From NCBI RefSeq assembly GCF_964204865.1, contig NC_135262.1, positions 15,066,001-15,130,000 on the forward strand: DNA of 64,000 bases, read 5' to 3'. Shown here piece after piece: positions 1 through 64,000 of the stretch. Position numbers and translations under genes: made by a program. How positions within the stretch are numbered: the stretch's first letter is position 1; each line of letters opens with the position of its first letter. Below the pieces are notes generated by a model, which was not told the DNA's origin, made no database searches, and worked only from the letters and a program-made list of their open reading frames with translations. Source of the stretch: Styela clava (taxonomy: Eukaryota).

Positions 1-124
1 GAAAGTTTATAGGTTTAACGTGCTGTTTAATGCTGTGCTTCATAAACAATAACAGCACAATTGCGATTGAGCAGACAATGTAAATGCTTGAGCATCTAAA
101 CAACAGTTTCTGGTTATATATCAT
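1..124 (-). CDS. 5' end of a third GT7/beta-1,4-galactosyltransferase-like paralog (runs off left edge)
   Basis: ATG at 124 opens MIYNQKLLFRCSSIYIVCSIAIVLLLFMKHSIKQHVKPINF, open to base 1. Bases 1-420 are near-identical to ~4095-4500 (N-terminus and upstream region of the adjacent paralog). Confidence 0.85.
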   Translation of the reverse strand, partial: MIYNQKLLFRCSSIYIVCSIAIVLLLFMKHSIKQHVKPINF

Positions 125-2051
125 GGCAGATAACAATGAAGATCTGAAAAATTATCAGGAAATTAAAATCACTCAAAATAATTCGGTTTTCAAAATTTTA
201 TAATCCTAAAAATAGGCAATCAGAGTCGAAATTTTCAACTGACCTAAAGGCATAGAAATGCAAAATGTTTCCGTAGACAAACTTTCTTCACCTTCGAATC
301 GAGGGTTGGAAAAGATTTTTTCTAACAGGCACTATATGTTCTCAATTTTGAGCGTTAAAAAATGCGTTTCAATAGACGGATCATAGCATGATTTCTGATA
401 AGGATCTCTAGAAAAAAAATTGCATAAATATTCTTTTCATTGACATTCCGAAAAAGTGATATAAATCAACAAAAAAAAATCTTGTTGAAATATAAACTAA
501 AGGAAACAAAAATTAAACATTTACACAAGATTAAAAATCGGGTTTTGTGTAGTTTGGGGAATATTTTAATAATGTGAACGGATTCAAAAATGATTAAATT
601 GTGTAGTTTTCTGCGGTATCTATGATGGCAGCGTGCTGTTCCAGTCTTACTAGAACTATCATATATTCTTTTAATTCAAATTCAGGCGTATATTTTAACC
701 GTGGAAAAAAACAATGTGCTATATAATGAAATAAATATATAAAGTACATTTATTAAGTTTACGAAAAGTAACATTTGCTCATATCAGTCGACGAGGGGTC
801 GCGAAAGGTTTGGCGAGTCATCTACTCAGCAACACCTTGTTGCTGAATTACAGCAGCAAATATAGCAAATGAACAACGCAACATGGAAGCGTCAATTGAT
901 AATACATATTTATAAAAACAACAACAACAGATTCCAAACAAACTACGGTAATGAGGTTAATCACAATGATTTATGGAATAATAGACGACGCACTGGTTTA
1001 TGTTAAGGATATTCCTCAATGAATACGGATGCGGTAAAAGTAATATGACCCATTTGACTAAGCATAATGTGTGAGCCAAAATGGCGCAACCCGCAACGAG
1101 CTTGTGACGGCGACAATTGATATTGGATCAATATTTTTCTGATGCTAGAAGTAAAAAAGACTACTGGCTCAATAAAAATGGTATAAGAGTGTGAAATCTG
1201 CAAAACACAAGGCAAATGCAGAGAAAAATGACAAGACAAAGCAATATACCACATGCAAGAACAAATCAAGATCCAACTTTCAAGTTAAAGCAACCATGGA
1301 AAACGTGAATTTGTATGGAAAGTATGTACTACAAGATTATATACTTGGTGCAAATGTGTTCCCTAACTAATTTCAACGATAAGCTTTGAGATATTAGATT
1401 TTAAATGCATGTTTATAGAAATATTCCTGGTGTGTATATGCTATAAACGTATCAGGGGGCATATTCTATAATCTGGCATAAAAAATTTTAATCGAGTTTT
1501 AGATATTTTTTGCACCAAAAATATGATGCAATTTTTTTAAGACTTCAATCTTTTTTTCCAAACTGTCCATCTTTAAAGAAAAGTATCACTTATATCACAA
1601 GTACACAACTGTATCCAGTGCAACACTCGTTGCACAATAGTAGATCAGTCGCGGCAAAAAGCCGCTTATATCATTGCCGTGAACTCCAATGTTATAATTT
1701 TCATACAATTTTAGTGACTTATTTCACAACTTGTTTTCCATTCTCTATATTTGCAGAAGATGCTCATTTTTGACAAATTCTGAAAAAGATTTCCAAAACG
1801 ATTTGAATAGTACAACGGGATTTCGTTAGATCGTTATCTCGCGACATCATTAAATGATTTTTTTACATTTGCACATAATTATAGTTATATAAAAAAAATT
1901 CAACTAGAACTCAATCTTCACTACTAGGAAATGGCAAGTGTTTGTGAGGATGTCATATTATTTGCGGTCGTTTCCTGATGGATGCAGTCGTTGTCCAACC
2001 AACAGATTGAATCCCACCACTTGATTGTCTACTCTACATTGTCAGAGTGCC

Positions 2052-4217
2052 TCACCCCGATTTCCCGCGTTTAGCAGCACCATTACCTGACAAAGTAGTC
2101 TTTTTCCAGTTTTCAAGCATTAGTTCATTTTGGTGATGTTGAATCATATTCGTAACAGCAGAGTCCTCCAGTTGAGACCGGTATAATAAAGGAAATTTTT
2201 GAAACAATCTTTTAGTTAGTATTTCTGTGAATTCTGTACTCCCTACTCTGGAGACGCGCAAGTGCTCTTTTAGTAGTTTGATTTCCATATCCGGAGTTGC
2301 TCCTCTAATCTCAAACCACCACTTCCATTTCATATGTGGACTGCCAAATTGATCTTTTATAACGCTTTCGCAAACATAGCAGCCTGGATAGAGAAGCAGC
2401 TTCATTTTTGGTGTTTTGATTCGAAAACTTTTCCGCTTTTCTATTAACGTCTCTCTATTAAATTTAGATTTTTCTATCACGACTTCAGACTTATTTGATG
2501 CACTCAAGCTAAAGAATTCCACTGAACGTGAATGTGTAAACATCAAAGAATCATATATTCCAAGTGACGTGTTAAAAACTTCCTCCCTCTCTTTCAGGAT
2601 TGCATTGTGTGCTGTATACACCGAAACCGAGTAACTTAATTTGACGTCTTCAAAATTATACACAAGAAGTTCAACCTCAGCTTGGTGTTCGATCGATTTC
2701 AATGGAAATTCATTCTGTAATATCACGGGTGCTTCAAATATTTGTAAATAACGAATATCCCTTGAACAAATTTTAACGTAAACCGAAATGTCTTCATGTT
2801 TTTCAATAAATATCCTTTGGCGATGACGACCTAATTTATATTTTAGAATATTTTCATGTAGATTAGAGGAAGAGCGTAGAAAATACACACCAGAAGACGT
2901 TTCCACAATAGATCCGCAATACCGTTGTAAATTTGTGCATTTTGACTTGGCTTCTTCTAGATTGAGGTATTGGATGTCGTATGTACCACTAACTTTTTGA
3001 CCTAATGTCAAGTTGACAGTTTTCCCTTCAAAATGTTTGTACGTGCATTCATGGTTAGGATATTGGTCTCCGGCATCCAGACCATATCCTCGAATGCGAA
3101 AATTCTCTTTTTCGTTGTCTAATCTATCATTCGTTATAAATGGGTTTTCTACTATCACTTCATTAGAATTTCCAACGAATCTAACGGATGCTTTATTGAC
3201 CACAAATATTCTAATGTCAACATTTATCTTTGTGTACAGTTTATGTTTAGAAATATTCTTTACGACGTATTTCATGTTGTCCATACCACTAGGATCAGAT
3301 CGTGGGAATACTATTTTTACCCAATCAAATTGTTTTGTATTCTTTGCTTGCAAATGGCTTCCAATACCACTTTTGGGGTCAAATTGCCAAGGATGTTCAT
3401 GTGGTATCATTTTATAACGACCGAATTGTGGATCGTTAGATTCTGATTTTAACCCTTTCAGTTTAAACCTGAATTCGATATCACTGTCTTCGCCACCCCA
3501 ACCGTAAAATCTGTTACTATGGCCGTTTACTAGCCTGTATTGATTGACTTTAATCGATCCCACGCCACCAAATCCCGTTCCGTACGCTACTTTATAGTTG
3601 AATTTATCAATGGCGGGGCACAAGTGACGTGGTGCATTACCGCAGATGTACAGGTTTCGATCATCTTCGAGTAGCATATCGACATCATGGAATACAAGAC
3701 AGTCAAAATCGTATCTCGCTTCATGTAAAATTTCCAAAACTCCCGCGTTCATTATACGACCTTTGTTAAATGCTCCATCGTCGTATTGTTCGGATACAAA
3801 CACACAATATTTCAACGATTGTCTTTGCAAAATTGGATGCAAGTGATGCAGAAGCGTTATGAGATCCTGATGTCGATTTTTGTACGGCACTATTATAGCC
3901 ACCGTCTGATTGGAATAGCAATCTTTCGGTTCGTAACACCCATTTATAACGCGCTCACCCGCCTCTTTTATGGCTGCATCCTCCGTTGGTACAAAAGATG
4001 AATTGACTTCGAGTTTCCCTATCAATCCTTCCGAATATACTGGACAAATTTCATTACTAGTGCTATGTTGATCCGAGTACTTCGCATATTGATGGAAGTT
4101 TATAGGTTTAAAGTGCTGTTTACTGCTCTGTTGCATGAACAATAACAGCACAACTGCGATTGAGCAGACACTGTAAATGCTTGAGCATATAAACAACAGT
4201 TTCTGGTTATATATCAT
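2052..4217 (-). CDS. GT7 family beta-1,4-galactosyltransferase-like type II membrane protein with long C-terminal extension (intronless, 721 aa)
   Basis: N-terminal TM segment; VAIIVPYKNR, FNKGRIMN, FHDVD (DxD), FGGV, GWGGEDSD and MIPH motifs. First ATG is 4217 (the ORF track starts at an upstream TTG); ttttcag acceptor ~20 nt upstream. Confidence 0.93.
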   Translation of the reverse strand: MIYNQKLLFICSSIYSVCSIAVVLLLFMQQSSKQHFKPINFHQYAKYSDQHSTSNEICPVYSEGLIGKLEVNSSFVPTEDAAIKEAGERVINGCYEPKDCYSNQTVAIIVPYKNRHQDLITLLHHLHPILQRQSLKYCVFVSEQYDDGAFNKGRIMNAGVLEILHEARYDFDCLVFHDVDMLLEDDRNLYICGNAPRHLCPAIDKFNYKVAYGTGFGGVGSIKVNQYRLVNGHSNRFYGWGGEDSDIEFRFKLKGLKSESNDPQFGRYKMIPHEHPWQFDPKSGIGSHLQAKNTKQFDWVKIVFPRSDPSGMDNMKYVVKNISKHKLYTKINVDIRIFVVNKASVRFVGNSNEVIVENPFITNDRLDNEKENFRIRGYGLDAGDQYPNHECTYKHFEGKTVNLTLGQKVSGTYDIQYLNLEEAKSKCTNLQRYCGSIVETSSGVYFLRSSSNLHENILKYKLGRHRQRIFIEKHEDISVYVKICSRDIRYLQIFEAPVILQNEFPLKSIEHQAEVELLVYNFEDVKLSYSVSVYTAHNAILKEREEVFNTSLGIYDSLMFTHSRSVEFFSLSASNKSEVVIEKSKFNRETLIEKRKSFRIKTPKMKLLLYPGCYVCESVIKDQFGSPHMKWKWWFEIRGATPDMEIKLLKEHLRVSRVGSTEFTEILTKRLFQKFPLLYRSQLEDSAVTNMIQHHQNELMLENWKKTTLSGNGAAKRGKSG

Positions 4218-4922
4218 GGCAAATAACAATGAAAATCTGAAAAAGTATCAGAAAATTAAAATCACTCAAAATAATTCGGTTTTTAAAATTTCATATATAC
4301 TCCTAAAAATAAGCAATCAGAGTCGAACTTTCCAACTGAACCTAGACCCTTGGAAATGCAAAATGTTTTTGAAGATTTCTACACTATCGAGTCGAGGGTC
4401 GGAGTAGATTTTTGCTAATAGGCACTGAGTGTTCTCAATTTGGAGTGTTAAAAAAGGCGTTTCAAGAGACAGATCATAGCATGATTTCTAATCAGGCGCT
4501 TTAGAAAAGTTTCATAATTTTTAGAAACTGGTGACCGTGCTAGTTTCCGTGTATAAAAACCAGGTTATAAACTATTTTTATACGAATAATCTTAAAACAA
4601 TAAATATATACATAAGTTCCAATGCACTTACATGCAGTTACTCCTATGAGTCGCCACTAGGCCTGCTTTTGCCATACTATTATGCCTTACTATCGTAATT
4701 TCTTTCTCATGCAATGAAGCTACAGAATAAAAGACTTCCTCGGACCATCTAATTCAACTTTTGATACGAGGCAACTGGTTGATTTGCTGGTTTTGCCGTT
4801 GCTGCCCCAGGCTATAAAGATGTATTGTGTATGTGACTACGTAAGCTGCATTCACATGCCACGCTCCACATAAATCTATTACAAAACTTTTGGAACGCCT
4901 GGTATAACGCTGGTTGTCATTA

Positions 4923-5047
4923 TAGTGCTGGGCATTTCGAATCTAATATTCGAATAGTAAATTACACGAATCGGGTCAGAGCAAAATTTCGAAAAAATAT
5001 TCGATATAATTCTGAAATCATCAGATATTCGAAAATGCCCAGCCCTA
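4923..5047. mobile_element. Short hAT-like MITE
   Basis: Ends tagtgctgggcatttcgaat ... attcgaaaatgcccagcccta; internal ttcgaa repeats; absent from the other duplication arm. Confidence 0.65.
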
Positions 5048-5134
5048 GTTGTCAACTGTGCACCCTACTCATTTGCTGCCATAACGGGATCGCTGATTTT
5101 CAAGACATTGCAAGGTGTGCGAATGCCTTGTATC

Positions 5135-5216
5135 CAGTGGTGGGATTCGCTAATCTCATAAAATGGCGCGAGACGGTTCTATAGAACCGGTGCGAACCGG
5201 CTGAATTCCGCTACTG
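5135..5216. mobile_element. 82-bp hAT MITE
   Basis: TIR cagtggtgggattc...gaattccgctactg; exact 8-bp TSD cttgtatc (5127-5134, 5217-5224). Related copy at ~17233-17323. Confidence 0.8.
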
Positions 5217-6526
5217 CTTGTATCCCATCAATGGTTAGAAATATTTGATCTGGCCCATTTCGGCTGTCTGAACTAATTTACATGGACGGATTCAGGGTTG
5301 ATCTATTTGTATAGTTCCCATTGTATATTTTGATGTTGTTTTGCTGTGTTACTGGTATTTTTTTTATGTTGGATCTGGGGATTTTCACTCTTCTTCCTTG
5401 TGGAGTGTCGAGTTTAGTTTGCTTGCCGGTCGCCGGTCCGCGGAAAGATTACTACCGGTCCGCAGAAAGGTGACCTAAAAACGGATGAGTCCCTAAAAAC
5501 ACCAGACCAGACCAGACAAACACAACACATCTGTGCAGCATGTCTGACTTGACAAACATTTACCACGTCAATAGTTATGTCTGAATAAACATCAATGTGA
5601 ATTCTCGAATGACTGCTCCCCAATATCTAACAAAATTGAGAGTGTAGATATAGCGGGAACATCATTCGCGAAGTAAAGGACTTTCAAGCGCAAATACAAT
5701 GAATTTTATTTTCAATATGGATTCATAGCCGTGACAGCAACGAAATTTATCCACTTTGCGTACTTTGTCATAATAAACTTTTAAATAATGCAATGAAGCT
5801 TTAGAAACTTCTTCGAGCGATGAGATTGTCTCGTCGACGATGAGATTGTGTTATATAGGCAGTTTATTTAAATTTCAAATAATAATGAGTTGAAAAACAT
5901 CTTTGCGAAATATACCTCGGCAGTTTTTTCGTCTTTAATCATATATGAATACCCAGACGTTTGCGAGCGGACAGGTTGCCGACCACTGCCTCAGCTAGAC
6001 CTCGCGGACCGGCGAGGAAAAATTTTGAACTGAAATTTTTGTAGAATGTTAGGTTTTTAACACTTGCGAAGCTTTTTCGCGACAAATCGTACAATAAAAG
6101 TGTGATTTCTTGGCGCCAGGACATTGTCAAGGCAATGAACACCTATCCAACACGAGAACGAGAACCTATCAAACAAAGAAATCGCTTAACAATGCAATGC
6201 AGCTTCGCCTTTTCGGTTTGCAATTGGAAATCACTGATCTAACGAAATCTCATAAATACTTGCTATTTCGCGTAAAGAGATTGGTATTCTTATATCGTCT
6301 AGAATTCTAGATGAATAATTATAAAAATAACCATTTTATTACTGAAAAACGTTTTTCGTTAGCAAAGATTTGCGAAAGAATTATTTGCTCATCATTTTGA
6401 TCCCTGTGATATTGTAGCTTGATCAAATAAAATTGCAAAACCAACGACTATGGGCTGCGCTAATTCTAGATCCGAAAGGTGGTATACACTTTGGTTTTTT
6501 GGTTTTTATACGCAACATCTATAGAC

Positions 6527-6707
6527 CAACGGTTCCCAAAGTGGGTGTCAGAGACTCAAGAATGTTTTTGACCGAAATGAGGCCAGATATTATCAAGCTG
6601 GTGGTATTTCACTAGGCTCAACCTTCACATTATACTAATGATAAATGGAGTTTAAGTTGCTTTGACTTTTTTGGTCAAGGAGGCAGAAAAAAGTTTGGGA
6701 AACACTG
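6527..6707. mobile_element. hAT (Charlie-type) MITE
   Basis: Ends caacggttcccaaagtg ... aagtttgggaaacactg; TSD imperfect. Confidence 0.55.
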
Positions 6708-7090
6708 ATCTATACAATCTCAATTGATGAACAGAGAATTTCCCAATAATGATCAAATACTCAAATAAAATACAGCAGTTTCTATTTATTTTCCGTCGAA
6801 ACTGAGAAAAAAGAAATCATGCTTAATCTAATATAATACTAATTATGCACTTATATCCATGTTAGGTTGAAGGTACAATCATTAAGGCTATTAAGCTTTT
6901 TGAAGCGTTGGATGCATTTTCTGTGCAAACATCATAAGTTTCTCAATATACTTTTATCGCACACTCGAGGCATTAAAATTCAAATCACAATCCTAACAGT
7001 GAACAGTATTACATCTTGAAAGCAGATATTCCAGAACAGCGATATCAAAGTGATCGATATGATCCGCGAAAAGTCAAAAATCGTCGAATG

Positions 7091-7488
7091 TTTTTACTTA
7101 TCGATCTTAAGATCGGTAAGTATATTGATAGGTATTTGTATGTATGTCTGTCTGTGTGTGTGTGTGTCTGTTAGATGCACGCGATATCTCACGAAAGCGG
7201 GATTGAATCTGCTCCAGATTTTGCATGTGCATTCATCTTATCTCGGACCAGAATCCTATTGATTTTGGGCGAATTATGTCGTATAATTAGCGAGTTATCA
7301 ATCAATTATTGATATAGTGATCTAGATTTTTGTAAAGCGAGAGAATTTTGAAACCCGCCGAGTGTGTGTGTGCGATGCGCAGTGCGCAAGTTACAAGAGC
7401 GGATGAATCGAAACTGCAGTTTCTGTTTTGGGGGATCCCCTAACTATCGATCGATAAGTCTTCGGTTTCCAACCGATATTCTCGTTTT
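7091..7488 (+). mobile_element. Non-autonomous Helentron-type (DINE-1/HINE-like) element
   Basis: T-run start, subterminal IR acttatcgatc...gatcgataagt, 5' palindrome, (GTCT/GT)n microsatellite, 3' hairpin tcggtt-tcc-aaccga followed by ctcgtttt. Confidence 0.75.
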
Positions 7489-7494
7489 CAGTAT

Positions 7495-8611
7495 TGTGAA
7501 TGTTTTGGTCTGATTACTGTACCAGACACTTGTAATTACTGTGCCATTACTTGCTGTTTCTTAGAAATTATTATTTGTTTACATGTTTGTGAGGGTGCTG
7601 CTTTGGTGATGGTGACATATAGTTTGGAACAGGCCTGGAAGAAGGACCTGTATATGTGTATCTGCCTTGAGGGCGAATGAACTTTTCATGGTAGCAGAGG
7701 ATGGTTACTGCTCTTCGAGATGGCTTCATCAGTAACAGGACAAAACCCTCCTAAATTTAAAGATGATATGCCTTATAGTTAGGGTTACCATACGTCCCGT
7801 TTTAGGCGGGACAGTCCCACTTTTTACCGTCTTGTCCCGGCGTCCCGATCGGTCAACCAAAAGTGACGCTTTGACTTTCAGTCGGCTATCATAATGCACG
7901 AATAATACCAATTAGCATGTTCCATTTTGCGCTATTAGTACAAATTACGTTAACTTTTGTACTACTTACATATATTCATGACAGTAACTGTTTTGCTAAC
8001 AGCTAACCTCAGGTTAGTTGTCTAGTAATCTTGTATATATACATGTTTTGCTATAATGTTTCTGATCTATATTCTGTAATATAGAATTTAATATTCAAGA
8101 CTCCACAGACGTAGAATTTATGTTGTTGAATAAATTGAATGGATTTCCCAACTTCTGGGAATTTACTGTATTGCATTGATAAAAATAGTTGTCCGGCCCG
8201 TTTCAACACAGTTGGAGTCATACCTGGCTCGCGGTAAAAAAAAGTTTGGTGACCCCTGCTCTAAAGTCTAACAAGCAAGCACAAGATAGAGGACTAGGAA
8301 TAGAAGTAGCAATGTTGAAAGAGATGATGTCCAGCAAAGAGATTGCTAGAATCCGATGGTGTAACATCGTCAAACAGCTTGCAGATAACTTGACGAAAAA
8401 GGGGTCACCATCGTCAAATCTGCTGGACATTATACAATGCAATGAATTTAAAAACTTTCCAATATTCATTTTATGAAATAATCGTGAGTTTGTGAATGTT
8501 TTGGTCTGATTACTTTACTAGACACTTGTAATCATTGCGTCATTGCTTGTTAGTGATATATATAAGTTAGAACATGCCTGGAGGACTTGCCTTAAGCGAA
8601 TAGATTTTTCA
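7495..8611 (+). mobile_element. Internally deleted Ty1/copia (GalEa-like) LTR retrotransposon
   Basis: LTRs TG...CA at 7495-7688 and 8491-8611; 18-nt initiator-Met tRNA PBS tggtagcagaggatggtt (7689-7706); gag start MASSVTGQNPPKF at 7720; RNase H end IEVAMLKEM...IRW...QLADNLTK (~8270-8450); TSD agtat/aatat. Confidence 0.85.
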
Positions 8612-10537
8612 AATATGACGTGGATATTTAGGCCGTGAACATCGGTATTATATCGGTAAACTATATTTTCGCGAATTCTCTCTATCTCACAAGTATTCCC
8701 CTGGAAATATGCCAGAGAACGTCGATAAAGATTTATTTCTCGTTCGGAACTGTGCGTAAAGTGTGAAAAACTCGTTATTATGATATCATCTGGGACGAGA
8801 CGCTAAATACAACCTAACAATTGAATACGCAAGTCCAATTTCCACTGAAAATTGAATATTAGGAATAAAAATTGGTATCATAATATATGTATAAATAAAA
8901 GGAAAAAAACATAAATTTTGTGTTACGAGTGCCGCGACAGGTTAAAAACTCTATTTTAGACGTGGTTAAATCGCAAAATTCCGTAATTTTTGATCGAAAA
9001 CTGTACCGTGGTCACCCGAAGTTTATTCATTCCAATATCCATTATTAAATTACCTCTGGATTGCACACGACTCCTTTATTGTGATGAGGATATAAAACTA
9101 ATTAATGTAATAATGTAAAATTTTATGCTTACGGCGATATCTTGAAAATAATTTTGAGCGGCTCAAATTTAACAAATTACCAAGATCGCAATAAACGAAT
9201 CAATTCTGATTACAGTCGGGCAGTATATTATGTATATTTATGTACGCAGATTGCAGTATTTTAGAGCAATAATATTTTTATTTCATTGTTAGTAGGCGCA
9301 ACGGCGAGTTACGTTGAAAATAATTAAATTAATATGGTAAATTAATTAATTAATAAACGGGAATTTTATCGAACGGCATAATCGCCAGCTACGACTGTTT
9401 CAATCGGAAATTCCGTTTCCGATTTTAATGTAGTATAGACAGTGCAAGTTATCCGGCATTTTTGACGCAGTTTAACTGTTGATTCTTTCGTATATAATAT
9501 CTCATTTGTTGAAACGGGGTCATTAAATCAAATAATGGTGAGGATGATTAGAGATTGTATCTGACTGAATGTCTTCAAATATTAAAAAACCTTGTTGAAA
9601 TTGATCAATCTTATCAAAAAAACCTAGTCCTTTGAATACTCTATTCGATTCATTGATTTGCAAAAAATTTATTTGTCACACCATGTTTTGTTGTAATGCT
9701 GGGGGACGATGATAACGCAAAAAGTAATGTAAGAGGCGACGACATAAAAAAAAGTTTGAGAACCACTGGTTTAGATGGAAGGTATATTAATTTTATTCTA
9801 ATTTTTCATTTTTGAATTGATCCAGAAAAACACAATTGTCCATAGAAAGAAATTTAGAAAGTTTGAACACACGCACAGACATACACCCGAGAAGAAAAAT
9901 CGGCTTTTGAAAAAAAAAATTTTCTTCGAATGAATCCGCTTGGAATAGATCCAAGCTAACGAGAAATTGTTGGAGCCAAGTGCGTTTAAAGCTTCTCTAT
10001 TTAAAAAAAAAATTTTTGACAGTAGCACTTTGTATTACTTAATCAATACTTTAGGAACGCTGATTACTATCTTAAAAAGCAGTGGTTCTCAACCTTCGAA
10101 GGAAAGTTTGTACCCGGCGGACCGGTATAACGTTAAATGTATAAATTGTAGGACTACTCACGGACGGCAATATAATTGTTTGAAGCGAATGAAACAGCTG
10201 TGGTGGTTTGATGAGAATGTTTAACAGCAAATGTTCGAGTAATTATAGACTGATACAATTACTGGCGATAACTTGAATTCCCAACATCAAGAGCGTAAAT
10301 AAAGAAAGAGAAATTGAAAATGAGTTATGATAAGTTTTATTTCTTTAACGGTTCTCTGATCTTCCAATAATGAATCCTAATTGTATATTTCTGCTAAACA
10401 ACGTATACGAATATGACCATCATAAATATAGGTTAAAAAATTATTTTACCTTGAAGACTTTTTGAGAATTTTTTTTACTATTAGGAATTTTTCTGAAATT
10501 GAGCCCGCGACTCTATTTCTGGTTATTCGCAGACAAG

Positions 10538-10682
10538 ATAGGATAGGATTTACGTATTTTTTCCGGGGGTTAACCATACGGCGAACCACGGCCTCTCGTT
10601 CTGTTACCATTCCATGCTGGGTATGGGATTAGTTAGTTACTTGTTTTTGGAAGCATGGACTTGATGGTGGAGGAAGCCGTGA
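10538..10682 (-). mobile_element. tRNA-derived SINE, 3' part
   Basis: (TAGGA)n tail and body matching 29325-29506 and 31746-31900. Confidence 0.7.
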
Positions 10683-10843
10683 TAGTCCGGGAAATAAGGG
10701 ACCTTTTTGGGCCCAACCTTGTTTTCAGACATAAAGTTTTTTTTTTAATTGTGATTATTCATCTTGGGGTCATTGCCCATCATTTCTACATGGGTGAGAT
10801 GTTTGCAGCCTTGAGCAATTTTTCACGGTTCGATATTTGTATT

Positions 10844-10955
10844 AGTGTTTTTCGTCAAATTTGTGCACCATAATGGAGCACAACCTGAACCCTAACCTAT
10901 TACGATACTATGTTCAGGTTGTGCGCCATCTTGGTGCACAAACTACGGAAGCACC
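10844..10955. mobile_element. Palindromic MITE with CCCTAA core
   Basis: tttgtgcaccataatggagcacaacctgaac ... gttcaggttgtgcgccatcttggtgcacaaa; related to 18942-19171. Confidence 0.65.
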
Positions 10956-11879
10956 AAATTTACTAGGAAAAAAAATCAATACCTTTTAGGTATTTGTTAA
11001 ACCCAGCTTTGGGTCGCAACCCATATATATGAAAATAATGTTAAAACATACGCGTAAAATAAAGAGAACTATTTCAAAATACACGCTTTTGTTGCAATTA
11101 ACAATACAAGCCTGCTAGTGCAGCCGGTAGTGGTTCAAGTGGATATACACCGGTGGAGAACAGTCAATTATTTGTTAGCAAGGATTGTTATGCAGCGGGA
11201 TGATCACGGCAATGCAGTGAAAGATAATTCTATCACGAGAACAAGAATGGGAAAATTGCTACATTTTATAGTATATCCATGGGAAAGAATGTAGTTCATT
11301 CTTATGTTTCGTCCCAATGCTTTTCAAACTACCAAAGACTCTCAACACTTTTGCTTCTTCTCTTCTATAAAAATACATTGTTATTTTATATTCGCATTTC
11401 CATCTGTTTGTTCGTGCTCCCAGATAACCGATCAGTGAACTCCAAGGAGACCGGGGTCCGATTTCAAGAAACCCTGTCATAAACTAAAAGAGGCGACAGT
11501 GCTTCTCTTGCCTGTTGTCGTGCTGTCCCTCGAATTCAGCTACAACAAAAAAAAATCACGAAGACGGGTTCTAGATTTTATGATTTCATTAAGTCTTAAA
11601 ATGTTTTGTGTCTATAGGCATGCAGAAAGCCCAAAATAACGCTATAATAGAAAGCCAGCAAGGCGTAAGGCAGGGTAAAAAATTGAGTAAAACTACCTTT
11701 TGAGTGATGTAGTATACGAAGATGTGATACAAAAGATTTGTTTATTTCCTGAAATGCGCTCTGCCAGCCCTTTAAAACGAGCCATGAGTGCCATTTTGAA
11801 TCGAAACTATCTGGGAGGAGATATAGATACATAAAGGTGCCATAGTCGCTTACGCACTTGGTCACTTATTACTCTATAT

Positions 11880-12310
11880 AACATTATCGCAGAAAAATCG
11901 AAGCCATCCTCAGATTGAGAATTCGTCAAGAAATTTATATATATTATGTTATGTATTGTTCGGGTTGCCAATGTTTTACCGCCGGAAATGAAAGAGATGT
12001 TTGCAAAATTAGCCTGTAAAGACATACCATAACTCGTGTCGTGTTGAAGAGCTTGGGAACTCTATAGCAGAAACTTTAATTGCAAGATCGGGAAAATTTT
12101 CATTGTATTCCTCGTCGCTTGACAAAAGCACTGACATCAAGGTGACTGCTAAGTTGGCGATCTTCTTGCGATCTTATTGATGATTTTGAAATTACTGAAG
12201 AGCTCGCAGCAATTACCCCTATTAAGGGATAGACTAGAGACCTTGATTGGTTGGAAGCTGTGATGAAAATGCTCAAGCGTCTTGGCTTGTCTTTGGCGAA
12301 ACTTTCGGGA
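11880..12310 (+). pseudogene. Degraded hAT (Buster/SPIN/GTF2IRD2-like) transposase fragment
   Basis: Frameshifted pieces read IAEKSKPSSD*EFVK, LDKSTDIKVTAKLAIFLR and DFEITEELAAITPIKG (cf. LDESTD..AQLAIFIR..EEL). A hAT 3' terminus atgtggccc...aaaagttggacgaccctg lies at ~13966-14000. Confidence 0.8.
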
Positions 12311-12346
12311 ATTCTTTGTTTTTTCATTAACCTGTAGTCAGTGTAG

Positions 12347-13685
12347 TATGGTGGCCCATCGTTGTCACGCGTAAAATTGAAAATAAAAATAAAAAATAAA
12401 ATAAAAAAACCGAAAATAAAAAAATTGTTGTAAAAAAACATAAAAATAATTAAAAAAAAAAATTTAAATTAAAAAAAAATAAATAAATAAAAATGAAATG
12501 AAAAACAAAAAAAAAATTAAAAAAATAAATTGAATAAAAAGAAAATAAAAAGGTTGACAACGATGGTCCGCCTCGTGGCCCATCGTTGTCACGCGCTTTT
12601 ATTTTTAGAAAATTTGCTTCTGCTTGGGACCAACGTTGTCAGGCTTAATCCTACGCGCACAAATGTGTTCCCTGGGTTTCAAACTCACTACTGATTTTCT
12701 TGAGCAATATTCAATATGAAAATGTTCTATAAATTCTCCATGCTACAAGTTCAACAAGAAGTAATATATTTATAATAATGATAAGAGAATATAGAATTGA
12801 ATACGAAAATTCGGAAAATTTGTTTTTACGTGTATAAGGTAATTTAATTGGAGAATGCTGCTTAACTACTCAGTTGTCTGGACACTCGCGATGCCGGTAC
12901 CGTCTTACCAAATACCGGTAGTCGGTTATAGTCGCTTTGCGTCTGACCGTACCGGTAGCCATACAATCACTCATGAAAGAATATGAGATACGGATAGTCT
13001 CGTAGAATATAGACTATTGAAACACCCTCTGCGCCTGCCCCATACCGTACAGCCGTAACGTACCGATCCAGACAAATGATAAATCGCCCGTGCTCAACCA
13101 TTTATTTCAATCCATACCTCGACTCACTATATTCTACTAGGATCGAGGTATGGATTGAAATAAATGGTTGAGCACGGGCGATTTGTCTGGATCGGTACGT
13201 TACGGCTGTACGGTATGGGGCAGGCGCAGAGAGTTGAGTAGTCTATATTCTACGAGACTATCCGTATCTCTCATTCTTTCACGAGTGATTGCATGGGTAC
13301 CGGTACGGTCAGACGGTACCGTACCGGCATCGCACGAGTGTCTGAGCAGTTAAGCAGCATTTTCCAAAAAAATTATCTTCTACACGTAAAAACAAATTTT
13401 CGTATCCAATTCTATATTCTCTTATCATTATTATAAATATATTGCTTGTGGTTGAACTTGTAGCATGGAGAATTTATAGAACATTTTCATGTTGAATTTA
13501 TTGGATATTGCTCATGAAAATCAGTAGTGAGTTAGAAACCCAGGAAACACATTTGTGCGTGTAGGATTAAGCCTAACAACGTTGGTCCCAAGCAGCATCA
13601 AATTTTCCAAAAATAAAAACGCGTGACAACGATGGGCCACGAGGCGGACCATCGTTGTCAACCTTTTTATTTTCTTTTTATCCAA

Positions 13686-13716
<31 letters not shown>

Positions 13717-13903
13717 TTAATTTTAATTTTTTTATTAAATTTTTTTTTTGTTTTATTTTTCAATTTTTTTTTTTAATTTCAATTTTTTTTTTTTTTTCAA
13801 TTATTTTTATGTTTTTTCACAACTATTTTTTTATTTTCGCTTTTTCATTTTTTTTTTCATTTTTTTTTTTAAATTTTACACGTGACAACGATGGGCCACC
13901 ATA
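12347..13903. mobile_element. 1557-bp fold-back (palindromic) non-autonomous transposon
   Basis: Termini tatggtggcccatcgttgtcacg / cgtgacaacgatgggccaccata; arms 12347-13122 and 13143-13903 with a 20-nt loop; exact 6-bp TSD gtgtag (12341-12346, 13904-13909). Confidence 0.9.
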
Positions 13904-14299
13904 GTGTAGCAAAACTAGAAAATATCTACAATGTTAAGTGGCCTGCGCACCTATTAGTAACCTACATGTGGCCCTTCGGCCAAAAAGTTGGACGACCCTG
14001 GCGTACGGCATCTGTGACAATATGTGTTTTCCATGAATTGTAACTAAAATCTAAGGTGTAACAGTCAGTGAAGGTTCAATGAAACTTACATCTGCGCGAA
14101 GCTACACACAGTGTTATGAGGTTTTAATCGTGTAAGTTTGACTATCTGAGGTGAACTATGGCTAATTATTAGTAAGCTGGATTATAAGAAGGTTTCATGA
14201 TATTACAAATCTTTCAGGGGACTTTCGTCGAACTCCTGGTACGGATTCATCGAACCCCAGGTGTACGATCGAACCCAGGTTAAGAAACACTGCTCTAGA

Positions 14300-17200
14300 C
14301 GCAGTAAGTGGGTAGCGTGCATCACAGTTAATAACCGGCATTATGTCTGGCGTTTCGAAAGTTTTGTATTAGATTTATGTAAAGCGTGCCATGTGAAAAC
14401 AGCTTACCTAGTCACATACACAATACGTTTTTATGGCCTGGGGCAAAAACGGCACAACCAGCAAATCAACCAGTTGCCTCGTATCAAAAGTTGAATTAGA
14501 TGGTACGAGAAAGTCTGGTATTTTGTAGCTTCATTGCATCAGAAAGGAAGTACGATAGTAAGGCATAGTAGTATGGCACAACACACAAGCAAGCCTAGTG
14601 GCGACGTGAAACTCACGGCAACAACGGGAGGTTTAGAAAGTTGATACAATTCAAAATTTGGCAGGTACAGGGCAGAGCAGCTACTCATGGGTGCAGCTGC
14701 ATATTTATTGCTGTAATACTATTAGTGATTAAAAAATAGTTTATCATTGAATTTGTTTCAAGGGCCTTATTAAAAATCATGCCATAATCCGTCTCTTGAA
14801 ACGCCCTTTACACACTCCAAATTGAGAACACTCAGTGCCTGATAGAAAGAATCTAGTCCGACTCTCGACTCGATAGTGGGAAAATTTTGTCTACGAAAAC
14901 ATTTTGCATTTCCAAGGCTTTTAGGTCCAGTTGAAAATTTCGACTACCTATTTTCAAGATTATGGAAATTTGAAAACCGAATTATTTTGAGTGATTTTAA
15001 TTTCCTGATACTTTTTCAGATTTTCATTGGTATTTGCCATGGTATATAAGCAGAAACTGTTGTTTAGTTGCTCAAGCATTTACATTGCCTGCTCAATCAC
15101 AGTTGTGCTGTTCTTGTTCATGCAGCTGAGCAGTAAACAGCACGTTGAAACTATATACTTTCAACAATATGCGAAGTACTCGGATCAACATAGCACTAGT
15201 AATGAAAATTGTCCAGAGTATTCGCAAAGATTGAAAGGGAAACTCAAAGTCAATTCATCTGTTGTACCAACGGAGGATGCAGCCATGAAAATGGCGGGTG
15301 AACGCGTTATAAATGGGTGTTACGAACCGAAAGATTGCCATTCCAATCAGACGGTGGCTATAATAGTGCCGTACAAAAATCGACACCAGCATCTCATAAC
15401 GCTTCTGCATCACTTGCATCCAATTTTGCAAAGACAATCGTTGAAATATTGTGTGTTTGTACCCGAACAATACGACGACGGAGCATTTAACAAAGGACGT
15501 ATCATGAACGCGGGAGTTTTGGAAATTCTACATGAGGCTAGATACGATTTCGACTGCCTTGTATTCCATGATGTCGATATGCTACTCGAAGATGATCGAA
15601 ACCTGCACATCTGTGGTGATGCACCACGTCACTTGTGCCCCGCTATTGATAAATTCAACTATAAAGTGAGGTACGGAACGGGATTTGGTGGCGTGGGATC
15701 GATCAGAGTCGACCAATACAAGCTAGTAAACGGCCATAGTAACAGATTTTACGGTTGGGGTGGCGAAGACAGTGATATCGAATGTAGGTTCAAATTGAAT
15801 GGGTTAAAAACAGAAGCTAACGATCCACAATTCGGTCGTTATAAAATGATACCACATGAACATCCTTGGCAATTTGAACCAAAAAGTGGTATTGGAAGTC
15901 ATTTTCAAGCACGGGATACAAAACTTTTTGATATGAATGAAATAATATTCCCAAAATCTGATCTTAGTGGTATAAATAACATGAAATACGTCGTGAATAA
16001 TATTTTTAGACACAAACTTTACACAAAGATAAATGTTGACATTAGGATATTTGTGGTCAATAAGGCATCCGTTAGATTCGTTGGAAATTCTAATGAAGTG
16101 ATAGTAGAAAACCCATTTATAACGAATGATAGACTAGACAAGGAAAAAGAGAATTCGCGCATTCAAGGATATGGTCTAGATGCCGGGGACCAATATCCTA
16201 ATCATGAATGCACGTACAAACATTTCGAAGGGAAAACTGTCAACTTGACATTAGGTCAAAAAGTTAGTGGTACATACGACATCCCATACCGCAATCTAGA
16301 AGAAGCCAAGTCAAAATGCACAAATTTACAACGGTACTGCGGATCTATTGTGGAAACGTCTCCTGGTGTGTATTTTCTACGTTCTTCCTCTTATCTTCAT
16401 GAAAATATTCTAAAATACAAATTTGGTCGTCATCGCCAAAGCATATTTACCGAAAGACATGAAGACATTTCGGTATACGTTAAAATTTGTTCAAGGGATA
16501 TCCGTTATTTACAAATATTTGAAGCACCTGTGATATTACAGGATGAATTTCCATTGAAAGCGATCGAACACCAAGCTGAAGTTGAACTTCTTGTGTATAA
16601 CTTTGAAGACGTCAAGTTAAGTTACTCGGTTTCTGTGTATCCAGCACACAATGCAATCCTGAAAGAGAGGGAGGCAGTTTTTAACACGTCACTCGGAATA
16701 TATGATTCCTTGATATTCACATATTCAAGTTCAGTGGAATTCTTTAGCATGAGTTCATCGAATAAGTTTGAAGCCGTGATAGGAAAATCTAAACTTAATA
16801 TGGAGACGTTAGTAGAAAAACGGAAAAGTTTTCGAATCAAAACACCAAAAATGAAGCTGCTTCTTAATCCAGGCTGCTATGTTTGCGAAAGCGTTATAAA
16901 AGATCAATTTGGCAGTCCACATATGAAATGGAAGTGGTGGTTCGAGATTAGAGGAGCAACTCCGGATATGGAAATCAAACTACTAGAAAATAACTTGCGC
17001 GTTGCCAAAGTAAGGAGTACAAAATTTACAGAAAAACTAACAGAAAGATTGTTTCAAAAATATCCTTCAATAAAACACCTTCAAATAGGGGACACTGCTA
17101 TTACAAATTTAATTCAACGTGACCAAAATGTTCTGATGCAGGGAATCTTCTGAAAACTACTATATCACGTATTGGCGCTGCTAAACGCAGGAAATCGGGG

Positions 17201-18487
17201 TGACGCATTCTGACCATTTAGAGTAGACAACCAAGTGGGGGGATTCAAGGGGTTGAGTAGAACCCTTTCTTGAAAGCGGTATTATCAGCTGACCTGTTTT
17301 CAAAATTTTGAATCCCACCACTGAGACAACGACCGTATCCATCAGGAAACGACCGCAAAAGATATGACATTTTTGTGAACACTTGCCATAACTTGATGGC
17401 AAAGATTGGGTTCAAGTTGAATTTCCCAAATATATAACTGTAAATATGCGCGATTGTAAAAAATCATTCAATGTTTTCGCGAGATAACGATTTAACAGGA
17501 TCCCGTTATGCTATTCAAACTGTTTTCAAGTCTATTTCACAATTTGTCGACTGAATAAAATTTTATGCAAATTATAACATTGGAGTTCACGGCAATGATA
17601 TGAGCGGCATTAGGCCGCGACTGGTCCACTAATAGGCAACAAGTGTTACACTCGGTACAGTTGTGAACTTGTGACACCTTTTTTACAGATGGTCATTTAA
17701 AAAAAAAACTGTTTAACTGTGTTTAAAAAAAGTCCTAGGAATTGTATCATATTTTCGGTACAAGTTAAGAATATCCAAAACTCAATTAAATTTATTTGAG
17801 CCTGATTATAGAATACGCTTTTTTTCTCACACAGACCAGAAATAATAATTCTATAAACATGCATTGAAAGCCCAATATCTCAAAGGTTACGCCATTTTGG
17901 CTCACACATTAGGCTTACTAAAACAAGTAATACTACTTTTATCGCATCCGTATTCATTGAAGAATGTCCTGAACATAAACCAGCGCGTTGTCTATTATCC
18001 CATAAATCATTGTGACTCACCTCATTCCCGTAGTTTATTTGTAATCTGTTGTTGTTGTTTTTATGAATATGCATTGTCAATTGGAGCTCCCATGTTGCGT
18101 TGTACATTTGCTATAATTGCTACTGTAATACAGCAACAAGCTGTCGCTGAGTAGATGACTCGCCGAACCTTTCGTGGCCCCTCGTCGACTACTATGAGCA
18201 AATATCTCTTTTCGTAATTTCATTAAATGTATTTTATATATTTCTTTCTTTATGTCGCATATTGATTTTTTTCACGGCGAAAATAAATGCCTGAATCTGA
18301 ATTGAAGGGATATCTGATGTTTCCAATATGGCTTACATTGATAGCATCTTGCCATCAGAACACCAGAGTAAACTACACAGTCTACTCTTTTTTTTGCAGC
18401 CAGTTAATATTTATTATTGAAATATTTCTGAAACTAATTAACTGTTATTCAGTACTTTATACCATTTTTTCGGAATGTCAATGAAAT
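14300..18487. repeat. Right arm of inverted segmental duplication (partner ~436-5080)
   Basis: Reverse-complement homology across gene and flanks; lacks a ~290-bp insertion (~1092-1383) and a MITE (~4923-5047) present in the left arm. Confidence 0.88.
15039..17153 (+). CDS. GT7 family beta-1,4-galactosyltransferase-like paralog (intronless, 704 aa)
   Basis: Same motifs as 2052-4217. GCCATGG start at 15039 with ttttcag acceptor ending at 15019. Stops ~17 codons before the homologous stop of the - strand copy; the homologous tail persists out of frame downstream. Confidence 0.93.
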   Translation: MVYKQKLLFSCSSIYIACSITVVLFLFMQLSSKQHVETIYFQQYAKYSDQHSTSNENCPEYSQRLKGKLKVNSSVVPTEDAAMKMAGERVINGCYEPKDCHSNQTVAIIVPYKNRHQHLITLLHHLHPILQRQSLKYCVFVPEQYDDGAFNKGRIMNAGVLEILHEARYDFDCLVFHDVDMLLEDDRNLHICGDAPRHLCPAIDKFNYKVRYGTGFGGVGSIRVDQYKLVNGHSNRFYGWGGEDSDIECRFKLNGLKTEANDPQFGRYKMIPHEHPWQFEPKSGIGSHFQARDTKLFDMNEIIFPKSDLSGINNMKYVVNNIFRHKLYTKINVDIRIFVVNKASVRFVGNSNEVIVENPFITNDRLDKEKENSRIQGYGLDAGDQYPNHECTYKHFEGKTVNLTLGQKVSGTYDIPYRNLEEAKSKCTNLQRYCGSIVETSPGVYFLRSSSYLHENILKYKFGRHRQSIFTERHEDISVYVKICSRDIRYLQIFEAPVILQDEFPLKAIEHQAEVELLVYNFEDVKLSYSVSVYPAHNAILKEREAVFNTSLGIYDSLIFTYSSSVEFFSMSSSNKFEAVIGKSKLNMETLVEKRKSFRIKTPKMKLLLNPGCYVCESVIKDQFGSPHMKWKWWFEIRGATPDMEIKLLENNLRVAKVRSTKFTEKLTERLFQKYPSIKHLQIGDTAITNLIQRDQNVLMQGIF

Positions 18488-18941
18488 AAATGATTCTGTG
18501 GAAAAGGTGGTCGAAAACATCAGTTTTAATGTTCGTTTCCATTGTTATATTTTTCTTCAAATTGTATAAATATGCATGCCAAAGCAACAAAAAATGGAAC
18601 ACTTTCCAAATTAATCAGTGAAGATACGGAAAAGAGGGTAGAGTAGGCTACTACGAAAACAGTTTAATTGGTTTGGTAATGATATGGAATATATATATAT
18701 TCATTTGCGCTTGCCGTTCAGTTAGTTTCCAAGTTTATAACAATTCAGCCAAAAACTTAATTTTTTCTATTTCATTGAACTTTATTTGCTTTGTTTCAAA
18801 ATAAAGCCACGTGAGAGTCAGTCGTACAGGCATTGGATTAGAATTAAGCAATATTGTAAATGAGAATCAAATATTCTAGCTCACACCGGTCCAAGGTTGT
18901 TGGCATCTGGGGCCACAATATTATTTTTGTATTGTTTGCGG

Positions 18942-19171
18942 GGTGCTCCCGAAGTATGCGAACCAAGATGGCGGACATCGGAACGTAACATGGGTAACAG
19001 GTTGGGCGATTATTTTTTTCCAATTTTCCCTATTTTAGTCCTATTATCAGTTCGAAGACTAGCCAAGAGCCTCCCGTTGTATTTATACCTAAAATTATGG
19101 CCTAACCCTAACCTAGTACACATATTACATTCCGATGTCCGCCATCTTGGTTCGCATACTTCGGGAGCCCC
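18942..19171. mobile_element. MITE with ~45-bp TIRs and internal CCCTAA
   Basis: TIR ggtgctcccgaagtatgcgaaccaagatggcggacatcggaa; exact 8-bp TSD gtttgcgg. Confidence 0.88.
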
Positions 19172-20112
19172 GTTTGCGGACTATAGGCTTACTGATATTC
19201 ATGGGGTGTTTCGTGATGCTGTTTTAAATTATATTCGTTTGGCGTCGACAAAACTAGCAGACATGCCCAGCAAGTACATTTTCTTCCATAACAAGTTGGA
19301 AAATCAAGTATATGGTTGGGTCTCAGCTACTATCGGCAACTACAGCCAACCTAATCTTAATAGATTCCTCATTCGATTATTAGTTGTCTACAAACCTAAT
19401 TAGCGGATATTTCAACAACAACTAAAAAAGATATAGAATCAAGTTCAAAGTCATTTCAGGCTATCGAAATCGAATACCTGGCCTAAACTAGGTAATAATT
19501 TGGGGCAGCCAATCACACTATTCCAGTACAACGTCAACATCACTTGTGTTCATTGATTGTCTAGATTAGCCCTAACACTAATCAATTCAACGACGTTAGC
19601 GATGTAACTAACATCTTCCGGTTATTTTTATAACGAAACAGCATCAAAATTTACATGCAAATGATTTTAGGATAAATGAAGAAACAATAGGGGAAGCCGA
19701 TTGCTTCAATGCAATAATTTGGCCAAATATTCGGGCCCAATTGGCCTAAAAATTAAATTGAAGCCCCGATCAAACTTCAGGTTTAAACAATTTTAAATCG
19801 ATTGTCTCAGTAGTTTTTCGTAACAACATCCCCAAAACATCCTCAAACTTCTGGTGTTATGGAGTCCGTGATAAGGTTATTATTTACGGACCCCAAAAGT
19901 AAATTTATAAAAATAAACACATTGTTACTTACCGATTAAAATTCCTGTGTAAATTGAAATCACTTCATTTAATGATTTGGATGTATTTGCTGTATTGTAT
20001 TTAAAAAATACACTTGACAAATATATATATTAATAAAGAAGTGTCGGAATGTGGCAACAAGAAGGTAATTGAAATATGGTGTTATCTATATTGGATAATG
20101 GGATATCTGAAT

Positions 20113-21264
20113 TAGAGATGTACCGATGTATCGGTATCGGCAATATCGGTCATTTTTTCGGTATCGACCATGTATCGGTATCGGTTAATGTAAGGCCGAT
20201 TTTTGATAGGGTCCAGGATGTTTTAAGAGATAAGTTGGAATACTACTTTTTAATTTATTTTTTGTCTGGAGAGATCGTGAGCTATGTGAGAGAGATCGTG
20301 AGCCATACATGTCCCCACCCCCGCGAGAGAATAGGATTCACGTGTTTTTAGCTATTCATCAGCCAAACTAGCTCAACTAATTTGGCTATTTTCGCTGTCA
20401 AATTTTAATATAAACATTTTTAATATTACATAGTAATTATGAAGAAATATATCGACACAGCACATAACAAAAAGCAACTAGGCGCCCAGTTTCAAATCAT
20501 ACAGTGGAATTGGGGTCCTTATTAACGGCACATGGACTTTTGGCACGGGTATAAATTCTGACTGTTTGTCGTCAAGTCACGAGTATCATTTAATCCGTCG
20601 ACATCGATAAACTAAATTCCGAAATTCAAAATATATGATAGCAATTGTAAAATATTTTATATTATAAAATATTAAGGTAAAAAAACATCTTCGACGGTTA
20701 TAGGTAGGCCTTCTTTTTGTCGGTGCTAATTGATATCCTTTCATTTTGGCTTTGACTTATTGCGTCGACGATAACGATTAGCCACGAAATAAAATATGTG
20801 TAAAATGCTTTTAATTTGAACGTAGGACGGCGGCGCTAGAATGTGTGGGTGATATTCGATATTCTTTTAAACACGAATAACGATATTCGAAGGTCGCGAT
20901 ATTCATATTAAGTTCAAATTGGACATCCGGGCTTATGAGTTTTCTAATTGAACACCGAGATTACTAGCGTTACTGTACAATGTATCTTAATCAGTTGAAG
21001 CAAACACCAAACATTAATTTCATATTATGTGATATATCTTTTTTTTCGATCTGAAATATTGTGTACTATGAACAACGCTCAAAGACCATTGTTTTAACCC
21101 GTCTGCCCTACACAGCACACCTAATTAAGTAATAATTACATAGTATCGGTATCGGAATATCGGCCTTTTTGTAGTATCGGCATATCGGTATCGGTATCGG
21201 CGTTTTTAGATGGTATCGGATCGGTATCGGTATCGGCGACAAAAGTGGCATCGATACATCTCTA
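20113..21264. mobile_element. Non-autonomous hAT (Ac-like) element, 1152 bp
   Basis: TIR tagagatgtaccgat/atcgatacatctcta; subterminal (gtatcg)n arrays; exact 8-bp TSD atctgaat; further copies at 35053 and 37877. Confidence 0.92.
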
Positions 21265-22364
21265 ATCTGAATTACTGCCCTGTTGTCTTTCGACGCTACT
21301 GTTGTAAAATTTTATTACTGACTTCATTGCTCCTTTGAAAAGTTACGAAAGTTACGAGGTAAATAGGAAAATAGCCATAGTTAAAGGGTCTTACAAAGTT
21401 TTGGGAAGATTGTAGAAAGGCGCTAATGCTGATTCTTCGTTTAACAACAGTAAATAACCAACAACAAGTAAATATACACTTTCTTACCCCTTAAGACTGA
21501 AGTAATTGATTTGTCCCTACGCAGAAGTTGTGAATTCATGCTATATTCATTAATACCACATTTGAGTTGTCATTGTTTTTAATAGAATTTATTTTACTAT
21601 GCCTTCGCTTTCATTAGTAAACAAAGATTGTAATGTTATCTGTATAGAGAAATACTGTCATTTTTCTATGTTACATACGAACTAGTGTGGCTCGTTGGAG
21701 TTAAATTTTAAGGCTATAATATATATAATAATTTCATCACAAATGAACCATAGTTACTAGATGATTCTGAGGTGTGAACGGAATTTATTCCCGTGGATGT
21801 TTATAGTATGTGACGGGATCGCTGGACGCCTGGACCCATGGTTCAGCCTATCACTGGAAGGACCACGTAACCCGCTTGTCACGTGGCAGCAGATTTTGCG
21901 CTTCCATATGGTCATGAACTTTTCAGATTACACAGTTATAATGACAACTTTACTGTGTATAATCTTAATCATATTACGAACAAACAAAAAAACATGCTGG
22001 ATGGCATGCTGGGATATGCCATCAAGGGCGACGGGATTTCGGTATTGAATTATTGCCCTCACTTATTCAGGGGCCTAGTTACTGAGACAACCGGCTGATG
22101 AAAACCAAGAGTCGACATTAAACAAACGAACTATAAACATGCAAAACTTTTTGATAAAGTGTTCTCAGGATATGAATCTCATATTTTACACCCAGATTAA
22201 AGGGACTCAATCAAATGGCAAAACACGCCTCTCGCTGCCAAGTAAAATGAAAATGTGAAGTTTTGCATCGAGATCTAAAACGCTAATACCTGCTACACTG
22301 CTTACTGTCAAAAAACAGTCAAAATAATTTTATAATTTATTGATTACAAGATTAAACTTCATTG

Positions 22365-23675
22365 TTATTCAGGTTCCTCCATTATAATTTCTTTGCTTTC
22401 CCTGGACATGAGTTGTTGTCTTATTTCTGGTGTGATCTTAGGATGGATTTGATACCTCAGCAACTCTCTCAAGCTATCTGCTTGTTCATCAGAGACATCA
22501 TTTCTATAGGTCTCGACAAAGGATAAAAGACATTGATGCCATAACACTGGCAACTCCCTTTTGTCGTTACGAAACTGAGAGAAGTGGAACACAAGAGCAT
22601 CAATGACTCGAAATGGTAGTGCATACTTTTTAGTAATCAAAGCTCGGAGAAAAATGCTGTTACCACCACTATAATGCATTTCTGCTATTTTGATCATTGC
22701 TGCACTAGCATGAAGAACAGGTATCGTGCATTTTGTGATGACGCTCGAGATTATTGTAGCTTCTCTCAAAGTACATGTACCTTCTTCACATAGTGGCAAA
22801 ATGATTCCTTTAAAAAAGGCTGCCGGTTTGTAAAGCGCCTTTTTTAATGCCATAAAAAGGTGAAAGTTCAATCTTTTGTAGTAATGAATATCATCCCTTA
22901 TACGTGGCAGTAAAACCAAATTAAAAAATCTTTGAGCCATGTGAACGTTAAGATTTGAAGCAAATATTCTTGTTGCTTGATACAACGCAGCTGCACTCCA
23001 AGTATCCGGCTCCGTGATATACAAAATCTCTTCCCAATTTTTAAGATGTGGTAAAACTTTGAATGCTTTCGGCAGCTTCCCACTTCTGTATCTAATTAAA
23101 ATGCTTTTGACATCTTTGTAAACTTCAATGATTCTAGGATCAATATCCGGCATGGGATTTTCAACATCAGGCATTAGTGTAGAGACATCGGTTTTCTTTT
23201 CTGTAATTTTCTCCATGATTATATCAGCTAAAGTTCTTCTTGTTGGTGGATCAGGATTCATAAAAGCCTGTAATGCTTTTTCATCTTCTTGATTTATAAC
23301 TATGTCTTGATCTTGATATTCCCCTGAAGCGGCAAGAGCAGCACTTTCTGCTAAACTTGGCCACTCATCTTCATCCTCATTTTCTGAATCGGAATTACTT
23401 TTCTTTCCTAGTTTTATTACAGTTTTAAATTTTGAAGCTCCGATCCCAACTTCTCCTTCCAGTTCTTTTTGTTGTTTTACTGCTGCATCAAGAATTTTTT
23501 TTGTTAATCGATTATCGACAAAATCATCTTCTTCTTGTCTGAATCGAACCTTCGGTTGCCGATTTGATGCCGCCTTAGTAACATTGTCTGCTGTGATATC
23601 CTCAACCAGACCAACTGATTGCTTCACAGCCAGAGGCTCTGCACGCTTCGCTTTGACTTTTTTACTTTTTCCCAT
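22365..23675 (-). CDS. BYSL: Bystin (Enp1 homolog), intronless, 436 aa
   Basis: YRSGKLPKAFKVLP, LYQATRIFASN, AQRFFNLVLLPRIRDDI, KKALYKPAAFFKG and LPVLWHQ motifs. ATG of MGKSKK at 23675; tttag acceptor at 23707-23708; AATAAA at 22341-22336. Confidence 0.96.
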   Translation of the reverse strand: MGKSKKVKAKRAEPLAVKQSVGLVEDITADNVTKAASNRQPKVRFRQEEDDFVDNRLTKKILDAAVKQQKELEGEVGIGASKFKTVIKLGKKSNSDSENEDEDEWPSLAESAALAASGEYQDQDIVINQEDEKALQAFMNPDPPTRRTLADIIMEKITEKKTDVSTLMPDVENPMPDIDPRIIEVYKDVKSILIRYRSGKLPKAFKVLPHLKNWEEILYITEPDTWSAAALYQATRIFASNLNVHMAQRFFNLVLLPRIRDDIHYYKRLNFHLFMALKKALYKPAAFFKGIILPLCEEGTCTLREATIISSVITKCTIPVLHASAAMIKIAEMHYSGGNSIFLRALITKKYALPFRVIDALVFHFSQFRNDKRELPVLWHQCLLSFVETYRNDVSDEQADSLRELLRYQIHPKITPEIRQQLMSRESKEIIMEEPE

Positions 23676-23905
23676 TTTTATCTTGATTATGGTAATATTT
23701 GAAAATCTAAAATTAAAATAAAAAAGGTGGAAGCATGAAATCACACAGAAAAATATAAATTATAATGTTAAATATATATTTACAGCACCTGAAGTTAAAA
23801 AACAGTAACTGTATAAAACTTGCCACATGGCTTAAAGAACATATGTTGCAAAAGCATTAGAACAATAAATTACCACATGCAAATACTCAATTATGAACCC
23901 AGGTT

Positions 23906-26152
23906 CAGTGGCGCAACCAGGCCGTTTTCAACGGGGGGGTCCGACCGGAATTTACACAGTGCAACCACGACGTAAGTCGCAACGCCACTAGGTGTCGCCC
24001 CGCTGACCACGATAAATTGCTCATGGTTAAAAGGGAAACGCCATCGATTAAATCCCAGCCTTTCGCTTACCTTGCACTCGTTCTTAACGGCGCTTCGCTA
24101 TGTCTTGCACCTCGTGGGTAGCAAAACGCCGTTCATTACATTCCAGCGAATTGCTAACGAAAAGCTGTTAATTATTTTCAACGTTTTCCTCGCTTTGCGC
24201 CTCGTGGATAGTGAAACACGGCTTGAATAAATTCCAGTGTTTCCCTCGTGCCGCGCCTTGCTCGTTGGGTGAATTCGTCAAGACTAAAAACAAAATGCAC
24301 TTCTTGCGAATGGACCTTTTCCCGACCCTAACCCCGGAAAAATTCTAAACTAAACTGAAGCTCACCGGAAGACATAATGACAATTAAAATAATTGATTTA
24401 CAACTAATTTTTGGAAACACAACTAAAAACTGACTAATTTAATGCAGGGATGTCCAAATCGAATTTAAATTCAAATATCGCAAACTTCAAATACTGTTTT
24501 TTCGTGTTTATAATAATCCCAAATATGGCGCACATATCCTAGGCGTCGTCGTCCATGTGTGGTTCGGCAATATATTACAGCTGACATGAAAGACTTTCGA
24601 TAAACGCCGACTTGAAGAACTTATAAGACTTCGAGGACGTTTTTGATTGAAAATATTTTCTTATCGGGTATTTTAACTTAGTCGAGATGGTTTAGGCGTC
24701 CTCGGCAAATTGTGTCTTAATTAGTTGTTTTCATCCTCAGTTTCGATAGTGACCGAACATAACAGAAAATTTTTTCATTTCTTCTAATTTAGCGCGTATA
24801 AAATAGCCCTTAAATAGTATTTAATATCTATCGCGGATTTCGTTGGCATCCGGCATTGATAACAACATCAGTTCAGTTAAAGTTAGCGGTATTCATTTAC
24901 AAACAAAAATACATAACAGCCGACATGAAATATTCAAATCAGCGCAGAATTCAATAATAAAACACGTTTTATGGTCTTAATATGCACATAGAAAGAAGAA
25001 AGGACAGAGAAATAACGACTAAGAACGGTATAGTATGTTTGTGTACTTTTGTTTACCATCGTCATCATAATCAAATTAGTTAATCCCGATTCCCAAATTT
25101 CCGTCCGCCAATAATGGAGAATGAAGATGGAAAAACGTGTTTTACTTTTTGAGTCAGCGTTGATTTAAATTTTTCATGTTATGTGTTATAATTTTTTGAT
25201 TATAAACCAATACCTCCAACTTAAAATGAACGATATTGTTATCAACGACGTCAGGACTCGGGATAACGATAAAATCTCCGATAGAAACCAAATAATATTT
25301 AGAAGCTATTTTATAGATTGCAAGAAATTAAAAAATTTCCCGTTAAGTTCGATAACTATCGAAACTGAGGATGAAAACAATTAATTAGGACAGGATTTGC
25401 TTTTAAGTTTATTGCCGAGACGCACAACATATCTTGACTAAATTGAAATATACGATAACAAATGTAAAAAATTTTCAACCCAAAACGTCCTCGACGTCTT
25501 ATAAGCACTTCAAGTCAGAGTTTATTGAAAACCTTTCACGACGACCGTTAGTTATTGCCGTGCCACACATGGCTGCTTTCGATTGCGATAAAAATGAAAT
25601 AATTGTGGAATGTTTTTAAATCAGAACGTGGACGGGGGCGGTAGGATGTTTACGGCGTTTTCGGCCTTTCATATGTAGAAAATCTTAGGTTATTCGAAGC
25701 AATATTTTTCCGAAAATAATTTTCGTATCCAGATTTTCAGAGTTTCTACTGCATTATTATAACATGAAGACGGGCGGCGTTACATTGCGTCAAGATGATG
25801 AAGCACGAGAGTATTCGTCACAAGAGAGAGAGAGATAGCATTATGCTATTGTCGCTTTCAATTCGCATCGACAGCGCGCGATTTCTACTTTTTTGAGATA
25901 ACATATCTCATTTTCGAATACAAACATATACGCGGCGTTAGCGATTATTACGTAACTATCAGCAAAAAAGTATGATTGAAGTCGGGCGGTGTTAAATTAC
26001 GTCGAGGTGATAAAGCACTGGAAAAAAGTAGTTTTCACCCGATTGTTATGACTGTGGAACGACGTTGTTTTAACGTAGAACAATAATAAAAAAAACGAAA
26101 TTCAAACGGGGGGGACACGACCCCCGTAACCCCCCCGCTGGTTGCGCCACTG
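23906..26152. mobile_element. Non-autonomous hAT (Tip100-like) element, 2247 bp
   Basis: 15-bp TIR cagtggcgcaaccag/ctggttgcgccactg; exact 8-bp TSD cccaggtt; no transposase ORF. Confidence 0.92.
24553..25572. repeat. Diverged inverted repeat nested in the hAT element
   Basis: ccatgtgtggttcggcaata...gacttgaagaacttataagac vs its reverse complement at 25482-25572; ttttcatcctcagtttcgatagt vs actatcgaaactgaggatgaaaa. Confidence 0.75.
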
Positions 26153-27216
26153 CCCAGGTTAGTAGTATAAATTCTCAGACATGAATTTTTAGTAAATTTT
26201 GAAGCAATTCAACTTAGGAAAACATATTCCAATCCAGCCACTATTTTCCACACTTTCATTGAAAAAAAAAAACTATGTATAATCTGAGACTAACATAATA
26301 ACTATTTTCCATAAATGTGGTACCACTACATTTAACAAACATGTGTGTGTAATAGCTGGAGACATTGATATAACCAATTATTAACTACATCAATAATTTT
26401 GTAATACATATGAGATAAAAGAGTTAGTAATGTGTTGTTTAAAATTATAGGTAAAATAGAGAATTAACTAAACAGAATAGTATACAAAATATTACAAATA
26501 CAAAATTTTGAAATATAGTGAAAAATATATATTTTTCTCTAAAAATTAAAAAAATAAAGGCAAAATCATAAAACTATATTACTCCTCTTAATAATAAATA
26601 CCGGCACCTAATATTAATGGAGAGTGTTTTGTACAGATATCTGACTCAAAATTCCATTAAAATTATGCAGAAGGAGTGAATATTTGAAGCTTTAGTAATA
26701 ATGAGGATATCTAAGAATCTGACATCACAATTCACAACACAAATAATTAATTTCGATGAATTGATTTAGTTAACAGGTGTATTAGATATAATGGATGCAA
26801 TATTTAAAAAAAACTTTCAATTTGACTATTGAATAAAGAAATTTGTTCAAACAAGGGCCACATGCACTCACTCACTTATATATTAAAGGGATTTCTCGAA
26901 CTTTTACACCGAATTTAATCTGTTATAAGATTGCATTTGAAAAATTCTAAATTGTATGTACTTATTTCATCCTCGGTTTGTTGTTAGATATATCATTATG
27001 TGCTTTACTTTTCTTTCTCGTAACTTTTATGCAACTGCTTTTAAGGTTGAAGGTAAATAACCTTTATGACCAATAGAAATTGAGAAATATTCCCCCACTC
27101 AAGATTTTAAACGCCTGTGGGCCATATTTTTCATAATTTCAAATCGTTTGATAGATATTACATATAATAAATATATGGTACAAAAAAAAAGCACAAATAT
27201 TCAAAAAATCAAATGA

Positions 27217-28041
27217 TCATCTATTTTTTAACAATGCAGTTCTTGCATTGACAAGAAGTTTGAATGCATCTTCACTTCCAGGAGCTACATTTTTATCAGG
27301 ATGAAGCAAAACAGCAAGCTTACGATAAGCTTTATTAATATCATCTCTTGTCGCAGAATGATGTACTCCAAGTTTTTCATAATTATCACGTCCATTTTTT
27401 ATCCTCAATATAGCATCGGCTTGTTCTTTCGTAAAACCAAGATTGGTGTTTACAGGACCACGCTTTCCTCCATTTTCAGATAGTTCTACTAATGCATTAA
27501 ACATGGCCTGGAACATTTCATTTACACCTTCCCCCGTACCGGCTGATGTTTCAAAATAATGAAAACCTTTTCCATCTGCCCATAATCTTCCTTCTGTTGT
27601 ATCAACCACTCTGTTACCTTTATCAGTTTTGTTAGCGCAAACAAAAAATATCACATTGTCCATTTTTTGAGGTTTTCCAATTTCTTGCCGCATTTCTTGT
27701 AACCATGATTCAAGGCATTCGAAACTGACACGGTTTGTTACATCATAAACAAGAATTGCAGCTTGTGTGTCTTTGTAAAACTCATTTCGTACTTCGTAAA
27801 AGTAGGGATGTCCTGCCATATCGAAAATATTTACTTTCAGTTCTTTATCATTTACTTGTACTTTTGTGACACCATAATCAATCCCAATAGTCGCCAGATA
27901 TTTATTTACAAATCTCTTTTCACAGTATCGCTTGATTAAACAGCTTTTACCAACTTCGGCATTGCCCATGCTAATTACTTTTACTCTTATACTTCGAGGA
28001 TGACCTTTTTTACGGGTCAGTGGATTGGTGTTGGAAGACAT
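27217..28041 (-). CDS. DNAJC27: DnaJ homolog subfamily C member 27 (RBJ; Rab-like GTPase + J domain), intronless
   Basis: GNAEVGKS P-loop, DMAGH, NKTD and ETSA motifs followed by a J domain with HPD; 274 aa. Confidence 0.96.
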   Translation of the reverse strand: MSSNTNPLTRKKGHPRSIRVKVISMGNAEVGKSCLIKRYCEKRFVNKYLATIGIDYGVTKVQVNDKELKVNIFDMAGHPYFYEVRNEFYKDTQAAILVYDVTNRVSFECLESWLQEMRQEIGKPQKMDNVIFFVCANKTDKGNRVVDTTEGRLWADGKGFHYFETSAGTGEGVNEMFQAMFNALVELSENGGKRGPVNTNLGFTKEQADAILRIKNGRDNYEKLGVHHSATRDDINKAYRKLAVLLHPDKNVAPGSEDAFKLLVNARTALLKNR

Positions 28042-28345
28042 AACTAGAATGTTGTTAACGTAAACCTAAACAATAAATGACATTGAATTAAATGTAGACT
28101 AACAAACTGGATACCAGATAAAAAATGCTTGGAAAAAACAAAAGCTAAGCAATTAATTACAAATTTTTACTCCGCGTAGTTCAAAACATTATGAAAACCA
28201 TAACAAACAAATAAAAAGAAACAAATTTATGACCTCAGAACTGATGAATTTATTGATGTTTAACCACATAAAAGTTTAAATACCTTGTAGTGAATTAAAC
28301 AATTTTAATAGGTGATTGAAAAAAGACAAAATACCAGTATGTATT

Positions 28346-28996
28346 CTATTCAACAACTTCAATTGCTTTTCTAACTTTTCTTTGCTCAGATAAAGGAATA
28401 GCAGGATTTCCAAAATATGAAATTTCCAATATTCTGTTGAAAAAGTCTTTTATTTGTGCCCATGTGGAATCAAGGTCTTTTGGAAACTCTTCAAAATTTA
28501 TATCATAGTCTGTTGTATGGTATCTCAGCACCCACCATCGTCGATATAAACCAATATCCACTATTCGATTATGAAATTCCCTCCATTTTGGACGTAAAAA
28601 TTTACATTGCGATTCATAATGCTTATTAGTTACGTCATAATCAGTATAATAAATTAGAGAGAAAATCACTAAATTTTGATGGCGAATTCGTCCCTTTGCA
28701 AAATATCCAGAAACTTTTTGAATGTGTTCATCTGATTCTTTGTTTCGAGTTTTATCATTCAATAATACAATTTCATTAGACTTGTCTACAAGCTTTGCAT
28801 AAAACTCGGTTTCGGTCGGCATTGTCCGATTGAGTCGGATTCCAAATAGCAATAATCCTGTATACATTGTTGTTTTACCTGGGTTTTCCTTCATATATTG
28901 CAAAGACTCTAGAGCTGAAGTTCTATAATCGACAATAGCAGTCTTGAGTGATGTTTTCAACCTTTCACCAATACCACGAACCTTCAATGCTGCCAT
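28346..28996 (-). CDS. TIMM29: Mitochondrial import inner membrane translocase subunit Tim29, intronless
   Basis: DY...ENPGK, RN..SD.HIQ, NLVIFSLIY, QCKFLRP.W, RIVDIG..RRWWVL and DYDIN.EEF motifs typical of Tim29; first ATG at 28996. Confidence 0.88.
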   Translation of the reverse strand: MAALKVRGIGERLKTSLKTAIVDYRTSALESLQYMKENPGKTTMYTGLLLFGIRLNRTMPTETEFYAKLVDKSNEIVLLNDKTRNKESDEHIQKVSGYFAKGRIRHQNLVIFSLIYYTDYDVTNKHYESQCKFLRPKWREFHNRIVDIGLYRRWWVLRYHTTDYDINFEEFPKDLDSTWAQIKDFFNRILEISYFGNPAIPLSEQRKVRKAIEVVE

Positions 28997-29324
28997 CACA
29001 ATTATCAGATTGTAATAATCGATAAAGTACTGAACTAGGCAAACAATAGATTCATAGGTATTCTACTTCACAGGATTATTTAAAACTTTTTCGATTTCTC
29101 ATAAATATAAAAAATTGATATTAGCATTAGAAAGAGATGACAAAACTCAAAATATTCAAAATGCAGGGGTCTAGCGAAGCAATCGCTGTAACTCCTTAAA
29201 ATAACGTCAAACAAAATGAAGTTTCCATGTTTTTTTTTCAAGTCAGTTAAATGAAATTCTTGACAGATGTGTTTAGTTAAATCAAACCGACTCATGTTCC
29301 AACTAAGCAGGTCATGTCAAACCG

Positions 29325-30265
29325 TAGGATAGGATTCACATATTTATCCCGGGGGAGAGGAAAGTCGATAAGACGGCTTATCCATATGGCGAACCACGGC
29401 CTCTCGTCCGGTTATTATTGAAAGTCGGGTATGGGATTAGTTATATTGTTTGTTTTCGGAAGCATGGACTTGGTGATGGAGGAAGCCGTAACCGACCAGC
29501 GGTTACGTTAGGGTGACCATATGTCCAAATCCTAAAAGGAGGACACATCGTTTGGTAGAACCATATTCCACCTGTGCCTGAGATATACGCGTTATATATC
29601 TACTAAATTCTCTAGAATTAAAAGTAGAGGCGACAATAGTCGATGTGACGACAATGCAATAATGCATTCTTGTCAACGAGAAACTGTAGCCGCAAGTAAT
29701 GCACTCCGCCTCGCAATCAGCTCGATCTTTTGCAGTTCTTAACTTTTGCAGGTCTGCCAAAAAACCCCGAACCGCTATTGTGCAAGCTCCCTTTTAATCT
29801 CATCAACGGTTGAAATTAGGAGCGCAAATAAAACGTCACAATACTGCAATAGAGAAGCAAATTTTGTGCATGGTTATAGAAAATGAACATTGTGGTGTAA
29901 CCTTTGATACCAATAGCAATAGGTGCGTGGAAATAATCATTGTTGTTTGTGTCAATTATTTCCTAAATTCAACCTGTTTCTAAAACTGAGCTATAATTTA
30001 TTAGTAGATTAGGAATGAGGTGCTGCGCACGCAATAACTTATAACCCCGAGGTTTGTCATAACAACCCAAGGTGATTTCAACCTATTTTGTATTCGGGGT
30101 CTCATATTTCAACGCTTGTCATATGTGATCTGATAATTACAAGTTTCGCACATAACCATCCCTGCATGGGATTCGAACCTGCGAACCCACGCAGAGTAAT
30201 TAGAGGTGCGGTGGCGAGCGTATTCCCAGAGCTTAGCCCATTGGTTGAGCCACACCGCGGCGCGC
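29325..30265 (-). mobile_element. tRNA-derived SINE split by a ~640-bp insertion
   Basis: Head 30265-30145 has A-box-like tggctcaaccaatgg and B-box ggttcgaatccc on the - strand. Tail 29506-29325 ends in (ATCCT)n. The insert starts with a tagggtgaccatatgtcc hAT-type end. Confidence 0.75.
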
Positions 30266-30708
30266 GTACCTCAAGTCTGCAAGTAATTTACAACAATTTG
30301 ACAATCCTAACCTCCACCTCACTGTGTCATCCAAAAATTACGTGAGCGTGGTAGAATGTCTTATCCTACCGACTAGTAAATTTACCCTAAGAGGAACCTG
30401 AAGTTCCTGAAAGCAGTGCTACAGTGCTATCTTGAAAACCAACAGCTGATTCTATGACAGACTGACGCCTTCTTGAATTTCGGCAGTCCGCATGTGTGTG
30501 TGTGTTAGGAGTCACATGGAGCTTTCAGCTCGGGTTCAAGGTCCGTTTCGTAAATTATATTAGAAACCGGCTCGGCGATGTAGCGACTAAGCGTTTGGAA
30601 TACGCTCACCACCGCACCTCTGATTACCCCACGCGGGTTCACATCCGGTGGGGGCTAATTAGGTGTGAGAGGTTTGCTGGACACCTGGCCGAGGTAGGGT
30701 GGTACGCG

Positions 30709-32860
30709 CTACATGGGTGGTGGCTCCTCTACGTCCCATCTCATTGGGCCATATGGGCCGTGGCCCATCAAGCTATGGGCCGCGGCCCTATCAGAAAAAA
30801 TTCAATTATCTTACCAAAATTCTCAATTTTCACAAAATTGTCAATATTCGAACCAAAAAAAAACGCGGTATGCCGCCAAATTTTTTTTTTACGATAAGCC
30901 TTTATAGAGGACTTGCACGGGTCACGTGACTTTGTTACTGGACGGCAATAAAACAAAAACGTCCATTTGGCTCCTGTCAGTTGCAAGTCGGATTATACGT
31001 TTCCGTTTTGTTTGGCTGTTGAAAATTGTTATTTCGTATTGTTCCGTTGGCCTTACGTATAGTATAGACAACGAAATGGATCTTCAGGTATATTCCACTG
31101 ATTTCAAAAGATCCGGAACGTCGCGCAATGTGGATATCATCTATTGCATTGGCAGAACTGCTTGGTGTAAAGTCCAGAAGCCTTCTTACATGTGTTTCAC
31201 TGTTTGCGGACAGCACTTCGTTGATGGTGAGTGATAATGTGGTGATAGTGTGCCGTTATCAATTTCTTCAAATATTCACGAGCTCCCTCATTTCAATGGA
31301 AAGCAGATGACAAACTACTGTTATTAGTAGGCCTACTTGCAGTTGCAGACTTGACTTGTGTAAGACAGTAAGGAATTAATAATCAATTGCTATAAGGTAT
31401 TGTTTCCCTAATTAGCAGGTAATCTATTACTAAGTGTGAAAGGTTGAATAGATAACTAAAGTTTAACACCAGTGGTCACGCAAAAAATAACCAGAATTCA
31501 ATTGAATTCGCCATCTAGGAATACGCTCGCCACCACATCTCTGATCACCCTGGGTTTCAATCCCAGAGAGGATTGCAGCTCTACTCCCACCGAGGGTGGT
31601 TCTCATAACCGCTGATCGGTTACGACCATTCCCCACCATGCAAGTCCATGCTTCTGAAAACAAATAACTGGACACCTTCTGACCAATAATGAAGATTTCT
31701 TTCAATTTAAAACGCAATTATGCCTACCAATGTGGGTAGTTTTCAGGATAGAATTTATCTGTGGTTGGGGGACAGATTGCAAGGTGCAACATCGTACGAT
31801 TACCATTCTATGTCGGGATTAGTTAGCCAGTTATTTGTTTTAGAAGCATATACTTGATGGTGGGGGATGTCGTAATCGACCAGCGGTCGTGGGAACCATC
31901 CTCAGTGGAAGGAGAGCTGCAATCCCTCGCACATAACTATCCCCGCATGGGATTGGAACCTGTGAAACTCCCAGGGAGATCAGAGATGCGGTGGCGAGCG
32001 TATTCTTAGATAGAGAATTCAATTGAATTTTGGTTATTTTTTGCATTAGCACTGGCGTTAAACTTTAGTTATCTATTCAACTTTTCACACTTACTGATAG
32101 ATTACCTGCTAACTAGGAAAACAATACCTTATGGCAATTATTGATTAATACCTTACACGAGTCAAGTCTGCAAGTAGGCCTACGCCTAGGCCTACCAATA
32201 ACAGTAGTTTGTCATCTGCTTTCCATTAAAATGAGAGAGCTTATGAATATTTGAAAATTTGATAACGGCACATGATGACTCACCATCAACGAAGTGCTGT
32301 CCGCAAACAGTGAAACACAAGTGAGATGGCTTCTGGACTTGACACCAAGCAGTCCTGCCAATAGATGATATCCACATTGCGCGGCGTTCCGGATCTTTTG
32401 AAAACAATGGAATATAACTGAAGATCCATTTCGTTGTCTATACTATACGTACAGTCAACGGAACAATACGAAATAACCATTTTTAACAGTCAAACAAAAC
32501 AGAAACGTATAATCCGACTTGCAACTGACAGGAGCCAAATGGACGTTTTTGTTTTATTGCCGTCCAGTAACAAAGTCACGTGACCCGTGCAAGTCCTCTA
32601 TATAAAAATAAAGCAAAATACCAAGATACAGAAAAGAATACTCCTGTAGTATGTGTACCAGGTTAGGGTTAGGACAAAATTTAGTTCAGATTTTTCACAT
32701 TATAGTTCTATTATTAGTTCGGGGACTGTCTGTGTTAGCCAGGTGAATAGTCCCGTTACACAACTCGATGGGCCGCGGCCCATAGCCTGATGGGCCGAGG
32801 CCCAATTCGATAGGCCGTGATCCCGGCCCATGGGCCGTAGATGAGTCACCACTTCCACTC
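30709..32860. mobile_element. DNA element with GGGCC/GGCCC-rich subterminal repeats inserted in a SINE
   Basis: 8-bp direct repeat ggtacgcg at 30701-30708 and 32861-32868; imperfect TIR gtggtggctcctctacg/cgtagatgagtcaccac; SINE halves at ~30567-30708 and ~32861-33010. Confidence 0.65.
30903..32602. mobile_element. Palindromic derivative of a THAP-domain DNA transposon (1.7 kb)
   Basis: Arms ~30903-31670 and ~31826-32602 starting tatagaggacttgcacgggtcacgtgac. Each arm has a frameshifted THAP ORF (MVISYCSVDC...KDPERRAMW...VCGQHFVDG) and a SINE copy. Confidence 0.85.
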
Positions 32861-33089
32861 GGTACGCGTGACCGCTCTCGGTTACGGCTTACTCCACCGT
32901 CAAGTTCCACGCATTTGAAACAAATAGGTGGCTAACTAAGTCCATAACCGACTGTGGCCGTGGTTCGCCACATAATTCTTTTACCCGAGATACATATGTA
33001 AATTCTGTTCTAACCACCTACAGCTCAAAAAAACATTTTGCATCAGATTTGCATAAGATATTTCTAATCTATGTTCAAAATAAATATTG

Positions 33090-33240
33090 TATCTCTGAAA
33101 TGAGCTTTATTGAATGTGGAGTTCCCAGGTTACTATGATTGACCCGCTGGTATTTTTACGCTACATAAACGATCTACCTTTTTGGCCTCTGCATTTTATT
33201 CAACATTGTTTGCAGGTGATACTTCTCTGTTAAAATCAGC
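33090..33240 (+). pseudogene. LINE (CR1/L2-like) reverse transcriptase fragment
   Basis: Frameshifted ECGVP..PLVFLRYINDLP..TLFAGDT, matching the GVPQGSxLGPxLFxxYINDL...FADD motif. Confidence 0.7.
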
Positions 33241-33347
33241 ATCTCGTGTTTCAGAACGTTAAACCGTAGTAGTATATATATACGGTTAAACTGTATGCGG
33301 AATCGACTTCGGAATCGATTCTTCGTGGATTCGACTAGATGTGATTC

Positions 33348-33874
33348 TTATTTGGAAAGAAAAACAATAAATACGTCAAAGCAACAAAGGAGTTTGCAGT
33401 TTTGCTCCCCTGAAATTTGGGTATTTTGTTCTAATCTGCTGTATATATGCCTAATGTTTTTTCAATGGTTGTTGAGTAATTGCAAACTACAAACCTGAAT
33501 AAACTGAGCCGAGTTTGTCATTAGGCAAGGTAGGCTGAAGCCCAGGTGCCTCAGGACATCGACAGCCCTCGACATTCTATTTTTTCTTTAAAATTTTATA
33601 AAACTGATATTTGTTTAAATTTTCAATCAGGGTAATATTTATTGTCCCGAATATCTATCGCGGCCTCTATTTATTTTTTGAGTGCGATGACGCCATCAAA
33701 GTTAAAATTCGTCTACCTTGTGGCGTGATATCTGGTCACGATGTATATCTGGTCATGTTGTCCATCAGCTTTGTTTAAAATAATGGATATTGTTGAATAT
33801 TTGATACCGCAATGAGATTGATACATACTGAAATGGATGAGAGATACACAATCGTCAATAAGGAATGACTCCAA
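33348..33874. repeat. Left arm of ~530-bp inverted duplication (partner 36607-37171)
   Basis: High-identity reverse complement, e.g. tcgtcaataaggaatgactccaa vs ttggagtcatttcttattgacga. Confidence 0.88.
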
Positions 33875-34111
33875 TCAACGGCGTATCTAGGGTGTGGCAG
33901 CCATGGCTCGTGCCATGGGCGCCGTTTGAACAGGGGCGCAAAACAGGGAAAAGTATTTTCCATAAAAGGTTATAAGGATTTCAATTTCAACCGACCTAGA
34001 AGTACAAGATCATCGTGGTAAATAATACATATATTCATTCCAACTGCTTTCATTACAGTAGTGATGTAAATTGTATAATTTAATATTCATTTGGATTTCA
34101 ATCACATTTGT

Positions 34112-34513
34112 AAACAAGAGAGCTATGCTCAAATATATGGACACGTTACGCTGTTTGAAATTGATAAAAGTAATAGCCTTCTAGAAAAAAATTCAAGCTT
34201 TACCTACTGAAAATTCCAAAGCAATTGGCCCAGTAATCAAAGAGAAAAGCGATTTTTTTAAAACGTGTCAAAGAACAAGGATAAGAACAAGTGAGCTATG
34301 CTCGAATATGTGGACACGTAGCGCCACAAAATTCTGATGACGTCATAGCAAAAAATAAAAGTGATAGCTTTCTGGAGAAAAATTCCATCTTTAACCACTG
34401 AAAATTTCAAAGCAATTTGTCCAGTAATCAAAGGGAAAAGCGATTTCTTCAAAACGATACAAAGAACAAGAACACACAACAACAAAACGATCGTTATATC
34501 AACTACGTGTCCA
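34112..34513 (-). mobile_element. Helentron-type MITE with internal tandem duplication
   Basis: Two ~175-bp units starting acaag(a/t)gagctatgctc; subterminal IR ggacacgt/acgtgtcc; terminal hairpin gagc-tat-gctc. Confidence 0.6.
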
Positions 34514-35052
34514 ACAGGAACAACAACATAATATTGAAACAATCGTTATGTACACTGACGAGTCCATAAAACATTTGCGAACCTTACAAGATAAGTAAAT
34601 AATTTTCACGATTGCACTGTCCGTTTTGGGTTTGTATTAACTTGCTGCTGAATATTCAATAAGTAGGATTCGTGGTGGAGACCGACTATCAACCTAGGAC
34701 GAGCACTCTTGTTTCAAATATCTCAGTTATGTATCGAAAAGTATGAGATAGATTCTCTTTCGCCTACCGAAAGTATGACATATCTGAATCAACGGTGCGA
34801 GCACGTACCAACACTTTGTGTATATAATCAAGTTATTCATGATCAAATCCCGAGTGCACACTTCTTTTATTTCAATTACCTGAGGGTTAGGGTTGATGAC
34901 GCTATCACCTACCTTAGGCAGTTATTGAATCCCATCTGCCGTTCGGAGTGTTGGGTGTGAAATTTAAACGAAAGCTTTGGCGCAGAGGCATTGGATGTAC
35001 ATCTATTTCGATATGTGAGTTTGTGCCTGTAATTTTTTTCCATGCTGCGGAT

Positions 35053-35878
35053 TAGAGATGTATCGATGTATCGGTATCGGCCATTTTTTCGGTATCGGCC
35101 ATGTATCGGTATCGGTTGGATCAGGGCCGATATTTCCGATATATTTCCTTTTTTGATATGGTCCAGAATGTTTTAAAAGATAAGTTGAAATACTACTTTT
35201 TAATTTATTTTTTGTCCAGAGAGATCGTGAGCTATGAGCCATAGGCTACATGTCCCCACCCCCGCGAAGGAATAGGATTCACCTGTTTTTAGCTATTTAT
35301 CAGCCAAACTAGCTCAACTATTTTGGCTGTTTTCGCTGTCAAATTTTTATATTGACATTTTTAATATTACATAATATTTATGAAGAAATATATCAACACA
35401 GCACATAACAAAAAGCAACTAGGCGCCCAGTTTTAAATCATATACAGTGGAATTGGAGTCCTTGTTAACGCCACATGCACTTTGGGCACGGCTATAAATT
35501 CTGACTGTTAGTCGTCAAGTACGAGTGTCATTTAGTCCGTCGACATCGATAAACCAAATTCCGACACAATTATCCCTCTACGCAGGTATTAATTTTAGTT
35601 TTGTTTAACTACACAATTTCTTTATAGATATATTGACATGACCGCCTAGAGCCCTAGACTGTCTCAAAATATATGATAGCAATTGTAAAATATATATTAT
35701 AAAACAGTAAAGTAAAAAAACTTCCTCGACAGTTATAGGTAGGCACTTTTTTGACGGTGCTGATTGATATTCTTTCATGTTGGCTTTGATTTATTGCGGC
35801 GACAATTATGATCAACCACAAAATAAAATATTTGTGAAATGCTTTTAATTTGAACGTAGGGCGGCGGCGTTAGAATGT
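35053..35878. mobile_element. Truncated copy of the hAT element, duplicated together with its flank
   Basis: Shares left flank and TSD half (ctgcggat) with the 37877 copy; ~34900-35878 is a direct repeat of ~37631-38670. Confidence 0.85.
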
Positions 35879-35899
35879 TGCTTCACTGTTCAAATATTC

Positions 35900-36430
35900 C
35901 ATTTTCTTTCTCATGTGTGGGGTGAGCCTGTGGATATAATTAGATAACCATTTAGCACTATACCGTCCTGCTACATGCAATGTCACTGATTGCACATCCG
36001 ACATTATTGGCAACAAAGACATCAAAATCGAAATATTTTGCTATAAAATTTGTACTCACATCAGTTTTATCCACAGTAATTCTGGCCTTATCTTTGTGTG
36101 GGCAATCTCTAACCCAGTGAATACCTGAGAACCACAGATAACACATCTCGTAATTGTGCCATCTCTTCTTCTGGGGTTTGTGCCTCTTTCTCCGCTTCTT
36201 TTCCTCGGACCATTGCTTGGTGTTATTTTCTTTGATGTACTGCTTAGTTCTGCAACACAGTTTGGCTCGGTCTTCACAGTAATCACAGTATTAACTTTAT
36301 TGAATGGGCTTCGAAATATTCTTCGTAAATAAAGCTTTAACGATGTCATATTCAAGTTCACTAGTTGCAGTCAATATGAGCTGACGTTCTTGTTAAGAAA
36401 GAGCAGCGTCTTCAAGTAGTTTGAAGCAAA
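35900..36430 (-). pseudogene. Copia/GalEa-like gag-protease fragment
   Basis: FKLLEDAALS*QERQLIL; TNPRRRDGTITRCVICGS/HWVRDCPH (frameshifted CCHC knuckle); AISDIACSRTV (protease-like). Confidence 0.72.
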
Positions 36431-36606
36431 CTGGTTTTTTGTTTGTTACAAGAGTGCTTGTGCATATCAACAATAATAAACATTAATTCTTGTTGTGGCT
36501 GAAGCTTGTCATCTAGTCTTTCAGTAAAAGATTCTCGAAAATCTCAGAAACCGTAAAAATTTCGTCTAACAAAGTTCAGATTAAACTGATATAGAGCTGT
36601 CTTCTG

Positions 36607-37171
36607 TTGGAGTCATTTCTTATTGACGATTGTGTATCTCTCATCCATTTCAGTATGTATCAATCTCATTGCGGTATCAAATATTCAACAATATCCATTA
36701 TTCCAAACAAAGCTGATGGACAACATGACCAGATATGCATCGTGACCAGATATCACGCCACAAGGTAGACGAATTTTAACTTTGATGGCGTCATCGCACT
36801 CAAAAAATAAATTGAGGCCGCGATAGATATTCGGGACAATAAATATCACCCTGATTGAAAATTTAAACAAATATCAGTTTTATAAAATTTTAAACAATTT
36901 AATATATAACAATTTAGTAAAAGAAAAAATAGAATGTCGAGGGCTGTCGATGTCCTGAGGCACCTGCGCTTCAGCCTATCTTGCCTAATAACAAACTCGG
37001 CTCAGTTTATTCATGTTAGTAGTTTGCAATTACTCAACAAACATTGAAAAAACATTATGCATATATACAGCAGATTAGAACAAAATACCCAAATTTCAGG
37101 GAAGCAAAACTGCAAAACTTCGTGCAACTCCTTTGTTGCTTTGACGTATTTATTGTTTTTCTTTTAAAATA
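36607..37171. repeat. Right arm of inverted duplication (partner 33348-33874)
   Basis: Reverse complement of 33348-33874 with two small extra segments. Confidence 0.88.
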
Positions 37172-37176
37172 ACATA

Positions 37177-37431
37177 CTGTGTTTCCCAAAAAATAAGACT
37201 GGGTCCTATTTCAATTTTCTTCCGCAAAATACCACGTTATATAATACCACGTTACACCTGTAAATAACACGTTTTTATTCAAAATAAATGCTAAACATAG
37301 CTTATCAATCATTTAGAGCGTGTAGGAGAGACATTTTGCTATCAACTAGGGGAGTGCTTTTAGTGAAATGATTTTTAAAATTCAGGCTAGGTTTTATTCT
37401 CGGGGTAGGTCTAATTTTCGGGGAAACACGG
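37177..37431. mobile_element. Tc1/mariner (pogo-like) MITE
   Basis: TIR ctgtgtttcccaaaaaataagac / gtctaattttcggggaaacacgg flanked by TA. Confidence 0.75.
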
Positions 37432-37876
37432 TATATAGTTCGAATCTTTGTTATTATTTTCTGTTAGACTATTTTAAGGGTGCCGCTGCTCGATAACCTA
37501 TATTGGTTTTTCGCGGTTCCCTTCGCCCTGAAACGCATTTTTCATATTTAGTGTAATTTTTTGTATATCCAGTGTGTTTTCAGTATGATGAAAAAATAAA
37601 TTAATGATCACTGATTATCAACACATTGAACGCTATCACCTACCTTAGGCAGTTATTGAACAATTTTGCAAGTACCCTTTTCACGCCATAATGTGAAAGT
37701 GTGTTCGTCTTCAGGGCGTGTTGCTCGCCAGTGGAATAATCCCATCTGCCGTTCGGAGTGTTGGGTGTGGAATTTAAACGAAAGCTTTGGCGCAGAAGCA
37801 TTTTGAGTTAGCCATTAGATGTACATCTATTTCGATATGTGAGTTTGTGCCTGTGATTTTTTTCCATGCTGCGGAT

Positions 37877-39078
37877 TAGAGATGTACCGATGTATCTTTT
37901 TTCGGTATCGGCCATGTATCGGTATCGGTTGGATCAAGGCCGATATTTCCGATATATTTACTTTTTTGATATGGTCCAGAATGTTTTAAAAGATAAGTTG
38001 AAATACTACTTTTTAATTTATTTTTTGTCCAGAGAGATCGTGAGCTATGAGCCATACATGTCCCCACCCCCGCGAAGGAATAGGATTCACCTGTTTTTAG
38101 CTATTTATCAGCCAAACTATTACATTTACATTTACCAAACATTACATACAAACAAATTACATAATAATTATGAAGAAATATATCAACACAGCACATAACA
38201 AAAAGCAACTAGGCGCCCAGTTTTAAATCATATACAGTGGAATTGGAGTTCTTGTTAACGCCACATGCACTTTGGGCACGGCTATAAATTCTGACTGTTA
38301 GTCGTCAAGTACGAGTGTCATTCAGTCCGTCGACATCGATAAACTAAATTCCGACACAATTATCCCTCTACGCAGGTATTAATTTTAGTTTTGTTTAACT
38401 ACACAATTTCTTTATAGATATATTGACATGACCGCCTAGAGCCCTAGACTGTCTCAAAATATATATATGATAGCAATTGTAAAATATATATTATAAAACA
38501 GTAAAGTAAAAAAACTTCCTCGACATTTATAGGTAGGCCCTTTTTTGTCGGTGCTGATTGATATTCTTTCATGTTGGCTTTGATTTATTGCGGCGACGAT
38601 TATGATCAACCACAAAATAAAATATTTGTAAAATGCTTTTAATTTGAACGTAGGACGGCGGCGTTAGAATGTGTGGGCGATATTCGATATTCTTTTAAAC
38701 ACGAATACCGATATTCGAAGGTTGCGATATTAACATTAACTTCGAATTGGACATCCCGGCTTATGAGTTTTCTAATTGAACACCGAGATTACTAGCGTCA
38801 CTGTCCAATGCAGCTTAATCAGCATCTGGATACCAAACATCAATTTCATATTATGTGATATATATATCTCTTTTTTCGATCTGAAATAATGTGTACTATG
38901 AACAACGCTCAAAGACCATTGTTTTCATCCTTCTGCCCTACACAGCACACCCAATTAAGTAATAATTACATAGTATCGGTATCGGAATATCGGTAATATC
39001 GGCATTTTTGTAGTATCGGCATCGGCGTTTTTAGCTAGTATCGGTATCGGCGACAAAAGTGGTATCGGTACATCTCTA
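37877..39078. mobile_element. Non-autonomous hAT element, full copy
   Basis: Same family as 20113-21264; exact 8-bp TSD ctgcggat. Confidence 0.92.
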
Positions 39079-40390
39079 CTGCGGATTGGAATTTCCTTCT
39101 GTCGTCCGATAGGGCGCGTCAATCCTATGAGCAAAGATTATTATATCATATGGCCTATTATATCATATGGTATGTTTAGGAGAAAGTCCCTCTCTCGTTT
39201 CAGCTGTACCTGCATCGTAAGCTTTGGTATAACGTGATATCTGGCGTTGGTTCGCTTTAAAAATGAGATCACTTGCTGGTGGCTGTAGTGTAGTCCAATG
39301 CTTTCATGAAGCGCGAGTATTCTCCCTCACCCTGCTGCCCATATAGCTGTCTGGTGCAAGGCTGCAAACAGGAGTTTTATAGTTACTGACTGCTATATCA
39401 GTTCTTTGCATTTTGTTTGTCCGTTTAGAGTTGTTTTGTTTTACACCAGAGCAGCAGAGTGACCAAAATAAAATTGATTGATTGATACGTGCTGACGTCA
39501 GTACCATACGTGGTAAGATGATAAAACTACTTAGCTCAGATATACAGTCTGACAACTGGATAATAGCAGAATTCTGGAATAGGACTGAGTTTGGTTTTCT
39601 ATTGGTTTGCATATTTATTGCAGTATTAGATTATTGCTATTCGCACTATTTCATAGTCTAGGCCTGCTGCAAAATAATTATAGTTTATGTTGGAATGAAT
39701 TTTTGTTAAGTTTCATCAGTCACTAACTACAACGACAGAACTACTGTCAGACTGTAATAACAGCATATTCCATTATTCTGATATTGAAGACCTCTTTCAA
39801 CTAGTTTTTTGAGTACCGGTAATCTACTTGAGTTTTGGAAAACATTAAATCATAGGAATACTGTAATCTGGTAATACCAATGCTCTGCTGTCTGGCTTAA
39901 TAGGAATTAACGATTCTATTCATGTTGTTGTATTGAAAATCTATATGCTGATATATTGATATAGATAGACTACTATATTATGCTTGATCATTTGTAAAAT
40001 TTGATGTTGTTGTAAATTTCGTTTGATGGCATCCCCAAATGATGATTGGCATAACGTACTGACTTTGTTTTTGCTTTATTGGACCTTCTGAAATCAGTGA
40101 AAACCCAGTAGTGTTACTCCGATTCGGGTCCATAGTTCGTATTGGCCACATTTATAGCAGTTATATCAATTGAATTTTCCTATATAAATTCTGGGATAAC
40201 ATAGCTATTTCCCAACTGCATAATTATAGCCTAATTATTTGCAAGTTCGTAGACCACCTTTTCCAATTATTGCAAACTGTTAATTGTGACAAATATAGTA
40301 ATGGCTTTGTTTGTGCACCATGCAGGTCTTATATTTATCTTTGTTTTGTTATTTGTTGTGGAAGTTTTTCATAAAGAAAGTACATAGAAG

Positions 40391-40614
40391 ATGGCACCTG
40401 TACTGTCTGTTTTTCTAAGAAGGTAAGAACGTTATATGTTGCAATTATTTTGTGGTTTACTAAAGATTTTTACTTGTTTTCTGAATCACTTTTCAGGTGT
40501 ATGAGTTTTTTTATTGGGGTATTTTATCGACGACAAAGATACAGGTTTTTGGGCAATATATTTATGGCTATGTATAATATTGAACCATATATTCGGCATG
40601 AGACAGTGCTGTGA
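40391..40614 (+). CDS. Candidate two-exon 49-aa small protein
   Basis: aagATGG start; donor AG|gtaag at 40423, branch-like tactaa, acceptor ttttcag|g at 40496. Joining gives MAPVLSVFLRRCMSFFIGVFYRRQRYRFLGNIFMAMYNIEPYIRHETVL. No homolog recognised. Confidence 0.35.
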
Positions 40615-43600
40615 AAAAGTTAGCAGGCTTGGATGAAAAATTTTATGTTTATCTGGCAGTTTATTATTGCCTGACACCCATTCTGAAACCACATTCGCCT
40701 AATTAATTAAAACGTTTAAGATAATATGGAGTCCATGAATGTATTTGATTTTTCTTCGATTTGATTAATAAGAAAATACTAATTGGTTGACTACTATTTT
40801 TACTCAGCATGGTAACAGGTTTTAGTCTGCAATAGGAATTAAATGTTTGTTTCTCCTTCCAAGATAAATATATAAAAAAATATTATTTGGATCTGCGATC
40901 ACAAATATACAGATGGGAATTGCTGGTTGTTCCAAACGTTATTGCTTCACAGTTTGTAAAAATCTCCAGTATGTGTTTTCATACATAGCATGTATGTTAT
41001 TATGGTTTACTTAAAGCAGAGTCAATAGTACTGCAATTCTTATTACCAGGATGGATCTGTTGTGTGATATATGTTGCTGTTTACAAGTGAGATTTGACCT
41101 AATTTTTCCCATGGGGACAGTGGTTGGATGTCATTGGATGTTGGTTGCATGTCATTGACATCATTAAGGTCGAAATTGTTTTCGTGTACAAATTACATTG
41201 CAGTAAATGTAATGTCCAAAATTTTCCATTGTACATATATATTATCAAATAACCTAAAGTATCCAATTTCAGCTTTTGTTCACATCACACATATTCTTTT
41301 GTGTCATGGTTTCCAAAATTGTGTTAACTATACAGAAAACAGTTTTCGCATCATTGGATATGGTTATATTGACTTATCAATATGATAAATGAACACGAAT
41401 AACTTTCCATATTAAATAAACCATCATTACGCCCAACTGGACCGGTCCACTTTGTCAAAAAAATCATTTATTATAATAGTAAAATTTCATATTGAACCGG
41501 CGAAGCGTCATGACTCGGTACCCTCCTTCGTTTTAAACCAGTGAAATCATTCTCTCGAAAGTGATAGGTGACAATCCCCTCTTTCTCGACCAATGAAAAT
41601 GGCTAAATTCGGCGAAGAGTAACTATTTGAGAGATTACGCAATGTTCCTATCGCTTTGGTTCTCTTTGTCTTCACGTGCGATTTCGCAATCTTTTTTAAA
41701 TTTGGAAATAGTGACTACGTGCAGGAAAAAGTGCTTGGTCCGGTCTGCTTGAAATTGCGTAACGTTTTTCACCGTCGTCAGCATATTGTTGTACCCTCGC
41801 CCTATAATGTACACAGAATTGTCTGACAAAACAATGTAATAATGATAAACCAACCAAACAAATTGTTGACCAAAGCCGTTTGTTAGGCAATTAATCGTGT
41901 TTCATTTTGCTATGTCAAAAACTGAATATATATATACCCGGTATATATATATATCATGATAGGACGAGTCATTTTTTCATATACAACAATTTAGGCAAGT
42001 ATTTCCAATACTACAAAATGCGATATTAGATATCAGAAATAAGCACTTCTTCATCACATCACTTTTACAAATAATCTGTGTTGACTTGCTCACACAATTT
42101 AGGAAATAAATGATTATTGCCTCACATTCATCGCTGTCTCCACACCCCATTCATTGTGTGTTTCCAAATTGAAACAAGATAGCGATGCTTAAAGTATAAG
42201 ATTGCTTGGTGCAAAGTCACAATTATTTACCATATGCAATTGCTTTTCGATTTCTCGGTTTGTACTCTTGGGCGTAGGTGAAAAAGCGCTGCATGAAATA
42301 GTATAATATTTGTAAAGCGAACAATTACGGAACAATTGCAACAGTTACGAATAAAGCACCATTTATTCAAACTAAAAGTATTTTTTAAATTTTAAATTTA
42401 TTACGTTATTACAAAATGTTTCGTCAGAATGATTGGATTTTATTATGGTTTTTCTGCCCTCTTAATGATAGTCTGATTTCGGAATCATTTTTTAATAAGT
42501 CGAAAATAACTAAGAAGCTTATACTGCGTTTAGCGCCTAGCCACACGCCCTCATCTGCCCTGAATGTAATGGATGAAAAGTGGGCAATATAAATCTGTGA
42601 CTCCGATTGGCCGATTTGTTTGCGGAATCAAGACGGCGGCGGACTCGCCCCTTCGCCTCGAACTGAACCTTTCAATTAAAAGACGTATTCCCTTCTGTCG
42701 TATTTAGCCACTTACGGGTAATTGTGGCAATCTAACTACGTATAGATAAAAATAGTATTTCCTGTTCTTTTGATACTGTTCTTCGAAAACGCCACCCGAA
42801 TATCATCACACGGATCTTTGTTCAAAGCCACGAGAAACAAGAGTGAAGCCGTAGGCCTGGTCCGTTACTCCGAACCCGGTTGAATTATAATAAAGTATTC
42901 ACCTAGATGCAATATTTAAGACGTTATATGTAAATATATGTATGAAATTGGAACTTAATTATTCGGTTGGTTCAAGATCACGACGAAACTATTTTTGGTC
43001 GAACATTCAATTTGAGTTGTACTCACTCACACACACTTTTAATATATTTATTGAGTAGGACTTGTGAAAATATTGTGAAGTTTAACGTGCCTAAATTAGT
43101 TTCCACAAATCGTTCACAAATATGGTATACCATATCAATTTGCAATAATTTTTTTCCCAATTATTAAAAAAAAATCGTTATTCATGAATATTTTCGGTTT
43201 TTCAACAAACTTTGACGTCCATCTGAATGAGGAGATCTCCATACCATAATTTATATTCTATAGTCTCAAATATCATTATTTGTTGTACAAAAACAAAAAG
43301 TATAGATTCTGCATGAATGTATGTTTGGAAAGCTATGCTTACGATAAAGTTATGCCATGAAGACCCCAGCAGAAATACTCTGCTGTTTACTCGTTGATGT
43401 TTTGTCAATGCAGAAGAATTTCATACCGCAACAACAATACGTGACCTTGCAGGTATATTGGACGTGCCGACAGTCGAGAACAATTTTCTGGATTCTCCGC
43501 AGATTTTTTCGTCCAAAATTTGTTGTATCAAATGATGTATATTAACAAACTGATATTTTCTTCAAGGTTGTATTAGGAAAAAGGTCATAAAAATATATAT

Positions 43601-45304
43601 GGTATATTACAATAGTCTCTTTGTTTCTAACCAAATCAGCTATAGCTCGGATTTCCTAAGACTAGAAGCTGTCCTATATCTTATGAATTTATGATGTGCA
43701 CTCACTTTCAGATTGAATTATCGTATGTAACTCGGCACGCGTCACGCAAAATCATTTATAAAACCTTTTAATTAAATCCTGGTAATTCTTTGCCGGAGAT
43801 TAATTATGTCATGAAACCGCGATCACCATTAGCATTGTTCTTGTGAATGACCGGAGCCGTATTGCAAATGCCGGCCAAATGATTTTGATTTGTGTGTCCC
43901 ATTTGACCAGAATATATTTTCAGTTGTTGTCATTGGCTACGGCTAACCAACCCCCTGAATTACTTGTTTCTGGTTCCTCTAGTTTTGTCCTCCCAACGAT
44001 GACGAGGCGTTAAAATTCAGACACGCCTTCTGCTCGACCAATCAGGAGCCCTACGAGTTTACGTGCTGTTCCAAACTTGTTTATCGGCATGTCACGATTT
44101 TTTTTAACGAAGAAATGAAACTAATAATGAAATGCAATATTTTATTTATTTTTTATTGCATATTTCCTATATAACAAGCCGTGTGTTCCGTAATCTTTAT
44201 ATATTGATTTGGTATTCGTTGGTCAGTTTTTCATCGTTTGGCGTGCTCAGTTATCAGTAAACATTATTCTGACGAAATAGTACTCCGTATAAGGCGTGTG
44301 CTATTAACAAAATTAGAAATATGGTGCGTTTATGTGCTCAGGAGAAGAATAGCAAATTGAAAGTTGTTGAAACAAATAGAAAGTATTTGTTTCAAAACAC
44401 AGCGCTCTTGACTAGACCATCTTCTCATCAAGTATGTACATGACTTTGCGATCACCAGGCACACGCAATTCCATGGTGTAACAACGCCTATAATTCACGA
44501 TATTGCCAATGCAAGATTTTTGAAGCGATAGGTCAGTAGCCAGCAAGGTGGTCCGTGGGTGGGTAGACGTAAGCATATGTGAAGTTATTTTTTGTGTGAT
44601 GGTGTGTCCCCGACACTGACAGTACTGATTGAAGAATGTTTGGGGCATGATTGCCTATAGTCGCTGAAAGTATTTTGATTATTTAATTATATTCACTTCA
44701 TCGATGTTACTGGTACGGTTTTGAAATAGAAAATGCTATTTTAACAACGTAAATTTGCTATACATTTCCCAAATCTCAAAAACTGTGACGGCTTATTCAT
44801 ATCAAATAAATACTCCCTAATTTTTCTAATCGTGTAAAATATGAAAGTGTTATTACAGTAGACGCAAATCTGAACTGACATTTAAAAGCCAATTGACGTA
44901 ACAGGAAGTTTTAATCATGATGACTGGCCTCCATAACATTACTGTAATAATAAAATATATAAGAATCACCGGTTGTTGGTCATGAGTATAATACACCTGT
45001 GGTGTAAAATTGTTGGACTAGCGATGGCCGGCCAATGAGGAAACATGTCAATCAGAAGCCCGTTACAGCACGGTCAAATATAGTACCGGTACTGACTGAC
45101 ATTTTTGCGTCATCGCATGCCCTTTAGTAGTTTTTTTGTGATAAAGCATATCATATTATGGTTCGTTTTGGGTTGTACTCAGCTTTACGTCTATGTTAAA
45201 TCAAAGCCAATGTTTCATCGTTACATTTTTTGTATTACTTCATTACTTTACGAACATATGTTAGCTCCTTATATCTTTATAAATATACAACGAACTGAAT
45301 AAAA

Positions 45305-48300
45305 ATGGCAGCCGCTGATGTTAAGTTATCATCACACAATATGGCACCACCGCCAAAGAGAGCCCATCTGCTTACAGACGAGGATCCGTAAGTGCAAATT
45401 TGTCACTATTGTGGGCGTCATAGCTTCCTGTCAATTACGCTTTTTTGTTACACCTGTTCAGTATTGTCTCGCAAAATATGACGTCACTTGAGGAAACCAC
45501 AATAGTGCGTCCATGAGTACGTCCAGTAATTCAATACTGCTTATACTAAACTCGTTTATATTTGTAGTATATAAATATATACTACAAATATAAACGAGTT
45601 TATTACAAGCAGTATTACTCAAATTTGTGTGGATTTGAGGAAAGAAAAAATAACTTGGTAGCAAGTCACATTTTGGGCCATTTCAGAGAATAAATAGACG
45701 TAAATGGGAATGCATTATACTCAGCTAAAGTTGATTTTTTTATATATTCATATTTTTCATTATTATTGTCCATCTATGTCCTGTCCTATCATGACAATGT
45801 ATATTGTCGCACAACCTGTAAAATCATGGGAATGGGGTCTCAAATGTTAACCACTCAATAGACGCAACGTTCATTATAACTGCACCTTCCGTGAGTTGAA
45901 ATAAGTGGCCGTTCGCACTTTCCAATGATAATGTCAGATTGTGCCTAGTCAATAACCTCAGCTTGATCAATAACTTCATAAAAATGCTATGATGCAAAAT
46001 GTAATTATTATGTCATTTCCTCGACTCAATGCCAATGACAATCTTATTAATGACAAAATGCAGTTTTTGTTGATCAATAAACAAAAACGTGTTTCCATCA
46101 TTGCCATATGCATTCCAATGTATATATATATCATTAGAGATCCATAACTGTTACTGTTTATATAGATAAAAACTGGGATGCCTATGTCATGTTTTCCATC
46201 AGGGGGCTTGATAGTCATGGTTTGACCCCTCCACTGACCAAAACTTGAAATCCAGATATTCAGCCAATGTTGAGGGTCTTAACATAAACAGCTAGTTCAA
46301 AGTACAGTTATTATTCACAATCTTTCAATTGTTTTTAAAAATTTCAATTTGTCTGGTGCTGTCTACTTGACAAATGTATTTATTACCTTGTGATCAAAGA
46401 CAATATGAATGAGCATAAAACTGAGATCACAAATATACAACACATTATTTTTAATTTATTTTTCAGGCCTTGCAGTGCAGCGGTTCAAAAATTTTTTCAT
46501 GCCAAAAATGCAGTCACAAAAACATTGATCAATGGAATTGTCCGGCATCAACATAGCCAAAATGCAACTAACGTTTCACAATTACCAGATCATGTACAGG
46601 TGAATTTCATCGAAATTTTGTTCATATATTACAGGGAATGTCGCTTGTTGGTTCTTAAATGTTATAGGTAGAATACTATCTGAGGAAAGATACTATCCTC
46701 GCCAAATAATGATTCTCTTTCATCATGCCAAAAAACAAAAATTAGTAAAAATGTGTGAAGTGTAATGCAATTGTATTTCAATTTCAAAAATATTGGAAGT
46801 ACTGTCATGAGTGTCAATGATTTGCTGAAATTTATTATGTTGATTTTATATATTTTTATTACAGCAATATATTGATGAAAAAGCAAATTTATGCCAACCA
46901 GATAGTATCCATATTTGTGACGGTTCAAAGGAAGAAAGTGATATGTTTATGGAATCTTTAGAAAAAGATGGAATGGTCAAACGATTAACAAAATATGAAA
47001 ATTGGTGAGTACCATCTGTAAATTTTTTTTGACCTTTCTTGGAACAAGGCACTGTATAAGCAAGCTTACATAATTTATCACTCCCGAGTCCTGAGTGAGG
47101 TTGTTTGACCTTAAAATTGTTGACTTGTGGCGCTAATAAAGTTGGATCAAGCGCTCTAACCATTGCTGTCATGTCCATTTCGTATTCGGTAAATGGCTCT
47201 CTGTACAGGCAAACTATCTTCAAACTGCGGCCCATAAGATCGAGTCATACAGTCATGCCCATTTCAAATTAAATTGATATGTTGAGGTACAGAATAAACT
47301 CAGATTCCATAATGTAAAATTTGGAGACTCAGGTAAAGATATTCCCCAGTCTGTACAACTCCAAAAGGAATGGTGTTCGATTCTTAGTTACACCATACTT
47401 GACTTATGCCCTATACAATTTTGTGTGTGCTTAGTTACTTGAGTGTCTTTGGTGTGTGGCCAATTCCACTTACAGTTTGTTCTGGTTTGTGAACAGTATT
47501 CATGTCTTTCACAAGTGCTCTACCATGGCCACGTAAAACTGAAAGACCAATTTGTAATTAGTAGTTTATTATTACCCATACATTGTATTATAACTAGGGC
47601 TGGGAATGGTTAACCGGTTAACCGATTTCAGATGGTTAGCGGTTACGATTTATTTTAACCGTTAACTGACATCTTAGGTACAAATCATCTTCATACCGTA
47701 CGATTTCTTCAAATATCATTACCGGTACGGCGGTACGTCATCGCAAATTTATCTCTTGTGGCATTTAATTCAAAAGAATATCACTAACTGTGTGGGTAAG
47801 GACTCAATAAATGTGAAAAATAATGGAAGTACCAAGATTGCTGATTATGAAAATTTGACAATGATAAATTCAGAATCAGTTTTCGGTCGATTTCGAAATA
47901 TATTGTTCACGATTTCATTGCAAAATCGGATATTCAATGTCATACAACAAGTGCGCAGTTGATGCCGTTTTTCTTTATATGATATATATCTCGAAGTAAA
48001 ATTTGCACATCGAACACTGATAATTTGTCACATAAATGGACGTTTAACAACGGAATCAGGTTTCCAAAAATACTTCCACACCCCCGAATCACGCTGCCTA
48101 TCTCTTGCAACAGAGCAATCATGAAACTATCTCGATTTGTGAATAATTTTAATAAGCGATACCGGGATAAGAACACGGAAAATTGCTTTATAAGCATTGT
48201 GACGTAACAAGCTGAAATTATAAATTATTACGTCAAACGTCACGCGACGGTTAACCGGTTGATTTTACCCGTTAACGGTTAAAGTGTTTTCCCTGAAATT

Positions 48301-51300
48301 CCCAGCCCTAATTATATCACTTATTACAGTCACACAAAATTATAGAAATATGAGATGGAAATTTCTAAAAGATCTTTAAAAGTCAATTAGGATCATTTCA
48401 GCTTCAAATATGAATTATTTGTGTGAGAAAGTAGTTCTCTAAATAAGCTGAAAAAGATTCCTATTCCAACCATTCTGATAAATTATCTTTTTTTCTATCA
48501 GTTGGCTGGCAAGAACGGATCCCAAAGATGTTGCTAGAGTAGAAAGCAAGACTGTCATTTGTTCAAAAAATCGCAATGACACTCTCACAACACCAAAAGA
48601 AGGGGTCGCAGGTCAACTTGGATATTGGATGTCACCATCAGAATTAGAAAAAGCCGCTGCTGAAAGATTTCCCGGATGTATGAAAGGTAAGATTCTGCAA
48701 CTAACTAACAGTTAATTTTTTTGTTTTGTGCAGAATGCACAAAGGAATTGTGAATAATCCTAATATTTTGTTGCTAGAAACATAATTAAGATGAATGTGG
48801 AGTTGTCTATTTACGGTATACTATAAATAGTCATTATCGATTATGTTCATGCCAGTGACGTCAAGACTTGGCTAGTTTTTCTTGTTATTTCTATATTCAT
48901 ATCTAGTGCTGAATAAAATTGCAAGCTATCTCAAATATTTTGAGAATTAGTGAAATTATGAATAAATTCCAGAATATTTTGTTAATCAACAATGTGTTTC
49001 AATAAAATAACAAGTGTTCTCTTTATATATATAAAGACTTTATTATTCAATATGTTTTTACTTTAATCGAATCCTTTTGATTACCCTTCTGTTTCGTACC
49101 TATGCATGAAATTGATATAATAAAGATCATATCAAGGACAACACTTTTATCTATGGCCATGCTCGGTTGCATTAGATCAAATTTTTTTTTGTGATGGCAT
49201 GGAAGGAATTTTGTAACAAATATACATGTTTGTCCCCTATGTATCTCTAATTGATTATGACGAATTACAGGACATGACTTAAGATGGTTTTTTAAAGGTG
49301 ACGCTTCCATTTCAATTCATCATATACGCTTTTGTTGAACTATTTATCTGAATTGTAAATCATACTGCTGTTTAGAAGATCTCATTCCTGAAATTATTGA
49401 TAAATCCATTCAATTTCCGCAAAGCATCATTGAGAGCGATATATCCCTTGGCTTTTTGTAATCATGAGATGGTTTTTTTAATTGATTATCTGCTGGTTAA
49501 TAAGGCATCCTCAGCTTGTGAAACCCATGATTTAGAAACCTGGCTGAGCAGAGCCTTTTTCAGAGCAAAATACATATAAATGTGTTGTGTAACTTGTGTA
49601 TATAAAAAGTTATTAGCTTTCAATGCATTACATCTAACAATGCTGACGTTAGATGTAAGACATCTTAAATTCAAACCCCTTGCCACATCATCTCTTTTTC
49701 GTGTCACTAATGGCATTTAAAATTTATATCCTATTTTTCTTTTACAAACAGGTCGAACCATGTATGTCATTCCATTCAGTATGGGTCCCCTCGGTGGATC
49801 AATCTCCAAATATGGTATCCAGTTGACGGATTCGCAATATGTTTGTGCAAGTATGAGAATCATGACCAGAGTTACTCCACAAGTTTTAGATTACATAAAT
49901 AGCGGCGAAGATTTTGTTAAATGCCTTCATAGCGTTGGTGCACCTCTACCTCTGAAACGTAAGTAGATTTGTTTTGTTTTATTTTTTATGATTTTTTGAT
50001 CGATTTTTTGTCTGGTCAAAGCATTTCGATTAGTTTGGTTTGGATGATGTTCCATAATAGGCTTGGCCGTAAAGACTCAATTATTTTCGTTTTTGACTGT
50101 ATTCTGGAAAGCTATTTTTGAATGTGGATTACGAGAAAGTTGTTGCAAATATGATTTATTGGTCTTTTAAATAGGAGCAGATAAATCGTCAATACTCAAT
50201 TTGAATTGTACGGTTTCAGAATCAAATTGAATATATGAGTAGGAATAATTGGTGATATCAAGCTTTATGTTTGTTATGACATTTCTCGACTTATTCTATG
50301 TAATTTAATAGAATCGAATAAGACGTAGCCTACTGTCGAAAAATATCCTATGTAGCCATTTTAATTAATATTGTAACTGATACATACTGTCTTGAAGAAT
50401 ATATTGAATTTATATTCAGATTCAGATATTTATTTTCATCAATCAAGAATCTATGTACGAATTTATTTAAATGTAAATAAAGCCATGAAAATAATAATGA
50501 GCTAACATGATGAGAAAAAAAAACATGCATGAGGTTCATAGCAGGGTCGCGAAAAACTATAAGAGTCATCGAGTCAGCGACACCTATTGGCTGTTATTTT
50601 AGAGGGGGAGGAGTAAAAAAAATTGTATTTATCTAGCCAGTCGAAAAATATCATAAAAATAAGGTCAAACACATAAAACGAACAAGATGGCGCGTCAGGT
50701 GTATTATAATGAAAATTACAAATATTCTCATTGTAATTTTTTCATACAACATACTTGTATGCCTTTGCTGCTAACAAGGTTCTGTACTGAGTGAGGTGGT
50801 GGGCATTTGTCAATGAGTGTAACTAACAATCGATCATGTATCTAACAACTAATAGCAAATTTTTTAATCCTGTTTTTCAGGCGAACTCGTCAACAACTGG
50901 CCATGTAATCCAGATCAAGTTTTAGTTTCACATATTCCAGCACAAAACGAAATTATGTCGTATGGTTCAGGATATGGTGGAAATTCGTTGCTTGGAAAGA
51001 AATGTTTTGCACTTAGAATTGGATCGACCATTGCTAAACGAGAGGGATGGTTAGCAGAACACATGCTGGTTGGTAAAACTATTTATATTAAGATAATTGG
51101 CTGTTAGTATTTTTGCCTAAGAATGTCAAAAACATTTTTAAATTAATGTTTAGAGAAAAAGATCTATTTTAAGTATTCAAATTTATTCCAACTAAAATGA
51201 ATAGCTGGTAAACTATTCTCTTTCCCGAACATAGACCGGAAACTTGACCGTTCACCATATTAAGCCGTTTTATTAGCTCTTCTCTTCTTCGATATAAATA

Positions 51301-54300
51301 CAAAAATTCCTATTTTATATCAAATTATACAGTGTATGATTTAGTACATATTGACGAATTTTACATCCCTGACCATATTTGAATCATTCATTTTGACGTT
51401 CAGATTCTTGGAATAACGAATCCAGAAGGTGTCAAGAAATATGTTGTTGCTGCTTTTCCAAGTGCTTGTGGTAAAACTAATCTTGCCATGATGCAGCCTT
51501 CTCTACCAGGATGGAAGGTATGTTCATAAAAATTATATAGAGATAGAATAAATCAAGAGGGCAATGCTCAAATATATTGGCTTGAATGTCAAATTACTAC
51601 CGTATTTTATGGACCACAACTCCACAAGGCACATCTGGTTATAAGATACATTGATTCATACATTAGGTTCACCGACGTATACGGCCCACAATCGATTTTT
51701 AAGGGAAAAGGGATTTAATGTGTGTCTTGTGGTCCGTAAAATACAGTAATTGATAAGAGGGTTAAGGTTGATCGATGATTCCTCATTACACATACTACCA
51801 GACCCTATCGGTTCGACCTTAGCTGCGCACTGGTTAGCAGAAAAGATTTGCATACATGCCTGATGGTATGTTGTGGAGAAGTGAACACAATACCGAATAC
51901 ATTATTTACATATTTAAACGATTGTAATTTTCCACGAAAATTTTTCACAGGTTGAATGTGTGGGTGACGATATCGCATGGATGAAATTTGATGAAGATGG
52001 GAGATTACGTGCCATCAATCCAGAAAACGGATTTTTTGGTGTTGCGCCGGGAACTTCGAATAAAACAAACCCCAACGCTATGAAGACATGTATGACAAAT
52101 ACAGGTACTGTCAATTTTCATAATGGGTTCTTCTTAGTCGAGGGCTGGGAAAGCTATTGCTTGTGAGCAGCATGCGGCCTTTTGATGAGATCATAAATAA
52201 TGGTACCGTTATTTGGTATTATGGCATGGCCTTGATTACACGTCAATTTACTGATTCTTAGGTAATCATTAACACAATTGGGATTTTAAATCTATAAACT
52301 GTTCAGTGTTCAGCTGGTTGTAAATATAGAATAATGTGGTTTTATGAAATATGTTGTGTTATCACAGCACATTTGTTTTATTTCAGTTTAATATTCTCTT
52401 CAAAAAAGGCTTTAAACGAAAAACCACTTGTGTTGTTAGAGATTGAACCACAAGCATTTTGTGTCTAATTTATTGCATTCTGGACAGGGATTGGACTCTA
52501 CATCAGTACAGCGATGTCAGAGCCTCTCATAGTTTTTATACGACACTTATTTCACTCCAAACAAGGTGCAGTACAAGCATCCAATGATATGTAAGACGCT
52601 TCTACTCTCAGAAAGAGTAAGCATTGCTAATTTAGTACTCCCTAGGTGAGGTGTTGGGCATGGGATTTTAGCAGAGATTCTGACCTACTGTGCTAACACA
52701 GTTGAGTGTAATGCTTTAACAACGAGGCCATCGGCTCTACCATTTTCTAATTTAGCAAGGAATTTGTCATTTTTTCTTCAATGTTAGTAAAAATACCCAT
52801 AATTTTATTAAGTTTTTACCAATGTTGCTGAAACATCTGATGGAGGAGTTTACTGGGAAGGCATGGATGAAAAATTAGATGATGGTGTCCAAATTAAATC
52901 TTGGTTAAACGAGATATGGGAACCAGGTATTTTGATTTTTTTTCCACTTTTAACGTTTCATTGATATTAACAAATCTCAATCGAATAATTTTAAGAAAAT
53001 GTGCTGTCAAAAATGAAACCCACTTGTTGTAACATGTAAAAAATGTACTTTGCCGAATTTATTGACTTACCGGTATTCCCTTTTTTTAAGAAATATTGTT
53101 GTAAATTTTTAAATTTCATTCAGGAAATCCTAAACCTGCTGCTCACCCCAACTCAAGGTTCTGTGCCCCAGCGGCACAATGCCCTGCCATGGATCCAAAC
53201 TGGGAAAGTCCAGAAGGTGTCCCAATTGATGCCATCATTTTTGGAGGAAGGAGGCCAAAAGGTATGATTGATATATCAAATTCTTACGGTGTAATTGTGT
53301 GTTTAATTTAACGAAGTTTGAAAATAAAATTTTGAGAAATAAACTCTCGATATGTCATCAAGTGGTAATGTGTTTTGTAGCCGTCCCTCGGATTTCTCTT
53401 TTCCTTGTTAAAAAATAAATAATTATTTACTCTGGTGACAAGTCAAGTCAAGTTTATTTTTTCCAACCAGTAAATAAAAAACGTATATTGTAGCAGTCTT
53501 TGCCAAAAATGACAGTACTAGTTCATTAAGTTATGTCTGATTTCAGAACAAAAATATACCCTTTCCTTTCTATATCGTGTGAAAAATTAATACTGATTAA
53601 GGACTAGATTCGGAATTATTACATTTTTAGGTGTTCCTCTTGTGTACGAATCCTTTGATTGGGAACACGGAGTATTTATTGGAGCTGCAATGAGATCAGA
53701 AAGTACATCTGCTGCTGAGTTTAAAGGTAAGAGTATAATATTTTCTTGATATAAAGTATGATAGTTAAGAATAGGGATTGCATTCATAATACAAGACTTT
53801 GCCATATGAATGTGAACCATATCTGATATAGCAGAAGCAATACTATTTCTATCTCAAAAACAGCTCAAAACAAGAATAAATTCTATTTTGAGTGATTTAA
53901 GAGTTTTTCTGCACACATCAAATCTTGAACCGCTTCGAATAGTTATCTTTACTTTTCTACAGCAACCTTGCATAATATACATACGAATGTACCGGCGCAA
54001 AAGCATACAAGATGGATAAGTAGTCCCGCAGAAACACAATTTATTGCCATACAACACACTAATCAAGATTCTTGCATAGTATCTCATTCAAACCACAAAT
54101 TTTTGCAGGGAAAGTAATAATGCACGATCCTTTTGCGATGCGACCATTCTTTGGCTACAACTTTGGACACTACCTCGATCATTGGTTGAGCATGGATAAG
54201 ACCCCAGGAAGGGATATACCAAAAATTTTCCATGTCAATTGGTTCCGAAAGGTAAAATTGCTTTAAGCATGCTTACTTCTATTTGTATCTTCCTGTGATC

Positions 54301-55277
54301 TTTTTGAACTCTAGTGCAGCGTTTCTTGTACTTATTTGCCAGAAACACCTCCGATTTTTATTTCGCCTCGCGGAACACCAAGAAATGGTAGTTTCCAAAA
54401 ATTTTGCCTGGCCTGCCTGTTTGTTGTTAGGTGGGAGACAAATTTATAGGCCCGAAGCCGCTGAAGTAGGACCGAGTTCGCCATTTAGTTGAAACTTCGA
54501 CCCCTGCTGTGGCAGTGTTGCGCAAAACACAGTTTGAGAAACGCTGCTCAGTCAGCCTTAGCCAAGTTAGCTAGTTTGATTTTGGTTGCCCAAAATTCAT
54601 ACAGTCAAACAATCTGAAGATACTGTATTTCTTCATGAACAATACTCACTTTCATGACTAAATTAGGGGGTGTGCGTATCATGATTCAATATAATTGGCC
54701 CTTGTATATCACCATAGCAAACATACCTCCAATTTTTTTTTCTCACATAAATAGGATGATCAGAATTGCTCTTTTTCTGTTAATCGTAATTATGATGCGA
54801 CGACCAAGATAATTATAAAATATTCAAAATTAAGTTAGGGTAACTGAAATATTTAGATTCGGACATGCGTTGTGTACTGTGATGAAGCAGTATATGATAA
54901 TGATTTTATTTCCACACACATATATTACGGTGGAGAAACAATAATATCTTAATTCTATTCAGGGTAACGATGGAAAATTCATGTGGCCTGGTTTCGGAGA
55001 AAACATCAGAGTTCTGGAATGGATTTTCGGTCGTGTCAGCGGCACGGAAGAAGCTCGCAAATCACCAATCGGATATCTTCCTACCGAAAACGGAATTGAC
55101 CTCGCTGACCTTGATGAACCTGTTGATATGAAAGGCCTGTTCGACCTTCCTAAAGATTTCTGGCAACAAGAAGTAGCGGAAATCAAAAAGTACTTTGACG
55201 AGCAAGTGAATAAAGACTTGCCACCAAAAATCTCAAATCAGCTTGAAGCTCTGAAAAAACGCATTGATTCCATGTAA
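45305..55277 (+). CDS. PCK: Phosphoenolpyruvate carboxykinase [GTP], 13 coding exons, ~669 aa
   Basis: Phase-consistent GT-AG exons: 45305-45387, 46467-46599, 46865-47004, 48502-48686, 49752-49958, 50881-51068, 51404-51517, 51951-52104, 52813-52926, 53124-53261, 53631-53726, 54109-54251, 54963-55277. Motifs [50 protein letters not shown]. Exon 1 is less certain. AATAAA at ~56171. Confidence 0.95.
47595..48310. mobile_element. hAT MITE in PCK intron 3
   Basis: TIR tagggctgggaat/attcccagcccta; ggttaacc subterminal repeats; TSD attataac/attatatc. Confidence 0.82.
51600..51746. mobile_element. Tc1/mariner-type MITE in PCK intron 7
   Basis: TIR ccgtattttatggaccacaa / ttgtggtccgtaaaatacag flanked by TA. 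Confidence 0.7.
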
Positions 55278-56408
55278 TTTTACAGATTATATCTTTGCAC
55301 TTCAGCTTTTTGTAAAATAATCCTAGGTTGCTTGACCAAATATGTTTTCATTTCAGCAATATCAACAATTCATCGAGATAAACCATGTGTAAAACCCAGC
55401 CATAATAAAGGACGCTCGCAGTGTGAACAAAATAATATATATACCCAAGCAGCTTTACTTGTTATTCCCTAACCATACCCCACCCTGTCCTTGTTCAAAA
55501 TCTTTAATTCATCGCGATCAAATATGTACTACTATGTCATATATATATATTTCTATATATATTTTTCATTATGTAATTTCGCTTTTGTCATTTTTGTACA
55601 GTATTTAATGAGGTAGACTAGTGAATTATATCATGTTAATTTTTTTCTAATTTTGGTGTGTTTTGTTCTGTGCATTGGCAGACACTTATTTTGAATGCAG
55701 GAGCTAATGCCCCTAATTTCCAACATTTTAGGTGTCCAGTAATGTAGGTATTTGAAAGAAAAGAATTATTTCTTGCAGAACTTGCAGTAGTGTTGTCCCA
55801 ATGCATTCTCACTCAATCTGCACTTTTGTTCTATATCTTTGACCTAACCAAACTAATTATGTTCGTTCAAGAACATGAACTTAACTACTATAATTGTAAT
55901 GCAAGTTGTATCATAAATGTCTGTTTTTTTTCGTTTTTCAAGCATAATTTATCATTGTGTTTCGTTACCGTGGTTGTTAAATGGCTCGATCATACATGTC
56001 CATACTCTAAAATGTGAAGAAAATTGTTTTGCGAATTTTATGTTGATTCGTGCAAAACCTTTTGTTTTCTTGAATGTTTATGATGCGATGCATCATACTG
56101 CCATTTATACGCACTGTTGAAGAGATTTTTCTACCTCCAAGGAACTGTGCCTTGTGTAGGTTACTATATAAATAAAGTTGGATACAATTTATGATAAGTT
56201 TGTATGACTGTGATTATGGGCTTCAGATTATTTCGTTGCCATTATGCTTTTCTGCAATTACTAGATAGATAAACTGCAGATCAGTCTGATCAAGGAAAAC
56301 CATTAAAACTCAAAATGCTTCAAATGCTGTACTACCGGTATTTGCCAGACAGATCATCAAGTACAGGAAGATAAACTCACAGAATCCAGGTTCTTTTGAA
56401 AAGTTCTA

Positions 56409-56590
56409 GGGAAATTTGCCGCAGAAAAATTCGCCGCATAGGAAAAATCGCCTTATTTAAAATAGATTCGTTATTTAAGAGCATACCCTAACCCTATAAA
56501 TCTAACTGTTTTAATCACAAATACTTATACTTGTTTTACAGCAAAATGCGATTGTTCCTATGCGGCGAGATTTCTTACGGCGATTTTCCC
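56409..56590. mobile_element. MITE with CCCTAA core
   Basis: gggaaatttgccgcagaaaaattcgccgcataggaa ... ttcctatgcggcgagatttcttacggcgattttccc. Confidence 0.65.
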
Positions 56591-56913
56591 GGACATGATT
56601 TTGAACATATTTTAGAAAGAAAGTAACTTGCATGCAAATCACCCCAGATTAATGAAGATCTTAGGTTTTCATATACTGTATATTTATATACTTTTTACTA
56701 CGTCACTCATTGAACAAGGGTTTCTGGGGCGTCTGCTGCATTTCATTGGGGTTGTGCTTCGCGGAAAATGTTGCAAACCACTATTCTACGATATAACCAA
56801 TTCGCTAGAAAGCAAAATTATTGTTTCCAAAATACACTGCCATCTTATGGTCACCAAACCGTCCACCTGAAAGAGCTTCAAGCCCTTTTGCAAATGTGAA
56901 GTCAAAACTATAT

Positions 56914-58176
56914 TTACGTTCCCAAAACTGATTTACTTAAGTTATCTAAAGTTTGATAAAAGCTATATTTCCAATCAAAATCCATATCATACCAAAAATT
57001 GACTGCTATGGTGCCATTAGTTTGTGTAACATGGTGGAACCACATAGCAGGTAAATATAGAAGATCGCCAGCTTTCACACTAGCTGTCAAGGTTTTGCAG
57101 TTTTTATACATAGGATAAGTTTCAAGGTCTGGATTAAGAGGGTCTATGGCAATCCAAGGTACTGGTTGAGAATCCAACAAGTCTTTTATAGTCCACGTTT
57201 CCCCAACTTTCTGATATTTTGCAGGCTTATAATTTTTATGAGGAATGAATGGTCTATCACATGGCGGGTGTAGCGTGAATGTCTTTTCACCTGAAATTAC
57301 TGCGTATAAATTTTCATAATGATCTTTGTGCATTGAAGTTATGGCATCTTTCTGTCCCATCCAAAAATTCACTGCTTCTGGTTTTGCCCCAAATGCATCA
57401 GTTGCCCAATTTATGTGGGATTCAATATCGCCGATAATCTCAGGGAAATCAGATGTCATGTTGGAATTCTGTTTTTGAATGTAAAATACATCACTCTCGT
57501 CTTCCCCTTCTTCAATACTATCTAAAAAGTCACAGAATTTCATTTCCATTTCTTCTGGCATAACAAATCTATCGCCATTTACCGCATCAGCATACCCGTT
57601 TGGTGTCACAGCCACAGTAACCATCTTTTCAGACATCGTTTCCCTAAAACAATTTAATATGATGAGCTATATCAGACAGACTTATATAGAGGGCTTTTTA
57701 CGCAAATTGTTTGAAAGTAACTGGCCAATCTCACTTACGTGTGATCAAAGTGACTGTTATAAACACTTTGCGTATGATAAAGTAAGCTATTCAACAATTG
57801 GAGCGTGCTTTATGCGATGAATGTGCACTAAATGAGGACCCAATAACGGTTGTTTGGCTACCTCCATAAATTAGATTAACAAGTAAAATTTTGTGAATTT
57901 AATATTATTATTTAAATTAAATTTGCAGTTATTGCCAAAGAGCTACCTACAAATAATCGCTCACTTTACTCACCTAAAATACGCCGGTGACCACTTACTC
58001 AAGGCAGTCCAGTGGCATATGCCACCTTTCAATATAAATGGGGAATTTTTGGAGACATAATTTGAAAAAAATTCTGCTGCTGTTGGTGGATCCTTGATGA
58101 TTGGTACATAATCATGTACATTCAAGTCATGTGCTTCCGAGATAGATTCAATCAAACATTTCTCTACTATATTCAT
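56914..58176 (-). CDS. JMJD7: JmjC domain-containing protein 7, 2 exons, 310 aa
   Basis: Exons 58176-57974 and 57643-56914 (AG|gtgag ... tttag|G, phase 2). Motifs VAVTPNGYADAV, YIQKQNSN, AVNFW, HKDHYENLY, LYLP..WFHHV, AVNFWYDM. Confidence 0.95.
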
Positions 58177-58691
58177 GTTGATGTTTCAGACAAACCAAAG
58201 TATGACTATTCCTACATTGTAAATTATTCTAAAAATGATAGTAAATCTGATGAAACGATGATGCAAGTTTATATTTCTGATATTTTCAAATGAAACACGA
58301 CAGAGATGCTGTTATTCAATATTCAAGAGTGATTTTAAAAATTTGTCATCTTGAGCATTTAACATTTGAGGGTCAGACGAAATATAAATGTTTAAATTTT
58401 AATCCGTTGAACCCAAAACATTCTGCACTTCTAAATTCAATTTCACAAATTTATAGTGTTTATGTAATTTTCGTGTTGAACATAACCAGTTTTTCAGATT
58501 GAAAATGTTTCAGAATGTATTACTCAATTGTGGCTGTTCCTGGTTTATCATTAGTTGATTCCAAATAGAACCAATAAAAAGTAACCATCATTAATTGTTA
58601 TTGAACACTTAAAATTTGGTACAGAAAAGAATTTTTAATACAAACTTCTACCGATATGTAGTACCAATCATCACATAGGTAATGTACAGAT

Positions 58692-59061
58692 CAGGGCTGG
58701 GAAGGCTGAAATGCCAGTAATTTGAATGGCACCAGCTTTCAACAATCAAATTATTTTGTTCTCACTTATAATTTTCTAATACATCATACAATCTAAGGGT
58801 ATTACAAATTTTTCTTCAGTACTTAAATTGCAAATACTAATTAAGGTTTCATGTCACATTTTTAATTTTATAAGACTCGAAGCATGGCTTTGTGTTCTAC
58901 TGCCGCGAAACTGCATTAGGGGCAATTTTTCATACTAATAGTCATACCAAAAACTTTGCCCTTAAGAGTCATTTCTTAGCTCCAAGTAAAATTATCTCCG
59001 AAACCCTGGTAGAATATATACTGTGATTTTGTTATGATTTCAAAGCAGCTTCCCAGCCCTG
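58692..59061. mobile_element. hAT-like MITE between WDR3 and JMJD7
   Basis: TIR cagggctgggaag/cttcccagccctg; degenerate TSD gtacagat/gcgcagat. Confidence 0.65.
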
Positions 59062-59417
59062 GCGCAGATAACAAGAGTTTGGAAGAAAAAATTGTGTGAG
59101 AGAAAGCAGGGAAAAATTAGACAGATAAACTAGCCCAATAAGATCACATCCAATTGGTTAAATTAATAATATTCAGAAAAAACTGGTGAAATACGAAATA
59201 ATAATAGCACCGTATAAGCCTTATCTATAAACTGGTGTGTTTGAAAAATGCTCTGTAACTTTCCAAGATGTATTATAGACTCCTCCCAATACCTCAATGA
59301 ATACCAACAATTTAGAAATATCATCAGCGAATTTTTATATCTAATGTGTGTTCTTGATACATTAGGATAATGATATCATGTTTGAGGCAATAGGGAAACA
59401 GTAACACCACAGGAATA

Positions 59418-62198
59418 TCAAATTGTTATAATTGCATGATTGAGTTTCTTTTTTTTCTTCTTTGTTTTCTGGGAAAATTTTTCAGTAGCGTCGTCAAAAA
59501 ACAAGACCTCATTTTTGGCTTCGATTTGTCTTTTTAAATGATTAAGGGCAGCCCTATTGAATCCGATGGTATCTTGTAGTTTTTTGACTCCCGATTCCGT
59601 ATTTTCTTGCAGATGTTCTAATACAGGAACGAGAACATCGCTAGATGAGATTACTCCTTGATGTACTTTTAATAGATATAGTAAACATCTACATGACAGC
59701 TCTACTTCCCAACCATTCGAAACAAACTCGTTTAGAAGCTTGAGGAAATCTGGAACATATGAAAATGGTAAAACGAGAAGAGATTCTTCTAAATCCGCAG
59801 ATTTTATTTTTTTCAAAATTTGTAGGACATATCTTTCCGATGATATATTACCATATGCTAACAATGTAGGATGTATTTGTGCTGTTGATGTCGTATCGGG
59901 GGCAATTTGCGAACCTTTTTCTTTCTCCTCCCGATGTAACTCAATTGCTTCCATAATTTGTTCAGCTCCTTGAATTGTTCTTATTGTTGGTTTGCTTGCT
60001 CTTGTAGCCTCGTCGATTCCTTCTTCTGTACGTCCCGTCACACTAAGATTCTTAACCAATCTTTTTTCATCCTCTTCCTCTCTCTCTCTTTCATGTTCTT
60101 CATCCGGAATCACGATTTCACTTGAACGTGTCCAAAGTCTCAAAGAAACATCCGCACCACAAGATGCTATATAGTCACCTTGTGGGTCAGAAGTAATGCA
60201 CCATACCGGCCCATGATGTCCTTGCAAAGTCTGAATGTGTATGAATTTATCACCATCCCATTGTTTTATACTTCCGTCTTTACCGGCTGTGAAAAGAAGA
60301 TGAGTGTCTGGCACAAACTCCATGGATGTGATATTATCATCATGAGCAAAAATAGATTTGTGACAATCCCCAAAATCGAGACCCCAGAACTTTATATTTT
60401 TATCGGAGGATCCAGTGGCAATCAGTGAACTGTCACTAGTTATGCTCATGCAGGTTACTGGTAACGAATGACCGTACAAAGAAAGAAAAAACTTCAAGCT
60501 GTCGACGTAAAACACTTTTACTGAACAGTTCAATAATGCACATGCAATTAGTTTTCTGTTTTGTGAAAATTCCACAACATTTACCTCTTCATCTAGTTGC
60601 AAAGTGCGAGAATGTGTCGCAGTCAAACGTTTTGTACTGCTCGAAAAGTCTTCATCTAAAATAAGATCAAAATCCCAAAATTTAACTGACTGATCTTTGC
60701 TGCACGTCGCAAATCCACGTTTGTCCGCAAAAAGTGCTACATCGTTAATCACATTCGGATGAGCAGTTATTTTTTCGACACATCTTCCTGATGGGACATC
60801 ATGTATTTCCAATTTTCCGTTCATCGTTCCAACTAGAAATTGCTTATCCCCGGGAACAAATTTACATACAGTAGCATGATCAGTTTCCGAAGTTTGAATA
60901 CATTGTTGACTCACACGATTCCACATTTTTACGGAATTTGTGGAAGCAGTCAACACAGCTAACCCATCTGAACTGAAAGTCGCGCTTCTGCATGCACTCC
61001 GATGACCAGAAGAAAATAATTTTCCAATTGGAGTCAATTCAGGCAGTCTTAATTTGGCAGTGGCTTCTTGAATAATGAGCTGATTATTGTGAAGCAAAGT
61101 GACAATTTGATAACCATCACCTCCATCAATCTTAGTCACATCAACTGATTTCATTTTACCAGGAACTCTGAACTTTCCGATATGAACAAATTTATCCGAT
61201 GCTTCAATATTTGGAATTGCTGTTTCCTCATCTTTGTTATCAGAGTCTTTCTTTTTCAACTTTTTAATTTTTTTCTTCATATGAGTCTTGATTTCATCTT
61301 CAGACCTGACTTTGAACAGTTCAATTGTTTTATTGTTACCATGACATACAATAAGCTTACCGTCAGGACTTAAACATAAAGATACTACTCGATCAGTTTC
61401 TTCACGTAGAAATGATCCAAATTTTGTGCAGACGACGCCATATCTTTGAGATGTTGTTTCATGTTCATCCTCAGAGTCCGAGTCAGTTTTTTGTCTTTTC
61501 TCAACAGGCTCAAAATTGTCATTTTCATTATTATATTGTACTTTCCAAACCCGCAAAGAACTGTCCGAGCTTCCTGTGATTAAAAACTCATTATCAGGGC
61601 TAAGTACAAAGTCCCAAACCTCAGCTCTATGTCCAACCATGGTCTTGAAGCAGTGTTGAGTATCTAAATCCCACCATTTAATAAAAGTGTCTTTTGAACT
61701 AGTTATAAGCATGTTTCGCTTACTTACAAAACAGCATGCAGTTATTTGCTCCTTGTGTCCATTAAGCTTATACAAGCCACATTCATTAACCAAATCCCAA
61801 ACAATAATTTCTGAATCATTAGAACCAGATGCCAAACGCATTCCGTTAGAATCATACGCAACACATGAAACAGAAGAAGAATGACCACTGTAAGTAACAA
61901 TTACTTCAGACGTCATAAGACTGAAAATTCGCAAAGATCCGTCACTGTATCCAACAGCTAAATGATGTCCGCTTGGACTTTTTGCAAGGCAGGTTACAGA
62001 ATACTTCTCTCCTTTTAACACCATGACTTTGCGATTCGTTTTCACATCCCATATGTTTACGTGTTCACATGAGCCGGCAGCAACATAACGAGTACTGGAA
62101 TTCCTCATAGATAAAAACAAAACATTGCACCTTTGGCTTGCAACCACACCAAATTGACTAAATGGTAAATATCGAAGATATTGTTTTGACAATCCCAT
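59418..62198 (-). CDS. WDR3: WD repeat-containing protein 3 (Utp12/Dip2), intronless, 926 aa
   Basis: MGLSKQYLRY start, multiple WD40 repeats, LKFFLSLYGH.LPV, WGLDFGDCHKS.FAHDD, C-terminal Utp12 region LEESLLVLPF...IGFN.AAL. Confidence 0.96.
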   Translation of the reverse strand: MGLSKQYLRYLPFSQFGVVASQRCNVLFLSMRNSSTRYVAAGSCEHVNIWDVKTNRKVMVLKGEKYSVTCLAKSPSGHHLAVGYSDGSLRIFSLMTSEVIVTYSGHSSSVSCVAYDSNGMRLASGSNDSEIIVWDLVNECGLYKLNGHKEQITACCFVSKRNMLITSSKDTFIKWWDLDTQHCFKTMVGHRAEVWDFVLSPDNEFLITGSSDSSLRVWKVQYNNENDNFEPVEKRQKTDSDSEDEHETTSQRYGVVCTKFGSFLREETDRVVSLCLSPDGKLIVCHGNNKTIELFKVRSEDEIKTHMKKKIKKLKKKDSDNKDEETAIPNIEASDKFVHIGKFRVPGKMKSVDVTKIDGGDGYQIVTLLHNNQLIIQEATAKLRLPELTPIGKLFSSGHRSACRSATFSSDGLAVLTASTNSVKMWNRVSQQCIQTSETDHATVCKFVPGDKQFLVGTMNGKLEIHDVPSGRCVEKITAHPNVINDVALFADKRGFATCSKDQSVKFWDFDLILDEDFSSSTKRLTATHSRTLQLDEEVNVVEFSQNRKLIACALLNCSVKVFYVDSLKFFLSLYGHSLPVTCMSITSDSSLIATGSSDKNIKFWGLDFGDCHKSIFAHDDNITSMEFVPDTHLLFTAGKDGSIKQWDGDKFIHIQTLQGHHGPVWCITSDPQGDYIASCGADVSLRLWTRSSEIVIPDEEHEREREEEDEKRLVKNLSVTGRTEEGIDEATRASKPTIRTIQGAEQIMEAIELHREEKEKGSQIAPDTTSTAQIHPTLLAYGNISSERYVLQILKKIKSADLEESLLVLPFSYVPDFLKLLNEFVSNGWEVELSCRCLLYLLKVHQGVISSSDVLVPVLEHLQENTESGVKKLQDTIGFNRAALNHLKRQIEAKNEVLFFDDATEKFSQKTKKKKKKLNHAIITI

Positions 62199-62747
62199 TT
62201 TAATTTAATTATCAACTGAAACCAGAAAAATGAAATAGTTCAGATATAGAAGCTCAAAAATCACAAACAATAATAAAGAATGAAAATATTACTAAAGCTA
62301 AAAATTAGACGAAAAATCCTTTTCCAAAAATTTATGAATTTCAAATCAATATTCAAAAAATGGCGAAATTTGTATTAGACGTTCTAAGAGAATTTGGAAA
62401 GAATCCAAAAAATTGAAATCTACTACCGAGACTTAATAAGCACATGACAATATCATGGAATAATCAGTGTGTGGATGCCATCATTCCATATATTAAACAA
62501 AGCATTCTAGAATAATTTCCAAACAACATATATTTATTCTTAAAAATAGATTGAACAAAGTTAATTGCGAACTTTGTCGCAAGTAAATTCTCTGGATATC
62601 CTTAGAAGAATGCATTGTGAAAATAAACCATTTGCTCAGAATTTACCTATACAATAGTATCACATAGCAGAAGTGAAAAAATTATATATGGAATTTGAAC
62701 AAAGGAACATGGTTATGTCAGACAGGTCTGATGTGATGACAATTTTA

Positions 62748-64000
62748 TTAGTGTTCTTTAGTTTTATCTCCTTGTAGAGGAGGACCAATTAATTTCACAA
62801 TATCATCATAATTTAATACTTCTTTACTTAAAAGTTCTTTTGATAATATATCTAATTTATCCCTGTTGTTTTCAAGCAAGTCAGAAGCACGCTTATGGGC
62901 ACTGAACACAGTTTTTTTCACCTCATGGTCCATTGTAGTTTGTAAAGCATTACTATAAGGTCTCACGAATGACTCATCATCACTTGGATAAGATAGATGA
63001 CCGATTGTCGGATTCATTCCATAATACTTAACTTGAGCATATGCCATATCAGTAGCTTTTTTCAAGTCATCTTGTGAGCCTTGTGTCGTAGTTCCAAACA
63101 CTAAATTTTCAGCAGCCCTTCCAGCTAATATCATACTCATAATATCCAGTAATTGAGGCCTGGTTACTAGTTTTCTTTCAATCGGTAAAGTTTGGGTGTA
63201 CCCGAGAGCAGATTTTGTTCTTGGAACAATGGAAATTTTAACTAAGGAATCTGTGTGCTTTGACAGCCATCCAACAAGAGCATGGCCAGCTTCATGAACA
63301 GCTACAATTTTCCTTTCTTCTGTAGAAAGGGAAGATGACTTTTTCGCTGATCCTGCTAACACCCGTTCAAATGCCTGTTCAAAGTGTTTAGTATCAATAT
63401 AAATATCCTTATTCCTTGCAGCACATATAGCAGCTTCGTTACAAACATTGGCAATATCTGCTCCACTCATTCCAGGAGAAAGATCTGATAGTCTTTCAGA
63501 ATAGCTTGTAGAAGGTTTGAATAGTTTCAAATTTTTCATGTGCTGTTCAAAAATTCCTTTACGCTCTATTTTTGTAGGAAGATCAATTGAAATATGTCGG
63601 TCAAACCTACCGGGACGCAGTAATGCTTTGTCCAGCATATCAGCTCGATTCGTCGATGCCATTACTATCACATTGTGCCTGTCGCTAAGCATACCATCCA
63701 TTTCTACCAATATTTGATTTAGTGTCTGATCTTTCTCAGATGAATTGGAACCCATAGATTCTTTTCCAGATCTTTTTGCTCCAACGGCATCCAACTCATC
63801 AATGTAAATTATACAGGGAGCTAAGGATCGTGCTTCCTTGAACAGTTCCCTAACCCTTCTAGCCCCAAATCCACCGATCAGTTCTACAAAATCAGAACCT
63901 GCTTTTGATAGGAAAGGAACATCAGCCTCAGAGGCAACAGCTTTTGCGAGAAGCGTTTTTCCGACTCCTGGAGGACCAGTTAAAAGAATGCCTCGTGGCA
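62748..64000 (-). CDS. SPG7: Paraplegin (m-AAA protease subunit), 3' part; runs off right edge
   Basis: Frame is open to the window end: GPPGVGKT Walker A, IIYIDE Walker B, STNRADMLDKALLRPGRFDR, HEAGH zinc motif. The HALVGW...KISIVPRT..ALG context fits SPG7 better than AFG3L2. Confidence 0.92.
   Translation of the reverse strand, partial: PRGILLTGPPGVGKTLLAKAVASEADVPFLSKAGSDFVELIGGFGARRVRELFKEARSLAPCIIYIDELDAVGAKRSGKESMGSNSSEKDQTLNQILVEMDGMLSDRHNVIVMASTNRADMLDKALLRPGRFDRHISIDLPTKIERKGIFEQHMKNLKLFKPSTSYSERLSDLSPGMSGADIANVCNEAAICAARNKDIYIDTKHFEQAFERVLAGSAKKSSSLSTEERKIVAVHEAGHALVGWLSKHTDSLVKISIVPRTKSALGYTQTLPIERKLVTRPQLLDIMSMILAGRAAENLVFGTTTQGSQDDLKKATDMAYAQVKYYGMNPTIGHLSYPSDDESFVRPYSNALQTTMDHEVKKTVFSAHKRASDLLENNRDKLDILSKELLSKEVLNYDDIVKLIGPPLQGDKTKEH

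What the first reader, a model, noticed from the sequence alone, without database searches (positions are those of the whole stretch)
16050..17153. ~380-aa C-terminal extension fused to the GT7 catalytic domain, with a PAN/apple-like Cys module
Canonical B4GALTs end at the K-I-x-V-D-I strand (here YTKINVDI). These proteins continue for ~365-385 aa, well conserved between paralogs. The extension includes C-TYKHFEG...NLEEAKSKCTNLQRYCGSIVE...YFLR...C, reminiscent of PAN/apple folds, then a beta-rich segment ending PGCYVCESVIKD...WKWWFEI (possibly Ig-like). Inference: an acceptor-recruiting lectin or adaptor domain, i.e. an uncharacterised GT7 architecture. The partner region is 2052-3210.
Basis: partly seen in the sequence, partly recalled or inferred. 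Interest (0 to 1): 0.7.

Follow-up and report, generated by a model that had tools for sequence, protein, structure and literature searches.

The report
Sea-squirt glycosyltransferase with RhoGDI-like/PAN appendage
Sea squirts have their own branch of a common sugar-transferring enzyme family that carries an extra 370-residue tail, predicted to fold as a lipid-carrier-like (RhoGDI-type) barrel with a PAN module inserted in it, which likely helps the enzyme pick an unusual target and likely a sugar other than galactose.

Summary
Window 15039-17153 is one 704-aa frame: N-terminal anchor, GT7 catalytic domain (58-334), then 370 aa with no Pfam family. The tail is under purifying selection between tandem copies (dN/dS 0.29). 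It occurs in five Styela clava loci, in Clavelina and in Ciona savignyi, i.e. all three ascidian orders, and extension-bearing enzymes form one clade (95/96). A paralog with introns is spliced from catalytic exons into tail exons in single contigs from two studies. AlphaFold (pLDDT 76.6) gives a split Ig sandwich most like RhoGDI (Z 10.1, 130 of 138 residues) with a PAN-fold module (plasminogen N-domain, Z 6.4) inserted after strand 2, then a long helix. Metal and base residues are intact, but B4GALT1's specificity residues are changed in 7 of 7 members (Lys228, non-Tyr289, non-Asp319, new loop). Best reading: an active Golgi-type transferase whose tail selects a non-standard acceptor, perhaps a lipid-linked one, probably with a non-galactose donor. 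Function is untested. I found no description in ten paper searches. New variant of a known family.

The parts
15039..17153 (+). Complete coding sequence, copy 1, 704 aa, no intron in the coding region
   Evidence: the exact protein is in the NCBI-derived collection
15057..15128 (+). N-terminal signal-anchor helix (about residues 7-30); type II membrane topology inferred
   Evidence: only hydrophobic stretch: 19-residue hydropathy 2.13 at residues 7-8, at most 0.91 after residue 60
15210..16040 (+). GT7 catalytic domain (58-334): D178-V-D180, W240-G-G-E-D244, M270, H273 intact; K152, G215, S245 at bovine R228, Y289, D319; family loop H-x-H-P-W-x-F-x-P
16041..16109 (+). First two strands of the RhoGDI-like Ig sandwich (335-357)
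   Evidence: model strands E4-13, E19-23; RhoGDI alignment starts at model residue 1
16110..16208 (+). Variable low-confidence linker (358-390)
   Evidence: pLDDT 47-67 over model residues 21-50; length varies in homologues
16209..16490 (+). PAN-fold module (391-484) inserted in the sandwich; C427, C434, C484 in 8 of 8 aligned members
   Evidence: PAN leads also
16518..16958 (+). Rest of the RhoGDI-like Ig sandwich (494-640), ending in the P-G-x-Y...D...W-x-W hairpin
16959..17150 (+). Long C-terminal helix (642-674) and poorly conserved tail
   Evidence: dN/dS 1.15 for codons 641-700
14333..14605 (+). Upstream block conserved with copy 2 (86%), where an NCBI model of copy 2 places a short 5' exon; a splice-acceptor-like site lies just before the ATG
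2052..4217 (-). Copy 2, 721 aa, same architecture, 91.6% nucleotide identity
1..124 (-). 5' end of copy 3, which continues left of the window; 7-nt deletion near codon 560 in this assembly, intact 721-aa form in another record

Best explanation
This gene encodes an ascidian GT7 glycosyltransferase with its metal and catalytic-base residues intact, fused to a conserved tail that is predicted to fold as a RhoGDI-type Ig sandwich with an inserted PAN module, and the tail likely acts as an acceptor-selecting arm for a substrate other than the terminal GlcNAc used by B4GALT1. Shown: the fusion, its splicing in a paralog, purifying selection, one clade across three ascidian orders, and the residue changes. 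Predicted: the two folds and their nested order. Inferred steps: (1) the protein sits in the secretory pathway as a type II membrane protein with all domains lumenal; (2) it binds Mn2+ and a UDP-sugar and transfers with inversion; (3) the donor is likely not plain UDP-Gal: Lys at 228 favours a gluco-configured sugar and Gly at 289 leaves room for an N-acetyl group, so UDP-GlcNAc or UDP-Glc is my first guess for this copy; (4) the GlcNAc-binding loop is replaced by an aromatic family loop, and the lost acceptor recognition is supplied by the sandwich, which directly follows the last catalytic strand and may hold a hydrophobic tail as RhoGDI, PDE-delta and NPC2 do, while the PAN module may read a glycan or protein surface. 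The window's three copies are a recent local triplication of a gene that lost its coding introns.
For: Fusion and selection. Distribution: 15 hits at E<=0.001 among 1.84 billion representatives, 9 at <=1e-10; the named ones are Styela, Clavelina and Ciona savignyi. In the own genome the tail profile hits 5 loci (8 matches of 11 candidates), each also a GT7 locus. Clade: 8 of 21 rows, support 95/96. Splicing: 12 GT-AG junctions in one 3,168-nt contig of run X1 and the same 12 in X5 (another study), none in X6; one junction joins the last catalytic exon to the first tail exon. Folds: pLDDT 76.6, pTM 0.75; RhoGDI Foldseek E 3.6e-6, NPC2 6e-4; RhoGDI Z 10.1, PDE-delta 8.3; RhoGDI2 the only chain of 48,161 at Z>=8. 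Residues: K189, K228, non-Tyr289, non-Asp319 in 7 of 7 members with those columns filled; D252, D254, W314, E317, D318, D320, M344, H347 kept in all 7. R228K shifts bovine B4GALT1 from Gal to Glc and Y289L admits GalNAc (PMC7185993, PMC4202792 passages); R359/F360/I363 form the N-acetyl pocket (PMC7565966). A paralog has two alternative PAN-coding exons, as expected of a swappable specificity module.
Against: No activity, binding or localisation data. The full-length model failed on the catalytic domain (mean pLDDT 56, residues 181-336 under 50), so the tail's position relative to the active site is unknown. I had no coordinates, so whether the sandwich has an open pocket is untested; a shared fold shows no function, and many carbohydrate-enzyme Ig domains score Z 6-7. 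K228 is not diagnostic: 5 of 12 other Styela GT7 loci have it, and 2 of 12 lack D319. Position 289 varies (G, G, D, K, I, R, E), so the family may not share one donor. Sequence likeness to RhoGDI is confined to the last hairpin; the rest is weak (81 of 2,000 shuffles as good) and PDB-wide E is 0.34. Expression of copy 1 is only indirect.
Confidence: 0.5

Rival explanations
1. The tail is a lectin or processivity arm: the PAN module (and the Ig face) grips a growing glycan chain, for example a tunic polysaccharide, and the sandwich is only a scaffold with no lipid pocket.
For: PAN domains are suggested to mediate carbohydrate-protein or protein-protein contacts (PMC9249922 passage). The PAN part is the best-conserved part of the tail against most homologues (33-47% versus 12-29% for the second Ig part; 18-30% in the C13 paralog). 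Wzt's carbohydrate-binding Ig domain also matches (E 5e-4; Z 5.9). Alternative PAN exons in a paralog.
Against: No conserved surface aromatic cluster was identified (no coordinates). RhoGDI and PDE-delta outrank sugar-binding sandwiches. The tunic galactans of Styela plicata and Herdmania are alpha-L-linked (PMC3366676), not the beta-D product of known B4GALTs (own knowledge).
Confidence: 0.25
2. The tail is a protein-interaction or assembly module (dimerisation through the long helix, docking to a partner enzyme, or Golgi retention) and does not touch the acceptor; it could act like a built-in alpha-lactalbumin that shapes the flexible loop.
For: A long conserved-length helix follows the sandwich. 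The loop that binds alpha-lactalbumin in B4GALT1 (PMC7565966) is replaced in this clade. PAN is suggested to aid receptor dimerisation.
Against: The last 60 codons evolve neutrally between copies 1 and 2. It does not explain the alternative PAN exons.
Confidence: 0.2
3. The window copies are degenerating processed pseudogenes, or the tail is a non-functional read-through.
For: No coding introns, where paralogs have 13 (C1) and at least 10 (C13); copy 3 carries a 7-nt deletion here; stem and extreme tail are unconstrained.
Against: dN/dS 0.20-0.42 in both domains for all three pairs; copy 3 is intact in XP_039255578.1; runs shown to be spliced RNA hold 0.67-0.80 of copy 1's sampled words while the other two copies share only 0.20 of its 31-mers; the tail is conserved across three orders.
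Confidence: 0.05

Closest known systems
Beta-1,4-galactosyltransferase 1 (B4GALT1, CAZy GT7; PDB 1yro, 1nf5, 1o0r, 6fwt)
   Same: Type II anchor and GT-A catalytic domain (phmmer E 5.6e-53, residues 54-335); DxD, W-G-G-E-D, Met/His metal ligands, F280 and Y286 kept. The top hit is the R228K mutant 1yro.
   Different: 370 extra residues after the strand at which B4GALT1 ends; R189K, R228K, Y289G, D319S; the R359/F360/I363 loop is replaced.
RhoGDI immunoglobulin domain (PF02115), with PDE-delta and NPC2
   Same: Whole-domain structural match of the model (Z 10.1, rmsd 2.9, 130 of 138 residues); final hairpin alike in sequence (hhalign probability 88.5%; Pfam E 0.061 for P0014).
   Different: Predicted lumenal, not cytosolic; a catalytic domain stands where RhoGDI has its N-terminal arm; about 135 residues (linker plus PAN) are inserted after strand 2; 14% identity; pocket untested.
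PAN/apple domain (plasminogen N-domain, HGF, factor XI)
   Same: Fold match Z 6.4, rmsd 2.5, 70 residues; Atlas feature and structure leads name PAN (scores 0.80-0.85, under the 0.9 bar).
   Different: No Pfam PAN hit; by my recalled mapping the usual helix-to-strand disulfide pair is replaced by Ala423 and an aromatic residue; inserted in an Ig domain of an enzyme.
Glycosyltransferases with C-terminal accessory domains: GALNTs (ricin lectin), POMGNT2 (fibronectin III) - recalled, not from a call
   Same: Catalytic domain followed by a module thought to select acceptors.
   Different: Other GT families and other folds; I recall no GT7 with a C-terminal PAN or RhoGDI-like domain (B4GALNT3/4 carry PA14 before the catalytic domain; recalled).

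Membership tests
GT7 glycosyltransferases | Pfam Glyco_transf_7N and 7C above curated cut-off | tested here: met
   151 bits (cut-off 27) and 72.6 bits (cut-off 23)
GT7 glycosyltransferases | DxD, glycine-rich loop, xED base, C-terminal His | tested here: met
   D178/D180, W240-G-G-E243-D244, M270, H273; landmarks as in PMC7948508 passages
GT7 glycosyltransferases | Single N-terminal membrane anchor | tested here: met
   hydropathy scan
GT7 glycosyltransferases | Inverting transfer from a UDP-sugar | not testable with these tools
   needs an assay
B4GALT1-type UDP-Gal:GlcNAc galactosyltransferase | Arg228 and Tyr289 for galactose selection | tested here: not met
   Lys152 and Gly215
B4GALT1-type UDP-Gal:GlcNAc galactosyltransferase | Asp319 and the Arg359/Phe360/Ile363 N-acetyl pocket | tested here: not met
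   Ser245; loop replaced and longer
B4GALT1-type UDP-Gal:GlcNAc galactosyltransferase | Chain ends at the K-I-x-V-D-I strand | tested here: not met
   370 more residues
PAN/apple domain | PAN fold | tested here: met
   predicted model residues 58-150 vs 4a5t 5-79, Z 6.4, rmsd 2.5; middling Z, module not folded alone
PAN/apple domain | Match to Pfam PAN profiles | tested here: inconclusive
   no PAN family listed; HMMER filters drop weak hits; Atlas leads under 0.9
PAN/apple domain | 4-6 conserved core cysteines | tested here: inconclusive
   C427, C434, C484 in 8 of 8; a Cys near 391 is present in all but not in one column; pairing not measured; the pattern differs from the one I recall for HGF and plasminogen
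PAN/apple domain | Binds carbohydrate or protein | not testable with these tools
   needs arrays or pull-down
RhoGDI | RhoGDI-type Ig sandwich | tested here: met
   Z 10.1; best of 48,161 chains; predicted model
RhoGDI | Pfam Rho_GDI above cut-off | tested here: not met
   no hit for P0001; 13.4 bits vs 26.5 for P0014; the genome's true RhoGDI lies on C19
RhoGDI | N-terminal GTPase-binding arm and cytosolic location (recalled features) | tested here: not met
   the match begins at RhoGDI residue 67; the GT7 domain precedes it; lumenal by inferred topology
RhoGDI | Open prenyl-binding pocket | not testable with these tools

The most novel reading that the evidence does not exclude
An early ascidian fused a copy of the cytosolic RhoGDI prenyl-binding domain to a Golgi GT7 enzyme, turning it into a lumenal lipid holder, and inserted a PAN module in it. 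The result is a self-contained glycolipid (or other lipid-linked acceptor) transferase that uses a gluco-configured donor and whose target can be switched by mutually exclusive splicing of the PAN exon.
Probability: 0.2. Interest if true: 0.8.

Novelty: new variant of a known kind. Interest (0 to 1): 0.6.

Why it matters
GT7 enzymes of the B4GALT type are textbook single-domain enzymes whose specificity is changed by a separate protein (alpha-lactalbumin). A lineage that has built an accessory module onto the C-terminus and rewired the donor and acceptor residues gives a natural experiment on how this scaffold gains new specificity, and natural versions of the engineered R228K/Y289X mutants. 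If the sandwich descends from RhoGDI, it is a case of a cytosolic lipid-binding domain reused in the secretory pathway. Ascidian glycan biosynthesis is poorly known (sulfated galactan pathways 'virtually unknown', PMC3366676 passage; the S. clava genome paper reports beta4GalT1 missing, PMC7540406 section 3.2.3), and this clade is a concrete, expressible candidate set, with a Ciona member open to knock-out.

Tried and rejected
Pfam on the tail: only sub-threshold hits (zf-C3HC4_5, DUF4505), rejected as chance. Word-index protein searches found only Styela records and P0009; they missed relatives that the HMMER-wide search found, so they say nothing on range. Atlas: no usable hit for P0003; for Clavelina 545-705 only generic V-set Ig rows at TM under 0.5. 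P0018 (E 5.5e-4, archaeal-type surface repeat protein) rejected as a chance hit; P0015 kept only as a lead. Metagenome scan: 2 of 40 stretches were GT7 catalytic pieces with no tail match reported. A PAN-only profile search of PDB failed because full-length rows pulled in the catalytic domain; an Ig-part profile gave 0 hits at E<=10. Full-length AlphaFold did not fold the catalytic domain. Intron-position test of RhoGDI descent was impossible: Styela RhoGDI has no coding introns. Tandem double PAN in the C13 paralog rejected: including both exons breaks the frame. Tunic L-galactan synthase considered and not adopted: linkage and donor do not fit known GT7 chemistry and nothing here points to it. 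Three papers were not held; a search for RhoGDI pocket residues returned 0. Earlier findings: 0 in three look-ups.

Full report
Observation. The window holds one uninterrupted frame at 15039-17153 (+) of 704 aa and an inverted paralog at 2052-4217 (-) of 721 aa. Pfam places the GT7 domains at 58-192 and 197-274 and finds nothing above cut-off after that. Bovine B4GALT1 aligns to residues 54-335 and ends there, so 370 residues are extra. Database hits name the organism as Styela clava and call the proteins 'uncharacterized'. A third copy straddles the left edge of the window; it has a 7-nt deletion near codon 560 in this assembly but is intact in another record, 97.7% identical. The three copies are 91.6-93.5% identical in DNA.

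The tail is real protein. Between copies 1 and 2, dN/dS is 0.29 over codons 335-650 and 0.42 over the catalytic domain; the stem and the last 60 codons are near or above 1 (counts are small, 27 and 29 differences). A HMMER search of 1.84 billion cluster representatives with the tail alone gave 15 hits at E<=0.001 and 9 at <=1e-10. Three hits besides Styela's own are full-length proteins with the same order of GT7N, GT7C and tail (P0006, P0007, P0009); three more begin within the end of the catalytic domain or are gene fragments. Named relatives are Clavelina lepadiformis and Ciona savignyi, which with Styela cover Aplousobranchia, Phlebobranchia and Stolidobranchia. The other hits are unnamed, so 'ascidian-specific' rests on three named species and on the absence of other named hits. 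Two weak hits (P0015, P0018) are not GT7 proteins.

Paralogs and splicing. A tail profile hits five loci in the genome: the three copies, C1:7.78 Mb and C13:7.79 Mb (8 matches of 11 candidates); all five also match the catalytic domain (about 25 GT7 loci by my count). The C1 gene has introns. Laying four runs on it showed 12 junctions with GT-AG ends in one 3,168-nt contig of X1 and in X5 (two studies), 3 in X12, and none in X6, which holds the stretch in one piece. The junction 2686-3032 of L009 joins the last catalytic exon to the first tail exon, so this architecture is made as one spliced transcript in that paralog. The exon model translates without stops, 812 aa (the last junction is my own call, not from reads). 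For the window copy the evidence is indirect: five runs guessed as RNA hold 0.67-0.80 of its sampled words, more than either domain alone could supply, while copies 2 and 3 together share 0.20 of its 31-mers, and X1 shows no intron cover on C1.

Origin. On the catalytic domain, the 8 tail-bearing rows form one side of a branch against 13 others (95/96). The 13 are 12 of the roughly 20 other Styela GT7 loci and one metagenome contig, stitched from BLAST pieces anchored on copy 1; no vertebrate rows were available, so the root and the sister group are open. The window copies lack all 13 coding introns of C1. P0010, the relative closest in the tail (45%), reads through an insert at the place of a C1 intron, so the sub-branch likely had introns and lost them by reverse transcription before the local triplication. 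This is not special here: several neighbouring housekeeping genes and RhoGDI also lie in single long frames.

Structure. AlphaFold2 on a 20-row alignment gave mean pLDDT 76.6 and pTM 0.75 for the tail. Foldseek's best PDB match is RhoGDI (E 3.6e-6), with Wzt-C and NPC2 further down. Structural alignment gives RhoGDI Z 10.1, rmsd 2.9, 130 of 138 residues, spanning model residues 1-306, then PDE-delta at 8.3; in a search of 48,161 representatives RhoGDI2 is the only chain at Z>=8. The same search matches model residues 58-150 to residues 5-79 of 4a5t at Z 6.4, rmsd 2.5; 4A5T is full-length plasminogen (PMC4312030 passages), whose N-terminal domain is the PAN domain (own knowledge; PMC9249922 names plasminogen as a PAN family). 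So the order is: two Ig strands (335-357), linker, PAN (391-484), the rest of the sandwich (494-640), long helix. With the insert removed, a family profile scores Styela's own RhoGDI at 16.1 bits against a maximum of 7.0 among 2,000 shuffles, but the signal lies in the last hairpin; without it 81 of 2,000 shuffles do as well, and RhoGDI was chosen after the fact. Descent from RhoGDI is plausible, perhaps even odds, not shown. The full-length model reproduced the tail but not the catalytic domain, so domain packing is unknown.

Active site. Mapping on bovine B4GALT1, all 7 family members with these columns filled keep D252, D254, F280, Y286, W314, E317, D318, D320, M344 and H347, and all 7 have Lys at 189 and 228, a non-Tyr at 289 (Gly in the window copies) and Ser, Thr or Asn at 319. 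The loop that carries R359/F360/I363, the N-acetyl pocket and alpha-lactalbumin site (PMC7565966 passage), is replaced by a family motif H-x-H-P-W-x-F-x-P. In the bovine enzyme R228K shifts the donor from Gal to Glc and Y289L admits GalNAc (PMC7185993 and PMC4202792 passages). Against reading too much into this: 5 of 12 other Styela GT7 loci also have Lys228, 2 of 12 lack Asp319, and position 289 differs in nearly every member.

How it most likely works. An active type II secretory-pathway transferase (about 0.85) whose donor is likely not plain UDP-Gal (about 0.6) and whose acceptor is likely not a standard terminal GlcNAc (about 0.7). The tail starts on the residue after the last catalytic strand, arose in the same clade as the remodelled acceptor loop, and in the C13 paralog its PAN module is coded by two alternative exons, either of which keeps the frame while both together break it (not checked with reads). 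I therefore favour an acceptor-selecting role (0.5), with the sandwich holding a hydrophobic tail as my specific guess (about 0.25 on its own). Rivals: pure lectin or processivity arm (0.25), assembly or regulatory module (0.2), decaying retrocopy (0.05).

Literature. Ten full-text searches, of which 28, 61, 92 and 93 asked about ascidian GT7 enzymes or glycosyltransferase-PAN fusions, showed no description of this architecture in the listings. I saw passages of PMC3034685, PMC7948508, PMC7565966, PMC4202792, PMC7185993, PMC9249922, PMC4312030 and PMC3366676, and passages plus section 3.2.3 of PMC7540406; I read no supplements, and that paper's Figure S5 (GT domain survey) may bear on the claim. 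Subscription journals are mostly not held. Comparisons with GALNT, POMGNT2, B4GALNT3/4 and the PAN cysteine numbering are recalled.

Verdict. Observation confirmed; interpretation supported and extended. It is a GT7 member, not a B4GALT1-type galactosyltransferase by residue test, not a RhoGDI, and carries a non-canonical PAN module. New variant of a known kind; interest 0.6.

Noticed in passing
L014:8202-7673 and L014:7458-6845 (G000:C13, minus strand): The C13 paralog has two tandem exons, each coding a whole PAN module (phase 1 in, phase 0 out). Either alone keeps the frame; both together break it. They look like mutually exclusive exons; not checked with reads.
   Followed up: partly
window 1-124 and L012:8032-10000: Copy 3 has a 7-nt deletion near codon 560 in this assembly (568-aa model) but is intact (721 aa) in XP_039255578.1: an allele or assembly difference.
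   Followed up: yes
window 12347-13903: A 1.6-kb imperfect inverted repeat (about 81% self-match) between copies 2 and 1, like a foldback or MITE-type element.
   Followed up: no
window 22365-23759, 27217-28065, 28346-29062, 56914-57666, 59418-62204, 62748-63998: Housekeeping genes in single long frames: bystin, Ras-plus-DnaJ protein, Tim29, cupin/JmjC protein (Pfam), and a WD-repeat protein and an FtsH-type protease (named from recall). Intron-free genes seem common here.
   Followed up: partly
L045 (G000:C19:12687432-12687992): The genome's RhoGDI gene, 192 aa, also without coding introns.
   Followed up: yes
P0015 (unnamed JGI protein, 537 aa): A secreted-looking protein with several repeats that match the PAN module (E 1.3e-5, 4 stretches) and no Pfam PAN hit: this cysteine variant may be a mobile module missed by Pfam.
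   Followed up: no
G000 C3:24.13-24.21 Mb, C3:17.35-17.39 Mb, C6:13.21 Mb, C16:6.54-6.58 Mb: A separate tandem expansion of GT7 genes without a tail match; about 25 GT7 loci in the genome by my count, though the genome paper reports beta4GalT1 as missing.
   Followed up: partly
L012:about 8690-9121 bases left of copy 3's region (window-relative -11310 to -10879, minus strand): A frame with a signal-peptide-like start followed by Gly-X-Y repeats, a collagen-like gene.
   Followed up: no
window 30903-32602 and 33348-39078: Further inverted and dispersed repeats of 0.5-1 kb at 85-91% identity.
   Followed up: no
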